IMG/VR virus record: IMGVR_UViG_3300032770_000002
Span: 124,001 to 188,000 of that record
Length of the DNA stretch: 64,000 nt
Reading direction: 5' to 3' (one strand)
How positions within the stretch are numbered: position 1 is the stretch's first letter; each line of letters starts with the position of its first letter. This document shows, one piece after another, positions 1-64,000 of this stretch. The notes under the pieces are model-generated. The model had not been told where the DNA came from. It saw only the letters and a list, made by a program, of their open reading frames with translations, and did no database searches. The translations under genes were made by a program, and so were the position numbers.

Positions 1-1
1 T

Positions 2-217
2 CAACCTGTCATAGAGTTTTTTCGCGTCATCAAACAGATACTCGAGCTCGGCTCTCGAGCGGTCCCAGAAGTGGCCATGGTTGTGCGGGACACGCACGCC
101 AAGCTGCGCCAAGAGGGCCTTCGTTTGGACGTGGCGACGTGGCTTGTGGTTCGGTCGTTGATACTCGACAACGGCATGTTTCGTCACAGTCTACTATACG
201 GGTTCAACCGACGATGA
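2..217 (+). CDS. hypothetical protein, 5'-truncated by window edge
   Basis: Open frame from base 2 (QPVIEFFRVIKQ...LYGFNRR) to TGA at 215-217. Confidence 0.45.
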   Translation, partial: QPVIEFFRVIKQILELGSRAVPEVAMVVRDTHAKLRQEGLRLDVATWLVVRSLILDNGMFRHSLLYGFNRR

Positions 218-485
218 GTTGAGGACGACCTTCGAGTTCTTGTTTACATGAAAAAACTTTCGATAACTCGTCAAAATATCCACAAAGGAATAGAAGCTTC
301 GTGTCAGGCCTTAGCTAAAGCTGAAGGAACTGACGTTGTCGAAGAGAGGGCCAGAGTTGCCAGGTTCGTTTATACTTCGATTAAAACGACGCAGCGTAGT
401 CAATTTCACGAAATAAGTGGACTTCAACCGGCTTGCGGTCGACCCGGGCATCGTCATTGCGGGTGATTTGACGTAGTTATGCCAC

Positions 486-767
486 ATGAGCACTGGCATC
501 AGTCGGATTCTCGAGTCGAAGGACAACACCAAGCGTGTCGGGCGTGACCTCGTCGACGCGCTAAACAAGCTGAAGGAGTGCGTCCGAGTTCAGCTCGTTG
601 ACAACCAAGAAGAAGAGGTGGAGGGCCGCGAGCTTGCCATTGGCCGGCGCATCCTCGAAATCTGTGGTGGCACAATGTCCCACAAGGAAGTGGCTGAAAT
701 TCGAGAACTGGCCCAAGAGCTCGTCAACATTCACTCGCCCACCGGTCCTGAACCGGTTCTTCAATGA
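486..767 (+). CDS. hypothetical protein
   Basis: 93-aa ORF, phage-like codon use, co-directional with neighbours. Confidence 0.65.
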   Translation: MSTGISRILESKDNTKRVGRDLVDALNKLKECVRVQLVDNQEEEVEGRELAIGRRILEICGGTMSHKEVAEIRELAQELVNIHSPTGPEPVLQ

Positions 768-768
768 C

Positions 769-1134
769 GTGAGACATTCTCGTGGTTTAAACTCTGATCG
801 ATATCGTCAATATAGCAAACAATGGAATTTAAGAAACAAGGAATATGGCAGCAACTGGCGACGTGAACGGCGAGCGGCCAATAGAAAATTTCTCTTTGAA
901 TATCTTAAAACTCATCCGTGCGTAGATTGCGGTGAGGACGACTTTGTTGTCTTAGATTTTGACCATGTATACGGAAAGAAGACCGTTGGCTGGAATCAGC
1001 TTATGCCAGGAAGTCGCTTCAGGCTTTTGCAAGAGATTCAAAAATGTGAAGTTCGATGTGCAAATTGTCATCGACGTAGACACTATCGAGAAAAATCAAG
1101 AGGAGCTAGATTTCGAGGATTGGTGCCTATTTAA
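769..1134 (+). mobile_element. HNH homing endonuclease (free-standing)
   Basis: CVDCG...LDFDHV...CEVRCANCH motif; AT-rich relative to flanks; GTG at 769 right after the upstream stop (track ORF starts at 598). Confidence 0.85.
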
Positions 1135-1772
1135 TGACCCGCAACCCGCATAACGCCATCAAGCGACTCGTCGAAGGGCCGGCTGAACTGACGAAGTATT
1201 CTTCGGTCAGGACGGAGCTTGACTTCGCCCTCGGTGAAATCCGTGACAAGATCACCACGCTGCTCAAGCTGCCTGTCAGCCAAGACCTGAAGGACGCCGC
1301 AAAGCTCTTCATCCAGCACCTTGAGCGCTATACCGTCAAGCGGTCGCTCGACCAAGACTCCGAATTGAGGACGGCGACAAAATTCTCATCGTCAAAGGCC
1401 GCCGGACGGGTTTACTCCTCGGCGGTGATCTTGCAGGCCATCAAGAAAGCCACTGGCAAGCGAAATTGGAGACAAGTTGAGGATGACGAGGAGTATGAGG
1501 CGGAGATGGTCGGTGAGACGATTGCCCACCTCTATGACGACTATGGCATCGAGGTCACGACGCAGGAACTCGTTCACATGGCCTTCGAGCGTGAGACTGA
1601 CAATCGCAGCGCTTTGGCCTACGTCTCAGTCTGGCTATTTCCTGGCGGCATCTACATTCAAGACCTTGCCACAGACCGCGTCAGCGGCTACGACAGCATT
1701 GTGAAGACGCCGCGCGAACTTGAGAAGGAGATTCGTCACTTTAGTGCCTATGATGGAGATGATTGGGAATGA
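1134..1772 (+). CDS. hypothetical protein
   Basis: 212-aa ORF; ATG overlaps the HNH stop (TAATG). Confidence 0.75.
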   Translation: MTRNPHNAIKRLVEGPAELTKYSSVRTELDFALGEIRDKITTLLKLPVSQDLKDAAKLFIQHLERYTVKRSLDQDSELRTATKFSSSKAAGRVYSSAVILQAIKKATGKRNWRQVEDDEEYEAEMVGETIAHLYDDYGIEVTTQELVHMAFERETDNRSALAYVSVWLFPGGIYIQDLATDRVSGYDSIVKTPRELEKEIRHFSAYDGDDWE

Positions 1773-2008
1773 CCCGCAACCCGCATCACCACTATCACAA
1801 GGCCTTACATAACTTGGACACCCTTATTGACACGACTAAGGGTCAACTCGCGATATTTGTGGAGTTGGCCGAGGGCCCGTGGAACCGAGTCATTGATGAT
1901 GACTGGAAAGCAGACTTAGAGTCCATGACCTTGCTTCAGCGAAAGGTCAAGCGCATCCTGTTGAAACGTGAGTTGAACCGGGAGTTTAGCCGTGCGACTC
2001 GTCGATGA
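1769..2008 (+). CDS. hypothetical protein sharing its MTRNPH start with 1134-1772
   Basis: ATGA overlap with upstream stop; first 18 nt identical to those of the 1134 gene. Confidence 0.6.
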   Translation: MTRNPHHHYHKALHNLDTLIDTTKGQLAIFVELAEGPWNRVIDDDWKADLESMTLLQRKVKRILLKRELNREFSRATRR

Positions 2009-2336
2009 TGCCACGCTTCAGGCCGTAGCTGGCCAGGTTAATTTTCACTTGGACATTGACTACGTCGACGCCATTTGGGGCGACCAGACAATCAGCAACC
2101 TTGGCTGGGAGGGGTCGAACATCGAGTGGGGCCTTGGAGTTCCTGACATCGACCGCGTCCTCGACTTGATGGACAAGTATCCAACCGGGAACTATCGGCT
2201 TGACATCGGCGTTGACGGCAAAGACAGTTCGTGGACTGAGGTGAGCAAGGACGACATGGTAGCTTTTCGGGTGTTCTTTATTGCCCAATGGGGCAACGTG
2301 GCGAAGGTCCAGATATGGCAAAACGAACCAAACTGA
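1992..2336 (+). CDS. hypothetical protein
   Basis: 114-aa ORF in the operon. Confidence 0.65.
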   Translation: MRLVDDATLQAVAGQVNFHLDIDYVDAIWGDQTISNLGWEGSNIEWGLGVPDIDRVLDLMDKYPTGNYRLDIGVDGKDSSWTEVSKDDMVAFRVFFIAQWGNVAKVQIWQNEPN

Positions 2337-2515
2337 CGTGCGAGAGCATTGTCAAGACCGTTGTCATTAGGGCCGTTGGACGAAAGGTCATTCGTTGCGG
2401 CAAGCCAGCAGCATGCTTCGTCAAGTCTGACGATGGCAAGTCACGCAAGGTGCTGTGCAAGAAGCATGGACGTGAGTTCAAGCGAAGCGGGTTTACGATC
2501 CACCAGCTTGAGTGA
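2315..2515 (+). CDS. small Cys-containing (zinc-finger-like) protein
   Basis: MAKRTKLTC...CGKPAAC...LCKKH; stop overlaps the next GTG. Confidence 0.55.
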   Translation: MAKRTKLTCESIVKTVVIRAVGRKVIRCGKPAACFVKSDDGKSRKVLCKKHGREFKRSGFTIHQLE

Positions 2516-3090
2516 TTCTCTTCCACGTGAAGTCACGCTCGTTAATTGACAGGATAGCCATGCTTGAAGCCGCCAGTGTTGAGGTTTCAAGAGCGGCCAA
2601 GGACACGATCGACATTCTCAACCAAGCTGGGATCCCGGTTCTCATCACAGGCGGCTTGGCTGTCGTCGCGTATGGATATGATGCATTCACGCGTGACGTT
2701 GACCTGATAGTGCCTGACGTTGCGGCTGCACGCCAAGTCTTGAGGGACCATGGCTACCAACTTTCACCTCTTCCGTTTAGAGTTCACGCCCCTGTTTCTG
2801 GCGTTCACGTTGACATCATGCCTGGCGGGAAAAGTCTGACGCCAAGTTGTCCAGTTAATTTTCCAATGCCTACTGAGATGGGTCAAAACTATTCAAGCCT
2901 TGTCGACCTTATCTCAACCAAACTTGGAAGCTATGTGTCAGATAGGCGTAGCCGGTTAAAGGACCTTGTTGCCGTGACAGAACTCATCAAGGCCGGAGCA
3001 CCGCGAGACCTTGCGGTTGACCCGGTCGTTCGTGAGCTCTATCTTGAAACGTGGGATGGTGTTGCCAACGGTTTGGGTGAACTAGGGTAG
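2512..3090 (+). CDS. nucleotidyltransferase (Pol-beta superfamily, AbiEii/MNT-like)
   Basis: ITGGLAVVAYG...TRDVDLIV and C-terminal DLISTK...RLKDL motifs. Confidence 0.75.
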   Translation: MILFHVKSRSLIDRIAMLEAASVEVSRAAKDTIDILNQAGIPVLITGGLAVVAYGYDAFTRDVDLIVPDVAAARQVLRDHGYQLSPLPFRVHAPVSGVHVDIMPGGKSLTPSCPVNFPMPTEMGQNYSSLVDLISTKLGSYVSDRRSRLKDLVAVTELIKAGAPRDLAVDPVVRELYLETWDGVANGLGELG

Positions 3091-3096
3091 CTGGTT

Positions 3097-3453
3097 ATGA
3101 CGATGACACCCGCGGACATTGCAAAAGCTGGCGCCATGCCAGACTTTAAGCTGGAGTGCGTCCCCTACGTCGGCTACAGCAACATCGACAGTCAAGTCTA
3201 CACGGGCTGTGGGTTAAAGGACTTGAACCACATGATTGACGCCGCGACGTTTTTCATGCAGCAATACCCGCGTGGCGTGCTCCTCTTTTACCGCCCGTGG
3301 CACGGCGATGAGACCGGCGCGAGCGACACGGCGTCTGACGTTTTTCGCATCCAACCAGTGGACATCGACGACATCGTCGCCGTGCGTGACGCCTTCGTGG
3401 CCTATTGGGGAGCTGTCGACAGGCCAACGGATTGGCTCAATGAGCCGTCGTAG
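3097..3453 (+). CDS. hypothetical protein
   Basis: 118-aa ORF in the operon. Confidence 0.65.
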   Translation: MTMTPADIAKAGAMPDFKLECVPYVGYSNIDSQVYTGCGLKDLNHMIDAATFFMQQYPRGVLLFYRPWHGDETGASDTASDVFRIQPVDIDDIVAVRDAFVAYWGAVDRPTDWLNEPS

Positions 3454-3458
3454 TTCTG

Positions 3459-3674
3459 TTGCTTGTCATGGGAGTTGCATGCCATGCCGATTGTTGGGTT
3501 TGTGGCCGCTGGTCTCGTGTGCAGTCAAGTGACGCCTGCATCTGCGACAGCTGTCAACGAAAGGGGTTTGTCAAAAATCTGAGTGGCCCGAGTGGATTCT
3601 TCAACGCCCTACTTAAGTGGAGGCCGTATGTTCGTGACTTCCGTCGTGCGGTGTCTGAAATTTTAGCCAAATGA
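3459..3674 (+). CDS. small Cys-rich protein
   Basis: CHADCWVC...CICDSC; ATGA overlap with the next gene. Confidence 0.5.
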   Translation: MLVMGVACHADCWVCGRWSRVQSSDACICDSCQRKGFVKNLSGPSGFFNALLKWRPYVRDFRRAVSEILAK

Positions 3675-3925
3675 GCAAGGACAAATTCAACGATGACTGC
3701 CAAGGCTGTAAGCCAGCCGTAATTGACGTGCAGACTGGCAAGCCGCTGACGCCCGAGCACCCGATCATGGCCGCGGTGAACCGGGTGTGGGGCAAGACGA
3801 CCTTGGCCGAGCGCGAGGCCTTCCACAAATTCACGTGCCTCAACAGTCGCGACCCAGAGGTGATGAAGGTCGTCCAATCACTAAGCGAACGAATTAAGTC
3901 TGCCGCTCAGGCCGACTTGAACTAA
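3671..3925 (+). CDS. hypothetical protein
   Basis: 84-aa ORF, translationally coupled. Confidence 0.65.
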   Translation: MSKDKFNDDCQGCKPAVIDVQTGKPLTPEHPIMAAVNRVWGKTTLAEREAFHKFTCLNSRDPEVMKVVQSLSERIKSAAQADLN

Positions 3926-3932
3926 CAAACAT

Positions 3933-4034
3933 ATGACTGACCAAACTGCCGCCTTCTTCATCCTCGGTGCCGTGTTCCTGCTCTTCTGCATTGCGGGCGT
4001 GTTTACCAGCATGGACAAGTATGACGATCGATGA
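3933..4034 (+). CDS. small membrane peptide (33 aa)
   Basis: MTDQTAAFFILGAVFLLFCIAGVFTSMDKYDDR; one hydrophobic helix; below the ORF-track cutoff. Confidence 0.55.
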   Translation: MTDQTAAFFILGAVFLLFCIAGVFTSMDKYDDR

Positions 4035-5112
4035 TGACGCGCTCAGCATCATCCATCACGGCCGCAACAGGGCCAAGTTGCTGGAACTGGTTTATCGCGG
4101 GCACGAGTGTGACCACGGGGACGGGCTGTTGCCACACGAGAAATTCACCCTGGCTGACAAGGCCGCCGCAGCAATCGCCCGCCTCACTCCTGACGATGAC
4201 ACAAAGCTCGACCGGCAGTCCGTTGCCAAATACATCGACCTAGAGAAGGTTGACTCGCCTGACTTCATCTACGGATACGAAGACGTCATTGACGCGGTCC
4301 TCAGCCACACCTCCAACAACCTCGAGCCTGAACTGAGGGACTGGCTCATCGACCGTGGCGTGACCGAGGAGCAGGTCCGCAGCTTTCGGTCGTTTAGCCA
4401 AGTGAGGAGCCGGCGACACCGGATTTACCTTGGCATCGAGGTTCACCCGGCGCTTCAGAAGTGGGTGGGCTGTTCAAGACCCAAGGGCATCATGATGAGC
4501 GCCTTTGGGTGCGATGGGGCGCTCTCTGGTGTGCACCTGCGGATGCTGTCCACCGTGCCGAAGATCAAGTTTGGCGCCTCTGTGCCACTGCTGCATGTCT
4601 CATCAAACGTCTGGTGTTGCCCGCGGCTTTACACTCACGCGCCGGATTTTGAGCCAGGCATGGACGTGTGGCTCGTTGAGGGGATCTTCGATGGGCTGGC
4701 CTTGGACCGGGTTGGAAAACACTACTTTTCGCCGTCAAGTGGCACGTGGTCATGTGAGCAGCTTTTCATCCTCGTCTCCCAGCTTCGGCGCTGCAAGCCA
4801 GGGCGGGTCATCTGCGCCCACGACAACGACCGTGTTGGGTTGAAGGAGAACCTCTTCCTCTGGTCGGTGTTGAGGCCTGAGTTTCAGACTGAGATCTTCG
4901 CTTACCCAAAGGGCGTCAAGGACATGTCGGAGCTCGTCTGCAAGCACCGCTCTGACCCGACGTCAGGTTCATTGGTCAACGCCGAAAAGGTCGCGGAACA
5001 GTATCTCGCCATGCCTTACAAGCCAGTCGTTCAATTTGACCACTATCTTGACTTTCGCAATTCGGCCTACAACAATGACCGCTATGCGTGGGCATATTTA
5101 AAGCATGGGTGA
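4021..5112 (+). CDS. Toprim-domain protein (DnaG/primase-like)
   Basis: VWLVEGIFDGLAL, ICAHDNDRVG and KGVKDMSEL Toprim motifs; ATG 4021 preferred over the track start 3967. Confidence 0.75.
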   Translation: MTIDDDALSIIHHGRNRAKLLELVYRGHECDHGDGLLPHEKFTLADKAAAAIARLTPDDDTKLDRQSVAKYIDLEKVDSPDFIYGYEDVIDAVLSHTSNNLEPELRDWLIDRGVTEEQVRSFRSFSQVRSRRHRIYLGIEVHPALQKWVGCSRPKGIMMSAFGCDGALSGVHLRMLSTVPKIKFGASVPLLHVSSNVWCCPRLYTHAPDFEPGMDVWLVEGIFDGLALDRVGKHYFSPSSGTWSCEQLFILVSQLRRCKPGRVICAHDNDRVGLKENLFLWSVLRPEFQTEIFAYPKGVKDMSELVCKHRSDPTSGSLVNAEKVAEQYLAMPYKPVVQFDHYLDFRNSAYNNDRYAWAYLKHG

Positions 5113-5782
5113 GTCACGCCAATTGATTGACGACCTTGAGCGGCGGCGTAAGCGCAATGTCACGGTGACCGAGATCAACCAGCTTATTGGTGGGTTCCAC
5201 TTCGACTTTCCGCGGTCGTCATCGCACGTCGACTACAAGCCGCAGCGTGAAGCGTGGCTGAATGTGGCCAGGCACCTCGACTGCACGCTCCTCGACCTGG
5301 CTGACGCCATCGCCAGTCCTAGCAAGACCCCTGAATGTGACCACTACTTGGTCGGCATTGAGGGCCTGTGGGAACTGACGCGCCACCCTGAGCTGTTCAA
5401 GCTGACTGACTATGACACGTCACGATTGACCGACCAGCTTGTCGTCTCTTACTTTTACGGCAACGACGACCGGCGTGAGGCTTTCCGCAAGTATGCGTCA
5501 CACAAGCCTGAGGACATGGCCTCGTCCATTGCGGAGTTTCTCAGCGGTGCTGGCGCTAAGGCCAAAGGGAATGTCGTCACATACGACCCGACTCGGTTTG
5601 TTGAGTTAGACTGGCGGATTGACAGCATCGATGAATTAACCGAGCCGCTCTTGAGCAGCGGTTGGAATGTCGAGATAAGGCCAAGCAAGACGACAAAGGC
5701 TTCGACGATGACTCCACTCATGGAACTTGTCGTGCACGGCCTTGACTTCCGCGGGGCGATGCACCGCATTCTAGGCCGCTAG
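5105..5782 (+). CDS. hypothetical protein with ESRQLIDD leader
   Basis: 225-aa ORF overlapping the Toprim gene stop. Confidence 0.75.
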   Translation: MGESRQLIDDLERRRKRNVTVTEINQLIGGFHFDFPRSSSHVDYKPQREAWLNVARHLDCTLLDLADAIASPSKTPECDHYLVGIEGLWELTRHPELFKLTDYDTSRLTDQLVVSYFYGNDDRREAFRKYASHKPEDMASSIAEFLSGAGAKAKGNVVTYDPTRFVELDWRIDSIDELTEPLLSSGWNVEIRPSKTTKASTMTPLMELVVHGLDFRGAMHRILGR

Positions 5783-5785
5783 TTT

Positions 5786-5817
5786 TTGTTTACAAACCTA
5801 CACTGTTGTGGCACATT
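5786..5817 (+). promoter_or_regulatory. putative early sigma70-type promoter
   Basis: TTGTTTACAAA, 17-bp spacer, TGG-CACATT; same motif at six other sites. Confidence 0.6.
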
Positions 5818-5823
5818 GCCACA

Positions 5824-5961
5824 ATGACTGCAATCATTCGACTGTGGGTGAGGTTGACGGACTGGTGGAGTGGGCGATGTGGCAACGACCCATGCCACAG
5901 TTACTTCCCGGCTCGCTTTGGGTGGCGATGTCGCAAGTGCCACAAGTTCACGTGGCTCTAA
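5824..5961 (+). CDS. 45-aa zinc-ribbon-like protein
   Basis: CGNDPC...CRKC; starts 6 nt after the promoter -10 box. Confidence 0.5.
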   Translation: MTAIIRLWVRLTDWWSGRCGNDPCHSYFPARFGWRCRKCHKFTWL

Positions 5962-6404
5962 CGGCCAATGAACGCTCGTGATTCGTTCGACGCTATCTGT
6001 GAAATGACTTGGCGATAGAACTGATCGATGTCAGCTTTTCCATTCTTGATGGATTCAGTCGAAGCTCGCAGCGCGATGTCAAGCCCGTCAAAGTAACCAC
6101 GCTGCCACTCAGTGAGCGGGCCGTTAGGATGGGCCAAGCTGGCGAAGCCCATGTTTGTGATCGGCTTTCCTTGCTGGTCCTCGATGCTCTTAATGTGGTG
6201 GTCTTTGGCGTCAATGCGAATGACAATTTCATTGACTGGCTGCGGCTTTTTCAAGGTTGACTCGCGCGTGTAGTTGTAACCCACGATGACGATAAGGCTG
6301 ATCGTCAGGAGCAGCCAGAGGATGACGGACTGGTGTGGGTGATTCGAGTCACTGGGGCTTGGCAATTCCGGTCTCCACTCTTTCTCCTCGGGATTCATAC
6401 TCAC
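5958..6404 (-). CDS. single-pass membrane protein
   Basis: VILWLLLTISLIVIVGY hydrophobic segment. Confidence 0.7.
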   Translation of the reverse strand: MSMNPEEKEWRPELPSPSDSNHPHQSVILWLLLTISLIVIVGYNYTRESTLKKPQPVNEIVIRIDAKDHHIKSIEDQQGKPITNMGFASLAHPNGPLTEWQRGYFDGLDIALRASTESIKNGKADIDQFYRQVISQIASNESRAFIGR

Positions 6405-7144
6405 CGTTCCGGAGTGACGAGGTAACGTTGTCGAAGTGGGTTGATTGAACCATCTCCGTCGTTAACGCACTCCTTGGCAACAATGGACTGACACACCGGG
6501 CATTTTTCAGCCAATTTTTCAGCCACTCCGTCATGCATCTTCGCCTTTGCAATGAGCGGGCTGCGTTGGCATGGGTGGCATTGTCCGCACGGCTCGAACT
6601 GGGTGTCGCTGATTTGATTCGGCATCTCACACCACACCACGTGCTGCTTAAGTTCGCCAGGCAGTTGACTGACGATCTCGTCCTTTTTGACCTTTACCAG
6701 TGGGAATTCAAGGATTGCTCGGTCATGGCGCATGAACTGCATGGACTTCCAAACTCGTTGAATGTCATCGAGAAACGAAATGGCATCATCGTTCATGACG
6801 TATCCCATTGCCACAGTGTCCGTCTTGGTTAGGAACAACGCGCCAAGCAGCCAGCTTGGAAGCTGCTTGAACGTGACTTCGCCCGTTCCATATGAAATGT
6901 TGACTGACGTGCCATAATGCCACTCGAACCGGTTTGGGAACATCACGTTGAACACTTCGGCAAGCTTTTTGCAGGCATTGAGCTCCATCCTGGTTTTGGT
7001 TGTGTTGTTCATGAGCTCGATGTAGTGGGCGACGACGCTGACGTGCTGGAACGTGCTCAGGTAGTAGTAAATGAGGTAGGTTGAGTCGAGCCCACCGCTC
7101 CAGAGAACGCCTGCTTTGTTCGTTTTTATCTTTGACTTGGGCAT
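6401..7144 (-). CDS. QueC-like PP-loop ATPase (7-cyano-7-deazaguanine synthase family)
   Basis: VLWSGGLDST PP-loop, FPL..KK.EI and C-terminal WC...PCGQCHPC zinc motif; alternative start 7201. Confidence 0.75.
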   Translation of the reverse strand: MPKSKIKTNKAGVLWSGGLDSTYLIYYYLSTFQHVSVVAHYIELMNNTTKTRMELNACKKLAEVFNVMFPNRFEWHYGTSVNISYGTGEVTFKQLPSWLLGALFLTKTDTVAMGYVMNDDAISFLDDIQRVWKSMQFMRHDRAILEFPLVKVKKDEIVSQLPGELKQHVVWCEMPNQISDTQFEPCGQCHPCQRSPLIAKAKMHDGVAEKLAEKCPVCQSIVAKECVNDGDGSINPLRQRYLVTPER

Positions 7145-7276
7145 GGTGAAAATGGCGGCCACGCAGGTCACTGAGACCGCCAGGGTGCAACTGCGATCCA
7201 CATGAGACGCCGGCCCGCGTGGCCACTGTGAAGAACTACGTGACGTATTTAATTCGTTGATAATTGAAACAAACCC

Positions 7277-7534
7277 ATGAAGTCACGAGATTTAATCGAT
7301 TCACAGTATGGCGGGAGGCCCGTTCCGCCGCATCAAAATCTCGACACTGACACCGAGCTTGACCTGGCGTCTAAGCAGGGTTTCACGGCGTGGGAATACG
7401 CCCAACGGATGAACCGCCACCACCCTCGCCTGCTTCAGGCTGTGACTGGCACCCCATACGAGCCGCTTTATCGCCGCCATTTCAACCTTCCTCAGCAAGA
7501 CAAGTGGTATGAAGGCCAAGTTAAGCCGACGTAA
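7277..7534 (+). CDS. hypothetical protein with KSRDLIDS leader
   Basis: 85-aa ORF after an A-rich leader. Confidence 0.65.
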   Translation: MKSRDLIDSQYGGRPVPPHQNLDTDTELDLASKQGFTAWEYAQRMNRHHPRLLQAVTGTPYEPLYRRHFNLPQQDKWYEGQVKPT

Positions 7535-8468
7535 CTTTATCAAGACCGGCGCGCTGTGGCTGCCTGGTGCGGCCGTAGTCAGCGCTCAGGACGTGGTCCC
7601 ATATCGGCATAAGTCTGGTGGAGGAATTTCCATCAGTGCCAAGACGCTTGACTGGGCAACTCGTGTTCAAACTAATGGTGACCCATATCCGTCGATGCCG
7701 ATGCTGATTGCGGTCGATGCCTGGTATAACGGGATTGTCTCAGACGGCCTAGACTCTGACATCTACGACTGCACCTTCATGGCCCCAGGGCCAACGAGAA
7801 TAACGCCACTCACGCCTTTTTACCGAACTTATGGCACTGATCCATGGACTTACGTGGGTGGAACAGTCACAACTCCAGTTGACCAAAGAGGCATAGCAAC
7901 GACTGGGTCTGTGACTTGCATCAATTCCGGAGTGACGCCATCGCAAGTGGTAACTGGAACCAGCTTTGGTCTTTCGATGTATTCGGGCATCGCAAACCCG
8001 AGTGGCGGAAGTCCGCCAGACTTCCAAGCTGGTGGCGGTGGCGGCGGTCACCACGCATACATTTACTCGACCACCATATCGGCTTACACCGACTTTCAGT
8101 TGAACTGGGACAACACCAAGTGGGGCAATAACCCGTTTGGCGTAGCTCTCTACGGATTTTTGTCAGTAAACCGAACTGGCGCAAACCAGCTCGACGCGTA
8201 TGGCGCAAACAGCGTGCTAAGTTGGACAAGTTTGGCCTCTTCAGCAAGCGCTGCGGCTGGCACCCTTCCGTCCGGTGGCAAGATGCAATTCGGTGGACTC
8301 AACTCAGTTTCTGGGTGGCTTTACGCCTATAGCTCATCGTCATACTGGACCATCTTGTGCATGCACAAAGGGTGGTCTTCGGCCAACGCCCAGAAGTTTT
8401 TCAACCGCTGTTTGACGCTGAGGATGTCCACCCCGTTCGGCGGCGGATACTACCAAGAAGTAATCTGA
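7509..8468 (+). CDS. twin-arginine-leader protein, Gly/Ser/Thr-rich beta (virion or lectin-like) body
   Basis: SRRNFIKTGALWLPGAAVVSA N-terminus; G/S/T/W-rich body. Confidence 0.75.
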   Translation: MKAKLSRRNFIKTGALWLPGAAVVSAQDVVPYRHKSGGGISISAKTLDWATRVQTNGDPYPSMPMLIAVDAWYNGIVSDGLDSDIYDCTFMAPGPTRITPLTPFYRTYGTDPWTYVGGTVTTPVDQRGIATTGSVTCINSGVTPSQVVTGTSFGLSMYSGIANPSGGSPPDFQAGGGGGGHHAYIYSTTISAYTDFQLNWDNTKWGNNPFGVALYGFLSVNRTGANQLDAYGANSVLSWTSLASSASAAAGTLPSGGKMQFGGLNSVSGWLYAYSSSSYWTILCMHKGWSSANAQKFFNRCLTLRMSTPFGGGYYQEVI

Positions 8469-8968
8469 TGTTTTACCTTGCGCCAGGTGGCAAGCTAGTC
8501 ACTTACTGGGACCTTCCAACGTGCCAAGTCCCAAACAACTCGAGGGTTGGCTCAGTGTCAATTCACTTCGCCATCACGCAAAAATTTCACGGCCAATGCC
8601 CGTGCATTTCAGGCGCGCCAACCAAGCCAGTTCTGGCTTTGATTCGCGACCCGGTTGAGCGTTATCGGTCGGCCATGGTCAAGGCGGTGGAGGATCGGTC
8701 GCTGGGCAACCACTTTAGCCTGCAGTGCGAACTGCTCATCGGCCAAGACGTGAGACTATACAGGTTTCCTGAACACCTAGAGCAGTTTGTCAAAGACACC
8801 GGGTTAGGCTCCATCACGTGGTCAAACAAGAGCCCAGTGCAAAAGCCAGAGCTTACACCGCAGCAGGTTCAGGATGTCTTGGAACGTTACAAGAAGGACG
8901 TCGAAATCTACGCCAGCATTAGAGAATCTGGGCAGGCGTATGTCAGCTCTCTTCAATCGTCCAGTTGA
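8468..8968 (+). CDS. sulfotransferase-like protein
   Basis: SRVGSVSI (5'-PSB-like) and LIRDPVERYRSA (3'-PB-like); TGATG coupling gives start 8468. Confidence 0.5.
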   Translation: MFYLAPGGKLVTYWDLPTCQVPNNSRVGSVSIHFAITQKFHGQCPCISGAPTKPVLALIRDPVERYRSAMVKAVEDRSLGNHFSLQCELLIGQDVRLYRFPEHLEQFVKDTGLGSITWSNKSPVQKPELTPQQVQDVLERYKKDVEIYASIRESGQAYVSSLQSSS

Positions 8969-10127
8969 CGCTCAGCTTATTCGTGCCATGCTTTATCTCC
9001 GTTGACTCAATGACAAGTCGCTGGTGCGTGAGCGGGACCTCGCCAACCATCTTCCAGTCCTTACTCTGGTCACCCAGTGGGTGGTCGTCGGTGTCACGCA
9101 CGGCCTCGTAGATGTAGAAGTTTCGGACAACCGTTGAGCCCCTTGCATAGCGCCCGGGAGTCCACTCACCCTTTTCAACTTGGCGCGCCTTCCACTCGCA
9201 GTGGGCGAGGCCAAATTCAGGGACGACCCACCCGTCATTGAGGTTGCTGTGCCAGCAACCAGCAAAGAGCGTGAACTGGCGGTTGGTGTCGAGGTTCGTG
9301 TAATTGAGCCGCGCGATGTGGTGTGGCAGCTCGTCAGTTTGAATGTTCCGCGAGCCTTCGAAGGTGTAGTCGAGGATCCAGCCATTCATCTCATACTGGC
9401 TCCCACTGCCGCAGCGCTGCAGCCTGACCATCTTCTTGAAGAGGTTGGCTCGGCCTTCCTTGCCGCCGTCAACCATGGCCCTGGCTATCGGAACCGTGCG
9501 GTTCATGCACCTTATCAGAAACTTGCCGATCTTAGTCTCGACGCCAAAGGACATCGCCAGCTTTTCAAAGCTTGTGACGCAGCGAAGCCAGTCCTCGTAG
9601 AAGCCGTCGACCCTGACGCGTGGGATGCCGCACAGAAACGTGCCATAGCTGTAGTATGGCGAGCAGACGTCGGCAAAGGCAACCTCCCTGGCGATCATGG
9701 CCATCTTTGTCGTGGTGCTAAACTCAGGCATGAACAGGCTGGTGATGGGCACCTTTTTGCGAAGCTCGTCAACGATCAGGTTTGGATCGATGTGCTCAAT
9801 GTCGTTTGTCGGGACGACCAGCAACTGCTTCTGTCCTGGCGTTGACGTGAAGATGTGCTCAGTTTCCTTTGGGTTCTCGCGGATGAGCTTGGCAAGCTCG
9901 CACATGGCCATGTGCCACAAGTCGTCTGGCCTTAAGACAATTGAAAAGTGGCGGCGCCACGCTTGGTCCAAATAACCGAGATAGCCACCATGCCAGACGG
10001 CACTGGCGTCATAAAATAAAAACTTGGCGTCGGTGTTGTTGAAGGCGTTCAGCACGTGGGCGCGCTGGCGCTTCCGGTCCTGGTCTGATGGCATGCTCAG
10101 TTCGGCGTCACAGAGTTCAATGATCAT
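8943..10127 (-). CDS. DUF4419-like protein
   Basis: AWRRHFSIVLRPDDLWH, PEFSTTT and CGIPRVRVDG..EDW motifs. Confidence 0.7.
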   Translation of the reverse strand: MIIELCDAELSMPSDQDRKRQRAHVLNAFNNTDAKFLFYDASAVWHGGYLGYLDQAWRRHFSIVLRPDDLWHMAMCELAKLIRENPKETEHIFTSTPGQKQLLVVPTNDIEHIDPNLIVDELRKKVPITSLFMPEFSTTTKMAMIAREVAFADVCSPYYSYGTFLCGIPRVRVDGFYEDWLRCVTSFEKLAMSFGVETKIGKFLIRCMNRTVPIARAMVDGGKEGRANLFKKMVRLQRCGSGSQYEMNGWILDYTFEGSRNIQTDELPHHIARLNYTNLDTNRQFTLFAGCWHSNLNDGWVVPEFGLAHCEWKARQVEKGEWTPGRYARGSTVVRNFYIYEAVRDTDDHPLGDQSKDWKMVGEVPLTHQRLVIESTEIKHGTNKLSVNWTIEES

Positions 10128-10158
10128 GGGCTGTAGAACTTTGACAGTCAACAAATTT

Positions 10159-10189
10159 TTGTTTACAAACCTTAAGGATGGTGTATGCT
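10159..10189 (+). promoter_or_regulatory. putative early sigma70-type promoter
   Basis: TTGTTTACAAA, 16-bp spacer, GTG-TATGCT. Confidence 0.6.
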
Positions 10190-10195
10190 TTTTGC

Positions 10196-10534
10196 ATGCG
10201 AAGCATTCAACGCAATCGAGATTACGTGAAAGTCGGCAACGTCTTTCGAGGAACGTCTAAACCGTGGGCCAAGTCGCCAACCCTGCGTGAAATCACGGCC
10301 GTCGACTGGGAAAACGGGCACCTCAGCTGGAAACAGGTCGGCGACGCCCTGCACGCTCCTCGCATTAACCATGCGCAGCGTCCTGATGGCACGATGAAGA
10401 TCGTGTCGTTTATGATGTGGGCCGACTGCTACGTGTCGAAGGCCGAATTGGCCGCGACGGACCTGACGGACCTCGTGAAGGTTGAGGTCAACGCGGTCCA
10501 CGAACCAGCCATCGTCGAGACATGCGTGACCTAA
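10196..10534 (+). CDS. hypothetical protein
   Basis: ATG 6 nt after the promoter -10 box. Confidence 0.65.
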   Translation: MRSIQRNRDYVKVGNVFRGTSKPWAKSPTLREITAVDWENGHLSWKQVGDALHAPRINHAQRPDGTMKIVSFMMWADCYVSKAELAATDLTDLVKVEVNAVHEPAIVETCVT

Positions 10535-11001
10535 AATGTTCTGGTTGGAATTGTGAGTCTGGCCTGCCTCCATTGCCTGGCACGACGCTGTGTGAGACGT
10601 GTTGGGCGTGTGGGCCACCCGGTCCAAAAGGGCCACCTGGACTAGTGAAGATTGACCCAGTGACCAACGTGAACGCCGTGGAGTTTTTGGCGAGTAATGA
10701 TAGTTGGGCAAAGAGCATCGGTTTGTTCAATTCGACGATTGCTCGAATAGCCCTGCTGATGTATTGCCAGCACCGGTGTGACATTAACTTGAAAGATGAT
10801 CTACTGACACAGGACGAGCCCTGGTGTGCCGGCGATTATGACGCGTTGCGGCATTTTGCAAACACGTTAGTCAAATCAATGATCACCAAGAAGTTCGTGG
10901 CCCCGTTGGTCAAAGAAAGACCTGATGAAGATCGACCCAACAATCGTGGCCGGTTCAAGGCTTCCAAGCTTGACGAACCCAAGCAACGTCGCCGGCCCTA
11001 A
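10522..11001 (+). CDS. hypothetical protein with N-terminal Cys cluster and a short GPP repeat
   Basis: CSGWNC...CETCWAC followed by GPPGPKGPPG. Confidence 0.6.
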   Translation: MRDLKCSGWNCESGLPPLPGTTLCETCWACGPPGPKGPPGLVKIDPVTNVNAVEFLASNDSWAKSIGLFNSTIARIALLMYCQHRCDINLKDDLLTQDEPWCAGDYDALRHFANTLVKSMITKKFVAPLVKERPDEDRPNNRGRFKASKLDEPKQRRRP

Positions 11002-11296
11002 AAAGGAAGAGTGGATTGGCGACGCCGTCCTGTCTCTCGGTCTGCGTCACTTCGTCTGCACGGTTCCGCCGGAGAGTCCGTTTTCAACGAATCAGATCGG
11101 TGTGCTGGCACGCAGCATTTCGTTCGTGGCCAGCAACGACTTCCTCAACACCTATTCCCAGTGGCTCAAAATCGAAGGCGGGGCCAATGAGGTGGAGCGG
11201 CGCATGGCCAGGCTTTTTCTCCTTCACGGCTTTGAGGAAGTCAAGTTGGAGTGTCAACGGATGTTTAACGCGTGGGCTGATTGGCGTGGATGCTAG
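10925..11296 (+). CDS. mini-RNase III-like catalytic domain
   Basis: EEWIGDAVLSL matches the RNase III signature (ERLEFLGDAVL); SNDFL and ANEVE...LFLLHGFEEV; no dsRBD. Confidence 0.6.
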   Translation: MKIDPTIVAGSRLPSLTNPSNVAGPKKEEWIGDAVLSLGLRHFVCTVPPESPFSTNQIGVLARSISFVASNDFLNTYSQWLKIEGGANEVERRMARLFLLHGFEEVKLECQRMFNAWADWRGC

Positions 11297-11300
11297 TCAA

Positions 11301-11513
11301 ATGAAAGAGACAATCCCATTGGAAGACATTAGAGATTTTCGCATTAAGCAATTGCGGCATGACATAGAAGAGGTCATGAACACGCTCAAAGAGTTTGAAA
11401 TTCCCGCTGTCTTAAACAAGCCAAGCCTCTTGAACTTTACCCAGTTGTCAGCTGCCGCTCAAAGCGGCATACTTTTGGCAAAGGCCATAGAAGAGCTCGA
11501 AAAACTAAAATGA
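11301..11513 (+). CDS. hypothetical protein
   Basis: 70-aa ORF from ATG 11301. Confidence 0.55.
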   Translation: MKETIPLEDIRDFRIKQLRHDIEEVMNTLKEFEIPAVLNKPSLLNFTQLSAAAQSGILLAKAIEELEKLK

Positions 11514-11521
11514 GGCCTTGG

Positions 11522-12235
11522 CTAGACGACGTAGATGACCAACGGCCAGTCCTTTGACAAAGCCTGGATGTAGATGTTGGCGCACTCCGACATCTCGATG
11601 ACATTTTGGTCCTCTTCTTCATCGGCGTGGAGCGCCAGTCTTCGCAAGTGTCCGGCTTCAATGACGCGCAGTCCCTCCAGCTTCTGGCAATCTTTGACGC
11701 TTCGTCGTTCAAACTGACTGACCCAACAGCACTCGATTGGCGTGATGATTCGCTGAACGGGAACCTTGCGGTCGCCGATGAAGATGTGGTTGTCCTGCAT
11801 GGACCACTTGACCCACTTGGACAGCGGAAACATGGTCGGACAAAACAGCACACCACGTGCAACGGCATCCTGGAGCGATGTTGCGCTGACGTGGATGGTA
11901 ATGGACGCACTCATGTTTTCTTTGGTGCGCATCGTTGCGAACGTGCGCTTGACCAGGTTTAATGGATTGGACTGTGTTAGCGGCATAGGTCCACTGATGA
12001 GCAGTGGGATGTATGGGCAGAACAACCCAAAGTTCCTATCCCGATTGGCACTGACCTGCTCATTCGTGTATGAGACGAAGAACACCTCCCCGTGCTGGTC
12101 GACATACTGCGACGAGACGAGTGGCCGGCTGGTGCTGCACGGCTCACCGTCAGGGAACATGTGGCGGCCAATCCAGACATCTCCTGGCCCGTTTGGCCGA
12201 AGTGCGTGGGCCTTAAACTCCTTAGAGGACGACAT
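11522..12235 (-). CDS. hypothetical protein containing a T4 gp23 C-terminal-like peptide
   Basis: FGLFCPYIPLL...KRTFATMR resembles the capsid motif GxFYCPYxPL...GFxTRY; ATG 12235 overlaps the upstream stop. Confidence 0.6.
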   Translation of the reverse strand: MSSSKEFKAHALRPNGPGDVWIGRHMFPDGEPCSTSRPLVSSQYVDQHGEVFFVSYTNEQVSANRDRNFGLFCPYIPLLISGPMPLTQSNPLNLVKRTFATMRTKENMSASITIHVSATSLQDAVARGVLFCPTMFPLSKWVKWSMQDNHIFIGDRKVPVQRIITPIECCWVSQFERRSVKDCQKLEGLRVIEAGHLRRLALHADEEEDQNVIEMSECANIYIQALSKDWPLVIYVV

Positions 12236-12710
12236 CCGCGGCCTTGTTGCGCAGTGACTTCTTCCAGTCAGCGAAAATCTGGCGTGACTCTTCAGGAGTC
12301 TTGTCGCCGATGGCGATATACTCGATCTCGCAGGTTGGCTGGACATTTACCCGAGCGTCAACGTCAGGCCAACTAGCATCGGCTGCGCCATCTTCAGGCC
12401 AATTGACCGTTGTGACGTCGATGCGGTGGCCTTCACCGATGATGTATGTTCTCGACGCCGGTGGATTGACCACCCACTTGTTCTCGTCCTTGAGCACCAC
12501 CTGAAGCTGTGACTCACCGATTGGCATGACTTGGCCATTTTGGGTCAAGCTGAAAAAGATGGTGTAATTGTGGCAGGTAGACTCGGCGGCCTTAATGGCG
12601 GGTAGGACCGGCAAGGCCGACGGTTTAGCCAGCTTCCGAAGGAACGAAATCGGGGCTGCGGCCACGGCTAAACTGCTCAGCACTCGGCTGATGAATAAGC
12701 GTCTCTTCAT
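12222..12710 (-). CDS. twin-arginine-leader hypothetical protein
   Basis: MKRRLFISRVLSSLAVAAAP N-terminus. Confidence 0.65.
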   Translation of the reverse strand: MKRRLFISRVLSSLAVAAAPISFLRKLAKPSALPVLPAIKAAESTCHNYTIFFSLTQNGQVMPIGESQLQVVLKDENKWVVNPPASRTYIIGEGHRIDVTTVNWPEDGAADASWPDVDARVNVQPTCEIEYIAIGDKTPEESRQIFADWKKSLRNKAADVVL

Positions 12711-12981
12711 ACGCCCTTAAGAACGGGCCTCGGCCACACTTGATGTCCATGAACATGATTGGACTGGTTGGCAAACTCATTGGTTGAACTGAGATAAGTT
12801 GGTCGATGACATCGCACTCCGACATGTTTTGAATGACCGGGAAGATCCACCTTGGGAAGTCGCCCACTTTACGGCGGGCCACGCGCCAGACTGGCTTGAT
12901 GAGTTTTGGAACGAAAATCCTAGGTCCAGACAGGACGACTAAGCCAGACGCAAGAACCTTGAAGAAACTGCGGCGGTGCAC
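12625..12981 (-). CDS. twin-arginine-leader protein with a T4 gp23 N-terminal-like peptide
   Basis: MHRRSFFK leader; VGDFPRWIFPVIQNM...DQLISVQPMSLPTSPIMFMDIKCG resembles the gp23 'VQPMxxPTG/S' region. Confidence 0.65.
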   Translation of the reverse strand: MHRRSFFKVLASGLVVLSGPRIFVPKLIKPVWRVARRKVGDFPRWIFPVIQNMSECDVIDQLISVQPMSLPTSPIMFMDIKCGRGPFLRAYEETLIHQPSAEQFSRGRSPDFVPSEAG

Positions 12982-12993
12982 GGTGAAAAGAAC

Positions 12994-14043
12994 TTAAATT
13001 GGCGGATTTGTTTCAAGGACCAGCCACGTTCCAGACTGAAAGTAGTAGATCCTGGCTTCTGATTTCAACGCGATGTGCGGGTCGGTCGCCGCTAAAGTCC
13101 AGTAAGTGCCGTCTGTGGACGTAAAGACATTGCCTTGTTCAGAGCACATGGCAAATTTTGAGTTGCCAAATGTGACGCCTGTAAAGTTATCAGTCGTGTT
13201 CGGGGGTTGCGGGTCGCCGTGAATGTCAAACAGGGTGAAGATCGTATAGATGTCCCACGTGACGCCGTCAGAAGTGGTCGCAACTAAGCCATTGGCGCCA
13301 ACAGCGACGAAAAGGTTTAGGTCACTGCTGTAGCAAATCGCCGCAAAGTCATCAAAGGCCCCGGTTGATTGAATCGTCCAACTACTGCCATTGGGTGATG
13401 TTGAGGCGCCGCCACCTTTGCCAACGCCGATAAAAATGCCATTGCCAAACGCAACTCCTCTGAAGTCCGTGGAGCCTGAGGTGTGCACGTTCCACGCTGA
13501 ACCGTCAGTTGAGTTGATGATCGTCCCGCTGTCTCCAACGGCCACAAATTGACTGTCGGCAAAGATTATGCTCCACAGGTTCTGGCTCGTTGCGACCGAC
13601 TGTGGCGTCCAGACATTCCCATCAGGGCTGCTTTCAACGTCACCGCCGAATCCAACGCCGACAAGAAGCCCTGCGCCAAAAGCGTGGGAGAAAATGTTTC
13701 CTGACGATGAGCCCAAATTGGTCCAATTTAAACCGTCGGTTGACGACGTGGCCAGGCCGCTTCCGCGAACTGAAAGCAGCGTTGTTCCATTGGCTGAGAT
13801 GTCGATGAGCAGCGATGAGCTCCCGCTTGCTCGGTCACTCGGCAAGAAGACAAAAGTGTCAGTCGGCGCCGGCGGTGATGGCGTAATTGAGATTGGGATT
13901 GAAGCTACTGGCCCAGTTCCATGGCTCTCGCCAGAGAAGAACGTTGCCGCTTCAACCGGGTTGCTTGGGTTTAGGGTTGGATTGACCCTAACGTAGCATC
14001 CAGGAAATGTCTCACGCGTGATGTCCATCACGCCTAACAACAT
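12994..14043 (-). CDS. beta-propeller protein with Asp-box-like S(T/P)DGxxW repeats
   Basis: Six repeats: SSTDGLNW, SSPDGNVW, NSTDGSAW, TSPNGSSW, TTSDGVTW, TSTDGTYW. Confidence 0.75.
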   Translation of the reverse strand: MLLGVMDITRETFPGCYVRVNPTLNPSNPVEAATFFSGESHGTGPVASIPISITPSPPAPTDTFVFLPSDRASGSSSLLIDISANGTTLLSVRGSGLATSSTDGLNWTNLGSSSGNIFSHAFGAGLLVGVGFGGDVESSPDGNVWTPQSVATSQNLWSIIFADSQFVAVGDSGTIINSTDGSAWNVHTSGSTDFRGVAFGNGIFIGVGKGGGASTSPNGSSWTIQSTGAFDDFAAICYSSDLNLFVAVGANGLVATTSDGVTWDIYTIFTLFDIHGDPQPPNTTDNFTGVTFGNSKFAMCSEQGNVFTSTDGTYWTLAATDPHIALKSEARIYYFQSGTWLVLETNPPI

Positions 14044-14241
14044 TCAAATCGAGAAGTCTTCGACGCCTTCAGGCTGAAGGTCAAACCAGTCTTCACCAGG
14101 AGCGGCCCAACCGATGGACCCGTCTTCAAACTTGACGGCATAGACGTCGTCGGTGAGGTTTTCGTCAATGGTGACGACGTGGCGGGTGTGGTCAATTAAA
14201 ACCGTTGCAGATTGACCAACCGAAAGGGTTGGAAAACTCAT
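14044..14241 (-). CDS. small hypothetical protein (SH3-like beta fold possible)
   Basis: MSFPTLSVGQSATV...YAVKFEDGSIGW. Confidence 0.55.
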   Translation of the reverse strand: MSFPTLSVGQSATVLIDHTRHVVTIDENLTDDVYAVKFEDGSIGWAAPGEDWFDLQPEGVEDFSI

Positions 14242-14272
14242 GGTAGAAGAGAACTCATGGTAGAAGAGAACT
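14235..14272. repeat. 17-bp tandem duplication (AACTCATGGTAGAAGAG x2 plus partial)
   Basis: Copies at 14235-14251 and 14252-14268, AACT at 14269-14272. Confidence 0.9.
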
Positions 14273-14322
14273 TTCAAGTGAATAACTTGCCGCCAATGTC
14301 GTCAACGACTTGGCCGGCAACG

Positions 14323-14793
14323 TTAGGATGGTGTTCGTAAGTTGTCAATGAGTTTCCTCGCCTTGGACTCAGTCAGCGCGGCTTCAACCTGAATCCAAGC
14401 TAGGAACTTGGCGTCGAGCAGGATTTCATACCCAGGGACCTCTTCGTCCATGATTGCGTCGATGCCACCTTGAGCTTGGATTCCCTTGATGCTGTTGATG
14501 TCATTCGGTCGATATCGCTCTTTGTAAGGGAGGTGGCGCCAAATCTCATAGGCGATGTCCTCCATCCCATACGGGTGGTCCTTCAGGCTTGGGTTTAATA
14601 ATTGTCGAAGCGGCACCTCGATCTCCGGGCCATAGCGTGCAACGGCCTTCTCAACGATGGCTTGAATCTGAGGCTCGGCCACGCCAGGGTGGATTGCGCC
14701 GCCCTTGTAGACCACTCGACGAACTTCCAAAAAGACTCGGCCAGCTTGTTTGCAAGCTGTCCAAAGTTTTTCATCGTATTCGTCGATTCTCAT
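14323..14793 (-). CDS. modular-array protein (one helical 'RYG' module A)
   Basis: AVARYGPEI...LLDAKFLAWIQVEAALTES-KARKLIDNL. Confidence 0.75.
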   Translation of the reverse strand: MRIDEYDEKLWTACKQAGRVFLEVRRVVYKGGAIHPGVAEPQIQAIVEKAVARYGPEIEVPLRQLLNPSLKDHPYGMEDIAYEIWRHLPYKERYRPNDINSIKGIQAQGGIDAIMDEEVPGYEILLDAKFLAWIQVEAALTESKARKLIDNLRTPS

Positions 14794-16598
14794 GGTGATT
14801 CAAGCCTACGGCTTATCTTGATTCGTTGAAGTTCGATCTTGAACCGCTTAAGGGCCTCTTCCTCATCCTTCCCGACGAGGAGGAAGATGTGGTCGATCTT
14901 GTCTGGGTTTGCGGTAGTGGTGCGGACGCCATGCATGTCGAGGTCGACGATTCGGTCACCGGTCTTAAATTGGTCGTTGGTGAGTCGCATCACCATCTCA
15001 AATGTGTCTTGGTAGTGGGCGCTGCTGTAGTCAATGGCGTGTCGAAATGGCTCGATCGCGCTGATGACCTCATCCGTGGTCGCGTCAAATGGAATGACAA
15101 TAACTTCCACGGGCGTCTCAAGCTCAGTCGAATCTGGCCTTCCAGGGCGGTTGTAGTAGAGGCGTTGGAACCTTGGCCCGTAGTCGTCCCTAGGGTGCTG
15201 TCGGTGGTGAAACTGGGCCATCTCATCAACGACAGAACGCGCTGAGGACTCGCCTAGCTTGTGGCGCAATATCCGGCCTTCGGTCTTTACCAATGCGTCA
15301 TGGAAGGCCTCTTGAAACGCGGTGGTGGCCAACTGCGAGATGACATGCCAACTGACGTATCGCGACACATAGTTCACTATTCCAGCCTCGTGGTTGCACG
15401 TTATCCAGATGTCCTCGAGCACGCGAAGCAAGTCATCGTCGACTTCCTCCTTGAGAAAACGCTTAAACCAAGCCCACTCGCGCCGATCGTAATTTACAAC
15501 GGGCGCCATCATGCGGCCAACGACGTCAGCGTTGGATTCGCCAAGCAAGCTGCTGACTCGGCCTCGTTCAAGCATCTTGAGGGCTCGCTCAAGCTGGTCT
15601 TTGAACTCACCCGTGTCCATCTCGGTGTAGTCCTCCTCGCTGACATACTCTTGGATGTAGTCGAGCACGCCGCGCATGTTGCCGCAGTAGTTGAAGACGT
15701 CGGCCACGATGTCAATGTGCTCTTGTGTGGCGCCGGACTGTTCAAGGTTGTAAAGGAGCATCTTGAGCTTTGGCCGGCCAAAGCTGATGATCGGGAAGAG
15801 GACTTCGGCCAGGCCAACGATGTGGGCCAGTCGGCGCAACTTGGCTCGCTTTCTGGCCTGTTCCATCTCCTCGTCACCTTCGTTGAGGTGCGTCCTGACG
15901 ATGTCGCCTAACAATCGACGGTGCTCGTCCGGGTTGAGCAGGACCCAAAAACTTTGATTCCACCCGCCGCGCTGGTGGATGTTGTAAAGTGTGTCGCCTG
16001 GACGCATCTGCGTGGCGACAAACTGGCCGATTCGTTCGTTGTTGTTTGAGTCGCCGCAGTGCCGGTATGGGTCAAGCAGCCTGTAAAGGATGTTGTGGTC
16101 GCCCGTGTGGACGTCAATTGTCGGCGCTTCAGGCAGGATGACGTCGCCTTTGCGTATTGGGTCTTTGTTGGCGACATTGTAGCTTGGGTCAAGTTCGGAG
16201 TCATCGCCAGCTCTGGAGAGGTCACGCTGCATCCGATAGTATGGCATCTCCATTAGGCTGTTGACGACAGAACGCGCCTTGGATTCAAGTGCGTCTCTCA
16301 TCTTGGCTTTTTGAATCAACAGCCTCAAGTAGCTTAAAAACTCGTCCGACGAGAACGTGGCGTAAAGTGCTTTGTCATTGGCATCGCCATGTTTCATCAT
16401 GTCAAGCTGGTCCACGAGGATGGTCCAGCCTCCGGGCAAGAGAGAAGCCAGTTCATCGCTTATTTTATCGCCAAAGCGAGCTTTGACTTTGTCGATCATT
16501 TGACGAGTAACGGCATCTTCAGGATTTGACGTGAATGCCATTCTAAAATTAACAATCTCGTCAGCTACATCCACCAAGAGGATAGGCGTGGGTATCAC
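14790..16598 (-). CDS. modular-array polyprotein (modules A, B, A, B with ES-xARxVV junctions)
   Basis: 602 aa; ARFGDKI, WVLLNPDEHRRL, LLVGKDEEEALKR; junctions ALES-KARSVV, LLGES-NAD, KLGES-SARSVVDE. Confidence 0.8.
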   Translation of the reverse strand: MIPTPILLVDVADEIVNFRMAFTSNPEDAVTRQMIDKVKARFGDKISDELASLLPGGWTILVDQLDMMKHGDANDKALYATFSSDEFLSYLRLLIQKAKMRDALESKARSVVNSLMEMPYYRMQRDLSRAGDDSELDPSYNVANKDPIRKGDVILPEAPTIDVHTGDHNILYRLLDPYRHCGDSNNNERIGQFVATQMRPGDTLYNIHQRGGWNQSFWVLLNPDEHRRLLGDIVRTHLNEGDEEMEQARKRAKLRRLAHIVGLAEVLFPIISFGRPKLKMLLYNLEQSGATQEHIDIVADVFNYCGNMRGVLDYIQEYVSEEDYTEMDTGEFKDQLERALKMLERGRVSSLLGESNADVVGRMMAPVVNYDRREWAWFKRFLKEEVDDDLLRVLEDIWITCNHEAGIVNYVSRYVSWHVISQLATTAFQEAFHDALVKTEGRILRHKLGESSARSVVDEMAQFHHRQHPRDDYGPRFQRLYYNRPGRPDSTELETPVEVIVIPFDATTDEVISAIEPFRHAIDYSSAHYQDTFEMVMRLTNDQFKTGDRIVDLDMHGVRTTTANPDKIDHIFLLVGKDEEEALKRFKIELQRIKISRRLESP

Positions 16599-17230
16599 TT
16601 GAGCAGCCTCCTGAAGTCCTTGCCAACGGCCTCGATGGACATGCGCTTGAGCTCGTCATACTCTTCGGGGTTGGCCAGCACAAGCCAGCTATTCAATGAC
16701 TGTTTTGACGCCCTAACCATGACGACTTTGTCTTCTGGATTTTTCGACAGGACGAATGACACGATCTTACTGGCCTCTAATTGGCCAGGAATGAACCGCA
16801 GTGGCCCAAGGATTGGCTGAAGATAAACGTCCCACCCAACTCCAAGTCGCAGGTCTTCGATGTCCGGCAGCGTGCCAGTCATGTCGGCTTCGTAAAGCGA
16901 AACGGTGACAGCGACCCAGTTCTCGAACTCCTTTGACATGATCACCTGGTAGGCGTCATTGCTCAGGTTGCGGGCGATCTCGTCAGAAATTCGTTGAGTC
17001 GCAAAGGTCCGTTCAAGCATGTTCGTGTGGGACCAGTTGTCTTGAATCGCTAACAGTTCGTCGAGCGCGTTAGAGACCTCCTTGCCGTAGCGCCGCTCGA
17101 CTTGTTTAAGAAAAGCTGGATAATCTTTAGAGTCGTCTGGAAACTTGCGTGAGATCCATCGAACCGTGCGTGTGCCGCGGTTGACGTCACCCATGTCGAT
17201 GTTGTCAATCAGTTGGCGTGCGACACTCAC
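16595..17230 (-). CDS. modular-array protein (A+B)
   Basis: SVARQLID leader; RRYGKEV; WLVLANPEEYDELKR. Confidence 0.8.
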   Translation of the reverse strand: MSVARQLIDNIDMGDVNRGTRTVRWISRKFPDDSKDYPAFLKQVERRYGKEVSNALDELLAIQDNWSHTNMLERTFATQRISDEIARNLSNDAYQVIMSKEFENWVAVTVSLYEADMTGTLPDIEDLRLGVGWDVYLQPILGPLRFIPGQLEASKIVSFVLSKNPEDKVVMVRASKQSLNSWLVLANPEEYDELKRMSIEAVGKDFRRLLK

Positions 17231-18369
17231 TTTCCAAGCTCCTCATGCTGGGCCATTTCCAATTGAGAATCGATGAGTCGGCGTGCGCTAGACTCAGATA
17301 GCAGTGACATCGTCACCTTGGACCACGCAACAAACTCATTGCTTATGACCTTGTCGAGCACGTTTATGGTAAAGTTTCCATTGTCAAGATTTTGTTTAAT
17401 CCACTCGTCAACTGGAAGTCCTGGGTGTTTTAAGATGGCCTTGACAATAGTGGCCGCTTCGTCGCCATAACGCTGCTTGACGCGTTCAAGGTATGCACCT
17501 AAAATTCGCTCCCTTCTAGACTTGAGCCGGGCTTGAACCTCACCATACTGTGCGCCGGCCATTACGTGCGGGTCGTGCCTCGGCGTGTCCGTGGCCTGTT
17601 GATAGAGGGTGTTCAGGTCCCAGACCACGCTGTTGAGAACGTCAGTCCACTTAGACTTATTCTCTTGAAGGGTCGCCTCCATCTTCAACCACGACCGGAA
17701 TTTCGGGTCAAGGATCGCCTGGTAGACTTGTTTGATGACCGGGTCGTTTTGGCTATTGTAGACCTGCTTGCAGACCCACCTAGAGTCGGTTCCAGCCGAG
17801 TTGGTGACGAGCCACTCGGCCACCTCTTGCCCACATCGCTGTGACAAGCGTTCAAGGAAGCGGCTGTAGGTGTCGTAGTTGTCCACGTCACCGTGCTTAC
17901 CATATCGCGATAGCACGTCGTGCAGGTCATCGAGCACTGGCTTCCAGTCGTCCCACACCTTTCCCATGTCTATGTCGCCAAACAACCGGCGGTGCTCAGA
18001 CTCATGCAAAGCGGCCGTCACCTTGACCCAACTCTTGAATGCCGGGTTGAGGAGCTCCTCGACCATCTTTCGGGTCTCATACTGGTGATAGCCCTGGTGG
18101 TAAAAGATCTTGTCAATGACGTGTGAGATGACCGCGCCAGACGACTCAGCTCGCGTGCCTTCAACTCCCGGGGCCATGACTTCCTCGTGACCGACAAAGA
18201 CGTGCTGGTCCAGGTAGTCGACCGTCTCTTGGCTGAGGCCGCGTGAGAGAAGCAGGTCGAGGAAGTTGCCGTAAGACTCGTCGTCGTAGGACATCGAGTC
18301 GGCCAGCTTGATTAGCCCGCGTAATACGGGCCTCAATTCAGTCCACAGTTGGTCTAGTGTGTAGGCCAC
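17227..18369 (-). CDS. modular-array protein (three tandem module A copies)
   Basis: Three repeats ending LNPAFKSW..LHES, LDPKFRSW..LQEN, ISNEFVAW..LSES. Confidence 0.8.
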   Translation of the reverse strand: MAYTLDQLWTELRPVLRGLIKLADSMSYDDESYGNFLDLLLSRGLSQETVDYLDQHVFVGHEEVMAPGVEGTRAESSGAVISHVIDKIFYHQGYHQYETRKMVEELLNPAFKSWVKVTAALHESEHRRLFGDIDMGKVWDDWKPVLDDLHDVLSRYGKHGDVDNYDTYSRFLERLSQRCGQEVAEWLVTNSAGTDSRWVCKQVYNSQNDPVIKQVYQAILDPKFRSWLKMEATLQENKSKWTDVLNSVVWDLNTLYQQATDTPRHDPHVMAGAQYGEVQARLKSRRERILGAYLERVKQRYGDEAATIVKAILKHPGLPVDEWIKQNLDNGNFTINVLDKVISNEFVAWSKVTMSLLSESSARRLIDSQLEMAQHEELGK

Positions 18370-18375
18370 GCTGGT

Positions 18376-18383
18376 CTAACTAG
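18376..18383 (-). promoter_or_regulatory. possible late-promoter motif CTAGTTAG
   Basis: 6 nt upstream of the 18369 start; same octamer upstream of 33595 and 51909. Confidence 0.3.
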
Positions 18384-18393
18384 CCCACTGCGG

Positions 18394-18999
18394 TTAGGGC
18401 TGGTTTGTGACCGTGATGCTGAGCCGAGCACGAAAGAACAGGCCTGGTGCGTTCGTAATGGCCAGCTGGTATTGGGCGGCGGGTGTCCACGTCTTCAGGT
18501 CCGAGTTGGTCTCCACGGTTGTGTTGACGTAATAGACTGCACCCGTTGAAGGTGGCGTTGGAAGCGGGGCGACATAGCTGGCTTCAGTTGAAAAGGGTGA
18601 TTCAAGGCCAGCCGACGTGTAAGCGGTGGCTGCAAAGAAGTTTGTTGACCCGGCGTCGACGGCGACGATGAAGTTTGTGGTGTTGCCCGCGTTGTAGTTG
18701 GTCGAGTAGGTCCTCGACGCTGGTCCTTGGTAAATCTTGTAGCCAACGACATCGGGTGAGACCGACGGGTTCCACGCCAGCCCAACATTGACCGCGTTGG
18801 TTAGCGGGACTCCAATTCTATTGCCCAAGGACCGTGGTATCGGAGCTACGGTCTTGGCCTTCAGGCCCGGAGGTGATGGTGGGCCTGAAGGCTTCACCAC
18901 AGTTTGCGTCTTGCACCCCACGATGAAGCCGACGGCCAAAATGAGGGTCCAAGTTGAGAGTCGCGAGTTCATAGCACTTGAAAATACACCCAGGATCAT
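18394..18999 (-). CDS. predicted lipoprotein with fibronectin type III domain
   Basis: Lipobox ...AVGFIVG-C; LAWNPS...GYKIYQG...FFAATAY...LESPFS FN3 pattern; C-terminal VETNSDLKTW...LFFRARL; start may be 18972. Confidence 0.75.
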   Translation of the reverse strand: MILGVFSSAMNSRLSTWTLILAVGFIVGCKTQTVVKPSGPPSPPGLKAKTVAPIPRSLGNRIGVPLTNAVNVGLAWNPSVSPDVVGYKIYQGPASRTYSTNYNAGNTTNFIVAVDAGSTNFFAATAYTSAGLESPFSTEASYVAPLPTPPSTGAVYYVNTTVETNSDLKTWTPAAQYQLAITNAPGLFFRARLSITVTNQP

Positions 19000-19730
19000 G
19001 GTGAAGATGTTGGAAAGTCAACACGCGTGAGTCGCTTGTAATAGACACGGACCTGTGAGATGAACAGGTTGACGTTCGTCTCCGTGTCCCCGCCGTCCCC
19101 GCCCTGGCGTTGAATTTCCCAGACAATTCCTTTGGAGGCGGCTGGCGTGTTGCCAACGGTCAATGCCGCCGTGACGCCCTCCTGTCCTTGGACCCACGCG
19201 TTTGTGCCCACGTTGTTGGTCATCCTGACCAGTGCGCCGAACGTGACGTTGGTCAGGTTGTCACCTGGGCCGAGAGCCACGGCGCGGACGGCGTAGACCA
19301 TGTTTGTCGCCAGTGAGGAGTTGGTGCCAGAGCAGACTGAAAAAATTCCAACTTTCACCGTTCCAAGGTCCCAGTCCCACGGCAGTGAGAACCGCGTGCG
19401 AATGGCGTTGGTTATGGCTATGGTCCCGTTTGTGTGCGACAAGACCATGCCGTCACCCATGTTTGTGATGCTGGCCACGCTCGCTGGGGTGATGGTCGCG
19501 GCGACACTCTCCAGGCCGTTGGTAAACCACGCCCCCATTGGAACGTCCACGGAGCTGATGATGGTCAAGTTTGTGATGGCCGGTCCACTGTTGATGTAAA
19601 GCTTCCCGCCGGTGACGTTAAACTGGGATGGCTCGACGGTGTTGATTGGGTAAGCGGCCATTAAAATGTGCGTAGTGGCCAGCATGAAGGCCAACACAAG
19701 CCCCGTGGTTGAGCGGTGAAAGTATCGCAT
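18996..19730 (-). CDS. signal-peptide-bearing, Thr-Asn-rich beta protein (virion-like)
   Basis: GLVLAFMLATTHILMAA leader; 11 TN dipeptides in 244 aa. Confidence 0.7.
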   Translation of the reverse strand: MRYFHRSTTGLVLAFMLATTHILMAAYPINTVEPSQFNVTGGKLYINSGPAITNLTIISSVDVPMGAWFTNGLESVAATITPASVASITNMGDGMVLSHTNGTIAITNAIRTRFSLPWDWDLGTVKVGIFSVCSGTNSSLATNMVYAVRAVALGPGDNLTNVTFGALVRMTNNVGTNAWVQGQEGVTAALTVGNTPAASKGIVWEIQRQGGDGGDTETNVNLFISQVRVYYKRLTRVDFPTSSP

Positions 19731-19780
19731 AAATGTGATATGTTCTATCGAGCTAAATGTCAGACATCTTAAATAGTTGA

Positions 19781-20209
19781 ATGGGCTTTGACTCACAGTC
19801 GATCTCCGACGCCGCGATTACCATCGAGCCTGACCGATACTATCTCGGCCTGTGGTTCCTTGAAATCGAGGAGAAGGGCGTCAACTTCCTCCTGACGGCG
19901 TCACGAAAACTGGACGACGCTGAGCCAGCAGACTGGGTTGTCGAGTATCGTTGGCGCGACATAAGCGACCCTGGCCCTGTGACGTGCACGTCAGGAGTTT
20001 ATCCTGCCAAGACGGCAATTGAGGTCGAGGCCGAAATTGACAGTTTGCTAAAGCACCTGACGAGCCTTGAATTTAAGGACGGCCCAAAGGGGCACCCGGA
20101 CAACCTTCGCATCTTTGACTTTTATCCCGCCCACTGTGGCGGGCGTGAATTGTCCGATCGTCTCATCGTGGCTCCAGCGGCGTGGATGTGCGAGCGGGCG
20201 GTCGAATAA
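19781..20209 (+). CDS. hypothetical protein
   Basis: 142-aa ORF. Confidence 0.65.
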   Translation: MGFDSQSISDAAITIEPDRYYLGLWFLEIEEKGVNFLLTASRKLDDAEPADWVVEYRWRDISDPGPVTCTSGVYPAKTAIEVEAEIDSLLKHLTSLEFKDGPKGHPDNLRIFDFYPAHCGGRELSDRLIVAPAAWMCERAVE

Positions 20210-20212
20210 TTT

Positions 20213-20244
20213 TTGTTTACAAAATGCGGCCAGTGTGGTATATT
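20213..20244 (+). promoter_or_regulatory. putative early sigma70-type promoter
   Basis: TTTACA (20216-20221), 17 bp, TGG-TATATT (20239-20244). Confidence 0.75.
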
Positions 20245-20251
20245 GTCACAT

Positions 20252-21376
20252 ATGATACCGCCTGATTGGGTTCCGACGGTCATTGAAGTGGATTCGCTCA
20301 ACTCCCTTGAGCGGCTCTTGACGCCGCGCCGCTATGGGACCGTGCCGGGTGGCAACTACGGAAACACCAACGTTTTTGCCCACGACCTCGCCTACTGCGT
20401 TTCATCATCGCTGGCCGCCTTTCAAAACAGCGGCAAGCTCATGTGGGGACAGACCAACACCATGCACATTGCGTTTGACTTGGCCCGCAATCGCATGCCA
20501 TATTACTTCATCGATGGCCAGCTTGCTCGGGCCATTGCCGCAACAGCCGTTCCAAAGGACATGTCATTCGGCGAGATTCAGTGGCCGCTCAACGCATTGA
20601 CGTTCGCCTATCCGCTCGATTTCATGCGTGAACTGACTGGCTACAACGTTGACATCGGATTTGTCTCAGGCGCGATCTGGCCGCACAGCGGCATCACTAA
20701 ACCGCCCATTGAAATCTGCCCTGAGTTGATCGCTTTCAGCGTTCCTGCATTCCAGGTCGACGAGCCGCGAATGGCCGTGACGTTCGTTGACCACCGTGAC
20801 TTCGTCGTCCAAAATTTCCTGGCCGCGTCTTATCATGCGTCACACGAACTTTCGTCCCCAATTTCGGACATCGACACGATTGAATACCTTCAGTGGAAAT
20901 TTAATAGCGGGCTTGAGACCACGATGAACTTGCCGGTTGCTGACGAGCAAGTCGTCAGCCGTAAAGTCGTGGCGCTCTTCATGAAGACGCTGCTTGTCAT
21001 CTCGGCCCTTGAGCCACGCTATGTCGAGCGTGAGGCGAAGCTGCGCGACCCAATCGTCAAACGCGGGGTTCACAAGCCAGCGCTGTGGCGCCCAAACTTT
21101 ATTGGGCGGGCGTTTACGCTTCCAAAGCACACGCCGGTTGGAACACACGCGACGCCCATCTACCACGTTCGTCGGCGGCACGTCGTTCGCCAGGCCATTG
21201 GCCCACGGGACAAGCTCGTCCACGTCTCGTCACTGCCGCGCAAAGCTGACGGAAGGACCGATTGGGACGCGGTCACCGACGAGCAGAAGGCCGCGTTTTG
21301 GAAGTGCCATGAGAACCGTTGGATCGAGGAACAATGGCTCGGCGTAAAGGAGGACGATGCCAATATTCCTTCTTGA
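20252..21376 (+). CDS. hypothetical phage protein with C-terminal HxRRxHxxRQxxG...WI motif
   Basis: PIYHVRRRHVVRQAIG...RWIEEQWLG; ATG 7 nt after the -10 box. Confidence 0.75.
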   Translation: MIPPDWVPTVIEVDSLNSLERLLTPRRYGTVPGGNYGNTNVFAHDLAYCVSSSLAAFQNSGKLMWGQTNTMHIAFDLARNRMPYYFIDGQLARAIAATAVPKDMSFGEIQWPLNALTFAYPLDFMRELTGYNVDIGFVSGAIWPHSGITKPPIEICPELIAFSVPAFQVDEPRMAVTFVDHRDFVVQNFLAASYHASHELSSPISDIDTIEYLQWKFNSGLETTMNLPVADEQVVSRKVVALFMKTLLVISALEPRYVEREAKLRDPIVKRGVHKPALWRPNFIGRAFTLPKHTPVGTHATPIYHVRRRHVVRQAIGPRDKLVHVSSLPRKADGRTDWDAVTDEQKAAFWKCHENRWIEEQWLGVKEDDANIPS

Positions 21377-22001
21377 TAATGACGGCTCGCGCTCTGGCTG
21401 CCTATACGAGCCACGTGTCTCGACAAACAAGTGGGTTGAGACCCTGGCGCCGAGGCGTGGCTTTAAGACGTGGCGTTACAACTTTGTCGTCACTTGTGAG
21501 GTCTTGCTCGTGGACGGCCGGTCACGTCGGTTTCGTCTTTCACGCCCGTGCGATTCGGCCACGATTCGCCATGTAGACCCAACACTTCTGACAATCATGA
21601 CCGCCAACCGGTTAAAGGACCGCGTTCCACAGTCATTGGTCACTGAGGTTGAAAAACGGGCCAAGAAGTGGATTGATGCTCAGGCGATTAGGGCGGAATA
21701 CCTTCCACCAATTGAAAGACTCTACTCCGGCGTCAAGGCCTCCATGCTGTTTCCTCGAACGGCCGATCTTCGATTTATCGTCATCAACACCGACCTTGAC
21801 AACGACGTCTCGGCCGAGTTGATGGCTTCGTTTTTAAGCCAGCCTAGGGGCGCTAACGACAAGCTCATTCGAGTCATGTCTAATGAGCAGGCCGTCACGT
21901 CGATCTACTACATCGTCACGCCAGACGAACTTGTTGAGCTCAAGCGGACGATTACAGATTGCAACCGCCAACGGGTTTCAAGTCTTCTCGACCGTTCTTA
22001 G
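21357..22001 (+). CDS. modular-array protein (D+B)
   Basis: VLLVDGRSRRF...EVEKRAKKWID; IYYIVTPDELVELKR...RVSSLLD. Confidence 0.75.
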   Translation: MPIFLLDNDGSRSGCLYEPRVSTNKWVETLAPRRGFKTWRYNFVVTCEVLLVDGRSRRFRLSRPCDSATIRHVDPTLLTIMTANRLKDRVPQSLVTEVEKRAKKWIDAQAIRAEYLPPIERLYSGVKASMLFPRTADLRFIVINTDLDNDVSAELMASFLSQPRGANDKLIRVMSNEQAVTSIYYIVTPDELVELKRTITDCNRQRVSSLLDRS

Positions 22002-22005
22002 CTTC

Positions 22006-22206
22006 ATGGGACCTCATGACGCGATTTTGCGCCGATTTGCTGAGGCCAAGCCGACTGCCATTGAGAAACTAGAGCAGATCGTGAGCTTGGCTAAAGAGGC
22101 GATGCCTGGCCTTGAGCTGCAGGACCAGCTTGACCTTTGGGCCGCGATGGCCAGCATTGATGAGATTGCTGCCCGCGCGCAGCAGAAAAGTGAGAAGGTC
22201 GAGTGA
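22006..22206 (+). CDS. small hypothetical protein
   Basis: MGPHDAILRRF...; GTGA coupling to the next gene. Confidence 0.55.
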   Translation: MGPHDAILRRFAEAKPTAIEKLEQIVSLAKEAMPGLELQDQLDLWAAMASIDEIAARAQQKSEKVE

Positions 22207-22982
22207 AGGACAACTTCAGGTGCCCAGACGACCTTTACGTCGACGTTGAGGGCGTGCTTGGTGTGCGCCCACAAAAATCGGCGCAAAACTTCGACCCACT
22301 CTCACAGGAGACACAAACTGGGTATAAAAATGTCCTCCACCGGGCGCACATTTCTTGCAAAAACCAATTGTGGTCAAGTGTGCGTAATGGTGGGCAGCCA
22401 ATTAGGTATCGCCTTGCGTGGAATTACTTGGACAACAATGAACCCGTGGCCTTTATTGATATGGTTGAGATTCGACGCATGAACTTTGTCCACAAAGACG
22501 GCACGCCTTATGACATCCGCCCACTTGAGGCCAAGTTCTTGCGGACGCAGATTGACAAGTTGCCAGAGAGTCGAGCTCAGCAGGTCATTGAGATGGCGTA
22601 TTATTCGCTCCACGATCACCCACCGAGTGAGCAGTGGGTCAAGGACAACAACGTGGACGTCGTCCTGACGAAACACGTCCCGATATGGGACATTGCGGCG
22701 ACGAACGTGCACCACCTGTTTCATGGCATGAAGTGGACTGACTCGTCACGCTACGATGCCACTGACAACCTGCTGGCGTTTCTCAACACGAAGGAGGGTG
22801 ACGAGACGTTCGTCCGAGTTCGAATCATTCACCCTGACACCCTCGCCCTTGTGAATCGAGCTGGATTATCGAGCGGGCTGACTGGCATCTACTACGTCTT
22901 GGCAAAGCCTGAACAGCTTGAAAAACTCAGGCGCGAGATGATCAAGACCCAAGGGATGAAGGTCAAGAAGGCCCTCAAGTGA
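22203..22982 (+). CDS. modular-array protein (C+B)
   Basis: HKDGTPYDIRPL and IYYVLAKPEQLEKLRR. Confidence 0.8.
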   Translation: MKDNFRCPDDLYVDVEGVLGVRPQKSAQNFDPLSQETQTGYKNVLHRAHISCKNQLWSSVRNGGQPIRYRLAWNYLDNNEPVAFIDMVEIRRMNFVHKDGTPYDIRPLEAKFLRTQIDKLPESRAQQVIEMAYYSLHDHPPSEQWVKDNNVDVVLTKHVPIWDIAATNVHHLFHGMKWTDSSRYDATDNLLAFLNTKEGDETFVRVRIIHPDTLALVNRAGLSSGLTGIYYVLAKPEQLEKLRREMIKTQGMKVKKALK

Positions 22983-23653
22983 ACGCGCGCCAGACAATTG
23001 ACGAGATGGCCCACATGATCTTGGGGCGGCGCAAGAAGCCAACTGTCACCGACATCAAGGTGGGTGTTGATGTTTATTCAACGCTTCCCGCGTTGAAGGC
23101 TTTCGCCGTGGCCGTGCTGTCAAATGGCCAGTTTAAACACTTTGAAGTTACAGAACCAACCGATGCCGATGATACAGCCATGGTCCACGCAGCTAGGGCC
23201 GTCAGCGGGGGTGATTCTTTCTATGCTACTTTTCCAATGACCCAGCTTGAGGTAAGGCTTCGCGAAAAGAACTGGGCAAAACTCCAGTCAATGCGTGAGG
23301 AAGTTGTGCGCCAGGCCAAGGCCTGGGTTTACGACAATGAGCGTGAAATCAAGTATGGAAAGCTCAAGCGCCCGCAGTCGATAAAGCTCGACTACGACGC
23401 TGCCCCGCTCGTCAAGGGATTTCGGTTCATTCGCTTCGCCAAGGGCTCACGCAAGGGGATGGACAGTGTCTTGGCTTTGACCCAAAGCGCCGCGCCAGGG
23501 GAGTCCGTGCTCAAGGTCGAAGGGAGTGACATGACCCACACGGGTCTGCGATACGTGTATTACGTCCTGCTCACCCCTGAGGAACGCCAAGAGCTTGAGC
23601 GTCGGCGCATCCAGGTTGAACGGGAGCGCATTGGAGGCATCCTCGGCCAATGA
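22979..23653 (+). CDS. modular-array protein (D+B)
   Basis: NARQTIDE leader; AVLSNGQFKHF...VVRQAKAWV; VYYVLLTPEERQELERR...RIGGILG. Confidence 0.8.
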   Translation: MNARQTIDEMAHMILGRRKKPTVTDIKVGVDVYSTLPALKAFAVAVLSNGQFKHFEVTEPTDADDTAMVHAARAVSGGDSFYATFPMTQLEVRLREKNWAKLQSMREEVVRQAKAWVYDNEREIKYGKLKRPQSIKLDYDAAPLVKGFRFIRFAKGSRKGMDSVLALTQSAAPGESVLKVEGSDMTHTGLRYVYYVLLTPEERQELERRRIQVERERIGGILGQ

Positions 23654-24426
23654 ACGCGAAGGACGTCATCGAGGCCAGGTTTAAACACCGGCCACACCCA
23701 GGCCTTTGCATCAAGGTGACGCTGAGCATTGGCAAGGCACCACCCAAGTTTAGTCAGCCATTTCACCTGATCGTTCCAGTTCCAGCCCGAGTTCCATTTG
23801 ACAGCGTTGAAGAGTGGTGGGATGGCACTGAATCGCCAGCGGGCATAGAGCTGTGGGACATGATGCAACAGCAGCTTCCAAAATTCTCAAAAAACTTGGA
23901 AAGATACGGCCTAGTAAGAAATTGGCGCTACGCCATCATGAGGAACGGGAAGAGGATCAAGTTGAAGGGCCGCTCACCGAACCTTCAACTAGAGGAGCCC
24001 TATGTCGTTGCTTATGTCCACAGGAACGGCAAGCCCTACGACATTCGCCCATTTATGCGTGACCGCGTCTCAGGCCTGCTCGGTGAGTCACGTCCACACC
24101 CTGGACTTTGTGTTCAAATCGACATTGACGTCTATCGCTATGATGCAACATCGACCGTCCATGAGCCAAAGGTAATGACGATAGTGGTGCCAGTTCCAGA
24201 CGGGGTTCCTTTCGACGACATTCAATACTGGCTTAGGCAGAAGGAAAGGCCTGGTTCATTTGTGACGTGGTGGCCATATATCGAAGCGCAACACCACATC
24301 GACAAAAACACGGTCAGCGCCATTGTTTACCCAGGTGGAATTGCCGGCTACGTTCACGCTGACGGAACACCTTACGACGTCCGCCCATTTTTCGGTGATC
24401 GCGTGAAAGGCATACTTGACAAATGA
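23650..24426 (+). CDS. modular-array protein (C+C)
   Basis: Two RPHPGLC...H(R/A)(N/D)G(K/T)PYD(I/V)RPF..DRV.G(L/I)L units. Confidence 0.85.
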   Translation: MNAKDVIEARFKHRPHPGLCIKVTLSIGKAPPKFSQPFHLIVPVPARVPFDSVEEWWDGTESPAGIELWDMMQQQLPKFSKNLERYGLVRNWRYAIMRNGKRIKLKGRSPNLQLEEPYVVAYVHRNGKPYDIRPFMRDRVSGLLGESRPHPGLCVQIDIDVYRYDATSTVHEPKVMTIVVPVPDGVPFDDIQYWLRQKERPGSFVTWWPYIEAQHHIDKNTVSAIVYPGGIAGYVHADGTPYDVRPFFGDRVKGILDK

Positions 24427-24854
24427 AGGCCAGACAACTCATTGACGCTAAGCTCAACGAGCCACACTACAACAGCCCTGAGGAAGTTCGGCTGGCCCGC
24501 GTGACGTTCAACGTCTCCATCGAGAATGTTGAGGGTGAAGTGACCCGCAAGATGGGGCCGTTTATGGTTGACGTTCACCTCGATCCTGGGGAACTTGAGG
24601 CCAAAGGGTTGACACTGGCCAGCAAGCGTTTCTGGCAAGGTAATGGGGAGTGGAGACTGTGGAAAGAGTTCAGGGGGCAGCATCAAAAGGATTATACTGT
24701 GATCGGTGCGTTGATCGCCGATCATTATCTCGTCGACGCGGACGTCGTTGACGTCAAGATCGTTGACTACTTCGGCAACCCGGTCGACCTGCAGAACGTC
24801 GCTCGTGGTTTCATCAAGGGGCAGCTTGACAAGCCAAGTGAAAACGAGGAGTAG
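24423..24854 (+). CDS. modular-array protein (divergent C)
   Basis: KARQLID leader; DYFGNPVDLQ...FIKGQLDK. Confidence 0.7.
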   Translation: MKARQLIDAKLNEPHYNSPEEVRLARVTFNVSIENVEGEVTRKMGPFMVDVHLDPGELEAKGLTLASKRFWQGNGEWRLWKEFRGQHQKDYTVIGALIADHYLVDADVVDVKIVDYFGNPVDLQNVARGFIKGQLDKPSENEE

Positions 24855-26277
24855 CCATCACATCGCTGAGGAGGACGTCCCACACCCTGGGCTGTGCGTC
24901 AAGCTCACCCTGGGCGTCGTCGTGAAGCGTCGCCTTGACTATGAGCTTGGTTATCGTGAGTGGGAAGTCTACGGGGAACAGGCCGCATCGCCAGTCATCG
25001 TGCCGATTCCAGATAATTGGCCGTGGCGAGCCGCCGATGAGTGGGTCTATGCCCTTATGGATCATGAGGTCGACCTGGTCGACATCGTCCAGAAACAGAG
25101 CCCGGAGACGTGGAAAAAGGTCGAGGAGTGGCGGTATGAACTGACTCCACGCTATGACGTCAAGGAGGAGTTTGAGGTTGTCGAGATTCTTGGGTGGTGC
25201 CACGCTGATGGCACGCCTTACGACATCCGCCCGCTTGAAGCTGGCCGAGTTCGAGACATTCTTGGCGAAGCTGAAGATGAGTGGGACCGCTGCCTTCAAG
25301 ACGCGCGCAAGCTCTACGTGGAAATAAAGAAGCTGTGGCATGAAAGTGGCTATTACCACAACAAACTTGGCGAAAAGGTTCTCAGTGACGTCGAGTTTCA
25401 CTACGGCCAGGACGTCGCCAACTGGTTGAGGTATTTTATGGGCGTCCACCCACGGCAGGTTGGGTGGACACTTCAGCGTTGGAGCCCTGAGATCATTGCC
25501 GACCACATGGACCCGGTCAATGGGCAGGAACACCCCGAAGCCTTGGCCACGCTTCGAACGCCTGAGTTCAGGCACTTTTTGAGTCGGGCCATCGCAAGGG
25601 CAAACGTCAGGTCAATGCTTGGTGGTGGCACGCTTGAGTCACTTGACGATTTTCGCCCACACCCTGACCTCCATGTCGTGGTTAAGTTACGCATCTATGG
25701 CCCGCCTTGGGCTCATGACGAGGCCACTGCTCCTGATAATCGTGGCTATAACTTGGAAGAGTGGGATGACGCCATCGTGACCGTTCCAGTTCCTGAGCAC
25801 TGTTCATTTGATGAGATTGAAAATTGGGTCTTTCAGCGCGATACGAGTGAAGGGTCGATTATGTGGTGGCACGAGTTTAAAGCCCAATCGCCTGAGGAGG
25901 CCCAGCGCATTGAAACCGAAAAAGGTTTACACTTAGGCGTGGCTGTGGTAGGGGTAATAGGGTATCAACATGGCGATGGGCGGCCATACGACATTCGCCC
26001 ATTCCTTAGGGATCGCGTCGGCAGATTGTTAAACACAGACGAAGATGTTATGTCAAATGCAAGAAAAGTCATCGATGAGTTCACGAGTGCGTCTGGCGTT
26101 CCTGGCCGTGACATGGGGCCGGCGCCGCTTGTCGCTCCACCGCCAGTGCGCCCACGCCCGACGACGCCAACGCGTCCGGCTCAGCCGACTAAACCTGGCG
26201 TGAGGCCATGGCACCCGACGCCTCGCCCTGGAGTAAACCCACGCCCCAAAGCCAGGTTTCGCAGGACCGGTGTCTAG
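24838..26277 (+). CDS. modular-array polyprotein (C+A+C plus Pro-rich tail)
   Basis: GTG 24838; PHPGLC, HADGTPYDIRPL, FHYGQDVANWL..TPEFRHF, HGDGRPYDIRPF, then MSNARKVIDE and a Pro-rich tail. Confidence 0.8.
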   Translation: MKTRSSHHIAEEDVPHPGLCVKLTLGVVVKRRLDYELGYREWEVYGEQAASPVIVPIPDNWPWRAADEWVYALMDHEVDLVDIVQKQSPETWKKVEEWRYELTPRYDVKEEFEVVEILGWCHADGTPYDIRPLEAGRVRDILGEAEDEWDRCLQDARKLYVEIKKLWHESGYYHNKLGEKVLSDVEFHYGQDVANWLRYFMGVHPRQVGWTLQRWSPEIIADHMDPVNGQEHPEALATLRTPEFRHFLSRAIARANVRSMLGGGTLESLDDFRPHPDLHVVVKLRIYGPPWAHDEATAPDNRGYNLEEWDDAIVTVPVPEHCSFDEIENWVFQRDTSEGSIMWWHEFKAQSPEEAQRIETEKGLHLGVAVVGVIGYQHGDGRPYDIRPFLRDRVGRLLNTDEDVMSNARKVIDEFTSASGVPGRDMGPAPLVAPPPVRPRPTTPTRPAQPTKPGVRPWHPTPRPGVNPRPKARFRRTGV

Positions 26278-26717
26278 TGTCTAGAATAATCAGCCACGAG
26301 ACGGCACCACCTGATAAATTCTTCAGGTGGTAAATTCCATTTTATCACATTGATGACTTTGTGAACCCACTGGACATTTCCAATAATGTAACCTTTTGAA
26401 GAATCAATACGGTCAAGAGATGCAGTATGGCCGTTGTCACTACATTGCATCCATTGTCTACTAGATTTGGCCTGTCTCCAGTGTCTAGAAAATGTCAGTT
26501 CAACTCCGGTTAAAGCACAACATTTATGCTGTTTAAGAAAAAGTTCCCAGCCATATTTAATTGTGATAGAAAACTTACGATTGGTTTTTCTGGCGGTCCG
26601 TCTTAATCCATTCCAATAAGCTAATGAAATATCGCCGTATCCTTGCCATGTTTGCCATTTCTTTGGACAACACGCTCGTCTTTGGAGTGGAGTATGACGA
26701 TATGGCGTTCGTAGCAT
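26274..26717 (-). mobile_element. HNH homing endonuclease inserted antisense in the array
   Basis: CALTGVEL...ASLDRIDSSKGYIIGNVQWVHKVIN.IK; AT-rich; opposite strand to all neighbours. Confidence 0.85.
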
Positions 26718-26732
26718 TAGGAAGAGAACTTC

Positions 26733-27212
26733 ATGGCTGAGGAACTTCCATTTGCTGTTAAGGTCGACGTGCCGGGCGAGATTGAGGGCCAGTATTTTGT
26801 CGCCCACTGCGTCGCGACGATCATGCCACGTGCGGCCTCGCCGGCACATGTGAATTCACCGACATGGGTGAATGCACCGACGTGGCCTGAGCTTAGGAAG
26901 TGGGTCGAAAATTTTTCATCCATGACCGGGTTTCCTGGCCGAATAGGCCAGATTGATTCTGTCGTGTTTGACAGCGTTCGTGACCAGTTTGCGGAAGCGG
27001 CTTCTCAACTTGGAAAGAGGTCAGGACCCCTGCCGAAAAACTACACCATCGATTGGAAAAACGCCACGTTCACGTGGCTCGATCGAAACCAAGAACCGTT
27101 TGACACGAGGCGACTTGACGGCGAGTATGTCCGCCAACAACTTGACAAGAGCCTACAACATGAAAGTTCGTCCAAGTCAGTGATTGACGATGTTTTTCGC
27201 CGTTACCGATGA
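26733..27212 (+). CDS. modular-array protein (divergent C)
   Basis: WLDRNQEPFDTRRL..YVRQQLDK; ends HES-SSKSVIDD. Confidence 0.75.
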   Translation: MAEELPFAVKVDVPGEIEGQYFVAHCVATIMPRAASPAHVNSPTWVNAPTWPELRKWVENFSSMTGFPGRIGQIDSVVFDSVRDQFAEAASQLGKRSGPLPKNYTIDWKNATFTWLDRNQEPFDTRRLDGEYVRQQLDKSLQHESSSKSVIDDVFRRYR

Positions 27213-27229
27213 AGTGGCCATTTTTGGCA

Positions 27230-28444
27230 ATGACTGCGCGTGAAATTATTGACGAAGTGGCTGGGTTGCACCTCAAGGCTACGGTCAGAGTTCCCGCGTC
27301 GGTGACTGGGAGCGTGACGGTCATTGGCACTGGGGAGATTCCAACCGGGGTCGTGCCGTGGAACTTACTACGCGAGTGGTCGCATGGCGAGATGAGCTAC
27401 AGCGCTGATTTTGCGGACTTTATTCGTCCACGCATCGCAAACAAGCTTGTCGACGCCGTGGTCAACAACTTGATCGACAAGCACCCGTTCATCATGCGAT
27501 TAGGTTCGCGGCCAAGGCGGGCTAAAATCATCGAGTGGATTCAACGCCGGATCACGTGGCCGCTTGCTCACCCGGAGAATCACCCGCCGCCAGAATCGGT
27601 CAAGTTTGAGTGGATCAACCCTGACGGCACACCCTATGACTTGCGGCCATTGGAGGCCGATTTTACACGCGGGTTGCTCGGCGAAGGTGGAGGTGGCTAC
27701 GCGGACCTATATGGCGACCTGTGTGGTGAGACTGATGTGACTTTTAGGCTGTGTCAACAGGACCAACGAGACAAGTTTCGGACGATCAATGTCAAGTTGC
27801 CAGTTAACAGACACGTCGATTGGCTTTGGGCCGAGAAGTGGGCCACTGACGCCATTTGGTATGCCTTTGTTTATGGCGAGCCGTATAATAACCTTGGCAA
27901 CATGATTCTGTCTGACGAAGACCGAGCTCTTCTTTCACCCAAGCCTGGAGTCAATGTTAAATTTCACAGCATGGGCAAAATCCGGTGGGTTCATGCCGAT
28001 GGCACGCCTTACGACACCCAGCCGCTTTATCGCCGGTTCATTGGGCATAAGCTCAGCGAGGAGACGACGAAAATTGACCACGTAAAACTGTGGGTTGACG
28101 TCTATCTGGGCGACACACGGCCAACTTCGCCCAATGAAAGGTCAGTTGAGACCATTGAAGCCACGATCCCTGTGGGCGTTGGTGTGCGCAAGCTAAGCAA
28201 ATACGCTGAATCACATCGCTACCTGACGCCGAACGTCATCATGGACAGGAGATGGGATTCTGGCTGGTGGTTGCCAGAGTTCGTTAATGAGCTCGAGTCG
28301 ATGAACCGAGATGAACTGTTCCATCATGGGGTCTGGTTTGGGCTGCGTAAGATTGAGTATTATGACGAGCACAACGAGTTGGTCGACCCACACATCGTTG
28401 ACCGGCTAGGCGTCAGTTACATGCTCGACAAGAACGCTACTTAA
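27230..28444 (+). CDS. modular-array polyprotein (C+C+divergent C)
   Basis: TAREIIDE leader; NPDGTPYDLRPL, HADGTPYDTQPL, YYDEHNELVDP; alternative start 27209. Confidence 0.8.
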   Translation: MTAREIIDEVAGLHLKATVRVPASVTGSVTVIGTGEIPTGVVPWNLLREWSHGEMSYSADFADFIRPRIANKLVDAVVNNLIDKHPFIMRLGSRPRRAKIIEWIQRRITWPLAHPENHPPPESVKFEWINPDGTPYDLRPLEADFTRGLLGEGGGGYADLYGDLCGETDVTFRLCQQDQRDKFRTINVKLPVNRHVDWLWAEKWATDAIWYAFVYGEPYNNLGNMILSDEDRALLSPKPGVNVKFHSMGKIRWVHADGTPYDTQPLYRRFIGHKLSEETTKIDHVKLWVDVYLGDTRPTSPNERSVETIEATIPVGVGVRKLSKYAESHRYLTPNVIMDRRWDSGWWLPEFVNELESMNRDELFHHGVWFGLRKIEYYDEHNELVDPHIVDRLGVSYMLDKNAT

Positions 28445-28448
28445 GTCA

Positions 28449-29720
28449 ATGAGCGAGAATGCGCGCAGGCTAGTTGATTCTGTCTTTGAGATGGCGCTAG
28501 ACCCAGGCCAATATCCGAACTTTGTTCACCCGGAGCGTCGGCGACAGTTCACGCGGGGTGAACACCCGATGGCCAAAAATCCGGCCTACCCACCCTTTAC
28601 GCCACAGCCAGGGCAGAAGGAAGTCAACTGGGAAGAGGTCGTGGGCGGCGGCCAATACAGGGACACCCTTGCGCGGATCCAGACGTTCTTCAATCGGCTT
28701 CATGGCAACGAACCTGGCGATCAGACTTACACATTTCAGACCATCGCCCAGTCCATGTTTCAGGCCGTTGAAGACGCGATGGGGATGGAGAAGCCCTATC
28801 GCCGCGCGCTTGAAAAGCTGGCCATCGACTTGCTGCTTGAGCAACCTGAGTTTAAGGCGCTGAAGGAGCCATATGAAAAGGGTGAGTTCAAGATCGACGC
28901 TAAGCTTGGCGCGCAGGGTGACCTTCGCCTCGTCGCCTTGTCGTCGGATGAAGTAACGCCGACGCAGCAGGAGGAATTTGCGGCCTTCCAAGAGATGGCC
29001 GGCTTTGACGACGAGGTGGCCAAGCGGCGCGTCCTTAACGCCTTGATTGCTGGCGGAGCGGTCTCGAAGAACTACGCCTACCAACTGATCAACTCGAAGA
29101 TTGAGAAGATCTCACCCGGCTTGCCGACGCTCTACGGGATGGCGATGGCCGGGACTGAGTTGGGCTATTTTGCGTTGCCAGACGAGGCCGTTGGTCAGGC
29201 CGCTCGCACACCCGGGGCGGCGGGTGGTTCAATGGAACTTGACATGTCCGACGTGCCAACCATCAAGGTCAGGGCAATGATCTTCCCGATGCTCGTCCAA
29301 GAGCTGGCCAAGGGCTTTCTTGAATTGGCCGCCTATGAAGGCTTGCCAAAGGACCCTGCCGTTGCCAAGGGCGTCATTGCCAAAGCTGACCTAGCTGACG
29401 AGGAGTCGTGGGCGATGATCATGGGCCGCGGGCTGTGGATGCGGTTTGTCAACGCCATCGGTGCGGATGATGACGAGGTGACACTGCACCTCTACAACCG
29501 GATTGCCGCGTTGCCGGCGGCTGAGTTCAACCAGACCATGCGGACCATTCAGGCCGGTGGGCCAGAAGCCGAGCGCCTGCTGCGTGAGATGGCCAAGTCC
29601 ATTCGTGATGACATTGAGGCTGAAAAGCACGGGACGCTTGAGGAACCCGAAGGTGGCGAAGGTGGCGAGGAGGGTGGCGACGAGTTTGGCATTGACCCAG
29701 ACGCGTGGAAAAATGGATGA
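28449..29720 (+). CDS. large-phage hypothetical protein, acidic C-tail
   Basis: ENARRLVD leader; KRRVLNALIAGG, PTIKVRAMIFPMLVQELAKG; resembles a family I recall from large uncultured phages. Confidence 0.8.
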   Translation: MSENARRLVDSVFEMALDPGQYPNFVHPERRRQFTRGEHPMAKNPAYPPFTPQPGQKEVNWEEVVGGGQYRDTLARIQTFFNRLHGNEPGDQTYTFQTIAQSMFQAVEDAMGMEKPYRRALEKLAIDLLLEQPEFKALKEPYEKGEFKIDAKLGAQGDLRLVALSSDEVTPTQQEEFAAFQEMAGFDDEVAKRRVLNALIAGGAVSKNYAYQLINSKIEKISPGLPTLYGMAMAGTELGYFALPDEAVGQAARTPGAAGGSMELDMSDVPTIKVRAMIFPMLVQELAKGFLELAAYEGLPKDPAVAKGVIAKADLADEESWAMIMGRGLWMRFVNAIGADDDEVTLHLYNRIAALPAAEFNQTMRTIQAGGPEAERLLREMAKSIRDDIEAEKHGTLEEPEGGEGGEEGGDEFGIDPDAWKNG

Positions 29721-30049
29721 ACCGTGGTGGTCATCTTCGCAGGTTTAGGAGGCGGCTGATGGCCGAATATCTTGCGTCTAATGAAGCGGCAGGTTGGGGG
29801 CGTGGTAATTATCCTCTTAAATTTTGCAATTCTCTTGGACCGATGGGTCGACATTGCCGGCTGTGGCTTGAAAATGAATTGTTTAAGCTTCGCGATGCTG
29901 GTAAAATTTTACACAACGTGGAGGTCAAAGACGGGTTCAGACGCAGTGTTTTTTATCCTGATACTTTAGCAGTTCGACGTTCCATCCAGCGTCATGTTGG
30001 AGGTCTGCTGAGCGACTCACAGATCGTCATCGACTCACTTTACAAATAA
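29717..30049 (+). CDS. hypothetical protein
   Basis: ATGA-coupled; ends RHVGGLLSDS-QIVIDSL like the array junctions. Confidence 0.55.
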   Translation: MNRGGHLRRFRRRLMAEYLASNEAAGWGRGNYPLKFCNSLGPMGRHCRLWLENELFKLRDAGKILHNVEVKDGFRRSVFYPDTLAVRRSIQRHVGGLLSDSQIVIDSLYK

Positions 30050-30081
30050 TTGTTTACAAATCTAAGGTGAGGGTGTAAAGT
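30050..30081 (+). promoter_or_regulatory. putative early sigma70-type promoter
   Basis: TTTACA, 17 bp, GTG-TAAAGT. Confidence 0.65.
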
Positions 30082-30087
30082 GCGCCC

Positions 30088-30606
30088 ATGTTCGACGTCA
30101 CAACGCTGAAAATTGGGCCGCTTCCAGAGGCGCTTGTCTCGGCTTCCATTGACTTCGCCACTCAATTTAGCGTGAAGATGCACGAGACCATGATGCCGGC
30201 GTCTGTCTTCTTCACCAAGCAGGGACGATTTGGGACGGTCAAAATTCCGGTAATCCAAGACCCCAGTGACAAAAATGTGGTCTCGCAAGTCATTCGTGAT
30301 TTCAGGCGTGATTGCGATGCCGTCACTTTTGTCGCTGAATCGTGGATAGTCGAGCGGCCAGTAAACAGGAAAGACCCAAACAAGGAAGACGTCAAGAAGA
30401 TGGCGGACAAGATGTTTCCGACTGGCATCATCCACGACGAGCCGGATCGTAAGGAGGTCGTCATGCTATGCATCTACGTCAAGTCAAGGACACTCATTCT
30501 TACCGCGCCCATCGAACGCACCCCAGACAAGGTCAGTCTTGGCGATTGGGAGGTGACTCAGGACTCCGCAGTCGATTCTCGACTCGCAGGGAGGTTTATA
30601 GATTGA
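30088..30606 (+). CDS. hypothetical protein
   Basis: 172-aa ORF 6 nt after the promoter. Confidence 0.75.
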   Translation: MFDVTTLKIGPLPEALVSASIDFATQFSVKMHETMMPASVFFTKQGRFGTVKIPVIQDPSDKNVVSQVIRDFRRDCDAVTFVAESWIVERPVNRKDPNKEDVKKMADKMFPTGIIHDEPDRKEVVMLCIYVKSRTLILTAPIERTPDKVSLGDWEVTQDSAVDSRLAGRFID

Positions 30607-31244
30607 TGACATTCGGTGCCAAAGCGTTGATTGACTCGCTTCTTTACGAGATGCCACGCCACCTGACTAGGAAGCCTGAGCATGACCGGCCGCGGATAAC
30701 GTATACGACTGAGTTGGACGGGTGGAACGGCAACTTCTTGTGCAAGGCGACTGCAATCCTTTCGAGCGGTGAGACGAAGGTCTTTAAGACGACCGTTCCA
30801 ATGACGCCTGAACAACGTGAAACGTGCAAGACACTCAATTTCGACCAGGCCAAGAGGCAGTATCCAAAGGAGACTAAGCAAGTTTATGACGAGGCCGTCT
30901 CGGCCGCGCGCGAGTGGATTGAAAAGAATGACGAGCCATACGTCATGATGGACCAGTCACTCAACTACGACCTCATCGGTGACGACCTGCTGTGGGTTCT
31001 CAAGGGTTTCCGATACGTTGTTGGAAATAAAGGGGTGTTGGGTGGCGGTCCGGCAGCGTCCTTAGCGGCCTTGGCCAACATGATGAAGCCAGGAGACAAG
31101 GTGGTCCAGGTGACCACCCGCGACCACCCACAGGATTTTCGCTTAACCTATTTCGTCGTTGTCAACCCTGCCGAGGGTGAGGAACTCCACCGTCGGGCCA
31201 TTGAGGCCAAGCGCAAAGAGGTCAGTTCATACCTTGAAACATGA
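30606..31244 (+). CDS. modular-array protein (D+B)
   Basis: GAKALID leader; AILSSGETKVF...AVSAAREWIEKN; YFVVVNPAEGEELHRR. Confidence 0.8.
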   Translation: MTFGAKALIDSLLYEMPRHLTRKPEHDRPRITYTTELDGWNGNFLCKATAILSSGETKVFKTTVPMTPEQRETCKTLNFDQAKRQYPKETKQVYDEAVSAAREWIEKNDEPYVMMDQSLNYDLIGDDLLWVLKGFRYVVGNKGVLGGGPAASLAALANMMKPGDKVVQVTTRDHPQDFRLTYFVVVNPAEGEELHRRAIEAKRKEVSSYLET

Positions 31245-31621
31245 GCGCGCTGATGATCATCGATGCCGTCTACGAGGAAGACGGGATGAAGGCCAACTAC
31301 CGACTTCAGCAAGTCGGCCATACGTTAGCTGAAATGGGCGCCTGGTTTGGAAGCTTGTGGTCTTGGTCTCGTTCAACAGGATTACGCGAGGTTTCAACAG
31401 AATTACGCGAGCAAATTGTCAAGGAGATTGATGACAGGTTTGGGGTTCCTGTCGGCGGCGTCTTTCGCGAGTGCCTTAATCGCTACTTCATCAGTGACAT
31501 CGTCAGCTACCTTGCCAACGCTGAACACTTGCCGGCCATCCAGACATTCATCAGTGACGAGTGCCAAGCTTGGCTAAAGGCCAGGATCTTCAAGGCCAAA
31601 TTTGAAATGAGGCACGGGTGA
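31241..31621 (+). CDS. modular-array protein (A)
   Basis: IDDRFGVPV...FISDECQAWLK. Confidence 0.7.
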   Translation: MSALMIIDAVYEEDGMKANYRLQQVGHTLAEMGAWFGSLWSWSRSTGLREVSTELREQIVKEIDDRFGVPVGGVFRECLNRYFISDIVSYLANAEHLPAIQTFISDECQAWLKARIFKAKFEMRHG

Positions 31622-32103
31622 TTCGAGTCAATGTCAACGGCAGGCTGTGGGAGCTCGGCCAAGAGGTCGATCCTGAGTGGCCATTTCAGGTTGAAAAAGA
31701 TGTTGGGTTTGATGGCCTGGTTTTGCTTAATGACAACGAGAAGTCAGACTATTTGACTCACGTTGGATTTGTTCGCGGTAGTGCAACGGTCTTTTTCTAT
31801 GGCATCGAGGACGGCGACCTCTATTATTTGGGCGAGGACCCAAGCGTCGAGTCAGACCAAATGGTCATTGAATCACCGTATCGTGACGCCGAGTATTTGC
31901 TCGTCAATGGTGGGACGGCCTACTGGTCCAAGCCTGTCAACTTTGACATTGGGCCGTTCAAGAAGAAAGTGGTCGACAAGTATGACAAGGCCGTGCCATG
32001 GGCTGAGGTTGACGCGTATGGCGACAAGGTAGACCGCGACATTGGCGAGTCAGCAGCTCGTCTGGCTATCGATAACCTGTTCTTACAACGTGACCGGACT
32101 TAG
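31618..32103 (+). CDS. hypothetical protein
   Basis: 161 aa; ends IGES-AARLAIDNL. Confidence 0.7.
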   Translation: MIRVNVNGRLWELGQEVDPEWPFQVEKDVGFDGLVLLNDNEKSDYLTHVGFVRGSATVFFYGIEDGDLYYLGEDPSVESDQMVIESPYRDAEYLLVNGGTAYWSKPVNFDIGPFKKKVVDKYDKAVPWAEVDAYGDKVDRDIGESAARLAIDNLFLQRDRT

Positions 32104-32302
32104 ACGATTTACAGCCCGAGATTTGATTGAGGTCGGCGACCCGGAGATGATTGCCGACCTCCTTCTTGAGGCCGACGATGCCGAATATGCCCAGGTCTTT
32201 CCAGAGCCGGAAGACGCTGACTTGGATCAAGAGACAATCATTCGTCGTATGAACCTAGTGAGACGAATTCACCAAGAGCTTGACGGTGAGGTGGTGCGAT
32301 GA
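32090..32302 (+). CDS. small acidic protein
   Basis: GTG 32090; TARDLIE...LLLEADD. Confidence 0.55.
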   Translation: MTGLRRFTARDLIEVGDPEMIADLLLEADDAEYAQVFPEPEDADLDQETIIRRMNLVRRIHQELDGEVVR

Positions 32303-33555
32303 CTTCTCGCCAAGGCCTCATGCTCCAAATGATTGAGCACACTCAGTATTGGTCTGAGTGCAATCAAAAGCAGCGCAAGAAGATCGAGAACCTCTTCAAG
32401 TGGGCCCGCAACGTCGTGCAGTCCAATGACGGCGTCTTCTGGATGGCCCGAGTCTTTCGCCGTGCGTTCATCTACCTCAGCCTTGACATTGACCCGGCGA
32501 ACCCTAAAAAGCCAGTCAAGGGCAAGTGGTTTTACCGCGCGAAGAAGCTTGACTCGCAGGGCTACTCACTCGAAAAGGCCGTCAAGGAAGTCTGCTTCTT
32601 CATCCAGCTTCAGCCTGGCATTGGGACGTCGCAGTTTGAGACGGTCTTCACGAACTTGCGGCAGAAGGCCGCACGCCTTGGAAAGTTTGACATCGACAAG
32701 ATCAACCCGACAGTGTTGAAGCTGGTCGTGCGCGGAGCCGGCGGCGAAGGCATGGGCCACAAGGAAGACTGTCCAGCCACAAAGGGTGGACACTGCAACT
32801 GTGGGTGGCGTGACATTGAGCGCAAGGCCGCCGAGCTCGCGCCAATGCGCGGGCCAATTGCCGTGGCCCTGGGCATCGCCAACCTGAGATACACGAACCC
32901 CGACGGCACTGACCGCCCAACGGACGCAGTCTACCAAGAGTTGAACCAGATTGGCAGCTCACTTGAGGCGATTGAAAAGCTGCCTGAAGGCAAGACCATC
33001 ATTCAGCTTCCAGACGGGGCAAAGTGGGTGTCACTCGACTGCCACGGCAACGAGTATGAAGGCAAGCTCATGGGCCACTGCGGCAACCAAGGTGGCAAGG
33101 CCGGCGACAAGCTGCTGTCACTGCGCGTGCCGTCAACGAAGTTCATGGGCTTCTTCGAGCCGAAGCTGACGTTCATCTTCGATCCTCGAACGGGCGCCCT
33201 CGGTGAGATGAAGGGCTTCGGCAACAAAAAGCCGGACAAAGCCTACCACAAGGACATTCTTGAGCTGTTGAAGAACAAGATGGTCAAGAAGCTGAACGGG
33301 ATGGGATACTTGCCATCGAACAACTTCAGCATCAATGACCTTAGTGACGAAGACCTGCACGAGCTCGCCGTCGTTCGGCCAGACTTGATCAAGGCCCAGT
33401 TGACCAGCGGTGACCAATTTCAGAAGATCTCTCAGTCTCGCTATCAGAAATTGACTGGTGAAAAGAGGGAAAAGAAGCCAGCTCCCACGTCACGGGTTCG
33501 TCAACCAACTGAGCCTGAGGACGACGAACGCGAGGATCTTCCTCTTCCTGAGTGA
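32299..33555 (+). CDS. hypothetical protein with PcfJ-like C-terminal domain
   Basis: KWVSL...EGKLMGHCG...LLSLR...GEMKGFGNKKP..YH. Confidence 0.6.
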   Translation: MTSRQGLMLQMIEHTQYWSECNQKQRKKIENLFKWARNVVQSNDGVFWMARVFRRAFIYLSLDIDPANPKKPVKGKWFYRAKKLDSQGYSLEKAVKEVCFFIQLQPGIGTSQFETVFTNLRQKAARLGKFDIDKINPTVLKLVVRGAGGEGMGHKEDCPATKGGHCNCGWRDIERKAAELAPMRGPIAVALGIANLRYTNPDGTDRPTDAVYQELNQIGSSLEAIEKLPEGKTIIQLPDGAKWVSLDCHGNEYEGKLMGHCGNQGGKAGDKLLSLRVPSTKFMGFFEPKLTFIFDPRTGALGEMKGFGNKKPDKAYHKDILELLKNKMVKKLNGMGYLPSNNFSINDLSDEDLHELAVVRPDLIKAQLTSGDQFQKISQSRYQKLTGEKREKKPAPTSRVRQPTEPEDDEREDLPLPE

Positions 33556-33570
33556 GGTTAAACTCAGGAA
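33545..33570 (+). terminator. possible hairpin/terminator
   Basis: TTCCTGAG-N10-CTCAGGAA inverted repeat at the end of 32299-33555, followed by a T-rich tract. Confidence 0.35.
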
Positions 33571-33583
33571 ATTTCTGGTTTTC

Positions 33584-33591
33584 CTAGTTAG
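33584..33591 (+). promoter_or_regulatory. possible late-promoter motif CTAGTTAG
   Basis: 3 nt upstream of the 1789-aa structural gene. Confidence 0.3.
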
Positions 33592-33594
33592 GTC

Positions 33595-36500
33595 ATGGCA
33601 ATTGAAGTCAGGTTCGCCGGAGAACGTGACGCCGCAAACCCCAACATCATTCACTATGTTGGAAATGCGGGCACAATCGCTGGCACATACTACAGCGACC
33701 TGACGCTCGACTTCAACCTGGTCACGGGTGATTGGACGGCGAATGTTCCGCCAGGTTTTCCGGCTGGAGTCCAGGTCTCGGCATCGTGGATTGACCTCGA
33801 CCCGCACGTCGTTCGGCCAGAGCCAACGACCCGCCTTCAAAGCGCCATTGGACGTCCTGAGAGCGACATCATCAGCCCTGATTCACCGCGTCCTTGGCAC
33901 ACTGAACAACCTGGACTGGACGCCTATTGGAAGCTGGAAGAGTCGATAGGGCACGTTCGCGTCGACTCTGAGGATGGGCACGACCTCACCCCAGACACCG
34001 GCTATTTTGGGAACCAAGTGTCGAGTGACATTGGCATTGTTGGCACCTGCGCCTATGGGTCATCAACGTCGTATGGCCTCCTGATCAATGACGCCTTCAA
34101 CATCTCCAACAAGTCGTTTTCACTGACATTCTGGGCCAAGCAGTTTCCAGCGGCTCAACCTTTTTATCAGTGGGTCCTGTCGCAGTGCCAAACGGCCGAC
34201 CCAGTCCATGGCTTGGGCAATGACATTGAGTTTGGGATCTACAACTACTACCCATTTGGCAACTTTGAGTGGCACGTCTTCCAGAATGATGGAACGGACA
34301 TCTTGCTAGATTCTGGGGCTGGTGCGTTTGTCACCAACGTCTGGTTTTTCTTCGCGTGCGGTTACGATGACGTCAACAAGGTCAGTTGGATTTCCGTCAA
34401 TGGAGCCCCGAGGATCACGACCCCATGCAACAGCGCTCGCTCGCACACGCACACAGACTTTAGGCTGTTTTGGGTAAGTGGTTCGTCGAACTACCTTAAC
34501 ATCCCAAACTGCTTTTACGGGTGGATTGATGAGGCGGCCTTCTGGAGCCGCAACATGACCGATGACGAGATTTCGGCTTACTACAACGGCACCCGTAAGT
34601 TCGATGAGTTCGAGACAATCACCGTCTATGGAACGGTGCCAGGGACGGTTGACTTCGAGTTGTTTGATGACGCGCCATGGCACCGGTCGCTGACGGGCGA
34701 TCGTGAGCGTCGGCTCATGACGGACATGGACCTCACTGGACCGTCCTGTCACGCCATCGCCACGCTGACCATTCCAACGGTCCTCGATCAAAGCAACGTC
34801 CCATACACCTTGTCCACAGTTAAGGGACTGACTAGCGCGCTTCCACTTCAAACTTCAGCCGCAGTTAGCGACGAGTTTGGCGACCCATGCTTCGCCATCG
34901 CGGTTCCTGGGACTGTCGCCGGGACGGTCATTTCAAACGACCCGATCTTAACGCCAACGGGCCTCGTCTATGGCGTGCTCGTCAGTGACCCACAGTCATT
35001 TTTTACCCCCACGTTTCGTGATGGGCTGTGGGAATGGTGGCCATTTAACGAGCACCCTGAGTCCAACCTGACCGTCTTTGAGCGGGTGTGGGGTGGTTCG
35101 ACTGACCTTGACGGTTTCCTTGACACGGATCGCACGCTCATTGAGGACTGGGGGTGGGCGCTTCACGTTCCGCGTGAGCGGTCAATTACGCTTCCATTCC
35201 ACGAAGCCACAGCTTTTGGCTCGATGACATTGACCGAGCGATTTCAGCTCGTCAACGACCTAGGCGACGGCACGTCCACACTCTTTGCGATTGACAGTCT
35301 GCGAGTCACCGTTGAGAGCAGCTCAGGGAGCTACACGCTTCGAGTTGAGGTTTGGAGCGGCGGCACGTGGACCACTGAGGCCTCGACGAGCGTCAGCCTT
35401 GGCGTTGACTACTACCTGGCCATCGTCTTTGACGGGTCGGTAGTTTCACGCTTCTTGCTCTACGCCGAAACTGACGTTGACCCGGCGCCGACGTTCAGTG
35501 GCGGTCCATTCGCCGACACGGCCGACCTGACTGGGTCGATTGAGGCGTCCATTTCCTGCGACCTCCTGACTTTCTACGTCTACGACCTTCGAATTTGGAC
35601 AAGTGAGAAGACGGACACCGAGTTGAAGGCGATGCGGCGCCGAGTCATCCACGAGGCTCCGCAAGCTCGGTGGCCTTCGGTCGTCCCAACGGAGCAGGGG
35701 TCTGGGTATGCCTTGCTGACGTGGGCGCGAAGTGGCTTTGTCTACCCTGGCGGGCCGAGTCCCACCATTGTTGGTGGCACGATGGCGACTTGGCTTCTTG
35801 AAAAGGAGAGCGTCAGCATCCTCCTCAAGGCGGCCCGCGTCTTTGACGACATTCGAGTTGAAGACCTAGGGTTCGGCGGTGGCCAAGCCATCGTTGAGCC
35901 GTGGACCTTGGGCTCGCAGTTTTCACTGGTCCTCGCTGACTCAAGGGCCGTGGTCGCGTCGTCGATGGGCGTCATTGGTGACAACCCAATTTGGGAGGGT
36001 GAGTTTGGGCCTTGGGAACCGGAGGCAAACCGCAACATCACGGCACACCGGGCATGGTTCAGTGGCTCTGGGAAGTCGTGGGACATCGAGGTTAAGTCGA
36101 CTATCGGTGGCCCAGCTCTCGTCGCGATTGAGGAAGACTTGGGCGGCATGGGGAGCGCACTCGTTGACGCGGGCCATGAGGCCCTTGAGGTCATGACAAC
36201 CGGGTCCATCGTCACGACTGGCACGGTGGACCACGGGGCCAACATGTTCCTCTACAGCCCAACGAGTGTTGTCGTGGACATTGCGGGCATCGACGAGTGG
36301 GTTGACCAGAACTCGTTTGGGCTAGGGCAGAACCCTCCCGTTGCGGCCATCGACTCACGTGGCAAGCTGACGTTTTACGTGGCGACGGCCCTTTCAGCAG
36401 GACCTTACCGGTTGACGCTCGACGCCGGGAACATTGGGCAGGTGGCTAGCGACTTTGTTGGGCTGCAAGTCGACGTCACCATCGCCCAAAGTTCAACTTA

Positions 36501-38964
36501 CTCACTGACAGTTCGTGGTGATGGCCAAGTCGACCCGCGTGGCTACGTCACACTTGACTTTGAGTTAGACTCTGCCATTGCGTCAGGGTGGTTGCTTGAG
36601 CTTGCGTGGGGTGGGAAGCTTGACTTCCCACAGCTCAACATCGGCTACGCCCTAGCCGTCTACGGGTTCACGATTGAGTCGAGGCTTCCGGTCCTCTATC
36701 GAGTTGACTCGCCAGCTGACTTGACCCAGGTCATTGCAACGACTCATGTCGTCAACCCAATCTACCCAGGTGGGACAATCCCTGGAGGGTGGGTTGGAGT
36801 TGTCGGCCCGTCTGGGTCAATCGTTGACTGGATTCACGAGTCCGAGGCTGACTTGCGTCCGCTCATGACTGGGTTTCTCGCGTCGGTCCCGAGCGAGACA
36901 ATCACTGGACTGAGCATGCGGCGGGCCGAGGACATCCTCCTCGCGTCCAGTCCTTGGTCGCTGCCTGATCCATCGGCGCCAAGCGCACCGACCGTCACCG
37001 TCTCTGGGCCACTCACTGGCCTCGAAGGCGACACGCTGACTTACACCGTCTCGGGCGTCGCCAACGCGGTCAGCCTTGTCTGGCAGTTTTGGGACGGTGA
37101 GGTTCGAACGACTGACGCGACGGTCACATCTCAAGACAAAGTTGCCAACGCTGGCGGCTCATGCACGGTGACGGTCACGGCAATCAATGAAGTCGGTGAC
37201 ACGGCTTTAGACTCAGCGACAACGCTCGTGGACTTTGCCCCGGTCATTGTGAACGTTGTCGTCAGCAAGAATGACTCTGTTGCGCCATACAGCTCAACGG
37301 TGACCGTCGTTGCTACCGACCCAGACTCAGCGCCAAGTGGGGCGTTCCCGGGGTCGAAGATTTACGGCACGCTTGCGGGCACCATTCAGTCAACTTCTTC
37401 AACCGTCTCTGGGACGCTGTATGGGACGCTCAATTTTGGGGTGACGGTGACAACTGACGCCGAGGAGGACTTGGTGTTGACCGATGACTACGGGTCGTCC
37501 AACACCTACCCGCTGATGTTCCGCACCAAGCCGAGCAGGCCAGTCCTTGTCGTCGCAAGCGCGTCGCCGCCGTCACTGAAGCTTGGGCCAAACGCGAGCG
37601 TGACGCTGACGGCCGTGGCGACTGACCTTGACGGCGAGGCCATCGTCTCGTTTGACTGGGCCTTGCTCGTCGCCAACGGCTGGTCCAGCGACCAGCACCT
37701 CAGTGGAACTTCTAGGGTCCTTGGCGGTGGCGCGACGCAAAACTCAGTCATTGTCGACTGCTCCGCTGAGTCGGCTGGCACTGTGACGGTGACGATCACC
37801 GTCACGACGGCCACCGGAAAGACTGGGACGAGCGACCTCTCAGTCGTGTTCGAGCCAGCGTCGGCCCCAGTCATCAACCATTTCGACATTCTCGGCATCG
37901 TCACCCCAGGGAACTTGACGACGGTGAGCGCCTACGTGACGGACCCTGGCAACAGCCCACTGAGTTACGCGTGGGTATTTGATGACCCATCGGGCGTCAC
38001 ACGCTACGGCAATCCAGTCCAGGTCATCGCGTCGGGCCCAGTCATCAAGGGGACGTTGACGGCGACGGACGCCGTGGGTGACTCGGTAACCGAGGCCATC
38101 CCACCGATCCTCCTGTCATCGCAGCTTAACGTGGTCGGGACGATCGGCGAGCAGTTCATCTACGTCCCTACTGTGATGGGCTCACTCCCGGTGACTCTCT
38201 CAGTTTCACAGCTTGCTCCAGGTCTTATTTTTGTGGGCGGGACGATTAGTGGCGTGCTTGCGGCCGTCGGCATCGGCACGCTGACCGTGAGCGCAACAAA
38301 CACGGACGGGTCTGACACGCGAAATGTCTACATCGAGGTTCGTGAAAGCGCTCTAGCTGCGCCGGCCAACTTGCGAGTCAACAGTGCCGCCATCGCGGCG
38401 ACATACGGCCCAGGCGACAGCGCGGTCGTCACCTGGTCGTCTGACCTTACATTGTCGACGATTCTGCGCTTCTACACAATCGCCGGACAATTGATGCTTG
38501 AGACGAAGCTTGACCCGGGCGTGGAGGTCTTCGTCCTCGACAACGCCCACATCATCTCAACGTTCGGGTCTGAGTCTGACTTCCGCGTGCGAGCTTACTC
38601 GTCCGATGGCACCAACGAAAGCGGTGACTATGCCGAAGTGACGGTCACGCGCTCATCGGCTCCGGTGTCATCGCCGATGGCCGTTTATTGGGGCGTGCAA
38701 GCCGACCCGACAATTACTGACCCAGAGATTGCGGCGCTGAGCAGCGCCGTTCAGACGAGCCGAGCACTCTCGGTGACGTTAAACCCGTCGGCGCAGTATC
38801 TCTACTTCGCCTTCCCAGTCGCCTTTGGAAGCCCGGCGTTTTACATCAGCGGGTTGCTCACAACGGCTTGGGTGTTGACGACCAGGAGCTACGGCGGGGT
38901 GAGCTACAACATCTACCGCTCAACGAACATCTTGACTGGGAGCTACCCTGTTGTCGTCGTCTAA
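33595..38964 (+). CDS. large virion structural/adhesin protein (two LamG-like, PKD/Ig-like and FN3-like domains)
   Basis: AYWKLEE...FSLTFW...GWIDEAAFWSR (LamG); LSYAWVFDD (PKD-like); LAPGL.F.GGTISG (Ig-like); T/V/S/D-rich. Confidence 0.85.
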   Translation: MAIEVRFAGERDAANPNIIHYVGNAGTIAGTYYSDLTLDFNLVTGDWTANVPPGFPAGVQVSASWIDLDPHVVRPEPTTRLQSAIGRPESDIISPDSPRPWHTEQPGLDAYWKLEESIGHVRVDSEDGHDLTPDTGYFGNQVSSDIGIVGTCAYGSSTSYGLLINDAFNISNKSFSLTFWAKQFPAAQPFYQWVLSQCQTADPVHGLGNDIEFGIYNYYPFGNFEWHVFQNDGTDILLDSGAGAFVTNVWFFFACGYDDVNKVSWISVNGAPRITTPCNSARSHTHTDFRLFWVSGSSNYLNIPNCFYGWIDEAAFWSRNMTDDEISAYYNGTRKFDEFETITVYGTVPGTVDFELFDDAPWHRSLTGDRERRLMTDMDLTGPSCHAIATLTIPTVLDQSNVPYTLSTVKGLTSALPLQTSAAVSDEFGDPCFAIAVPGTVAGTVISNDPILTPTGLVYGVLVSDPQSFFTPTFRDGLWEWWPFNEHPESNLTVFERVWGGSTDLDGFLDTDRTLIEDWGWALHVPRERSITLPFHEATAFGSMTLTERFQLVNDLGDGTSTLFAIDSLRVTVESSSGSYTLRVEVWSGGTWTTEASTSVSLGVDYYLAIVFDGSVVSRFLLYAETDVDPAPTFSGGPFADTADLTGSIEASISCDLLTFYVYDLRIWTSEKTDTELKAMRRRVIHEAPQARWPSVVPTEQGSGYALLTWARSGFVYPGGPSPTIVGGTMATWLLEKESVSILLKAARVFDDIRVEDLGFGGGQAIVEPWTLGSQFSLVLADSRAVVASSMGVIGDNPIWEGEFGPWEPEANRNITAHRAWFSGSGKSWDIEVKSTIGGPALVAIEEDLGGMGSALVDAGHEALEVMTTGSIVTTGTVDHGANMFLYSPTSVVVDIAGIDEWVDQNSFGLGQNPPVAAIDSRGKLTFYVATALSAGPYRLTLDAGNIGQVASDFVGLQVDVTIAQSSTYSLTVRGDGQVDPRGYVTLDFELDSAIASGWLLELAWGGKLDFPQLNIGYALAVYGFTIESRLPVLYRVDSPADLTQVIATTHVVNPIYPGGTIPGGWVGVVGPSGSIVDWIHESEADLRPLMTGFLASVPSETITGLSMRRAEDILLASSPWSLPDPSAPSAPTVTVSGPLTGLEGDTLTYTVSGVANAVSLVWQFWDGEVRTTDATVTSQDKVANAGGSCTVTVTAINEVGDTALDSATTLVDFAPVIVNVVVSKNDSVAPYSSTVTVVATDPDSAPSGAFPGSKIYGTLAGTIQSTSSTVSGTLYGTLNFGVTVTTDAEEDLVLTDDYGSSNTYPLMFRTKPSRPVLVVASASPPSLKLGPNASVTLTAVATDLDGEAIVSFDWALLVANGWSSDQHLSGTSRVLGGGATQNSVIVDCSAESAGTVTVTITVTTATGKTGTSDLSVVFEPASAPVINHFDILGIVTPGNLTTVSAYVTDPGNSPLSYAWVFDDPSGVTRYGNPVQVIASGPVIKGTLTATDAVGDSVTEAIPPILLSSQLNVVGTIGEQFIYVPTVMGSLPVTLSVSQLAPGLIFVGGTISGVLAAVGIGTLTVSATNTDGSDTRNVYIEVRESALAAPANLRVNSAAIAATYGPGDSAVVTWSSDLTLSTILRFYTIAGQLMLETKLDPGVEVFVLDNAHIISTFGSESDFRVRAYSSDGTNESGDYAEVTVTRSSAPVSSPMAVYWGVQADPTITDPEIAALSSAVQTSRALSVTLNPSAQYLYFAFPVAFGSPAFYISGLLTTAWVLTTRSYGGVSYNIYRSTNILTGSYPVVVV

Positions 38965-39452
38965 TGCAAGTCTTAGGCACAGTCATTGCAGCCGAAATCA
39001 CCAGCGGCGACACGGACAACACCTTTAGCCTAGGCAACCTCAATTATTTCGCGGGCGGTCACAAGACCGCGGCCACGACGGCCGACCGTGACGCCATCAC
39101 GACTGAGCGCCGAATGGAGGGCATGACGTGCTGGGTCGTCGACATCCAGCAGCTCTACAGGCTTGTCGGTGGGATCACCAATAGCAACTGGGTGCTCGAG
39201 GTTACACCGGCCGTTTCACCAGTCAGTGGGTCTTGGCCACTCGGAAATGGCGATGACTCTGGCAGCGTCACCGGACTTGGCCTTGGATTCACCCCATCAC
39301 GCGTCATACTTTCCATTTCCAGGCCATCAGGCGGGTTGATGATCTTTGCCAATGACAATTCAGGGACGTTGACCACGGACGGTTTTGACTTTGAGTTGAG
39401 CGGCATGACTGACTCAACAGACTACGTGTTGAACTACGTCATCTTTCCATGA
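38964..39452 (+). CDS. virion structural protein
   Basis: TADRDAITTERRMEGMTCWV..YRLVGGITNSNW motif typical of phage virion proteins; TAATG coupling. Confidence 0.75.
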   Translation: MQVLGTVIAAEITSGDTDNTFSLGNLNYFAGGHKTAATTADRDAITTERRMEGMTCWVVDIQQLYRLVGGITNSNWVLEVTPAVSPVSGSWPLGNGDDSGSVTGLGLGFTPSRVILSISRPSGGLMIFANDNSGTLTTDGFDFELSGMTDSTDYVLNYVIFP

Positions 39453-42400
39453 AAACAAACCGTCTCATCGCGCTCTCAGCGATTGTCGCCTTGGCCTTGT
39501 TGACCATTGCCGCTGCCTCGAGAACCCCAATTCTTCGTGGGTTTCTTCAGAGTGACTTTGATGGAAACAATCTGTCAATCACCAACCTGGCGAGTGCTTC
39601 AGCCCAAAATCTCCTCTCGGCAAATGCCTTAATCGGGGAGCAAATTGGCAACGTCAGCGGAACCAACTCCATGGTCACGCTCAGGAGCACGCTGCCAGTT
39701 CCGCGTCACGTTCCACAAGGGATGTTTCAACTGTGGTATCTCCATGGTCCAGACGTTGGCTGGACTAACAGCCTGGCTAATGACACCACTTACACGATTA
39801 CAAACGTCGTTGCCTGGATGATAGGGGACGGCTTGCGTGACGCCGGGTTCAACTGGATCATGATCAGTGTCGGGTGCAACTCACCTTACCGCGACAGCTC
39901 TGGGGCCATCCTTTGGAACACGAACCTGTTTCCGGAAGGAATGCAGATTGCCGTGGACTACTGCCACAGCAACGGGTTTTACGTGTGCATCTACACTGAA
40001 CCGACCGCGTATCTCTACAACTCTGACTTTACGACTTACAATGGAACGTTCGTTGGGACGCCATTTGAGAAGATCCACACGGACGTGACGAACTTTGCGG
40101 CGATCGGGTTTGACGCCATCGAGGTCGATTTTCAGGGGTCATTCACCACGCCTAGGCAAAACCCTGGAATGCTGGTTGACTGCACCACCAACGGCGTGTC
40201 CGCTTACTTTCAACTGCTTCACCAGGAGGTCGCAAAGTGTGGCCGCCCAATGGAGATCAAGAGTGCCGGCATTCCACAATATCCTGATCCGTGGATGCCC
40301 GCAAGCATCAACGAGTGGGACCAGTTGGGATACTTCACCAACCAGGTCTTGATGTGGTCGAATGGACCCGCTACAGGGACGATAAACGTGGGCGACGACA
40401 CTCCATGGTCGGAGTATATTCGGTTCGACTTGGACATGCTGCGTTCAGACCTCATTGGACCAGGCCATCACATCTTCCGCAACAACATGCGGCTCAACAC
40501 GACGGTCATCCATGACCGAACCATCATGGCCTTTTCGGCCATCGAGTGCTCGGACCAGGTGCTCAACGAGATAGACTACCCGTGGATCTCCAGGCCGCAG
40601 CAGAATGCTGACTTGAGGAACAAAGCCTGGAGGTTAATCTGCAAAGACCCGGGTGTCATTCAAGGCCAGGTGTTGTGGCGCACAAACTGGGTTGACGTGG
40701 ACCAACGGCCGCTTGTTGACACGACCTACGGTCTAGCGGAAAAAGCCATCCTTCTTTACAATCGCAAAACTAACGCCGCGCAGGACATTACGTGTTACCT
40801 GCCAGTGCTTGGTTACGATACCAATCCAGTCGTCGTCCTTGACGTCTTCAACAACACCAACGTGACCATAACTGGTGGAACTTTAAAGGCTACGGCTGTT
40901 CCAACAAATAGCGCGATCCTCTTCCTCGCCTACATTCCACGGCCACTTGACCAGGTTGAAAGTGTTGACGCTGTTGGGAACATCGCCGTGTCAACAAGCA
41001 TTAGCGTGACGAACACGACGACGAAAAATGGTATCACGCTCTCATCCACTTCACTGCGTGGGACGAACGCCACAGCGGCACGATACTCTTTTGGCCTCGG
41101 CTTTGACACTAGCATTGGCTACGGCACGTTGCAGTTGGCCGGCTATGGCGGTTCAACTTGGCAGGCTTCGACGCTTTTTGGCACCACAAATCGCACGGTT
41201 GTTAGCGTGCAACGTCTCGATGGCCGAGTTGACCAAGGAAGCATTGGCCAGCTTTTCACCGTGGGCAAAGACGCGCCTCCTTATGACGGCACGGCGACTT
41301 TTGGAACATTTGAAATTGGAGGAAGACTGGAGCCTGACCCAACAAACAGCTTCCAGGTGGACAACGCCCAGATGAATCGAGCTTTTTTGGTCAACACAAA
41401 CGGGAATACGTTTGCTGGAGGCAACTTGACTGTGACCTCGAACCTTACGTCTAGGGTGTTGACGGTAACCAATCCATTGACTGGCCTTTACACCTACGTC
41501 GCCGGGGATGGCATCTTCGCGTCCAACGCGCAGACCAAGGCTTCGATGAATTACACCAATGGCATCCTTTCGACCACGAACCCGCTTGTCACGAACGGGA
41601 TTTTCGCGGCATATGCCGCCACGGCTTTTAACGGGATGGGGATCTCGCTCGGTGCCGGTCAATACGGGACTCCCCCGAGCGGCTTTGCATGGAACTTTGC
41701 TTCGCGTGGCCACCTAGTGCAGATGGTTTCTGGGTGGCAGGACGGAACCGTGGAACTTGGCAACATAGGCCAGGGGTTCATCTGGGCATCCGGCGCTCCT
41801 CCATACGACGGCAGCGCTGGATACGGAACAGTGGCAGTTGGCGGGTGGACACCTGACCCGACAAACTCATTTCAGGTGGACAACCACCAGCGGTATGGAT
41901 CATTCCAAGTCGGAACCAATGGCGTGACTTACGCCAACGGCGGCATCCGACCGGGTGTGTTCACCGTCGCCACTCTGCCGACAGCATCGGCCTACCAGGG
42001 AGTTGAAGTTTACTGCTCTGACGTGTTGACGCCTGCTGGGACAGGTGAGCGCGTCGTCTCCGATGGCACCAACTGGCGCACGATGCGAGACAATATCATT
42101 GCCACCACGACGCTTTCGGCTTATGTCTTCAATTGTGCTGAAGCGAGAGTCAACCGTATCACGAGCAAATCAACTATATACTGGAATGAAATCATCCTTC
42201 CGAGCACCGGTGGGTCAATGCCGCGCAATGTTCAAGCCTCTGGAACTGGCGCTGGCCAGGGTGAAGGCTCGTCCCGCAGCGACCTTGGCCGGTTTGGCTA
42301 CATCAGCACTGGCACGACGACGACAGGAGCGTATAAGGTGTGGACGGGAGGTGAACCAGGACTGAGCACAGATGAAGCGTATGGATTTGGTGGCAATTAC

Positions 42401-42844
42401 ATCGTGTCAACGGGCGGCACGCCCACCGACCAATTTTACGTCTACATAGGTTTCGGAAACAACGTTGCGGCTGTGCCAACCACGGCCGCGTGCGGCTTCC
42501 TTTACGACCCTGGCAACGTCACCGGTTACACAGGGACGTCCTCATCAACCAACAACTGGTGGTTTCTTCACGGCACTGGCGGCGCCCTCGTGGCAACTGA
42601 CACCGGCGTGGCTGTGACGTTTACCTCAGCGACGGCTCACAGACTTGGGGCCGAATTTGACGCGTCTGGGATTACGGCAAAGGTTGACAGTTCAACTATC
42701 TTCTCTGATTCGACCGACATCACCGAAAGCGCGCTGTATAACTGGATTACCATCGTCAAGACAGCTGGCACTACATCTCGCCTTCTATATGAAGCTCGGC
42801 CTTGGCTGCACATCCGGCAATCGACGCTCAAGTTAAATCCGTAA
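39449..42844 (+). CDS. signal-peptide protein with GH27 (alpha-galactosidase-like) TIM barrel and tail-fibre-like C-terminus
   Basis: GLRDAGFNWI...RDSSG...FPEGMQIAVDYCHSNGFYVCIY...FAAIGFDAIEVD; duplicated APPYDG...PDPTNSFQVDN unit. Confidence 0.75.
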   Translation: MKTNRLIALSAIVALALLTIAAASRTPILRGFLQSDFDGNNLSITNLASASAQNLLSANALIGEQIGNVSGTNSMVTLRSTLPVPRHVPQGMFQLWYLHGPDVGWTNSLANDTTYTITNVVAWMIGDGLRDAGFNWIMISVGCNSPYRDSSGAILWNTNLFPEGMQIAVDYCHSNGFYVCIYTEPTAYLYNSDFTTYNGTFVGTPFEKIHTDVTNFAAIGFDAIEVDFQGSFTTPRQNPGMLVDCTTNGVSAYFQLLHQEVAKCGRPMEIKSAGIPQYPDPWMPASINEWDQLGYFTNQVLMWSNGPATGTINVGDDTPWSEYIRFDLDMLRSDLIGPGHHIFRNNMRLNTTVIHDRTIMAFSAIECSDQVLNEIDYPWISRPQQNADLRNKAWRLICKDPGVIQGQVLWRTNWVDVDQRPLVDTTYGLAEKAILLYNRKTNAAQDITCYLPVLGYDTNPVVVLDVFNNTNVTITGGTLKATAVPTNSAILFLAYIPRPLDQVESVDAVGNIAVSTSISVTNTTTKNGITLSSTSLRGTNATAARYSFGLGFDTSIGYGTLQLAGYGGSTWQASTLFGTTNRTVVSVQRLDGRVDQGSIGQLFTVGKDAPPYDGTATFGTFEIGGRLEPDPTNSFQVDNAQMNRAFLVNTNGNTFAGGNLTVTSNLTSRVLTVTNPLTGLYTYVAGDGIFASNAQTKASMNYTNGILSTTNPLVTNGIFAAYAATAFNGMGISLGAGQYGTPPSGFAWNFASRGHLVQMVSGWQDGTVELGNIGQGFIWASGAPPYDGSAGYGTVAVGGWTPDPTNSFQVDNHQRYGSFQVGTNGVTYANGGIRPGVFTVATLPTASAYQGVEVYCSDVLTPAGTGERVVSDGTNWRTMRDNIIATTTLSAYVFNCAEARVNRITSKSTIYWNEIILPSTGGSMPRNVQASGTGAGQGEGSSRSDLGRFGYISTGTTTTGAYKVWTGGEPGLSTDEAYGFGGNYIVSTGGTPTDQFYVYIGFGNNVAAVPTTAACGFLYDPGNVTGYTGTSSSTNNWWFLHGTGGALVATDTGVAVTFTSATAHRLGAEFDASGITAKVDSSTIFSDSTDITESALYNWITIVKTAGTTSRLLYEARPWLHIRQSTLKLNP

Positions 42845-42856
42845 GTTCTAAAACCA

Positions 42857-43135
42857 GTGAACTACATCGTTTACGAAGAAGACGGTTTCGGAGTGGTGGA
42901 GTCACCTTGCGTTGAAGGGCGAAGTCTTGGCGTGTTTTCAGGGACGGAAGCTGAGGTCGCGGCCTACTGTGAAGCTGAGACGCGTAAACTCCACCCGAAG
43001 CGAACGAACTGGGATTCACCGCAGATTCGTTTTAAGCCAGCGATTCAACTTAACCCAAATCACGTAGAATGGCAATCTTCATTAGTTTCGAAGGGGACGA
43101 GTGTGTCGGAAAGACCACACAAGCAAGCATCTTGA
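42857..43135 (+). CDS. hypothetical protein
   Basis: 92-aa ORF. Confidence 0.55.
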   Translation: MNYIVYEEDGFGVVESPCVEGRSLGVFSGTEAEVAAYCEAETRKLHPKRTNWDSPQIRFKPAIQLNPNHVEWQSSLVSKGTSVSERPHKQAS

Positions 43136-43731
43136 CGGCTCGGCTTAAGGCCTCGCGCATCCCGGCCATCTTGGTCCGAGAACCTGGTGGGACGCCGTTT
43201 GGCGAAACATGCCGATCGATCCTAAAGGACCCAAACAACGACCTGTGCCCGGAAGCTGAGCTGCTCTTGATGAACGCTAGCCGCTCGCAACTTGTCAGCA
43301 CAGTCATCTTGCCAGCTTTGAATGAAGGCGTTACCGTAATTGCCGATCGCTTTCATGACTCGACCATCGCCTATCAGGGTTACGGGCGTGAATTGGGACA
43401 GAAGGCCGAAGACGTTGTCAACGTCGCCATCGGTGACGTCATCCCAGACATTACCTTTTACCTGTGGGCGGCCAAGGGCACGAAGGAACGCCGACAAATT
43501 CAGCGTGGAGCTCCGCCAACTGACAAGTTTGAGTCGCTAGACCAGGCCTTTTTTGCTAGGGTGCGTGAAGGCTACGAGCACATCATGACTCATAATGCGC
43601 GCGTTGCGTGCATCGAATCTAGCGGCGCCATTGACCAGGTTTCAGACGCAATTTGGAGCAAGCTACTCAGCTGGAAGGAGTGGTGCGTAAATCGGCCCAA
43701 AAAGCCCTGGGAGCCAAGTCTCAGCTTGTGA
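43069..43731 (+). CDS. tmk: thymidylate kinase
   Basis: FISFEGDECVGKTTQ P-loop, VREPGGT, ADRFHDSTIAYQGYGR. Confidence 0.92.
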   Translation: MAIFISFEGDECVGKTTQASILTARLKASRIPAILVREPGGTPFGETCRSILKDPNNDLCPEAELLLMNASRSQLVSTVILPALNEGVTVIADRFHDSTIAYQGYGRELGQKAEDVVNVAIGDVIPDITFYLWAAKGTKERRQIQRGAPPTDKFESLDQAFFARVREGYEHIMTHNARVACIESSGAIDQVSDAIWSKLLSWKEWCVNRPKKPWEPSLSL

Positions 43732-43753
43732 GTATATTTAGGTTACGAACGAT

Positions 43754-43975
43754 ATGAAAAACGAACAGTTAGCTAACCAGATCTGTGACCAACTTTTGGC
43801 CCGTGAAGAAGTTAAAGAATGCGGCCCTGGAATGCGCGGCAGCCGCTCCGCCGAAGGGTCCGGAAGCCGAGCTGGGTTTGCTTCTCGGGCTTCGCGTGGA
43901 TCCGCATCAGCTTCCCGTGAAGCGTCCGCGTCGCGTGAAGCATCGGCCTCGCGTGAAGCGGCTGGGTCGCGCTAG
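43754..43975 (+). CDS. small Ser/Arg/Ala-rich protein with SREASA repeats
   Basis: Three tandem 18-bp units TC(C/G)CGTGAAGC... at about 43915-43968. Confidence 0.6.
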   Translation: MKNEQLANQICDQLLAREEVKECGPGMRGSRSAEGSGSRAGFASRASRGSASASREASASREASASREAAGSR

Positions 43976-44247
43976 AAGGCCTTGATTTCGATGACCGGAA
44001 GTTGTGAACCGTCCGCCATTACCGGACGGTTTCGTTTTGTCTCCTGAAGGTCATCTTCGGTTATTGCCGAGTTCCAGCACTCGGAACACAAGAATCCATC
44101 GTAGCCGTAGATGGAGTGGAAGTCGGATGATTTAATGAGGAGGGTTTGGCAGTTGACGCACACCCCACACGTCACCATGTCACGGTGCCACCCGATTATT
44201 GAGTAGCCCGCGTTGTCAACCCCAAAGTCGTCTGATTTTGCGGACAT
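43972..44247 (-). CDS. small zinc-finger-like protein
   Basis: CGVCVNC...LCSEC. Confidence 0.55.
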   Translation of the reverse strand: MSAKSDDFGVDNAGYSIIGWHRDMVTCGVCVNCQTLLIKSSDFHSIYGYDGFLCSECWNSAITEDDLQETKRNRPVMADGSQLPVIEIKAF

Positions 44248-44290
44248 TGGTTTCTTCTCGCGATTTAAGAACAGCAGTGTTCTCAGGTTC

Positions 44291-44896
44291 GTGCGTTATT
44301 TACCTGGACATCAATTTGAAAGTGGTTTGATTTTAGTAAGGAGATCTCGAACCGTTCATCGAGGAATTTTCAAGTGTGTTTGCGGTGATGAATTTGAAAC
44401 ATTTATAGCCAATGTCGCTAGGGGTATTACTCGATCATGTGGATGTCTTAAGTCAATACTTCGTCGACAAACACTGGGTCCAATCGATTACGAGTCTGCT
44501 CGTGATAAAATTCTCTTTTCTACGATCAAATTTCATGCCAAAGATCGAGGTCTTGAGTTTGAGTTAACTCTCGATGATGTCCGAAGATTAACGCGTCAAA
44601 ACTGCCATTTCTGTGGGAGTCCTCCGGCCAGTCGTCATTTTATTGGAGGTCGAAATAGACTTGCGTCATTTTACATCATTCATAATGGGATTGACCGATT
44701 GGATAATCTAAAAGGTTACACTGTCAAAAACTCGGTGCCCTGCTGTAAACAGTGCAACTATTCAAAACGCGACAACAGTGTCGACGAATTTAACGCCTGG
44801 ATTGATCGCGTTGTGGCCCATCGTAACGCGGTTAAAGATCAAAGTGAGATGGCTTCAACAGTGATTCTCAGACGAAATTGTCAGTTGACGTGTTAA
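44291..44896 (+). mobile_element. HNH homing endonuclease
   Basis: CVCG...TRSCGC N-domain; CHFCG...NGIDRLDNLKGY...VPCCKQCNYSK; AT-rich; antisense to neighbours. Confidence 0.88.
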
Positions 44897-45932
44897 GAAT
44901 TTCGTGAATGAGAAGATTTTTTTCATTGTTCGCACATTGGTGGCAGCAGTCTCTGACCGGGTCTAAGCCGTCAAACCTTGCCTTGGCCTCGTCGCTGAAC
45001 CACAGCTCGCTAAACTTTCGGTCCTTGATTGACCCGATTGCGCCAGTCTCATCATAGGCCTTGTTGTGGCAAGCATAGACGTTTAAGTCCGCGCCAACGA
45101 CCGGGACAATCTGCATGAAATAGCACCGGTGATAGGTTCGAAAGCTGTTGTGGGCCGATGACATCAAGTCATAGGTCGTGTTGACCGAGAACGTCTTGTC
45201 AACGATCTTGTCGCGAATCTGGTCGAGTTGAACCTGCACCCGTGCAGCGATCTTGCGGTGATACTCGTGGAAGCCGGGTGAAAGCCACATCGGGCTGAAG
45301 CGCACGTTCTGAACGCCGCAGTCCTTAAGCTGCTGTGAGAATTGGAATAGCTTGGAGCAGTTGTCGGCGTGGACGATGAAGTTGACGTAGAGGTCGCAGG
45401 TCTTTGACTTTCTTTTTGCAAAGGCCGCAATGTTGACCATGATCTCGTCGAACATCGACTCATGGACGTGGCGGAACTTTGCCAGCTCCTCCTTGCACGA
45501 GTAGTCCATTGACACGCGAACCCACTTGGCGTTGGCGAGAGTCTCTGCCCGCTCGTCACTCAGAAAGGACCCGTTGGTGATGATGGAGAGGTCGATGTTC
45601 CGCTCAAGCGTGTATCGCATCATCGGCACGATGTCTGGGTGGATGAGCGGCTCACCGCCACCAGAGAACGTCAAGGCCTTGACCCCAATGTCGGAAAAGT
45701 CGTCGAGAAGCTCAATCATCTTCTCGAGCTTGATGCGGTCACGCACGGCCATCTCCTTGTGCATCTGGGACATCTCTGGCGCGTGATAGACACACCACCA
45801 ACAGTGATGGTTGCAGAGATTGATTGGCTTGACCCGGACGTAAATAGGCGCACTGATGGTGCCTTTTCTGAACGACTTGAGCTTGTCCGGGAAGTGAACT
45901 ATCTTCAGGTCTGAATACTTGTTGCTCGGCAC
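44868..45932 (-). CDS. radical SAM/SPASM-domain protein
   Basis: CNHHCWWC, TFSGGGEP, ITNG; SPASM-like CYF...VYACH...IGSI...CCHQC. Confidence 0.9.
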   Translation of the reverse strand: MPSNKYSDLKIVHFPDKLKSFRKGTISAPIYVRVKPINLCNHHCWWCVYHAPEMSQMHKEMAVRDRIKLEKMIELLDDFSDIGVKALTFSGGGEPLIHPDIVPMMRYTLERNIDLSIITNGSFLSDERAETLANAKWVRVSMDYSCKEELAKFRHVHESMFDEIMVNIAAFAKRKSKTCDLYVNFIVHADNCSKLFQFSQQLKDCGVQNVRFSPMWLSPGFHEYHRKIAARVQVQLDQIRDKIVDKTFSVNTTYDLMSSAHNSFRTYHRCYFMQIVPVVGADLNVYACHNKAYDETGAIGSIKDRKFSELWFSDEAKARFDGLDPVRDCCHQCANNEKNLLIHEILNTSTDNFV

Positions 45933-45939
45933 GGTTAAA

Positions 45940-46413
45940 CTACGCTGGCACTTTCTTCAGGCTGATGAACCACGGTCGTTCATAGTCAATTGACTTCATG
46001 GCTCGAATGAGGCCGTCGACTGACGCCGGAAATTTGGCCTGGATGTTTCGGAACATTCCAGTCATTGACAGTGCGTCAAGTTCGTTGTGGCTTGGGCCGT
46101 AGGTTGGGTAGTCCGCGTAGCCAACTAAGCCGACCGGCAGTTTTTGGAAGTCAATGTCAAGCTTGACTTGCTCAAAGGCCCGCTCAAGCAGGAATGGCGT
46201 GATCGTGTAGACGATCGGACGCAGACCGGCGATGGCCATCCCGGCGGCAAATCCAACCATGCTCTGCTCGGCAATTCCAAACTCAATGTGCCTCCGCGGG
46301 CAGAGCGCGCGAAACGTGTCGAACATCGCTCCGCCGACGTCGCCAGTGATGAGGTGGACACGCCCGTCTTGCAGGCCTAACGCGGCAATGGATTCGGCAA
46401 ACTGTTTTCTCAT
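45940..46413 (-). CDS. transketolase-like subunit, pyrimidine-binding domain only
   Basis: LITGDVG, EFGIAEQSMVGFAAGMA..GLRP, FLLERAFEQ, GPSH; lacks the C-terminal domain. Confidence 0.88.
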   Translation of the reverse strand: MRKQFAESIAALGLQDGRVHLITGDVGGAMFDTFRALCPRRHIEFGIAEQSMVGFAAGMAIAGLRPIVYTITPFLLERAFEQVKLDIDFQKLPVGLVGYADYPTYGPSHNELDALSMTGMFRNIQAKFPASVDGLIRAMKSIDYERPWFISLKKVPA

Positions 46414-47045
46414 AGTTCGGACATGATCGATTGAAATTCAGGGTCGGTTAGGAAGTGAACGTGCCAGTCAGGGTGGGCTTCGAAAAGCTTGACACCGAAG
46501 CCCTTCTGGCGTCCGTATGTCTTGATTGGGAACACTTGGTTCATGAGCTTAGTGATTGACGGATCGAGACACCGGCACGAGCCCTGCCACCCGTTGTCGT
46601 CGACGTGAACGGTGAGATTATCGAGGTTGTATCGGCGGGCGACGTTCAAACTTTCCCACGTCGTTCCCTCAAGGCACTCGCCATCGCCAAGCAGGACGTG
46701 GACGTGGCCAGGGGCGTGGATAAACTTCTTGGCGTAGGCGATCCCGACGGCCGTTGGAAGGCCGTGTCCAAGGCTGCCTGTTGTTGACGGAATGCCATTG
46801 GCCGGGTCAATGTCAGGGTGGACCTTCATGACGTTAGGGTGAAAGCCGTGGCTCTCCAAGACCGCAAACCACGCGACACACGCGTGACCCTTGCTAAGGA
46901 TGAAGACGTCATTCTTGTGGTCGAATTGCTTGTAGATGTCCACGATGACCGGAAGTGCGCTCAGGCTGCTGGCGATGTGGCCGTGTGAGTTGATGTCACG
47001 GTGGGACCTGGCTATTTCAATGACGCGGCGAATGAGTTCTTTCAT
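46410..47045 (-). CDS. transketolase-like subunit, TPP-binding domain
   Basis: GHIASSLS, FILSKGHA, TGSLGHGL, LGDGECLEG..WES...VDDNGWQ. Confidence 0.9.
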   Translation of the reverse strand: MKELIRRVIEIARSHRDINSHGHIASSLSALPVIVDIYKQFDHKNDVFILSKGHACVAWFAVLESHGFHPNVMKVHPDIDPANGIPSTTGSLGHGLPTAVGIAYAKKFIHAPGHVHVLLGDGECLEGTTWESLNVARRYNLDNLTVHVDDNGWQGSCRCLDPSITKLMNQVFPIKTYGRQKGFGVKLFEAHPDWHVHFLTDPEFQSIMSEL

Positions 47046-47047
47046 AC

Positions 47048-47719
47048 ATGTTTAGCAAAGAAGAAGTCATCTCGAGCTTGACCACTCCACGTCAAGCTCT
47101 GCTTAACCCGGCTCGGTGGAACCAATTCCTCTCGATGGGCCTGCCGATTAAGGACAAGACGATTTTTGAGCCAGGCGCTGGCATCGGCGACCAGACTGAT
47201 TGGCTGTTGAAGCAGGGCGTGAAACACGTCACGGTCCACGACGGCCGGCCGGAGTCGTTGAAGGTGATTCAAGACCGTTTCGGCTCTGACCCTCGGCTCA
47301 GTTACGTGTGCGGTAACTTGGAGAACGGCCTGACTGAAGCGCAGTTCAACTTCACCGTTGACTTCATCTACTGCTATGGCGTCTACTATCATCTCAACGA
47401 GTCAATGCAGAATTGGAACATCATGAAAGGCCTCGCCAAGATGGGACCAACCATGGCCTTTGACTACCTTGAAAGTCACCGTGGTGACGACTACACGTAT
47501 TCATACGGGTATGAAGTTCCAAGCACGTCAATGAGCCGGTTTGCGCTGCGTCCGACTCGCGCGACTTTAATCAAGGCTGTCAGGGACATCTGGGGCTTTG
47601 CCTACTTGCCAAAGAACCAGCTTCAGTGGAATGACCCTTACGACGGGACGGAGCGGCGCTTTGTCATGGTCGCTTCTCATGTTCCATTGGACGGCGCTAA
47701 CCTTGAGCTTCAGACCTGA
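47048..47719 (+). CDS. class I SAM-dependent methyltransferase
   Basis: IFEPGAGIGD motif I; DFIYCYGVYYH. Confidence 0.82.
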   Translation: MFSKEEVISSLTTPRQALLNPARWNQFLSMGLPIKDKTIFEPGAGIGDQTDWLLKQGVKHVTVHDGRPESLKVIQDRFGSDPRLSYVCGNLENGLTEAQFNFTVDFIYCYGVYYHLNESMQNWNIMKGLAKMGPTMAFDYLESHRGDDYTYSYGYEVPSTSMSRFALRPTRATLIKAVRDIWGFAYLPKNQLQWNDPYDGTERRFVMVASHVPLDGANLELQT

Positions 47720-48092
47720 CAGAGTCTGTTAGGGCTTTAGACACCTTCTGGCGTAGAATCAACGTGAGCAGGTGTTGGGCCGCGTCGCCTAGTTCTGGGT
47801 CATTTTTAATGTTGTGGAGCCATGTTGTGCAAAGGGTCTTGGCCGTTTCAGGGCCAAACGAGTCAATAAATTCATTGTCTTTCAAAAAGAAGACAATGAT
47901 ACCCTGTGGCAGCTTTCCTTTCAAAACTCGATGAATAGCTTGGTATATGTGCATCCGCCTTTGGGCGCCTTTAACGCGAATGACGAGAAGAGACCCTGGC
48001 TTTAATTCGCGGACGTCACCCACAAGCTCACACGAGATCAGGGTAGACAACCACAAGCCAAAGACGCGTAGAAAGTAAAATTTTTTAATCAT
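47697..48092 (-). CDS. hypothetical protein
   Basis: AT-richer ORF from ATG 48092. Confidence 0.5.
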   Translation of the reverse strand: MIKKFYFLRVFGLWLSTLISCELVGDVRELKPGSLLVIRVKGAQRRMHIYQAIHRVLKGKLPQGIIVFFLKDNEFIDSFGPETAKTLCTTWLHNIKNDPELGDAAQHLLTLILRQKVSKALTDSVRSEAQG

Positions 48093-48849
48093 TGAGGTTG
48101 TTGAGTTCACGCTCGAGTTGATCGACGCCATTGACGAGAACCACGCGGTCGTCAAAGTTCACGAGGTCGTGGCTGTAGTTGACCCACCGCTTGACGTGTG
48201 GAAAAGCGAGCTCATTGAACGTGGCCAGGAATGGGGCGTTGGCCACGCCAACCACGAACTTGCACCGCGACGCCAGTTCACCGATTTGGTTGAGTTTCAA
48301 CCCGAGTTGAGTCGTCACGGGGATGCGGTCATCGCCGCAAGGGTGAGTGGCCACAAGTTTAAACTTTCCAGCAAAGCGGCGAACCAGCTCGTCAACTAGG
48401 CCCTGTGAAAACCCATGGCACTGCCCGCTCAATGGCGTGGAGTTGACGAAGAGCATGTCAAATGACTGGCCGCTGAGAGGGTGATTCGGGTCCATTGACT
48501 CGGCTGGAAACAACATCTCCTTGTGGCTCGGCGTGGCCCACGAAAGCCCTAACAACTTGGCGATGTAGCCGTGAAACTCAATGAGAAAGTCGAGGAACTT
48601 GCTCGGGTTGCGGCGCGTCTGATACCAGTTATCACGGCCTATCCACCCATCAAAAGACCCGTCGACGTGCTTGTCAGTAATGATTAGGTTTGGCAACTTT
48701 CTGGCCATTCCACGAACCTGGTCGACATACTCCGGACGCACTGAAAAGACGAACTCGTCCGTAGTTCGTTTGGCCGCAATGTTGAGGAACATTAACATGA
48801 ACAACTGGTCACCGCAATGAAATGACGAAAAGACGTTCTTTGTTGACAT
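48085..48849 (-). CDS. glycosyltransferase-like protein (GT-B / heptosyltransferase-like)
   Basis: HCGDQLFM N-motif; LNQIGELASRCKFVVGVANAP resembles the GT9 'L.E..ALI..A..VVG.DTGP' motif; glycan-cluster context. Confidence 0.5.
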   Translation of the reverse strand: MSTKNVFSSFHCGDQLFMLMFLNIAAKRTTDEFVFSVRPEYVDQVRGMARKLPNLIITDKHVDGSFDGWIGRDNWYQTRRNPSKFLDFLIEFHGYIAKLLGLSWATPSHKEMLFPAESMDPNHPLSGQSFDMLFVNSTPLSGQCHGFSQGLVDELVRRFAGKFKLVATHPCGDDRIPVTTQLGLKLNQIGELASRCKFVVGVANAPFLATFNELAFPHVKRWVNYSHDLVNFDDRVVLVNGVDQLERELNNLND

Positions 48850-49590
48850 ATGATCGTGATGACTACTCTGTTCCGATTAACCGGAGAACTAGCGAGTGAT
48901 CGATTGAAGGAATTTCGGTATTGCATCGAGAAAAATGCTGACAACCCGATTGTCGAAAAGCTTCACGTCCTGTGGGAGCGGAAAGATCCTATCAAGTCTC
49001 GCGATCCGAAGCTGAAGGTGCGGGAGCATTACTTCGGTGATCCATTCCCGTTCGATGACGACCATCTATTTTTGAATCATCCTAAGATCACCGTTCATAT
49101 CTGTGATGGTCGGCCGATGTATAGCGACTTTATTCGTGTGGCCAGGGACGAGCACCTTGAAGGAAAGGTCATTGCAATTTGCAACACAGACATTTGGACT
49201 GACGAGACCTTAGCCCTGGCCGAGAACATCCAGACTGACACGATTTACGCCATCACGCGCCACAACTGGGACCCTGGAAAAAAGGAGTCCACTGGGTTGC
49301 AAGGTGACGGGCTGCACGGGTCACAGGACACGTGGATCTTTCGCCACCCGCTCAGGCCATTCCAGAATGAGATCTACATGGGCGTTCTTGGGTGTGATTC
49401 ATATTTTGCCCAGAAAGCCATCGAGATGGGCATCACGGTCATCAACCCGTGCCGCCAGATCAAGACGTATCACCTGCACACGATCGGGTGGCGAAACAAC
49501 ACTCCAGGCGGAAAAAGCTACTGGGATTCACCCGATTACATGGCTGTCTGTATTCAACCGAGTGACATTAATGCGCCGCCGGCGCCCTAA
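48850..49590 (+). CDS. glycosyltransferase-like protein (GT-A-like)
   Basis: RPMYSDF, IAICNTDIW, YAITRH, SQDTWIF, MGVLGCDS; cluster context. Confidence 0.5.
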   Translation: MIVMTTLFRLTGELASDRLKEFRYCIEKNADNPIVEKLHVLWERKDPIKSRDPKLKVREHYFGDPFPFDDDHLFLNHPKITVHICDGRPMYSDFIRVARDEHLEGKVIAICNTDIWTDETLALAENIQTDTIYAITRHNWDPGKKESTGLQGDGLHGSQDTWIFRHPLRPFQNEIYMGVLGCDSYFAQKAIEMGITVINPCRQIKTYHLHTIGWRNNTPGGKSYWDSPDYMAVCIQPSDINAPPAP

Positions 49591-49606
49591 AAATTTTTCC
49601 ACTTTT

Positions 49607-49637
49607 TTGTTTACAAATGTCAGAAGAGCGGTATATT
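49607..49637 (+). promoter_or_regulatory. putative early sigma70-type promoter
   Basis: TTTACA, 16 bp, TATATT. Confidence 0.7.
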
Positions 49638-49682
49638 AGGGATGTAAGTTAAAACTTAACACGACCAAAGAAAGATAATCAT

Positions 49683-50387
49683 ATGGCACTCAAAGACATT
49701 TCAGTCAAAACTCCCAAGGCCAAAGCCGGCAAGTCCGAAATGCCCGTCGTCGAGATCAACGCGATGACCACGGTGACCGACGCTGAAGGCGTTGCCAAAC
49801 AAGTTCCGCTGATCACCGAGTTCAACAAGGCCAAACTGGCCATGAAGGACGCCGAAGCCAAGGTCAAGGAGATGGAGCCGGAAGTCAAAAAGCTTGGCGT
49901 GCTGGAGTGGATCAAAGCCAACGTTGACAAAGGCCCGGGTGAACCGCTCTCGAGCGTCAAGCTTATCGACCCCAATGGCAGCGAGCTGCGCCTGACCGGT
50001 CAAGACCGCTATCCGCTGGCCGACGCCGAGCCCGTCGACGTTCTCTTCACCGAGACCCTCCACGAGGACATCAACCAGTATGTTCAGTTCACGCTCAAGG
50101 CCGCGTTCAACAGCAAGGTGTTCCTCGACGCCGACGGCGACTTCCAGGAGGAGATTTATGAGCAGTTCAACCAGGCGTGCGCCGCCGTGGCCAAGAAGCT
50201 TGGCGTCGCCAACCCGCTGTCCGCGACCAAGGTCCTCCAGCCGAAGCCTCAGTTCCACAAGGAACGCTGGGTCAACTTCAACGTCGTGCAGAACCGCCAG
50301 CTCTTTGACGTGCTGCCGAACGTCGTGACCATGACGCCGCTCGTGACCAACGACAAGCCCGCAGTTAAAGCTGAGTCAGCTGCGTAA
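49683..50387 (+). CDS. hypothetical protein, probably highly expressed
   Basis: Own promoter and terminator; strong C-ending codon bias. Confidence 0.85.
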   Translation: MALKDISVKTPKAKAGKSEMPVVEINAMTTVTDAEGVAKQVPLITEFNKAKLAMKDAEAKVKEMEPEVKKLGVLEWIKANVDKGPGEPLSSVKLIDPNGSELRLTGQDRYPLADAEPVDVLFTETLHEDINQYVQFTLKAAFNSKVFLDADGDFQEEIYEQFNQACAAVAKKLGVANPLSATKVLQPKPQFHKERWVNFNVVQNRQLFDVLPNVVTMTPLVTNDKPAVKAESAA

Positions 50388-50432
50388 CAATTTTGCTGGT
50401 GTGGTCGTGTCATCGTAAAGCATCAGCAACTA

Positions 50433-50470
50433 GGTGGCCGGGATTGTCTTCCCGGCCACCGCTCTTTTTA
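50433..50470 (+). terminator. rho-independent terminator
   Basis: GGTGGCCGGGA-TTGTCT-TCCCGGCCACC 11-bp stem followed by GCTCTTTTT. Confidence 0.85.
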
Positions 50471-50778
50471 TGACTCGATTTGAAAAAGAAATCATGACTC
50501 GCTACAGCGATCACCCGTTGGCCATGGCTCGACAACTTTACGAGCGTGACAATGAAATTTACGAGCGTGACCATGAAATCAAAAGGTTAAAGGCCGATCT
50601 AATCCACCTGACTGTCTGCGTGAGGCGTGCTCACGAAGCTTTGGACCGGGTGATGAACGGACCGCCAACCGTCGAGAGGGGTAGAAAGATTGCCAAAATC
50701 ACCAACTACCTCGAAGACTGCAATTCCATGTTCGGCTTCAAGAAGCCAGTGAAAAAATCAGCGAAGTCGAAGACATGA
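50470..50778 (+). CDS. hypothetical protein
   Basis: ATG 50470 (track start 50434 lies inside the terminator). Confidence 0.6.
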   Translation: MTRFEKEIMTRYSDHPLAMARQLYERDNEIYERDHEIKRLKADLIHLTVCVRRAHEALDRVMNGPPTVERGRKIAKITNYLEDCNSMFGFKKPVKKSAKSKT

Positions 50779-51278
50779 GCGAACAACTTCAACGATCGGA
50801 ACGCTTGACCCTCGACGAGATTGACGACCTTGAGAAGGGTCTCGAAGGGCTCAAGACGTGGATGGACACCCTTGGATTTGGCGTCATCGCTGAGACCCCG
50901 CGCACCATCACATTCAGTCCGCGCATGCGGTCGGCTTTGGCTCGCAGCGGAAACCTGATCATGGACATGTCCATCATGGAGACGAGGTTCATCCAGCAGT
51001 GCGGCGCCACGACGGTCAAGGCGAAGGACCACGTCCAGGAGGAATTTTGCCTGCTTGTCACGTTGAACAACGAGCGTGAGACGATGGTCCAACTGTATGG
51101 CGTGATGAACGGCCAGGAGGTCTTCAACAACTTCAAGGGCTTCGTCCACGACGTCGTCACGAACCGGCTGGCCATGCCACAGCCGATCAAAGAAGAGCTG
51201 TCCAGGACGTTTCTGGAAGGCCTGCAGGTGCTCAAGAAAGACCCTGTGAAGCTTCTTCAATTTGGCGTTACGCCATGA
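50775..51278 (+). CDS. hypothetical protein
   Basis: 167 aa, ATGA-coupled. Confidence 0.75.
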   Translation: MSEQLQRSERLTLDEIDDLEKGLEGLKTWMDTLGFGVIAETPRTITFSPRMRSALARSGNLIMDMSIMETRFIQQCGATTVKAKDHVQEEFCLLVTLNNERETMVQLYGVMNGQEVFNNFKGFVHDVVTNRLAMPQPIKEELSRTFLEGLQVLKKDPVKLLQFGVTP

Positions 51279-51901
51279 AATGGACGCATTGCAAATATGA
51301 CGGTGCAAGGCTGAGGAAAGATGCGGACAATACTGTCCAACGAAAAACTGTCAGTGGCACCATGGTCTTCCGACGTCAGAAGATGATGGGCCTCCACGTC
51401 ATCGAAAATTCCATCGTGTTCCTATGGGTGATGTCAACCGCTCGACGAGTCATTGACCAAGTTGCTGAGTCTGACGACCTCAGTCAGGCCATTCGTCAGC
51501 GTGAACACTTGATCCTGTGCATGCGCGACCCAGCATTTGTCGCGCGGAGTGAAAATCCTCGGAAAGCCATTACTGGAGACATTCTCAAGATCACACGGAG
51601 AATGAAGCACCCGCCTGGTTCAACAGTCCACATCATGCAATTGACCAGGGACGCCGAGGACATTGATCGGCCGTGGGACCGCGGCACGCGAACGGTTCGT
51701 GCAACTCAGTTTCAAGGAATTCCACCGCAGGACAGTAAGACGTGGGGTCGTCCAACTTATGGTCATTCCGTTGATTATTGGAACTATGAACCACACGAGT
51801 GGGGCACCCAGGAAGTCGAACTGGTCGGGCACGGAAAACGTCATGAGCTGGGACGGCTATGGACGCCACGGCCTGGAAATCCTGGCTACGATTTGGGCTA
51901 G
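51275..51901 (+). CDS. hypothetical protein with internal MSTARRVIDQ leader (possible start 51431)
   Basis: 208-aa ORF; in-frame ATG at 51431. Confidence 0.6.
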   Translation: MKWTHCKYDGARLRKDADNTVQRKTVSGTMVFRRQKMMGLHVIENSIVFLWVMSTARRVIDQVAESDDLSQAIRQREHLILCMRDPAFVARSENPRKAITGDILKITRRMKHPPGSTVHIMQLTRDAEDIDRPWDRGTRTVRATQFQGIPPQDSKTWGRPTYGHSVDYWNYEPHEWGTQEVELVGHGKRHELGRLWTPRPGNPGYDLG

Positions 51902-51908
51902 TTAGCAT

Positions 51909-52328
51909 ATGCCGAGTTTAGCTCGAGTCGTCATCAACATTTTCGAGGCATGTTACTGCCAAGCCTCTGGCGAGGAGGTCGTCAACTACCTGCTTGACAT
52001 TGGCACGTCACATGGCGGATTTTTGCCAAAAACCTTGCGTGACATCGCCGGCCGTGACTTTGAGTTGACGTCAGTTCCCATTGACGACCTGCTCAGGTCC
52101 GATGACAAGTTCGCTGAATTTTATCGCAAGACCAAGCGGCCAGACCCAAACAAACCTTACCAGCCGCGTGATTTAAGGCAGACCGACAAGGGTGAGCCGG
52201 TGGAGGCTGAGGACTTGATTGACTCGCCAGTCGTTGTCATTGATGGGAAGCTCCGTGACGGGTGGCACAGAACGGCCGGAAAATTGGACAGGGGTGACAA
52301 GAAGGTCTTGGCATACGTAGCAAAATGA
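51909..52328 (+). CDS. ParB/sulfiredoxin-like domain protein
   Basis: SPVVVIDGKLRDGWHR...KKVLAYV; preceded by CTAGTTAG at 51898-51905. Confidence 0.55.
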   Translation: MPSLARVVINIFEACYCQASGEEVVNYLLDIGTSHGGFLPKTLRDIAGRDFELTSVPIDDLLRSDDKFAEFYRKTKRPDPNKPYQPRDLRQTDKGEPVEAEDLIDSPVVVIDGKLRDGWHRTAGKLDRGDKKVLAYVAK

Positions 52329-52921
52329 AAGCACGCGACATCATCGATTCGGTCACACCAGAGCGGGCGTGTGTTCAGTGCGAAATTGAACACGGCATTT
52401 ACGACAAGTCAGACCCTAACAAGTCACATGGCTCGTGCCGGCGTCACCTTGAACAGTGGGCAAGGGAACAAGGATTGACTGACGCCCAAGTTGATGAGAT
52501 CATGCGTGAGACCAAGTCTTACCCACCGGACTTGGGGCCAGTTCGTGAAGCCTTAGAAAGGGCTTGTTCGCAGTGCGAAAAGGACCACGGGATTCGAAGC
52601 CACGGTAAAAGCCACGGGCTCTGCAAGCGGCATACCATTGAGTGGGCCAGGGAAGGCGGAGTCTCCGAACCTGAGATTGAGGCCATCGTTCGTGAAGTTG
52701 ACGCTGGTAGTGGCTTTCCAGAGGACCTTGGGCCAGTCAAGAAGGATGAGGACCTTGAAAAACAGTGCCTCTACTGTGGGCGGCTATTTGACCCGCAGTC
52801 AAACCAGTGGGTCGACGCAAAACCTAGGGACCCGAATAACGTCAGTCACGGCTACTGCCCTGATTGTTTGGAGAAGTCCAAGCAACAGGTTCGGTCTATG
52901 TTTGGAACGGAGCGCCGTTGA
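52325..52921 (+). CDS. protein with three CxxC...SHGxC zinc-binding repeats
   Basis: CVQC..SHGSCRRH, CSQC..SHGLCKRH, CLYC..SHGYCPDC. Confidence 0.8.
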   Translation: MKARDIIDSVTPERACVQCEIEHGIYDKSDPNKSHGSCRRHLEQWAREQGLTDAQVDEIMRETKSYPPDLGPVREALERACSQCEKDHGIRSHGKSHGLCKRHTIEWAREGGVSEPEIEAIVREVDAGSGFPEDLGPVKKDEDLEKQCLYCGRLFDPQSNQWVDAKPRDPNNVSHGYCPDCLEKSKQQVRSMFGTERR

Positions 52922-53424
52922 ACGCCCGCAATCTTATCGACCGGTTGGTTGAAACGTCTGACTTGACGTTTGTCCCGATGGACGCTGACGAGATCCGGCA
53001 GGTTCAGTCTATTGCCGCTGGACAGCTGGCCAACGTGGACAATCTTTACTTCATTAACCAGGACATTACTGATTATCACAGCCTTAACATCGACATCCCG
53101 CAGGAGTATTTGCGCAAGAAGGTTGGACACGGCCTTGAATCGGGTGACGTTCACGGCGAGTTTTACGGATTCGGTCGAATGGCCTTCACACCTTCATCTC
53201 TTTTACGGTCTGAAATTGGAAGAGTTCCAGTTGTCTCTGGCTTGCACGTCATGGTGTTAAAGAGCAGCCAAGGGTGGGTTATTGGAACCACTCGCGGAGG
53301 GTCATACGGTGGCATAACTTTTTACAAGGACCACCCGATGCATGACCTCAACGCGGCCATCCAGAAGTTCATTGCCACGCTGGAAGTCATTGCAAATGGA
53401 CAAAATTCCCGGTTTGACAGCTGA
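52918..53424 (+). CDS. hypothetical protein with NARNLID leader
   Basis: TTG 52918 overlapping the upstream stop. Confidence 0.65.
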   Translation: MNARNLIDRLVETSDLTFVPMDADEIRQVQSIAAGQLANVDNLYFINQDITDYHSLNIDIPQEYLRKKVGHGLESGDVHGEFYGFGRMAFTPSSLLRSEIGRVPVVSGLHVMVLKSSQGWVIGTTRGGSYGGITFYKDHPMHDLNAAIQKFIATLEVIANGQNSRFDS

Positions 53425-54379
53425 CGAACATGTCTAGCCGCTTGGCGTAGGGCGTCAGTCTATGGAAGTCGACCCACTCCAGAAAGTTGTCCAGGTCATT
53501 CTGGTCCAAGTTGGTCAGCCCGAGATAGTCAAGGAACGTGAACATCAGCCCGTCTGGGCGCGCAAGCTGAAGGCTGCGCATAAATTCACCCGTTGAAAAT
53601 TCAAAGACGCGGCGCACGCGCTTCGTCACGGTTGTGATTTCGGGCTTTACGCCCAATGACGCCCACGTCAGCTCCTTTCCAGCACACGGCCCAGACGGCC
53701 CGCCAGTCCGTATCGGATATGTCCTAAAGACGCCATAGTAGCTCCAGTCAAGTCCACCAAGCCCATTGCGCTCAACTGCAACCCTCGGCAGCGTTGAGCG
53801 TGACGTGACGTGTGGAAAGAGCCCAAAATTCGTGTCGAGCAACAGGCCTTGTGAGCACTCAAAGATGGCCAAGTTGGAACTGATGTGCGAGATCAGGTTG
53901 AAGTAGGCCTCGTTGTCAACGACGACGATGTCCTGGTTGAGTGAGAAGAAGTCATGTTCAATGACTGACTCAACACGGCGGTGGATAAACTTCCCTGCCC
54001 GGGCCATCCCTGTCCCTGACCCAGTTGACGAAATTCGCCTTACCAGGTCGGATTCGTCGGCCTTCATCTCAGGCATTAAGACGGCCGCGTGCTCGTGGAT
54101 GTAAATCGGCTTTTTGACGGCGCGCCAGTCTCGTTGAAGAAGTTCGAGTTCGATGACTGAGTCTGGGCCCATCAAGATCGAGTCGGCCCAAAAGCTTGAA
54201 GCCGGGATGGAGCGCGTTGACCCTTGGGTGCTCGTGTGTCCGGAGTTCGGGCCGTTTTCACCAATGACGGTCAAGTGGAGTCCCGGGTATTCAGCCCTCA
54301 GTTTCTTGGCCAAAAATTCAGCCGCTGAGGCTTTTCCTTCACTGCCATATTGCCCGCCAAAGACAACGACGTGACGCAT
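53387..54379 (-). CDS. purZ: adenylosuccinate synthetase homologue, PurZ0-like (2-aminoadenine pathway)
   Basis: GGQYGSEGK (Ser where PurA has catalytic Asp13), PNSGHT, SSTGSG, ECSQG, YPIRTGGPSG, ELTW..LG..PEITTVTKRVRRV, TFLDY. Confidence 0.75.
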   Translation of the reverse strand: MRHVVVFGGQYGSEGKASAAEFLAKKLRAEYPGLHLTVIGENGPNSGHTSTQGSTRSIPASSFWADSILMGPDSVIELELLQRDWRAVKKPIYIHEHAAVLMPEMKADESDLVRRISSTGSGTGMARAGKFIHRRVESVIEHDFFSLNQDIVVVDNEAYFNLISHISSNLAIFECSQGLLLDTNFGLFPHVTSRSTLPRVAVERNGLGGLDWSYYGVFRTYPIRTGGPSGPCAGKELTWASLGVKPEITTVTKRVRRVFEFSTGEFMRSLQLARPDGLMFTFLDYLGLTNLDQNDLDNFLEWVDFHRLTPYAKRLDMFVSCQTGNFVHLQ

Positions 54380-54403
54380 GAGCTGAAGAACGTTCTATCG
54401 ACC

Positions 54404-54916
54404 ATGCATCGTTCCATCAAGATTATCTCCGGTGGTCAGACGGGGGCCGATCGTGCTGGTTTAATTTTTGCTCGCGACAACAACATCCCGTATGGAGGCT
54501 ATGTGCCTTTGCGTCGAAAGGCCGAAGACGGGGTGGTGCCGATGATCTTCACCGAGATGACTGAGTCGGCATCGTCAGATTATCGTGTCAGGACTGAGTT
54601 AAACGTGAGAGAGGCCGACTGCACGATCGTCTTTACACGCTGCCCGCTCAGTGAAGTGGCCAGCGGGTCATGGCTGACGATTGCCTTCGCAAAGAAGTAT
54701 GGGAAGGAGTGGCGGCACGTTGACGTCAACAAGCCGAACATGAACGAGGTTGACAAGTGGCTTGAGATGCTTTACGCCAGGTGGCATCACTACGGAAGCG
54801 GGCTTCAATTCACGATCAACGTCGCTGGTGGGCGCGAGTCAAAGAACCGCGGCATTCAAGACGCGGTCCTGGCGCTGTTAAAATCATCCACATTTTTGTT
54901 TACAAATCAAGGTTAG
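54404..54916 (+). CDS. SLOG-superfamily ('putative molybdenum carrier') protein
   Basis: KIISGGQTGADRAGL, GGY.P..RKAEDG, YRVRTELNVREADCT, INVAGGRES. Confidence 0.85.
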   Translation: MHRSIKIISGGQTGADRAGLIFARDNNIPYGGYVPLRRKAEDGVVPMIFTEMTESASSDYRVRTELNVREADCTIVFTRCPLSEVASGSWLTIAFAKKYGKEWRHVDVNKPNMNEVDKWLEMLYARWHHYGSGLQFTINVAGGRESKNRGIQDAVLALLKSSTFLFTNQG

Positions 54917-54927
54917 TGTGGTATATT
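54896..54927 (+). promoter_or_regulatory. putative early sigma70-type promoter
   Basis: TTTACA, 17 bp, TGG-TATATT. Confidence 0.75.
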
Positions 54928-54933
54928 AACGGC

Positions 54934-56022
54934 ATGATACGGATTGACAACGCGCCTGTTCCAAACGTGGTCTCGGACCGCAAACTGGGCCTTGAGATCG
55001 AGATTGATCTCGGCAACAATGGGGACCTCAGCGACCTTCCAGACATTCAAGGCTGGATCAAAAAGGGTGACGGCTCGCTCACGCACGGCTACGAATACAC
55101 GTTCAACGGACCGTGCACACCGTCAACATCGAAGGAACGGTGTGAACGATTCTGTCAGTCGATTAAAGATGTGAACGTTCACCGCTCTGGCGGCTTTCAC
55201 GTTCATGTCCAGGGCAACAACTATTCACACGAGGACGCATACAACCTTTGCTTGATTTACACGAAATTCCAGGACGTCATCAACAAGCTTGTGGCGCCTT
55301 CTCGAGTCAGCAACACCTACTGCGAAGCCTATTCGTGGACGTCACTCCGACATCACACTCCGGCGTCATTCGCCCAGGCCTACAATTTGACGCCGCTTGT
55401 CAGCAGTCGTGGCTCCGCGAAAAACGTGGCCAACCGCTATCGGGCAGTCAACACGAACATGCTAGCTTGCCGTGACGAGGCCGACCGCAGCATTGAATTT
55501 CGACAGGGCAGTGTCAGCAAGCGATTTGGCGTGGTCTACGGGTGGCCTTGCTTCCTTGCGGCATTGACTGAGTTGGCCCAGTGCAAAGACCTCTTCGACG
55601 AAGTCCTTAGTGCGCGGTCCATTCAACTTCGCGACCTCTTGGCCGTGCTTCACGCCTGGGAGTCCAAGTCCGGTTCAACGGGCGTCGCCGACTGGGTGGA
55701 GTGGCGATACAATTACCTGAATCAGAAGCCTGACGACGCTGAACTTCGCCTCGCCTTGGAAGCCATCGCTGAGAAGCCAATCGGTCTTTATGGCCTGTCT
55801 CGCAAGATCGACATCAACCTGGCCGTGACAAAGCGGATCATTGATGACCTCTTGGCCAAGGGCCTCATCTTCAAGCGGGCCAACTCGACAGCTTATGTCA
55901 CGTCCTATGAGTTTAAGGCTGAGGCCGACCTGAAGCAGATGATTGAGGCTTTGAAGAGCCGAGCGGCCAGTCTTACACCGCCTCCGCCAATGCCGGCCAC
56001 CCTGCCTCCGCCACAAACATGA
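54934..56022 (+). CDS. amidoligase (COOH-NH2 ligase type 2)-like protein with C-terminal winged HTH
   Basis: LGLEIE, W.KKGDGSL..GYEY, GGFHVHV, IEFRQG; C-terminal LYGLSRKIDIN...IIDDLLAKGLI. Confidence 0.75.
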   Translation: MIRIDNAPVPNVVSDRKLGLEIEIDLGNNGDLSDLPDIQGWIKKGDGSLTHGYEYTFNGPCTPSTSKERCERFCQSIKDVNVHRSGGFHVHVQGNNYSHEDAYNLCLIYTKFQDVINKLVAPSRVSNTYCEAYSWTSLRHHTPASFAQAYNLTPLVSSRGSAKNVANRYRAVNTNMLACRDEADRSIEFRQGSVSKRFGVVYGWPCFLAALTELAQCKDLFDEVLSARSIQLRDLLAVLHAWESKSGSTGVADWVEWRYNYLNQKPDDAELRLALEAIAEKPIGLYGLSRKIDINLAVTKRIIDDLLAKGLIFKRANSTAYVTSYEFKAEADLKQMIEALKSRAASLTPPPPMPATLPPPQT

Positions 56023-56228
56023 CGACGCTTACCCACGAACAATTCGAAGAATACATCAAGGACCCGCTGGCCGCTGACGCTAAAGTGCGCAAGTGGTGTG
56101 ACCTGCCGGAGGATCGCTACTACACTGTCTCGGTCTGGCCAATGCCGGGGATCGTTCGGCCCACCAATGTCCACCGGCCGTTGCCGCCAAAAAGATCTCC
56201 AAGTCCAATCAGAGTTGAAAATTATTAA
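56019..56228 (+). CDS. hypothetical protein
   Basis: 69 aa, ATGA-coupled. Confidence 0.6.
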   Translation: MTTLTHEQFEEYIKDPLAADAKVRKWCDLPEDRYYTVSVWPMPGIVRPTNVHRPLPPKRSPSPIRVENY

Positions 56229-56231
56229 GCC

Positions 56232-56492
56232 ATGCCTGATTTCATCAAGCCTAACATCGTCGGTCGGCACTGGGCCACGCACAGCTTTAAGCACGAGAGC
56301 ACGCAAATTTACCTCTGCGAGAGCTACGATCCAGCTACGGGCTACAACATGACGAACGTCAGCGACCCGACTGACAAACACTGCATTTCAGAGCGGGCCC
56401 CAAATCGAACTTGGTGGCCGGCTGAAGACCGCGGCGAACACTGGTGGATTGAACAGTGGTGCCGTAAAATCCCAAAGCGTAGAATCCTATGA
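56232..56492 (+). CDS. hypothetical protein
   Basis: 86 aa, coupled to the next gene. Confidence 0.6.
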   Translation: MPDFIKPNIVGRHWATHSFKHESTQIYLCESYDPATGYNMTNVSDPTDKHCISERAPNRTWWPAEDRGEHWWIEQWCRKIPKRRIL

Positions 56493-57022
56493 TGATTATC
56501 GTTGACGTTGAGTCTGACGGGCCCTGTCCTGTTGACTATTCAATGGTGTGTTTCGGTGCCGTCGTGGTTGAAGACACCAGTCGCACATTTTTCGGTCGAA
56601 CGGCCCCGTTGCCTGGCGCAAAGTGGGACCCACAGGCCCTAGCAGTTAGTGGTCACACGCGCGAAGAGCACCTAACTTTTATGCATCCTGAAACCACGAT
56701 GCTCGGGTTTGAAATGTGGCTGACTAGCTTGGGCAAGACCAAGTATCAGTTTATCTCGGATAACCCGGCCTTTGATTGGCAGTGGATCAATTACTACTTC
56801 CACCACTTTGTCGGGCATAACCCATTCGGCTTTTCAGCAAGACGCATTGGCGATTTCTATGCCGGGCTTGTCAAGAATTGGCGGTGCGCCAATGACTGGA
56901 AGAGCCTGCGTGTAACTGAGCACACGCACCACCCGGTCGATGACGCAAAAGGAAACGCTGAAGCGTTAATGGCGATGGCCCACAAGTATTCAGCGAAGCT
57001 GCTTAAGGTGGAGTCCACGTGA
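56489..57022 (+). CDS. DEDDh 3'-5' exonuclease (RNase AS/oligoribonuclease-like)
   Basis: IVDVESDG, SDNPAFDWQW, HHPVDDA. Confidence 0.85.
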   Translation: MMIIVDVESDGPCPVDYSMVCFGAVVVEDTSRTFFGRTAPLPGAKWDPQALAVSGHTREEHLTFMHPETTMLGFEMWLTSLGKTKYQFISDNPAFDWQWINYYFHHFVGHNPFGFSARRIGDFYAGLVKNWRCANDWKSLRVTEHTHHPVDDAKGNAEALMAMAHKYSAKLLKVEST

Positions 57023-57884
57023 TGGTTCCAGCAACGGGGATTCCAGCCCTGTTGTCAATGACCGGGTTCTCGTCGATGTCACGCAAGTCTACGGTCGACG
57101 TCATCAACTGCTCCAACGTGTCAGGCGCGACGACCGCGTTCAAGTTCGTGGTCACTTGCCACAAGGCCGGCAGGACGAGGTCTTGCATGTCGACCTGGTA
57201 GCCTTCAACCCGGACTGAGAACGTCGTCTGGTATCGAATCTGCTGGCTTCCACGGTCATCCTCAGTGGCGTCGGACACGTCGGACTCAAGGCACAGCCTG
57301 ATCAGCATCACATTTTCCTCAGTCGGATACTTCGCCCTGATCCACGTCTGGGGTTGCGCCCCGTTTCGCCAGAAGCATGCCCAGACGCGCTGCATGAATA
57401 GGGCCTGAGTGTCGGGACGCAGGCACCAATACGTGACGTCCAGGTGAAAGTTCAAGCCAATCGGCCTGTTTCTGACGCGGACGTTCCCGAGGTCCTGTTT
57501 TACGACGTCATTGGAAACGGTGGGCCAGCTGATGTGGCGGGCCCGGTGGGTTGAAAATGTCCCATAGTTTCGATACGATTGGCGCCGCCGCGTGATGGAG
57601 ATGAGCGGGTATCGCGCTGGCGATGGATACGGCTCGTAGAGCGGGGAGCCATTTTTGTTCTTGGCCTTGAGCAGGTAAAGGTAAGGATTGTCAGGATTGG
57701 ACCACTGCTGCTTAAAGTCCGCAAAGGCGTCCATCGGCTTTGCGAAGACGACCGGGACTGGATACCCGTCAGCAACAAAGAAGTGCGTGTGGCACCACCA
57801 CTGCAGAGCCAGCTCGTGGATCCGCATTGGGGTCAAGTTAAAGTCAGGCGTGACTCCAGGGCCGGTTATGATTGGCGCGTCCAT
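57003..57884 (-). CDS. T4 gp15-like tail terminator/sheath stabiliser
   Basis: VPVVFAKP, YPLISITR, RPIGLNFHLDVTYW..RPDTQ..MQRV..F pattern parallels gp15. Confidence 0.55.
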   Translation of the reverse strand: MDAPIITGPGVTPDFNLTPMRIHELALQWWCHTHFFVADGYPVPVVFAKPMDAFADFKQQWSNPDNPYLYLLKAKNKNGSPLYEPYPSPARYPLISITRRRQSYRNYGTFSTHRARHISWPTVSNDVVKQDLGNVRVRNRPIGLNFHLDVTYWCLRPDTQALFMQRVWACFWRNGAQPQTWIRAKYPTEENVMLIRLCLESDVSDATEDDRGSQQIRYQTTFSVRVEGYQVDMQDLVLPALWQVTTNLNAVVAPDTLEQLMTSTVDLRDIDENPVIDNRAGIPVAGTITWTPP

Positions 57885-57890
57885 CGTTTG

Positions 57891-57898
57891 CTACTTAA
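57891..57898 (+). promoter_or_regulatory. possible late-promoter motif CTACTTAA in a 20-bp divergent gap
   Basis: 6 nt upstream of 57905; the minus strand reads GTAGTTTAAGTAG upstream of 57884. Confidence 0.3.
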
Positions 57899-57904
57899 AC
57901 TACC

Positions 57905-58255
57905 ATGACAGAATTGTTGACAGGCCGATCACGGCGAGGTTCAGAACCTTGGCTAGGTGTCGACCTTGACGCTACTTTGGCCACCCACAAAGAGGGCTCT
58001 GGCATTGATTCCATCGGTGAGCCAGTGCCTGGCATGCTTGAGAAGGTTAAGCGCGCATTGCGGGCCGGACGCAAGGTGAAGGTCTTCACCGCGCGAGCGG
58101 GTGACCCTAGGCAAATTCCGCTCATTCAGCAGTGGACAGTCAAACATGGGCTTGGAAAGCTCGAAGTGACCAACGAAAAAGACGAGAACTGTGAAGAGAT
58201 TTGGGACGACCGTGCCAAGAGCGTGGTTCCTAACAAAGGACGCTTTGCCAACTAG
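57905..58255 (+). CDS. HAD-superfamily phosphatase
   Basis: GVDLDATL, VFTAR, IWDDRA motifs. Confidence 0.8.
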   Translation: MTELLTGRSRRGSEPWLGVDLDATLATHKEGSGIDSIGEPVPGMLEKVKRALRAGRKVKVFTARAGDPRQIPLIQQWTVKHGLGKLEVTNEKDENCEEIWDDRAKSVVPNKGRFAN

Positions 58256-58259
58256 ATTT

Positions 58260-59396
58260 ATGAGTGAAGAGAACCAACAGGTGCCGGAATTTGACGTTCT
58301 AACTCCAGACATTCCACTGCCGCAAGTCGTGGCGAGGCAGGAAATTGCGGATGAACGGAAGGGAGCGTTTCGATTCAGCTTTATCGGGTCTGGCCAGGGT
58401 GGCGGGAGAATTGCGGCGACATTCCGCGCCCTGGGCTACAAGCGCGTTTGCGCGATCAACACGGCGCGTCAGGACCTGGCGTCGCTCCCAGCCGACGTTA
58501 AGAAACTCGTTATCGGCGATGGAGAAGGAGGTGCTGGCAAAGACCCAGCCGTGGCGAAGGCAGCGTTTGATAAAAACGCTGAAAATGTCCTAGACCTGAT
58601 GCGGGCGTCATTTGGCCAAGTGTATGACCGAACAATCATCTGTGTTGGGGCCGGCGGTGGAACTGGCGCTGGAACGGTGATCGGCCTTGTCGACAAAGCG
58701 CGTGAGCTTCAGGTTGCCAGCAAGTGTCCGACTGACAAGGTCGGCGTCATCGTTGCCCTGCCCAAGGTGACCGAAGGCCGGCGTCCAAGCATCAACGCTC
58801 ACACCGTCTTGTTATCATTGGTCGCCTACGTTGAACAGGGCTTTGTCTCACCGCTTATCGTTCTTGACAACGAGCGAATGAGCTCACTCTATCCTGGGCT
58901 CGCGATCGATCCATTCTGGGACACGGCCAATCAAAGCGTCTGTCGGCTGTTTGACCTCTTCAACATGATCTGCGTTCAAAATTCGACATACACCGCGTTC
59001 GACCCGGCTGATTACAAGTCGATCCTCGACTCAGGCCTGATCGTCTTTGGGGCCACGCCCGTCGCCAACTGGTCGGAGGCCGGCCAAATCAGCTCCGCAC
59101 TGCGAGACAACTTGAAGAAAAACATTCTTGCAGGAGGTGTCAACCTGTCAACTGGAACGGTCGCCGCGGCAATCGTTATTGCTGGAAAGAGCGTCTTAAG
59201 CCAAGTGCCGCACGAGCACCTCGACCAGGCCTTCGATCAATTGACAAGGTTGTTGAAAACAAACAGCATGGTGCACCGTGGCATCTACAGCGGAAACAAG
59301 GACTCCATGGCCATTTACACCGCAATTGGCGGCCTGGCCGCACCGACTGAGAAGCTGGACGAGCTGGCCAAAATCGGCGGGATAAGCGGTAAATAA
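58260..59396 (+). CDS. tubulin/FtsZ-family GTPase (TubZ/PhuZ/CetZ-like)
   Basis: GSGQGGGRI, AINT, GAGKDP, GAGGGTGAG signature, T7-like FDPAD; ATG 58260. Confidence 0.9.
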   Translation: MSEENQQVPEFDVLTPDIPLPQVVARQEIADERKGAFRFSFIGSGQGGGRIAATFRALGYKRVCAINTARQDLASLPADVKKLVIGDGEGGAGKDPAVAKAAFDKNAENVLDLMRASFGQVYDRTIICVGAGGGTGAGTVIGLVDKARELQVASKCPTDKVGVIVALPKVTEGRRPSINAHTVLLSLVAYVEQGFVSPLIVLDNERMSSLYPGLAIDPFWDTANQSVCRLFDLFNMICVQNSTYTAFDPADYKSILDSGLIVFGATPVANWSEAGQISSALRDNLKKNILAGGVNLSTGTVAAAIVIAGKSVLSQVPHEHLDQAFDQLTRLLKTNSMVHRGIYSGNKDSMAIYTAIGGLAAPTEKLDELAKIGGISGK

Positions 59397-59460
59397 TTTG
59401 TTAACAACTTAAAGTTGCAAGTTCTATCTGATGTCGTCGTAAACGTCGTAGGACGTTTTG

Positions 59461-59483
59461 GCGGGCCGGTTTTGGCGGCCCGC
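59461..59483. terminator. hairpin between convergent genes (bidirectional terminator candidate)
   Basis: GCGGGCCG-GTTTTGG-CGGCCCGC 8-bp stem. Confidence 0.6.
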
Positions 59484-59492
59484 CTTCTTCAT

Positions 59493-59693
59493 TTAGAGGC
59501 CAAGTTCGTCAGGCGTTCCCTCGATTAGCCCATCAGACCTGGTCGAGGCTTTTGGCTCCAAATTTTCAACGTCTCCATGCGTTTTCGTGTGGTCTTCGTA
59601 GCATGCAGCACAGACGTTGTCGTCACAGTGCTCACACCGGCCAATCGTCATTCTCCCGCACTCACAGCAGGGTTGTTCAAGAGCGTCTGCCAT
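59493..59693 (-). CDS. small zinc-finger protein
   Basis: CCECG...CEHC...CAAC...H. Confidence 0.6.
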   Translation of the reverse strand: MADALEQPCCECGRMTIGRCEHCDDNVCAACYEDHTKTHGDVENLEPKASTRSDGLIEGTPDELGL

Positions 59694-59708
59694 ATCAAAA
59701 ATAATCTA

Positions 59709-60551
59709 CTAGTCCCTAATTGCCCGGTCGAGGACTTCTGAATAGTGGTCAATTTGGTTGTGCTTAAACCGCCTGACCCAGGCCGGGTGGCTGACTCGCC
59801 GAATCGGTGTCAACCCTAATTTTCTCAAGCCTTCGTGGGCTACGTTGCCCATGGCGATGATCTTCAACGTTGGTTTCCAGACCATCAAAGCCTGAATCAG
59901 GTTGGCTTCAGTCGGGTGAATGATGTTTGTCCACATTAGGTCCGATTCAAGCACGTTGCTTTTTTCAAGGGCCAAGCTAATGTAACTGGCGGCGTCCCGG
60001 TCGTCGAAAAATGGCCAATGTTCGAAGTCCAAATATCGGTTGATTTCTTCACCTACTAAGACGGCCCGCGCTCGAATGTGCCCGCTCAGATTTTTGAGCC
60101 TAGGGTCAAGGGCTTCCGGAAACTGTGAATGGCGAAGCGCCGTCATTCGTTCGATGGCGACGCGCGGCGTGTGCGAACCTGTCCACACGATGACGTCCGG
60201 GCGTGGAGCTTGGAGTGTCTCACACTTGAGCAAGGCCTTTTGGAGCGTGCTAGACGTGATGATGTTGACAGCTCCAAATCGAAGCATGACTCTGTCGATG
60301 GCGCGAGCGGCTGCGAGAAAATTCTCTGATGAATCGGCAAGTTCTTTAACCCAGTTTGTGCAAACAATGACGAGATGATCACACGAAAGATCAATCGATT
60401 TTCTGACGATTTCGGTCAAGTAGATAAAGCGTCTTGACGATGACGACTTATCCACGCGAATCACACTTGACTTAACCGTCGGTCCGACCACTTTTTGAAT
60501 CAAGTCAACCATTTCGTGGCTAAAGTCATCTATGCAGATCAGTCCACGCAT
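59709..60551 (-). CDS. degenerate NMP-kinase-like domain fused to a uracil-DNA-glycosylase-fold domain
   Basis: C-half AVLVGEE...WPF...YISLAL...MWTN...IIAMGNVA...VSHPAW; N-half RGLICIDD lacks GKT. Confidence 0.5.
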   Translation of the reverse strand: MRGLICIDDFSHEMVDLIQKVVGPTVKSSVIRVDKSSSSRRFIYLTEIVRKSIDLSCDHLVIVCTNWVKELADSSENFLAAARAIDRVMLRFGAVNIITSSTLQKALLKCETLQAPRPDVIVWTGSHTPRVAIERMTALRHSQFPEALDPRLKNLSGHIRARAVLVGEEINRYLDFEHWPFFDDRDAASYISLALEKSNVLESDLMWTNIIHPTEANLIQALMVWKPTLKIIAMGNVAHEGLRKLGLTPIRRVSHPAWVRRFKHNQIDHYSEVLDRAIRD

Positions 60552-60574
60552 GCTAGGGTAGAACGAATTTCACT

Positions 60575-63388
60575 ATGAATGAGCCAATGCCAACACTGAA
60601 TGAGCGCGTTGAGATCTTAGATGACCTACCAAAACCGATAATTGACGACGCTTCTGCTGCACCTGAACCAGCTCGCCTGACGCGAGTCTTTTCAAAGTCA
60701 GGAATTTGCCCATTTGACGACGTCACGTGGATCAAGCGAGACGTCGACATCACCGATGACAAGGGTAAGGTCGTCTTCACGCAGAAGGGCGTCGAGACTC
60801 CAGAATTTTGGTCCGACCTGGCTGTCAAGATCGTCGCTTCGAAGTATTTTTGGGGCGAAAAGAACACCGACCAGCGTGAACACTCCGTGCGCCAGTTGAT
60901 TCATCGCGTGTGTGACACCATTGCGACGTGGGCCGTTGAAGGACGATACGTTCACCCTGACGACGAGACGCTCTTCTACAACGAACTTTGCTGGCTTTGC
61001 CTGCATCAACACGCGTCTTTTAATTCGCCCGTTTGGTTTAACGTTGGGCTGTTCCACCAATATGAAGCCGGGCGCGGCAGTGAAGGCGGGTGGGCTTGGG
61101 ACCAAGACCTCGGCGAAGCTGTGAGGGTCAGGACGATGTATGAGAAGCCACAGTGCTCGGCTTGCTTCATCGTGTCCGTCGCTGACAACATGGAGGCACT
61201 CCTTGACTTGGCCAAGACTGAGGCGATGCTCTTCAAGTTTGGAAGCGGAACTGGGACGGACCTGACGCCCATTCGTTCATTTCGTGAGAAACTCTCCGGC
61301 GGTGGGTCGCCGTCAGGCCCGATGAGTTTTTTGCGCGTCTACGACCAGGTTGCTGGCATCGTCAAGTCAGGCGGCCGAACTCGTCGTGCGGCGAAGATGA
61401 ACACCATCCGTGACTGGCACCCTGACATCGAGGAGTTCATTAACGCGAAGCCAGTTGAGGAACGAAAAGCGCGGGCCCTAATCGAGTCAGGCTATGATGG
61501 CTCCATTAACGGTGACGCCTACTCGAGCGTGATGTATCAGAATGAGAACCTTTCTGTTCGAGTCAGCGACCAGTTCATGAAGGCAGCCACGAATGGCGAT
61601 GGAACGTGGTGGACAAAAGCGGTCACGAGTGGAGACCGGGTTGAGAAGAAAGACGCCAAGGACTTGCTGCACAAGATGGCCGAAGCAGCTTGGTTCTGTG
61701 GTGACCCAGGCGTGCAGTTTGACGGCGTCATCCAGCGTTACCACACGTGTGCTGGAACGGAGCCGATTCACAGCACAAACCCATGTGCTGAATATGTCTT
61801 CATCAACAACACGTCGTGCAACCTCGCCTCAATTAACCTCGTCAAGTTCATGGAAGGCGAGGTGTTCAACGTCGAGCGGTTCAAAGCCGCGGTGCGGCTC
61901 ATCTTTACGGCCCAAGAGATCTTGTTTGACAACTCGAGCTATCCAACCAAGACGATTGCCGAGAACTCGCACATCTTCAGGACTGTAGGGCTTGGCTTTG
62001 CGAACCTTGGCTCGCTGTTGATGGGCCTTGGCATTCCATATAACTCTGACCAAGGCCGTAGCATTGCCGCTTCGATTACGGCCATCATGACGGGTGAAGC
62101 TTACGCCACGTCGGCTGGAATGGCCAAGACGCTGGGACCGTTTCCGGGGTTCTATGACGCGCGCTGTTCGCACGTCAAGCACCCGGTCAAGGCGAACAAT
62201 GTTGAGTCGATGCGCGACGTCTTAAACCTCCACGCCGCACACGCGAGCAAGCTCAAGACTCCAGGGCACCGCTATCTCGATGCCGCCGCAAACGAGTGTT
62301 GGCTGCGGGCGATTGGACTGTTCAACTGCCACGGTGTGCGCAACGCCCAGGCAACGGTCATTGCGCCAACTGGAACGATCGCATTCATGATGGACTGCGA
62401 CACGACCGGGATAGAGCCAGAGCTTAGCTTGGTCAAGGTTAAGTCGCTCATCGGTGGCGGGTCCTTGACGATCGTCAATCGCTCCATCGGTCGGGTGCTT
62501 CGCCAGCTCGGCTACAGTGAGCCTGAAATTGATGCCGCGATCAAACACGTGGAGAAATATGGCCACCTTGAGGCCATCAGCGAGGACATCAAGTCGCCGC
62601 TCAGGATTGACGACCACCACGACGTCTTTGACACGTCACTGCCGGCCGGGCCGAGCAAGCGCTCCATCCCATACATGGCCCACGTCCAGATGATGGCTGC
62701 AGTTCAGCCGTTCATCTCTGGGGCGATTTCAAAGACGATCAACATGCCAGAAAGCTCCACGGTCGAAGACGTGAAGCAGGCTTACGTGGAAGCGTGGAAG
62801 TCTGGTCTGAAGTGTGTGGCCATCTACCGTGATGGCTCTAAACGAGCCCAGCCATTAAACGTCAAAAAGTTTGGTCAAGACAAAGCAGCGGACCCGGCGT
62901 TAAATGGCCACGGTGTTTATCTCCCAAATCGACACCGGCTCCCTGACACCCGGAAGGCCGTGACGCACAAGTTCAGCGTTGGTGGCCATGAGGGTTACCT
63001 GACTGTCGGCCTCTTTGAAAACGACATGCCAGGTGAGCTGTTCATCACGATGGCCAAGGAGGGTTCGACGGTAGGCGGCCTGATGGACACGATTGGCACG
63101 CTGACAAGTTTGGCGCTGCAGTATGGCGTGCCACTCGAAGCTTTAATCCGCAAGTTTCGGTCAACTCACTTCGAGCCATCTGGCATTACGACAAATCCAA
63201 AAATCCGGATGTCGGCCTCGATCATCGACTACATATTCCACTGGATGGCCCTTGAATTTGACCACGATGACGAAGTTTCCAGCGTCAGTGACGAGGTAAA
63301 GACGTGCCCACATTGCGGCCACGTGGCGCAGCGTAGTGGGACGTGTTACACTTGCACGAATTGCGGAAGCAGTCTCGGTTGCAGTTGA
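60575..63388 (+). CDS. nrdJ: class II (adenosylcobalamin-dependent) ribonucleotide reductase with TSCPD and zinc-ribbon tail
   Basis: FNSPVWFN, QCSACF, GSGTG, TNPCAE, CNLASINL, IAPTGTI, QPFISGAISKTINMP, YRDGSK. Confidence 0.95.
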   Translation: MNEPMPTLNERVEILDDLPKPIIDDASAAPEPARLTRVFSKSGICPFDDVTWIKRDVDITDDKGKVVFTQKGVETPEFWSDLAVKIVASKYFWGEKNTDQREHSVRQLIHRVCDTIATWAVEGRYVHPDDETLFYNELCWLCLHQHASFNSPVWFNVGLFHQYEAGRGSEGGWAWDQDLGEAVRVRTMYEKPQCSACFIVSVADNMEALLDLAKTEAMLFKFGSGTGTDLTPIRSFREKLSGGGSPSGPMSFLRVYDQVAGIVKSGGRTRRAAKMNTIRDWHPDIEEFINAKPVEERKARALIESGYDGSINGDAYSSVMYQNENLSVRVSDQFMKAATNGDGTWWTKAVTSGDRVEKKDAKDLLHKMAEAAWFCGDPGVQFDGVIQRYHTCAGTEPIHSTNPCAEYVFINNTSCNLASINLVKFMEGEVFNVERFKAAVRLIFTAQEILFDNSSYPTKTIAENSHIFRTVGLGFANLGSLLMGLGIPYNSDQGRSIAASITAIMTGEAYATSAGMAKTLGPFPGFYDARCSHVKHPVKANNVESMRDVLNLHAAHASKLKTPGHRYLDAAANECWLRAIGLFNCHGVRNAQATVIAPTGTIAFMMDCDTTGIEPELSLVKVKSLIGGGSLTIVNRSIGRVLRQLGYSEPEIDAAIKHVEKYGHLEAISEDIKSPLRIDDHHDVFDTSLPAGPSKRSIPYMAHVQMMAAVQPFISGAISKTINMPESSTVEDVKQAYVEAWKSGLKCVAIYRDGSKRAQPLNVKKFGQDKAADPALNGHGVYLPNRHRLPDTRKAVTHKFSVGGHEGYLTVGLFENDMPGELFITMAKEGSTVGGLMDTIGTLTSLALQYGVPLEALIRKFRSTHFEPSGITTNPKIRMSASIIDYIFHWMALEFDHDDEVSSVSDEVKTCPHCGHVAQRSGTCYTCTNCGSSLGCS

Positions 63389-63397
63389 GAAAGTCAC

Positions 63398-63694
63398 GTG
63401 ATGAAAAAAGGCAAGAAGTCGGACAAGAAAATTGGCAAAAAACTCGAGAAGGTTTTGTTTCATGGGCTGGACCCTAAGATGTGCGACCTTCTTCGCCCGT
63501 CAGTGGAAAAGCTGAACAACACCGAAAAAGGCCTGCTCACGTTGATGGTCTTGACACAGCGGGCCCACTCGAAGTTCATGCAGGAAGTCATGAATGAATT
63601 GATTCCAATGCAGTCGATGAATACGCCGGCGGCGAACGTCTTTTATCCAGACATCGTTCACCGGAACGGCAGTAAGAAGAAGTCCAAGAAGTAA
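63398..63694 (+). CDS. Lys-rich hypothetical protein
   Basis: 98-aa ORF with basic ends. Confidence 0.65.
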   Translation: MMKKGKKSDKKIGKKLEKVLFHGLDPKMCDLLRPSVEKLNNTEKGLLTLMVLTQRAHSKFMQEVMNELIPMQSMNTPAANVFYPDIVHRNGSKKKSKK

Positions 63695-63701
63695 CGTATT
63701 T

Positions 63702-63733
63702 TTGTTTACAAACGTCTCTCTCCCGTGTAGATT
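63702..63733 (+). promoter_or_regulatory. putative early sigma70-type promoter
   Basis: TTTACA, 17 bp, GTG-TAGATT. Confidence 0.65.
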
Positions 63734-63740
63734 ATGGCTC

Positions 63741-64000
63741 GTGAAGACGCTCAATTTGCAAGTCGGTGCGATGTGCGGCATGCCAAGCCAGACGTGCCTC
63801 ATGTCCAAGAAAAATCGTGAAGCTCTTCAACTTGACGTCAACGGCCTGGTCGTTGTGCGGTCCAATGACCAAGACACCTCGGTGGTTCGACGCATCCTTA
63901 AGGCTCCAAACATCCCGCAAAAGGACGCCTTCGTGTTCTTGTCACCTGACGACCTAAACTTGCTCAATGTCAACATTGCAGACAACGTCGAGCTCAGCCA
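63741..64000 (+). CDS. 3'-truncated ORF, possible CDC48-N-like double-psi beta-barrel
   Basis: Open from GTG 63741 to window end; MSKKNREALQLDVNGLVVV...LSPDDLNLLNVNIADNVEL. Confidence 0.4.
   Translation, partial: MKTLNLQVGAMCGMPSQTCLMSKKNREALQLDVNGLVVVRSNDQDTSVVRRILKAPNIPQKDAFVFLSPDDLNLLNVNIADNVELS

What the first reader, a model, noticed from the sequence alone, without database searches (positions are those of the whole stretch)
22491..28400. Module C: ten copies of a (D/N)G(T/K/R)PYD(I/V/L/T)(R/Q)P motif under purifying selection
Seen: clear copies at about 22491, 24019, 24355, 25201, 25969, 27617 and 27992, and divergent ones at about 24766, 27084 and 28360. Two copies (22497 GACGGCACGCCTTATGACATCCGCCCACTTGAG and 25207 GATGGCACGCCTTACGACATCCGCCCGCTTGAA) differ only at synonymous third positions. 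The module middles (W-rich, acidic) vary widely. This is a conserved frame with a hypervariable interior, as expected for a binding scaffold, and the DNA similarity could seed recombination.
Basis: partly seen in the sequence, partly recalled or inferred. Interest (0 to 1): 0.6.

Follow-up and report, generated by a model that had tools for sequence, protein, structure and literature searches.

The report
New repeated protein domain, jumbo phage
Ten old, diverged copies of a previously undescribed small protein domain sit in six neighbouring genes of a 230-kb wetland phage; the copies are real and conserved by selection, but they are not hypervariable or recombining, and their function is still only inferred.

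Summary
Ten modules of 110-140 residues, each ending in a (D/N)G(T/K/R)PYD(I/V/L/T)(R/Q)P-like turn, lie in six co-oriented, tightly packed genes (22203-28444) of a 230,253-bp jumbo phage from a wetland metagenome. Seven copies are clear, F and D are supported by family profiles, and G3 is marginal. In the motif, synonymous sites are near saturation (pS 0.62) and non-synonymous sites are not (pN 0.12).

Each window module has its own orthologue in other phages and no two window modules are sisters, so the duplications are old. Module interiors are 40-54% identical between orthologues, so they are not hypervariable. The longest exact DNA match between copies is 19 nt. No reverse transcriptase, no template/variable repeat pair and no recombinant joints were found.

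The domain has no Pfam, PHROG, NCBIfam or PDB sequence match. A confident AlphaFold2 model (pLDDT 90.5) has no structural neighbour (best Z 3.8). About 19 foreign protein clusters carry it, in arrays of 1-5 modules, always just upstream of a conserved zincin-like protein (H) and fused to it in three clusters.

Best reading: a lineage-specific, non-enzymatic protein-binding module family that acts with H. Function is inferred, not shown. In passing: at least 17 genes of this phage share an N-terminal M-x-A-R-x-x-I-D tag.

The parts
22203..22982 (+). Gene A (259 aa). N-terminal module C copy A1 (22203-22559, motif at 22497-22523) fused to a 'B-type' C-terminal domain (22563-22979).
   Evidence: (A1 E 1e-10 without its orthologue)
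22979..23653 (+). Gene B (224 aa). Not module C. It is a B-type paralogue inside the array, carries the N-terminal tag, and ends in the same R-x-R-(V/I)-x-x-x-L helix as module C.
23650..24426 (+). Gene C (258 aa). N-terminal tag helix plus two modules: C1 (23689-24090) and C2 (24091-24423). Motifs at 24025 and 24361.
   Evidence: (C2 model, pLDDT 90.5)
24423..24854 (+). Gene D (143 aa). Tag helix plus one divergent module (24462-24833). Degenerate motif FGNPVDLQN at 24771.
   Evidence: (E 2e-6)
24838..26277 (+). Gene E (479 aa from GTG at 24838). Module E1 (24877-25275), a 125-aa insert (25276-25647), module E2 (25648-26037), an internal tag-like helix (from 26050) and a proline-rich basic tail (to 26274).
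   Evidence: (P0002 is 479 aa)
26274..26849 (-). Free-standing HNH endonuclease gene on the opposite strand, interrupting the array between E and F. Its likely start is at 26717. Not part of the module family.
   Evidence: phrog_3322, 8e-20; absent at this place in relatives
26733..27212 (+). Gene F (159 aa). One module (26733-27149, motif NQEPFDTRR at 27087) followed by a C-terminal tag-like helix.
   Evidence: (E 4e-12)
27230..28444 (+). Gene G (404 aa from ATG at 27230; the ORF opens at 27209). Tag helix plus three modules: G1 (27263-27682), G2 (27695-28060) and G3 (28064-28432, the most divergent, motif HNELVDPHI at 28370).
   Evidence: (orthologue P0008 starts at the same Met)
28449..29720 (+). 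Gene H (423 aa). A conserved helical, zincin-like protein that always follows the array and is fused to module C in three foreign clusters. It has an N-terminal tag helix and an acidic C-terminal tail.

Best explanation
Shown:
- The ten copies are ten instances of one previously undescribed protein domain of about 110-140 residues.
- The AlphaFold2 model gives a beta-hairpin, two helices, a second long strand or hairpin, the conserved H-x-D-G-T-P-Y-D-(I/V)-R-P turn, and a C-terminal helix ending R-x-x-V-x-x-x-L.
- The copies are spread over six adjacent, co-oriented genes with overlapping stop and start codons, in a 230-kb jumbo phage from a wetland.
- The array is an old tandem expansion. Each module has its own orthologue in related phages. 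Modules have been joined into, or split out of, multi-module proteins by loss or gain of stop codons. Each copy is now under purifying selection.
- The array is not a diversity-generating or actively recombining system.

Inferred:
- The motif is the most conserved stretch because it forms the turn and helix cap that fasten the last helix to the sheet, and probably a common contact face.
- The three variable-length loops give each paralogue its own stable specificity.
- The proteins are soluble, non-enzymatic protein-binding modules made from the same polycistronic block as the downstream zincin-like protein H, and they work with H.
- The likely setting is host takeover or replication-associated assembly, not the virion.
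For: Copies and significance.

Fold: (pLDDT 90.5, pTM 0.80). No match in Pfam, PHROGs or NCBIfam, in PDB sequences, or by fold in PDB, BFVD and the ESM Atlas (best Z 3.8, TM 0.50 or less).

Family elsewhere: 24 hits among 1.84 billion representatives, 5 of them the window's own, with 1-5 modules per protein.

Old duplications and selection: saturated pS against pN 0.12 in the motif. Every window module lies nearer to a foreign module than to any window module, nine of them sister to a single foreign orthologue, and the label 'window' needs 10 changes on the tree. Orthologue interiors are 40-54% identical in seven of nine pairs.

Link to H: the array lies directly upstream of H in the window, L007, L013, L014 and an ENA contig. 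Module-H fusions occur in P0026, P0029 and P0036. Relatives whose H is about 50% identical or less lack module C.

No catalytic signature: the only conserved polar residues are those of the turn.
Against: - No experiment or known homologue bears on function.
- The G+H complex prediction gave no answer.
- The H fold match is modest (Z 6.2) and its HExxH is replaced by QELAK, so the role of H is itself unknown.
- Adjacency and fusion show a functional link, not binding.
- Downstream genes encode Laminin_G/PKD giants, which would also fit a virion role.
- The shared N-terminal tag and a T4 gp21-like protease fit a packaged-protein reading.
- G3 membership is marginal.
Confidence: 0.55

Rival explanations
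1. One reading: a conserved frame carrying a hypervariable interior that is being diversified, with the shared DNA motif seeding recombination between copies.
For: The motif DNA is the only repeat shared by the copies. Loops vary widely in length and sequence between paralogues. The number of modules and the gene boundaries differ between related phages.
Against: Orthologous interiors are conserved (40-54% in seven of nine pairs). No two window modules are sisters. pS between copies is saturated. The longest exact identity is 19 nt. The genome has no reverse transcriptase. The spanning contig shows no joints (weak because only contigs were available).
Confidence: 0.06
2. T4 internal-protein-like cargo. 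The module C proteins, and other genes with the M-x-A-R-x-x-I-D start, are targeted into the prohead by this N-terminal peptide. Some are trimmed by the gp21-like protease, and they are injected with the DNA to act on the host.
For: The strict tag pattern hits 18 times, all on the + strand, 16 with 60 or more residues downstream; shuffles give a mean of 1.8 and 0.17. The DNA pattern hits 17 forward and 0 reverse. B, C, D, G and H all start with the tag. The genome encodes a Peptidase_S77 (T4 gp21) homologue. One tagged protein has a DMP19-like DNA-mimic domain. The T4 capsid targeting sequence is a 10-residue N-terminal peptide shared by otherwise unrelated, fast-evolving proteins (PMC9026906).
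Against: By my reading of the starts listed, only about 9 of 23 tags carry an (I/L/V)-x-E site as T4 cleavage would need. H and its tag helix sit between the DNA polymerase and ligase genes in distant relatives. Genes A and F lack the tag at their start. There are no virion data.
Confidence: 0.2
3. Cohesin/dockerin-like system. The conserved motif-plus-last-helix face of each module is a receptor for the N-terminal tag helix, so module arrays gather tagged proteins or chain themselves head to tail.
For: The most conserved part of every module is the C-terminal 30 residues. Unrelated B-type domains share only that last helix and the tag. In fused proteins the tag helix follows the module's last helix within 5-15 residues. 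The tag helix of H is not packed on H in its model (pLDDT 43-49). Both the tag excess and module C are absent from five distant relatives.
Against: No docking evidence exists; the complex job gave no answer. Distant H homologues keep a similar helix without any module C. The co-occurrence rests on one clade.
Confidence: 0.1
4. Virion surface, fibre or decoration modules that belong with the Laminin_G/PKD giant proteins encoded downstream.
For: In the window and in L007 the array and H are followed by Laminin_G_3 and PKD proteins of 1400-1800 residues. Tandem small domains are common in phage decoration and adhesin proteins (own knowledge).
Against: The predicted fold is mixed alpha/beta and not Ig-like, with no structural match to phage structural proteins. 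In wider relatives H lies among replication genes.
Confidence: 0.07
5. Artefact: one long repetitive gene broken into pieces by assembly or sequencing errors.
For: Gene boundaries fall between modules, and E needs a GTG start that overlaps D by 17 nt.
Against: Junctions are ATGA or GTGA overlaps with a conserved N-terminal tag after each. The same starts occur in independent metagenomes (P0008, P0013, P0015). A second study holds identical pieces.
Confidence: 0.02

Closest known systems
T4-type internal protein (IP) loci with a capsid targeting sequence
   Same: A cluster of lineage-specific genes that diverge greatly in their bodies while sharing a short conserved N-terminal peptide. The genome also has a gp21-type prohead protease (PMC9026906).
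   Different: There is no sequence similarity to IPI, IPII or IPIII. The tag sequence differs and most tags lack the (L/I)-x-E cleavage site. The proteins here are multi-domain and larger. Packaging has not been shown.
Paralogous gene families of jumbo phages, such as the phiKZ and SPN3US inner-body or head protein paralogues (own knowledge)
   Same: Tandemly arranged, strongly diverged paralogues restricted to one phage lineage, with no database annotation.
   Different: No homology was detected. Here the repeat unit is a domain that is shuffled between genes by fusion and fission.
Cohesin-dockerin scaffoldins (analogy only)
   Same: Tandem arrays of one small domain, together with a short tag present on many otherwise unrelated proteins of the same genome.
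   Different: A different predicted fold (cohesins are all-beta; own knowledge). No binding is shown. This is a cytoplasmic phage setting.
Diversity-generating retroelement targets and other hypervariable binding scaffolds
   Same: A conserved frame with variable loops.
   Different: No reverse transcriptase and no template/variable repeat pair. The loops are conserved between orthologues.
Zincin-like metallopeptidases (DUF885, M32, M3), for the partner protein H only
   Same: The H model aligns to these folds over about 200 residues at Z 6.2-4.2. A beta-hairpin precedes the helix that would carry the active site.
   Different: HExxH is replaced by the conserved QELAK. Z is below the level that shows kinship. 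There is no Pfam hit.

Membership tests
Any described protein family (Pfam, PHROGs, NCBIfam, PDB) | A significant profile or sequence match | tested here: not met
   No hit for any module-bearing protein. The PDB profile search has a best E of 0.4. The Atlas feature search found nothing.
Any known fold | A structural neighbour with Z above 8, or TM above 0.5 over the domain | tested here: not met
   Foldseek on PDB gives a best E of 0.48, and on BFVD 0.066. VIA-align over 48,161 chains gives a best Z of 3.8 and the second look 3.1. The Atlas TM is 0.50 or less. A weak match does not prove a new fold.
DGR variable protein or hypervariable scaffold | A reverse transcriptase in the genome | tested here: not met
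   PF00078 has no match in the 230-kb genome, while the control genomes do match.
DGR variable protein or hypervariable scaffold | A template/variable DNA repeat pair, and variability between close relatives concentrated in the binding loops | tested here: not met
   The only repeat is the 44-nt motif at 64-82% identity. Orthologue interiors are 40-54% identical in seven of nine pairs.
Recombining or concerted-evolution repeat array | Copies within a genome closer to each other than to copies in other genomes | tested here: not met
   In the tree of 44 modules, the 10 window modules need 10 changes, and 9 pair with a foreign orthologue.
Recombining or concerted-evolution repeat array | Reads or contigs joining non-adjacent copies | tested here: inconclusive
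   No joints were found in 2 runs, but only assembled contigs were available.
T4-type capsid-targeted internal proteins | A short N-terminal peptide shared by otherwise unrelated proteins | tested here: met
   18 strict hits, all on the + strand and almost all at ORF starts, against 1.8 in shuffles. The DNA pattern hits 17 forward, 0 reverse and 0 in controls.
T4-type capsid-targeted internal proteins | A gp21-family prohead protease in the genome | tested here: met
   PF03420 scores 62 bits at G000:15694-16119.
T4-type capsid-targeted internal proteins | A protease site, (L/I)-x-E, closing the tag | tested here: inconclusive
   By my reading of the starts listed, about 9 of 23 tags have (I/L/V)-x-E at that place.
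T4-type capsid-targeted internal proteins | Presence and processing in virions | not testable with these tools
   There is no isolate and no proteome.
Zincin metallopeptidase (protein H) | An HExxH metal-binding motif on the active-site helix | tested here: not met
   Residues 284-288 read QELAK, with Q284, E285 and K288 conserved in the 32-row H alignment.

The most novel reading that the evidence does not exclude
The module arrays and the N-terminal M-x-A-R-x-x-I-D helix, carried by at least 17 and perhaps about 28 genes of this phage, form a phage-encoded tag-and-receptor system of a new fold. It would work either as a cohesin/dockerin-like cytoplasmic scaffold or as a capsid-targeting system. 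The conserved DGTPYD-turn face would be the common docking site, and gene fusion and fission would rewire which cargo is tethered.
Probability: 0.12. Interest if true: 0.8.

Novelty: new variant of a known kind. Interest (0 to 1): 0.45.

Why it matters
Jumbo phages carry many unannotated paralogue families, and this one now has a clean definition. It has a domain boundary, a confident model with no structural neighbour, a conserved turn motif, about 19 foreign relatives, a fixed genomic partner (H), and a history of fusion and fission. That makes it a tractable target for structure determination and for asking how large phages build lineage-specific protein machinery.

The by-product may matter more. 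A short N-terminal peptide is shared by at least 17 otherwise unrelated genes in a genome that also encodes a gp21-type protease. This looks like a protein-targeting signal and could be tested directly with reporter fusions if a host is found.

It also gives a worked counter-example. A conserved motif with variable 'middles' need not mean ongoing diversification or recombination.

Tried and rejected
- **Close phage relatives:** megablast and tblastn against GenBank phages found none.
- **IMG/VR scans:** the motif DNA pattern and H alone found nothing. The 10-row alignment was too variable for the search for related loci.
- **The search for homologous proteins with gene C:** it returned only gene C itself. 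The exhaustive profile search was needed.
- **hhalign of module C against H:** no relation.
- **hhalign of module C against B-type domains:** only the last 12 columns align, at probability 2.8%.
- **ESM Atlas searches by features:** nothing usable.
- **Complex prediction of H with G:** no answer, with scores of 0.51, 0.00 and 0.01. This is evidence neither for nor against binding.
- **Read laying on 5,991 bases, within the operators' limit:** both runs are kept as contigs only, so rare recombinant joints could not be seen.
- **Promoter and terminator scan:** nothing decisive.
- **Whole records behind L007, L009 and L010:** not held, so tag counts in close relatives could not be made.
- **A D/E frameshift:** considered and dropped, because a GTG at 24838 gives the 479-aa product that the gene callers also report.
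- **Literature searches:** no description of this family.
- **Other:** only genetic code 11 was used.
Full report
**Setting.** The window is bases 124001-188000 of a 230,253-bp virus record with direct terminal repeats. The record is identical to IMG contig Ga0335085_10000140. One wetland metagenome assembles it as a single 230,155-bp contig, and a second wetland study holds identical 151-159-nt pieces. GenBank phages hold no relative by megablast or tblastn. Recognisable genes include a ribonucleotide reductase, an amidoligase, an HNH endonuclease, Laminin_G/PKD giants and a T4 gp21-type prohead protease. This is an uncultivated jumbo phage. Only genetic code 11 was used.

**The observation.** The region 22203-28444 holds six + strand genes: A, C, D, E, F and G. 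An unrelated gene B lies between A and C, and an HNH gene lies on the minus strand between E and F.
- The stop and start codons of A/B, B/C and C/D overlap as GTGA or ATGA. E starts at a GTG 17 nt inside D. G most likely starts at 27230.
- The motif pattern occurs four times at the DNA level against none in 100 shuffles.
- It occurs eight times at the peptide level, always in the coding frame of these genes. Two more degenerate copies lie at 24771 and 28370.
- Cutting the proteins at the motif gives ten modules of 111-140 residues that align along their whole length.
- Profiles built without the tested copy, and without its orthologue, recover nine copies at E between 1e-19 and 2e-6. G3 reaches only 0.015.
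- A profile search of all six frames of the genome finds no eleventh copy.

**Selection and age.**
- In the nine motif codons of the seven clear copies, the synonymous difference is 0.62 per site and the non-synonymous difference 0.12. This confirms purifying selection on the peptide.
- Over whole modules pS is 0.62-0.87, which is saturated, and pN is 0.41-0.67. The copies are old.
- The only DNA repeat family is the 44-nt motif stretch at 64-82% identity. The longest exact match between any two modules is 19 nt.
- A maximum-likelihood tree of 44 modules from the window and from other metagenomes was built. Nine window modules are each sister to one foreign orthologue, most with strong support. 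C2 sits in a mixed clade. No two window modules are sisters.

All duplications therefore predate the split of these phages, and nothing has homogenised the copies since.

**Are the interiors hypervariable?** Between orthologous modules of different phages the interior is 40-54% identical in seven of nine pairs (30% and 38% in F and D). The C-terminal 32 residues are 60-72% identical in six pairs and 41-47% in A1, D and F. For scale, the closest homologues of protein H are about 57-62% identical to it.
- Each paralogue therefore keeps its own interior. It evolves somewhat faster than the frame but is not hypervariable.
- Length variation is confined to three places: after positions 22, 53 and 75 of C2. 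These are the first hairpin tip, the loop between the two helices, and the link to the second sheet element.
- The genome has no reverse transcriptase and no template/variable repeat pair.
- Laying public data on 5,991 bases showed no joints, but both runs are kept only as contigs, so this is weak.

**What the module is.**
- Pfam, PHROGs and NCBIfam give nothing.
- An exhaustive profile search of 1.84 billion representatives gives 24 proteins. Five are the window's own, and about 19 are foreign proteins with one to five modules each.
- With a 44-row alignment, AlphaFold2 models C2 at pLDDT 90.5 and pTM 0.80. The elements are strand 7-17, strand 27-34, helix 41-51, helix 61-68, strand 77-88, the motif turn at 89-97, and helix 98-110.
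- I infer that Gly and Pro shape the turn, Tyr packs into the core, and Asp-x-Arg-Pro caps the last helix. This would explain why the motif is the most conserved stretch.
- No structural neighbour was found. Foldseek gives a best E of 0.48 on PDB and 0.066 on BFVD. VIA-align gives a best Z of 3.8 over 48,161 chains and 3.1 on second look. The Atlas TM is 0.50 or less.
- No residue pattern suggests catalysis.

**Context and evolution of the array.**
- H, the 423-aa gene just downstream, has about 40 homologues at 41-62% identity, several on contigs of 200-250 kb.
- Where H is 57% or more identical, a module C array lies directly upstream. L007 has about eight modules in three genes, L013 at least six, L014 at least two, and an ENA contig has P0013, P0004, P0022 and P0008.
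- Where H is about 50% identical or less, the array is absent, and H lies between DnaB and DNA polymerase A on one side and an NAD ligase on the other.
- In three protein clusters (P0026, P0029, P0036) one or two modules are fused in frame to H.
- Orthologues differ in architecture. P0004 is E without its 125-aa insert. P0015 is C1 alone. P0013 is D with a second module. P0023 is A fused to B. The proline-rich tail of E is a separate gene in L013.

Fusion and fission at gene junctions have therefore been frequent, while the order of modules has been kept.

**Protein H.** Its model (pLDDT 82) is mostly helical. Its best structural matches are all zincin-type peptidases: DUF885, M32, M3 and ACE, at Z 6.2-4.2 over about 200 residues. 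The helix that should carry HExxH reads QELAK, with Q, E and K conserved. I take H to be a zincin-like protein that does not bind metal in the usual way. Its role is unknown. A complex prediction of H with G gave no answer.

**A second signal: the N-terminal tag.**
- Genes B, C, D, G and H start with M-(K/N/T)-A-R-x-x-I-D, and the same helix recurs inside fused proteins just after a module's last helix.
- Across the genome the strict pattern occurs 18 times, all on the + strand. Sixteen have at least 60 residues downstream, and almost all sit at ORF starts. Shuffles give a mean of 1.8 and 0.17.
- The DNA pattern hits 17 times forward, never in reverse, and never in the controls. Looser forms bring the number of tagged genes to about 28.
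- Codon third positions vary, so the constraint is on the peptide.
- Five distant jumbo relatives show only background counts and also lack module C.
- One tagged protein has a DMP19-like DNA-mimic domain.
- In the H model the tag helix is not packed on the body (pLDDT 43-49).
- The tag resembles in kind, though not in sequence, the T4 capsid targeting sequence (PMC9026906), and the phage has a gp21-type protease. By my reading of the starts, only about 9 of 23 tags carry an (I/L/V)-x-E site.

**Verdict.**
- The copies and their purifying selection are confirmed.
- The ideas of a hypervariable interior and of recombination seeded by the motif are not supported.
- The thing itself is a new domain family, possibly of a new fold. 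It forms an old, stable tandem array that is remodelled by gene fusion and fission and is tied to protein H.
- I commit, at modest confidence, to non-enzymatic protein-binding modules that act with H in the same expression block. The internal-protein and tag-receptor readings remain live rivals.

Noticed in passing
window 5105, 7277, 22979, 23650, 24423, 26050 (internal), 27230, 28449, 30606, 51431, 52325; also G000 72313-111389 and 190795: A genome-wide N-terminal tag, M-x-(A/S)-(R/K)-x-x-(I/L/V)-(D/E), sits at the start of at least 17 and perhaps about 28 + strand genes with otherwise unrelated bodies. It is far above chance and is absent from five distant jumbo relatives. It may be a targeting or docking peptide.
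   Followed up: partly
window 26274-26849 (-): A free-standing HNH endonuclease gene (phrog_3322, 8e-20) lies on the opposite strand between module genes E and F. Relatives have no room for it at that place, so it looks like a homing insertion.
   Followed up: partly
window 21357-22001, 22563-22979, 22979-23653, 30606-31244: A second paralogue family ('B-type', ending Y-Y-V-L-x-x-P-E-E...R-x-R-V-G-G-x-L) is interleaved with module C. By profile comparison it shares with module C only the tag helix and the last helix.
   Followed up: partly
window 25276-25647 and 26050-26274: Gene E carries a 125-aa helical insert that its orthologue P0004 lacks. It also has a conserved proline-rich, basic C-terminal tail preceded by an internal tag. 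That tail is a separate small gene in locus L013.
   Followed up: partly
window 28449-29720: Protein H has a zincin-like predicted fold (Z 6.2 to DUF885, M32 and M3 peptidases) with QELAK in place of HExxH, and an acidic tail ending in a conserved Trp. In distant relatives it lies between DNA polymerase A and NAD ligase.
   Followed up: partly
window 33595-38964 and 39449-42844: Two giant ORFs lie downstream. One is 1789 aa with Laminin_G_3 and weak PKD hits. The other is 1131 aa with a Melibiase_2-like stretch. They are probably adhesin or carbohydrate-active virion proteins.
   Followed up: no
G000:C1:190795-191952 (outside the window; L034): A tagged 386-aa protein has a DMP19-like DNA-mimic domain (PF14300, 29 bits, above the cut-off). 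It is a candidate anti-restriction or host-interference protein.
   Followed up: no
G000:C1:15694-16119 (outside the window; L025/L035): A T4 gp21-type prohead protease domain (Peptidase_S77, 62 bits) lies inside a 612-aa open frame.
   Followed up: no
window 23786-24337: A second wetland metagenome, from a different study, holds short contigs identical to this stretch. The same phage therefore occurs in more than one sample.
   Followed up: no
window 54781-56022 and 60575-63388: An amidoligase-family protein and a class I ribonucleotide reductase large subunit. These are ordinary auxiliary genes of large phages.
   Followed up: no

What the first reader, a model, noticed from the sequence alone, without database searches (positions are those of the whole stretch)
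53387..54379. PurZ0-like synthetase: possible 2-aminoadenine (Z) genome in a jumbo T4-like phage
Seen: GGQYGSEGK, SSTGSG, YPIRTGGPSG, PEITTVTKRVRRV, TFLDY. Established: PurA has catalytic Asp in GDEGK and Thr in (S/T/P)TRVG, whereas PurZ has Ser and Ile (GSTGK; PIRV) and accepts dGMP. The Asp retained in TFLD (PurA TKLD; PurZ NFCN) points to GTP use, as described for PurZ0. Characterised Z-genome phages are mostly small sipho- and podoviruses. No DatZ (HD), MazZ or DpoZ gene is visible in this window, so full Z substitution is not established.
Basis: partly seen in the sequence, partly recalled or inferred. Interest (0 to 1): 0.85.

Follow-up and report, generated by a model that had tools for sequence, protein, structure and literature searches.

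The report
Lone PurZ-like synthetase in jumbo phage
A 230 kb uncultured phage carries an intact enzyme of the family that makes 2-aminoadenine ("Z") for phage DNA, from a previously undescribed branch of that family, but none of the usual helper genes was found in the 64% of the genome examined, so a fully Z-substituted genome remains unproven.

Summary
Window 53387-54379 (-) encodes an intact 330-aa PurA/PurZ-family synthetase, and every quoted motif is at the stated place.

It belongs to the PurZ group: Ser replaces catalytic Asp13, and it has Pro-Ile-Arg and TVTK-x-RR. It keeps the guanine-specific Asp (TFLD), as PurA and PurZ0 do, so GTP is the predicted phosphate donor.

It is neither classical PurZ nor actinophage PurZ0. 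It sits in a third, metagenome-only clade (support 100/100, long stem) with its own near-invariant Thr225 and Arg254 beside the sugar 2' position.

Across that clade, 14 non-redundant small-contig members (<=34 kb) all have a DutZ-like dUTPase 200-475 bp downstream. Most also have a protein-primed PolB and a DUF4406 gene, and one has a PurB-like lyase. The 11 large-phage members, including all 9 groups of the window's subclade, carry the gene alone.

No DatZ, MazZ, DutZ, DmtZ, NUDIX, PurB-like or DpoZ-clade gene was found in the 64% of the 230 kb genome I could read. "Jumbo" is right; "T4-like" is unsupported.

Best reading: a captured, functional, GTP-dependent dGMP-to-dSMP synthetase. How much Z enters the DNA is unknown.

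The parts
53387..54379 (-). Gene for a 330-aa PurZ-group (Ser13) adenylosuccinate-synthetase homolog; the finding itself
54332..54358 (-). P-loop GGQYGSEGK. Ser13 replaces the catalytic Asp13 of PurA (PurZ-group signature). Glu14 is kept, as in PurA and PurZ0. Ala17 marks the large-phage subclade.
54233..54247 (-). NSGHT, equivalent to PurA N38-A-G-H41-T42 (phosphate/Mg site). Ser in place of Ala is clade-specific.
54014..54031 (-). SSTGSG, equivalent to PurA G-T128-T129-G-R-G (nucleotide 5'-phosphate loop). An invariant Arg134 follows, one column from PurA Arg143.
53690..53719 (-). YPIRTGGPSG. Pro-Ile-Arg is as in PurZ and PurZ0 (PurA has Ser-Thr-Arg). Thr225, where PurA, PurZ and PurZ0 all have Val, is found in 29 of 30 clade members; this position lines the sugar C2'.
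53606..53644 (-). PEITTVTKRVRRV, the aspartate/sugar loop. The V-T-K pattern is as in PurZ. Arg254 aligns with PurA Arg303 (Lys or Leu in PurZ and PurZ0) and is invariant in the clade (30/30).
53525..53539 (-). TFLDY, the NTP-base pocket. Asp284 equals PurA Asp333 and the PurZ0 Asp (guanine-specific). Phe282 and Tyr285 are as in phiVC8 PurZ.
54404..54916 (+). Context only: cpYpsA SLOG-family gene, divergent, with its start codon 24 bp from the purZ-like start. Tested as a possible partner and rejected.
54934..56022 (+). Context only: amidoligase-like gene (PHROG 7631/2443). No demonstrated link to the synthetase.
43069..43731 (+). Context: thymidylate-kinase-family dNMP kinase, part of the loose nucleotide-metabolism region.
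60575..63388 (+). Context: class II (B12-dependent) ribonucleotide reductase, 937 aa.

Best explanation
The gene encodes a functional PurZ-type synthetase from a third, previously undescribed lineage of the PurZ group. [quoted passage not shown] GTP is the predicted phosphate donor (ancestral, PurZ0-like pocket). Host PurB and host kinases would then make dZTP, which ordinary polymerases accept. The lineage's home appears to be small phages of about 22-34 kb with a protein-primed PolB. There the gene sits in a fixed module with a DutZ-like dUTPase, often a DUF4406 (deoxyribosyltransferase-like) gene, and in one case a PurB-like lyase. Large phages, including this 230 kb one, captured the synthetase gene alone, at least twice. 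In this phage it is therefore a lone Z-nucleotide-producing gene. The phage DNA probably contains some 2-aminoadenine, but complete A-to-Z replacement would need a dATP-clearing function that was not found. Shown: family, clade, residues, fold and gene contexts. Inferred: substrates, GTP use, and any Z in the DNA.
For: Family and fold: (best TM 0.86 to PurZ0 7VF6, 0.83 to phiVC8 PurZ, 0.79 to archaeal PurA). PurZ-group residues are invariant in 30 of 30 clade representatives: Ser13, Lys16, His48, Gln177, Arg224, Arg256 and Asp284. Separate clade: 100/100, stem 1.15 substitutions per site, with an E-value gap of 5e-47 versus 2e-36 in the exhaustive search. GTP pocket: Asp284 sits at the position where the Asn/Gln amide of PurZ would clash with guanine's 2-amino group (PMC8342488). 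Pathway link in the sister subclade: 14 of 14 non-redundant small-contig members have a dUTPase 200-475 bp downstream, against 0 of 11 large-phage members (Fisher p = 2e-7). Those dUTPases resemble characterised DutZ (8e-12). The same dUTPase peptide patterns retrieve PurZ-group loci, mostly PurZ0-type, in 21 of 41 IMG/VR hits. A PurB-like lyase lies directly upstream in L015. Purifying selection in large phages: 9 non-redundant groups at 55-71% identity keep every catalytic residue. [quoted passage not shown]
Against: No DatZ, MazZ, DutZ, DmtZ/NDT, NUDIX or PurB-like gene was found in record bases 78,900-226,338, which is 64% of the genome. This rests on Pfam tables, tblastn and profile HMMs. 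The polymerase is family A but not of the DpoZ clade. No conserved neighbour exists among the large-phage loci. The score against the curated NCBIfam PurZ model is 143.5 bits, below the 300-bit cut-off. Thr225 and Arg254 at the sugar 2' site differ from every characterised PurZ and PurZ0, so the sugar or base specificity could differ. One large-phage homolog (L064) has Leu instead of the diagnostic Ser. No biochemical or DNA-composition data exist.
Confidence: 0.55

Rival explanations
1. Full Z-genome. The phage replaces all adenine by 2-aminoadenine, using this synthetase plus dATP- and dGTP-processing enzymes that lie in the unread 36% of the genome or are not homologous to the known ones.
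For: The enzyme is intact and conserved. 36% of the genome is unread. Most ORFs in the read part have no family assignment. The region is rich in nucleotide-metabolism genes: Tmk, class II RNR, a hydroxymethylase-like gene and PolA.
Against: In every characterised Z phage, and in the sister subclade, the partners lie within a few kb of purZ. Here, and in all 10 other non-redundant large-phage groups, there is none within 10 kb, or within the shorter flanks of the three short contigs. Sensitive dUTPase and HD profiles found nothing in 147 kb.
Confidence: 0.2
2. Same chemistry on a different substrate. The clade-specific Thr225 and Arg254 beside the sugar 2' position let the enzyme take a ribonucleotide (GMP, giving 2-amino-AMP, later reduced by the phage class II RNR) or another 6-oxopurine nucleotide, so the product or route differs from PurZ.
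For: Arg254 aligns with PurA Arg303, which contacts the ribose 2'-OH of IMP; PurZ has Lys or Leu there, placed too far away to do so (PMC8342488). Thr replaces the Val that packs on C2'. Both are near-invariant in the clade. A class II RNR lies 6 kb away.
Against: The sister subclade is wired to deoxynucleotide enzymes, namely a dUTPase and a deoxyribosyltransferase-like DUF4406. Arg303 also binds aspartate in PurA, so its retention need not concern the sugar. The residue inference comes from alignment only.
Confidence: 0.12
3. Ordinary adenylosuccinate synthetase used as an auxiliary metabolic gene to boost (d)AMP supply.
For: Pfam and JGI annotate it as adenylosuccinate synthase. It retains the GTP-type Asp and Arg303 like PurA.
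Against: Catalytic Asp13 is Ser in 30 of 30 clade representatives, and Thr271 and Thr300 are replaced as in PurZ. It scores 143 bits against the PurZ model, 84 against archaeal PurA and 60 against bacterial PurA. Asp13 is 99% conserved in true PurA (PMC12884076).
Confidence: 0.06
4. A passenger gene with no role in the large phages (recent horizontal capture, drifting).
For: It is solo, in variable contexts among small ORFs. One large-phage homolog has Leu for the key Ser.
Against: Nine non-redundant large-phage groups that have diverged to 55-71% identity keep all catalytic residues and a full-length ORF.
Confidence: 0.07

Closest known systems
PurZ0 (GTP-dependent PurZ variant of actinophages such as Gordonia phage Archimedes, PDB 7VF6; Ghobes; Wayne)
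   Same: Ser at Asp13, Glu14 kept, Pro-Ile-Arg, V-T-K/N, and Asp kept at the PurA-333 position (GTP-type pocket). It is the best structural match (TM 0.86, rmsd 2.7 A). The sister subclade shares the PurZ0-style partners, a dUTPase and an N-deoxyribosyltransferase-like gene.
   Different: Only 27-29% identity. It forms a separate clade in the tree, although a sister relation is not rejected. The P-loop is GSEGK(A/G) rather than GSEAKG. It has Thr225 and Arg254 where PurZ0 has Val and Lys. It has Phe282 and Tyr285, as phiVC8 PurZ does. In this phage no dutZ or dmtZ was found.
PurZ (ATP/dATP-dependent; Vibrio phage phiVC8 6FM1, cyanophage S-2L 7ODX)
   Same: Fold, Ser13, Ile223, Val251-Thr252-Lys253, and the stacking Phe and Tyr of the NTP pocket. 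29-34% identity, with Burkholderia phage Bm1 the best cultured hit. NCBIfam PurZ is the top model.
   Different: GSEGK rather than GSTGK. Asp284 rather than Asn/Gln, which predicts GTP rather than ATP. No adjacent datZ, mazZ or dpoZ. It lies outside the PurZ clade (100/99) and scores below the NCBIfam cut-off.
Short archaeal-type PurA (Pyrococcus horikoshii 5K7X/2D7U)
   Same: Short (about 330 aa) architecture, lacking the bacterial PurA insertions. GTP-type Asp, and Arg at the Arg303 position.
   Different: Catalytic Asp13 is replaced by Ser. Similarity is lower (1.5e-11 against 1.5e-23 for PurZ; TM 0.79). NCBIfam archaeal PurA scores 84 bits against 143 for PurZ.

Membership tests
Adenylosuccinate synthetase superfamily (PF00709) | Significant match to the family model, and the PurA fold | tested here: met
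   Pfam 64.8 bits against a cut-off of 27. AlphaFold model pLDDT 95.6; 43 PDB PurA/PurZ chains at E <= 1e-3.
PurZ group (PurZ + PurZ0, as delimited in PMC12884076) | Catalytic Asp13 of PurA replaced by Ser | tested here: met
   Ser13, invariant in 30 of 30 clade representatives.
PurZ group (PurZ + PurZ0, as delimited in PMC12884076) | Groups with PurZ/PurZ0 rather than with PurA | tested here: met
   In the tree rooted on E. coli PurA, it lies inside the Ser13 assemblage. The nearest 150 representatives are all Ser, with one Gly. No archaeal PurA was available as a second outgroup.
PurZ group (NCBIfam NF038379 amino_Aden_PurZ) | Score above the curated cut-off (300 bits) | tested here: not met
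   143.5 bits. It is the best model but is below the cut-off.
PurZ sensu stricto | ATP-type base pocket (N-F-x-N/Q) and a GSTGKG P-loop | tested here: not met
   TFLD and GSEGKA.
PurZ sensu stricto | Member of the PurZ clade | tested here: not met
   The PurZ clade (100/99) excludes it.
PurZ sensu stricto | Synteny with datZ and mazZ (or DUF550), usually also dpoZ | tested here: not met
   None in the window or in 64% of the genome. The reference loci show the expected synteny.
PurZ0 | Asp retained at PurA position 333 (GTP as donor) | tested here: met
   Asp284, 30 of 30 in the clade. Actual GTP use is not testable here.
PurZ0 | Member of the monophyletic PurZ0 clade | tested here: inconclusive
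   The free tree keeps the two apart, each fully supported. Forcing them together costs 27 lnL units; AU p = 0.112.
PurZ0 | Genome encodes dutZ (98 of 98 PurZ0 genomes) and usually dmtZ | tested here: not met
   A 38-sequence dUTPase profile and a 15-sequence DmtZ profile gave no hit in 147 kb, and 36% of the genome is unread. The feature is met in the sister small-phage subclade (14 of 14).
PurZ/PurZ0 enzyme activity | dGMP + Asp + NTP gives dSMP | not testable with these tools
   Needs an enzyme assay.
Z-genome phage | 2-aminoadenine replaces adenine in virion DNA | not testable with these tools
   Needs LC-MS, restriction-resistance or nanopore signal data.
DpoZ (Z-selective family A polymerase) | Phage PolA belonging to a DpoZ clade | tested here: not met
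   The 1,068-aa PolA (L073:5240-8446) matches DpoZ references only at 1e-7 (21-24% identity). Its nearest relatives are SPO1-like Bacillus phages at about 25%. No tree was built.
Jumbo phage | Genome over 200 kb | tested here: met
   Contigs of 230,253, 230,267 and 230,155 bp from JGI, ENA and Logan assemblies, with different start points. IMG/VR UViG.
T4-like phage | T4-type hallmark proteins or a detectable relationship to T4-like genomes | tested here: not met
   No Pfam or PHROG hit to T4 structural or replication hallmarks among the large ORFs. No megablast or tblastn relative. The only T4-reminiscent item is a dCMP-hydroxymethylase-like gene just outside the window.

The most novel reading that the evidence does not exclude
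A 230 kb phage lineage puts 2-aminoadenine into its DNA using a lone, GTP-dependent PurZ-type enzyme of a new clade, without any DatZ/MazZ/DutZ-type pool editing. It may combine this with a 5-hydroxymethyl-cytosine-type modification (a hydroxymethylase-like gene and amidoligases lie nearby). That would be the first jumbo phage with Z-DNA, and a genome modified on two bases. In parallel, the clade's home lineage would be the first Z-genome phages replicated by a protein-primed family B polymerase.
Probability: 0.25. Interest if true: 0.85.

Novelty: new variant of a known kind. Interest (0 to 1): 0.62.

Why it matters
Known Z-genome phages are small sipho- and podoviruses in which purZ is wired to dATP- and dGTP-processing genes and usually to a dedicated family A polymerase. 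This finding adds a third PurZ lineage with an ancestral, GTP-type pocket. It shows that lineage in two states. One is a tight purZ-like/dUTPase/PolB module in phages of about 25-30 kb. The other is a bare gene captured repeatedly by phages of 100-240 kb. That makes two questions directly testable. How much Z does a PurZ-type enzyme install on its own in a natural phage? Can protein-primed family B polymerases replicate Z-DNA? The clade-specific Thr225 and Arg254 also offer a natural experiment on sugar specificity, useful for engineering enzymes that make Z nucleotides.

Tried and rejected
1. cpYpsA SLOG neighbour as a dAMP-clearing analogue of DmtZ: rejected. Its phage homologs occur only in phages not known to carry PurZ (Maribacter phages, Rctr197k, IAS virus), and it is absent from every related clade locus.

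2. A 145-aa ORF (record 95,550-95,987) with a marginal NUDIX-profile match (E = 0.017): rejected, because it has no NUDIX match in the PDB.

3. Scan of 185,579 species genomes with the clade alignment: no relative. This gave no host clue and no archaeal outgroup.

4. Scan of IMG/VR with DutZ-like dUTPase patterns, hoping to retrieve the window's contig: it was not among the 41 loci. This is weak negative evidence, because the patterns were narrow.

5. PHROG, Pfam and PDB sequence searches of unannotated neighbours (186-aa convergent ORF 52864-53424; the 208-, 293- and 280-aa ORFs; the 153-aa ORF next to the hydroxymethylase-like gene): nothing informative.

6. Sigma-70 promoter and intrinsic-terminator scan around the gene: no meaningful sites.

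7. Search for a conserved unknown neighbour among 10 large-phage loci: none, apart from DUF4419 in 3 of them.

8. Literature: no paper in the library links PurZ to jumbo phages or to protein-primed PolB.

9. The primary PurZ0 paper (Tong et al., Nat Microbiol 2023) is not in the library. GTP use by PurZ0 rests on my own knowledge plus the indirect statement found.
Full report
OBSERVATION. Window 53387-54379 (minus strand) is an intact 330-codon ORF. The protein matches Pfam Adenylsucc_synt (8e-18). Its best NCBIfam model is PurZ at 143.5 bits, against 84 for archaeal PurA and 60 for bacterial PurA, though it falls below the curated 300-bit cut-off. It also matches PHROG 1211 (2e-41). Its best solved relatives are the PurZ structures of phiVC8 (1.5e-23) and S-2L, then PurZ0 7VF6, then Pyrococcus PurA. 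An AlphaFold model built on a 60-sequence alignment is very confident (pLDDT 95.6, pTM 0.93). Its top structural matches are S-2L PurZ, phiVC8 PurZ and PurZ0 (TM 0.81-0.86), ahead of archaeal PurA (0.79) and bacterial PurA (about 0.65-0.70).

RESIDUES. I aligned the protein with E. coli PurA, four PurZ, two PurZ0 and its own relatives.
- It has Ser at Asp13. PMC12884076 reports Ser there in all 147 phage PurZ/PurZ0 sequences, and Asp13 as 99% conserved in true PurA.
- It has Ile at Thr271, Val at Thr300, and Pro before Ile-Arg. All of these are PurZ-group states.
- It keeps Glu14, as PurA and PurZ0 do, where PurZ has Thr.
- It keeps Asp284 at PurA position 333, in the motif TFLD. PurZ has NFCN, NFAN or NFAQ there.

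[quoted passage not shown] The carboxylate retained here therefore predicts GTP as the donor, as in PurA and PurZ0. GTP use by PurZ0 is from my own knowledge of Tong et al. 2023, and it is consistent with the statement found. The sentence in PMC12884076 that gives 'ATP and GTP, respectively' for PurZ0 and PurZ seems to have the order swapped, judging by that paper's own introduction.

Two features are specific to this protein's clade and nearly invariant. Thr225 replaces the Val that packs on sugar C2' in PurA, PurZ and PurZ0. Arg254 sits at the PurA Arg303 position, where PurZ and PurZ0 have Lys or Leu. In PurA this Arg contacts the ribose 2'-OH and aspartate. The Arg that reaches across the dimer (PurA Arg143) appears as an invariant Arg134, one alignment column away.

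CLADE. The large protein database holds relatives at 54-71% identity on contigs of up to 230 kb, and relatives at 43-52% identity on many contigs of 22-34 kb. All are metagenomic. An exhaustive search of 1.84 billion representatives shows a gap between this clade (E <= 5e-47) and everything else (E >= 2e-36). Every one of the 150 nearest representatives carries the PurZ-group Ser, apart from one Gly. 91 keep Asp333 and 62 have the classical Asn. A careful IQ-TREE analysis (LG+C20, 84 sequences, rooted on E. coli PurA) gives three fully supported groups on an unresolved backbone, alongside other Asp-retaining metagenomic lineages. These groups are the window's clade (100/100, stem 1.15), PurZ0 (100/99) and PurZ (100/99) (the quick 158-sequence tree agrees). 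Forcing the window's clade together with PurZ0 is not rejected (AU p = 0.112). I therefore call it a third lineage with PurZ0-like, ancestral features, not a member of PurZ0. No representative genome of 185,579 bacterial and archaeal species encodes a relative.

GENOME. The window is bases 124,001-188,000 of JGI contig Ga0335085_10000140, also known as IMGVR_UViG_3300032770_000002, 230,253 bp. Two further assemblies, from ENA (230,267 bp) and Logan (230,155 bp), have almost the same length but different start points. This suggests a complete, circularly permuted genome.

It has no DNA-level relative among 50,697 phage records. Most proteins have no Pfam or PHROG family. The tubulin-like protein and a 509-aa protein have no tblastn hit in any phage record, and a 423-aa protein only weakly hits two uncultured 640 kb phages. 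So 'jumbo' is right and 'T4-like' is unsupported. The replicative polymerase is a 1,068-aa family A enzyme. It is nearest (about 25% identity) to those of SPO1-like Bacillus phages and only remotely like DpoZ (E about 1e-7).

SEARCH FOR PARTNERS. I fetched reference Z loci, namely phiVC8, S-2L, Bm1, Bhz9, Sapo and PinkFriday. I then looked for DatZ, MazZ/DUF550, DutZ, DmtZ, DpoZ, PurB-like and NUDIX genes in three ways:
- Pfam scans of about 75 window ORFs.
- The precomputed Pfam tables along the contig.

By walking the contig I read record bases 78,900-226,338, which is 64% of the genome. Nothing was found. One marginal NUDIX lead failed a PDB check.

The adjacent, divergent cpYpsA SLOG gene looked attractive, because SLOG/LOG enzymes are nucleotide N-glycosidases (my own knowledge). 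However, it is not conserved with the synthetase anywhere, and its phage homologs are in phages not known to carry PurZ.

GUILT BY ASSOCIATION ACROSS THE CLADE. I combined loci from the protein look-ups, IMG/VR and the JGI metagenome scan and de-duplicated them at 90% identity.
- Small-contig members: 14 groups, all on contigs <= 34 kb and all with the GSEGKG/THxDY signature. Every one has a dUTPase-family gene 200-475 bp downstream of the synthetase. Where the flanks allow, they also have a protein-primed PolB 1.4-4.2 kb away and usually a DUF4406 gene.
- Large-phage members: 11 groups with none of these. They comprise all 9 groups of the window's GSEGKA/TFLDY subclade, plus two other large-contig lineages of 129-238 kb.

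The contrast gives Fisher p = 2e-7. The 'ndt' profile hits fall on the dUTPase ORFs, because that profile contained DmtZ-DutZ fusion proteins, so they are not independent evidence.

The small-phage dUTPases resemble characterised DutZ (8e-12 and 4e-8). Their peptide patterns retrieve 41 IMG/VR loci, of which 21 carry a PurZ-group gene within 6 kb, mostly PurZ0-type. In L015 a 352-aa protein whose only PDB matches are adenylosuccinate lyases lies directly upstream of the synthetase.

The wider clade is thus embedded in a PurZ0-style deoxynucleotide module, which ties its chemistry to the Z pathway. In the tree the large-phage subclade is nested among the small-phage members, and a second large-phage pair (L064 and L066) branches elsewhere in the clade. 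Large phages therefore captured the bare gene at least twice. Among the large-phage loci nothing but the synthetase is shared, apart from DUF4419 near it in 3 of 10.

INTERPRETATION. The enzyme is almost certainly active. It is full-length, all catalytic residues are invariant, and it has been conserved across nine diverged large-phage groups. Its most likely reaction is dGMP + Asp + GTP giving dSMP. Host PurB and kinases would complete dZTP. [quoted passage not shown]

Without a dATP-clearing step, the simplest expectation is partial Z incorporation. Full substitution needs an undiscovered partner. The rivals are a different sugar or base specificity (suggested by Thr225 and Arg254), a true PurA role (contradicted by Ser13), and a drifting passenger gene (contradicted by conservation). 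None of these can be settled without an assay or DNA chemistry.

NOVELTY. In the library I searched, no paper places PurZ in a jumbo phage or beside a protein-primed PolB. The finding is a new variant of a known kind. Its importance depends on whether the DNA really contains Z.

Noticed in passing
just right of the window: record 188,081-188,797 = L016:10311-11027 (would be window 64,081-64,797): The 'thymidylate synthase' family gene matches CMP/dCMP 5-hydroxymethylases (MilA 5B6D 8e-15; T4 dCMP hydroxymethylase 1B49 1e-11) much better than true ThyA (7e-5). The phage may make a 5-hydroxymethyl-cytosine-type base. Two amidoligases (window ~54934-56022; L016:11764-13014) and a class II glutamine amidotransferase (L073:441-1403) lie nearby and could elaborate it.
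   Followed up: partly
window 58191-59396 (+): Tubulin/TubZ-like GTPase (Pfam Tubulin 4e-9, TubZ-like_C 3e-5) with no tblastn match in 50,697 phage records. It is a very divergent phage tubulin, but no nucleus-forming-phage hallmark was identified.
   Followed up: partly
window 44868-47719: Cluster of a radical SAM/SPASM enzyme (-), a split transketolase (N-terminal TPP part 46410-47045 and pyrimidine-binding part 45940-46413, both -) and a SAM methyltransferase (47048-47719, +). This is an unexplained small-molecule or sugar-modification module.
   Followed up: no
window 6401-7201 (-) and 8943-10154 (-): QueC-like PP-loop protein (weak, 4.5e-7) and a DUF4419 protein (1.4e-29). DUF4419 homologs lie 1-4 kb from the PurZ-like gene in three related large-phage loci (L017, L099, L003), whereas here it is 43 kb away.
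   Followed up: partly
window 54380-54403: The start codons of the PurZ-like gene (-) and the cpYpsA gene (+) are only 24 bp apart and divergent. Neither has a recognisable Shine-Dalgarno sequence or a sigma-70-like promoter, so the promoters must lie inside the neighbouring gene or be of a phage-specific type.
   Followed up: partly
window 52864-53424 (+) and record 106,940-107,437 (L077:8648-9145): The 186-aa ORF that converges on, and overlaps, the 3' end of the PurZ-like gene by 38 bp has a paralog (31% identity, 1e-17) about 70 kb away in the same genome. It has no family, PHROG or PDB match.
   Followed up: partly
L064:10001-11029 (IMGVR_UViG_3300037264_008423, 238 kb): A clade member in another jumbo-size contig has Leu in place of the diagnostic Ser13 (GLEGKG), and PIRVG instead of PIRTG. 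It may have an altered or lost activity.
   Followed up: no
L014, L015, L082-L096, L101, L103: Contigs of about 20-34 kb (probably near-complete genomes) carry a fixed module: PurZ-like gene, small ORF, DutZ-like dUTPase, protein-primed family B polymerase, and often DUF4406. L014 adds a NUDIX gene and L015 a PurB-like lyase. If these are Z phages, they would be the first replicated by a protein-primed PolB.
   Followed up: partly
L073:5240-8446: The phage's DNA polymerase is a 1,068-aa family A enzyme whose closest cultured relatives (about 25% identity) are SPO1-like Bacillus phages. About 300 N-terminal residues are not covered by most matches.
   Followed up: partly
L017:18936-19916: A close relative of the window phage (its PurZ-like protein is 67% identical) encodes a Dam-like N6-adenine methyltransferase (MethyltransfD12). 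That would have few good targets if adenine were fully replaced by Z.
   Followed up: no
[quoted passage not shown]: The sentence assigning 'ATP and GTP, respectively' to PurZ0 and PurZ appears to have the order reversed relative to the same paper's introduction and to other sources.
   Followed up: partly
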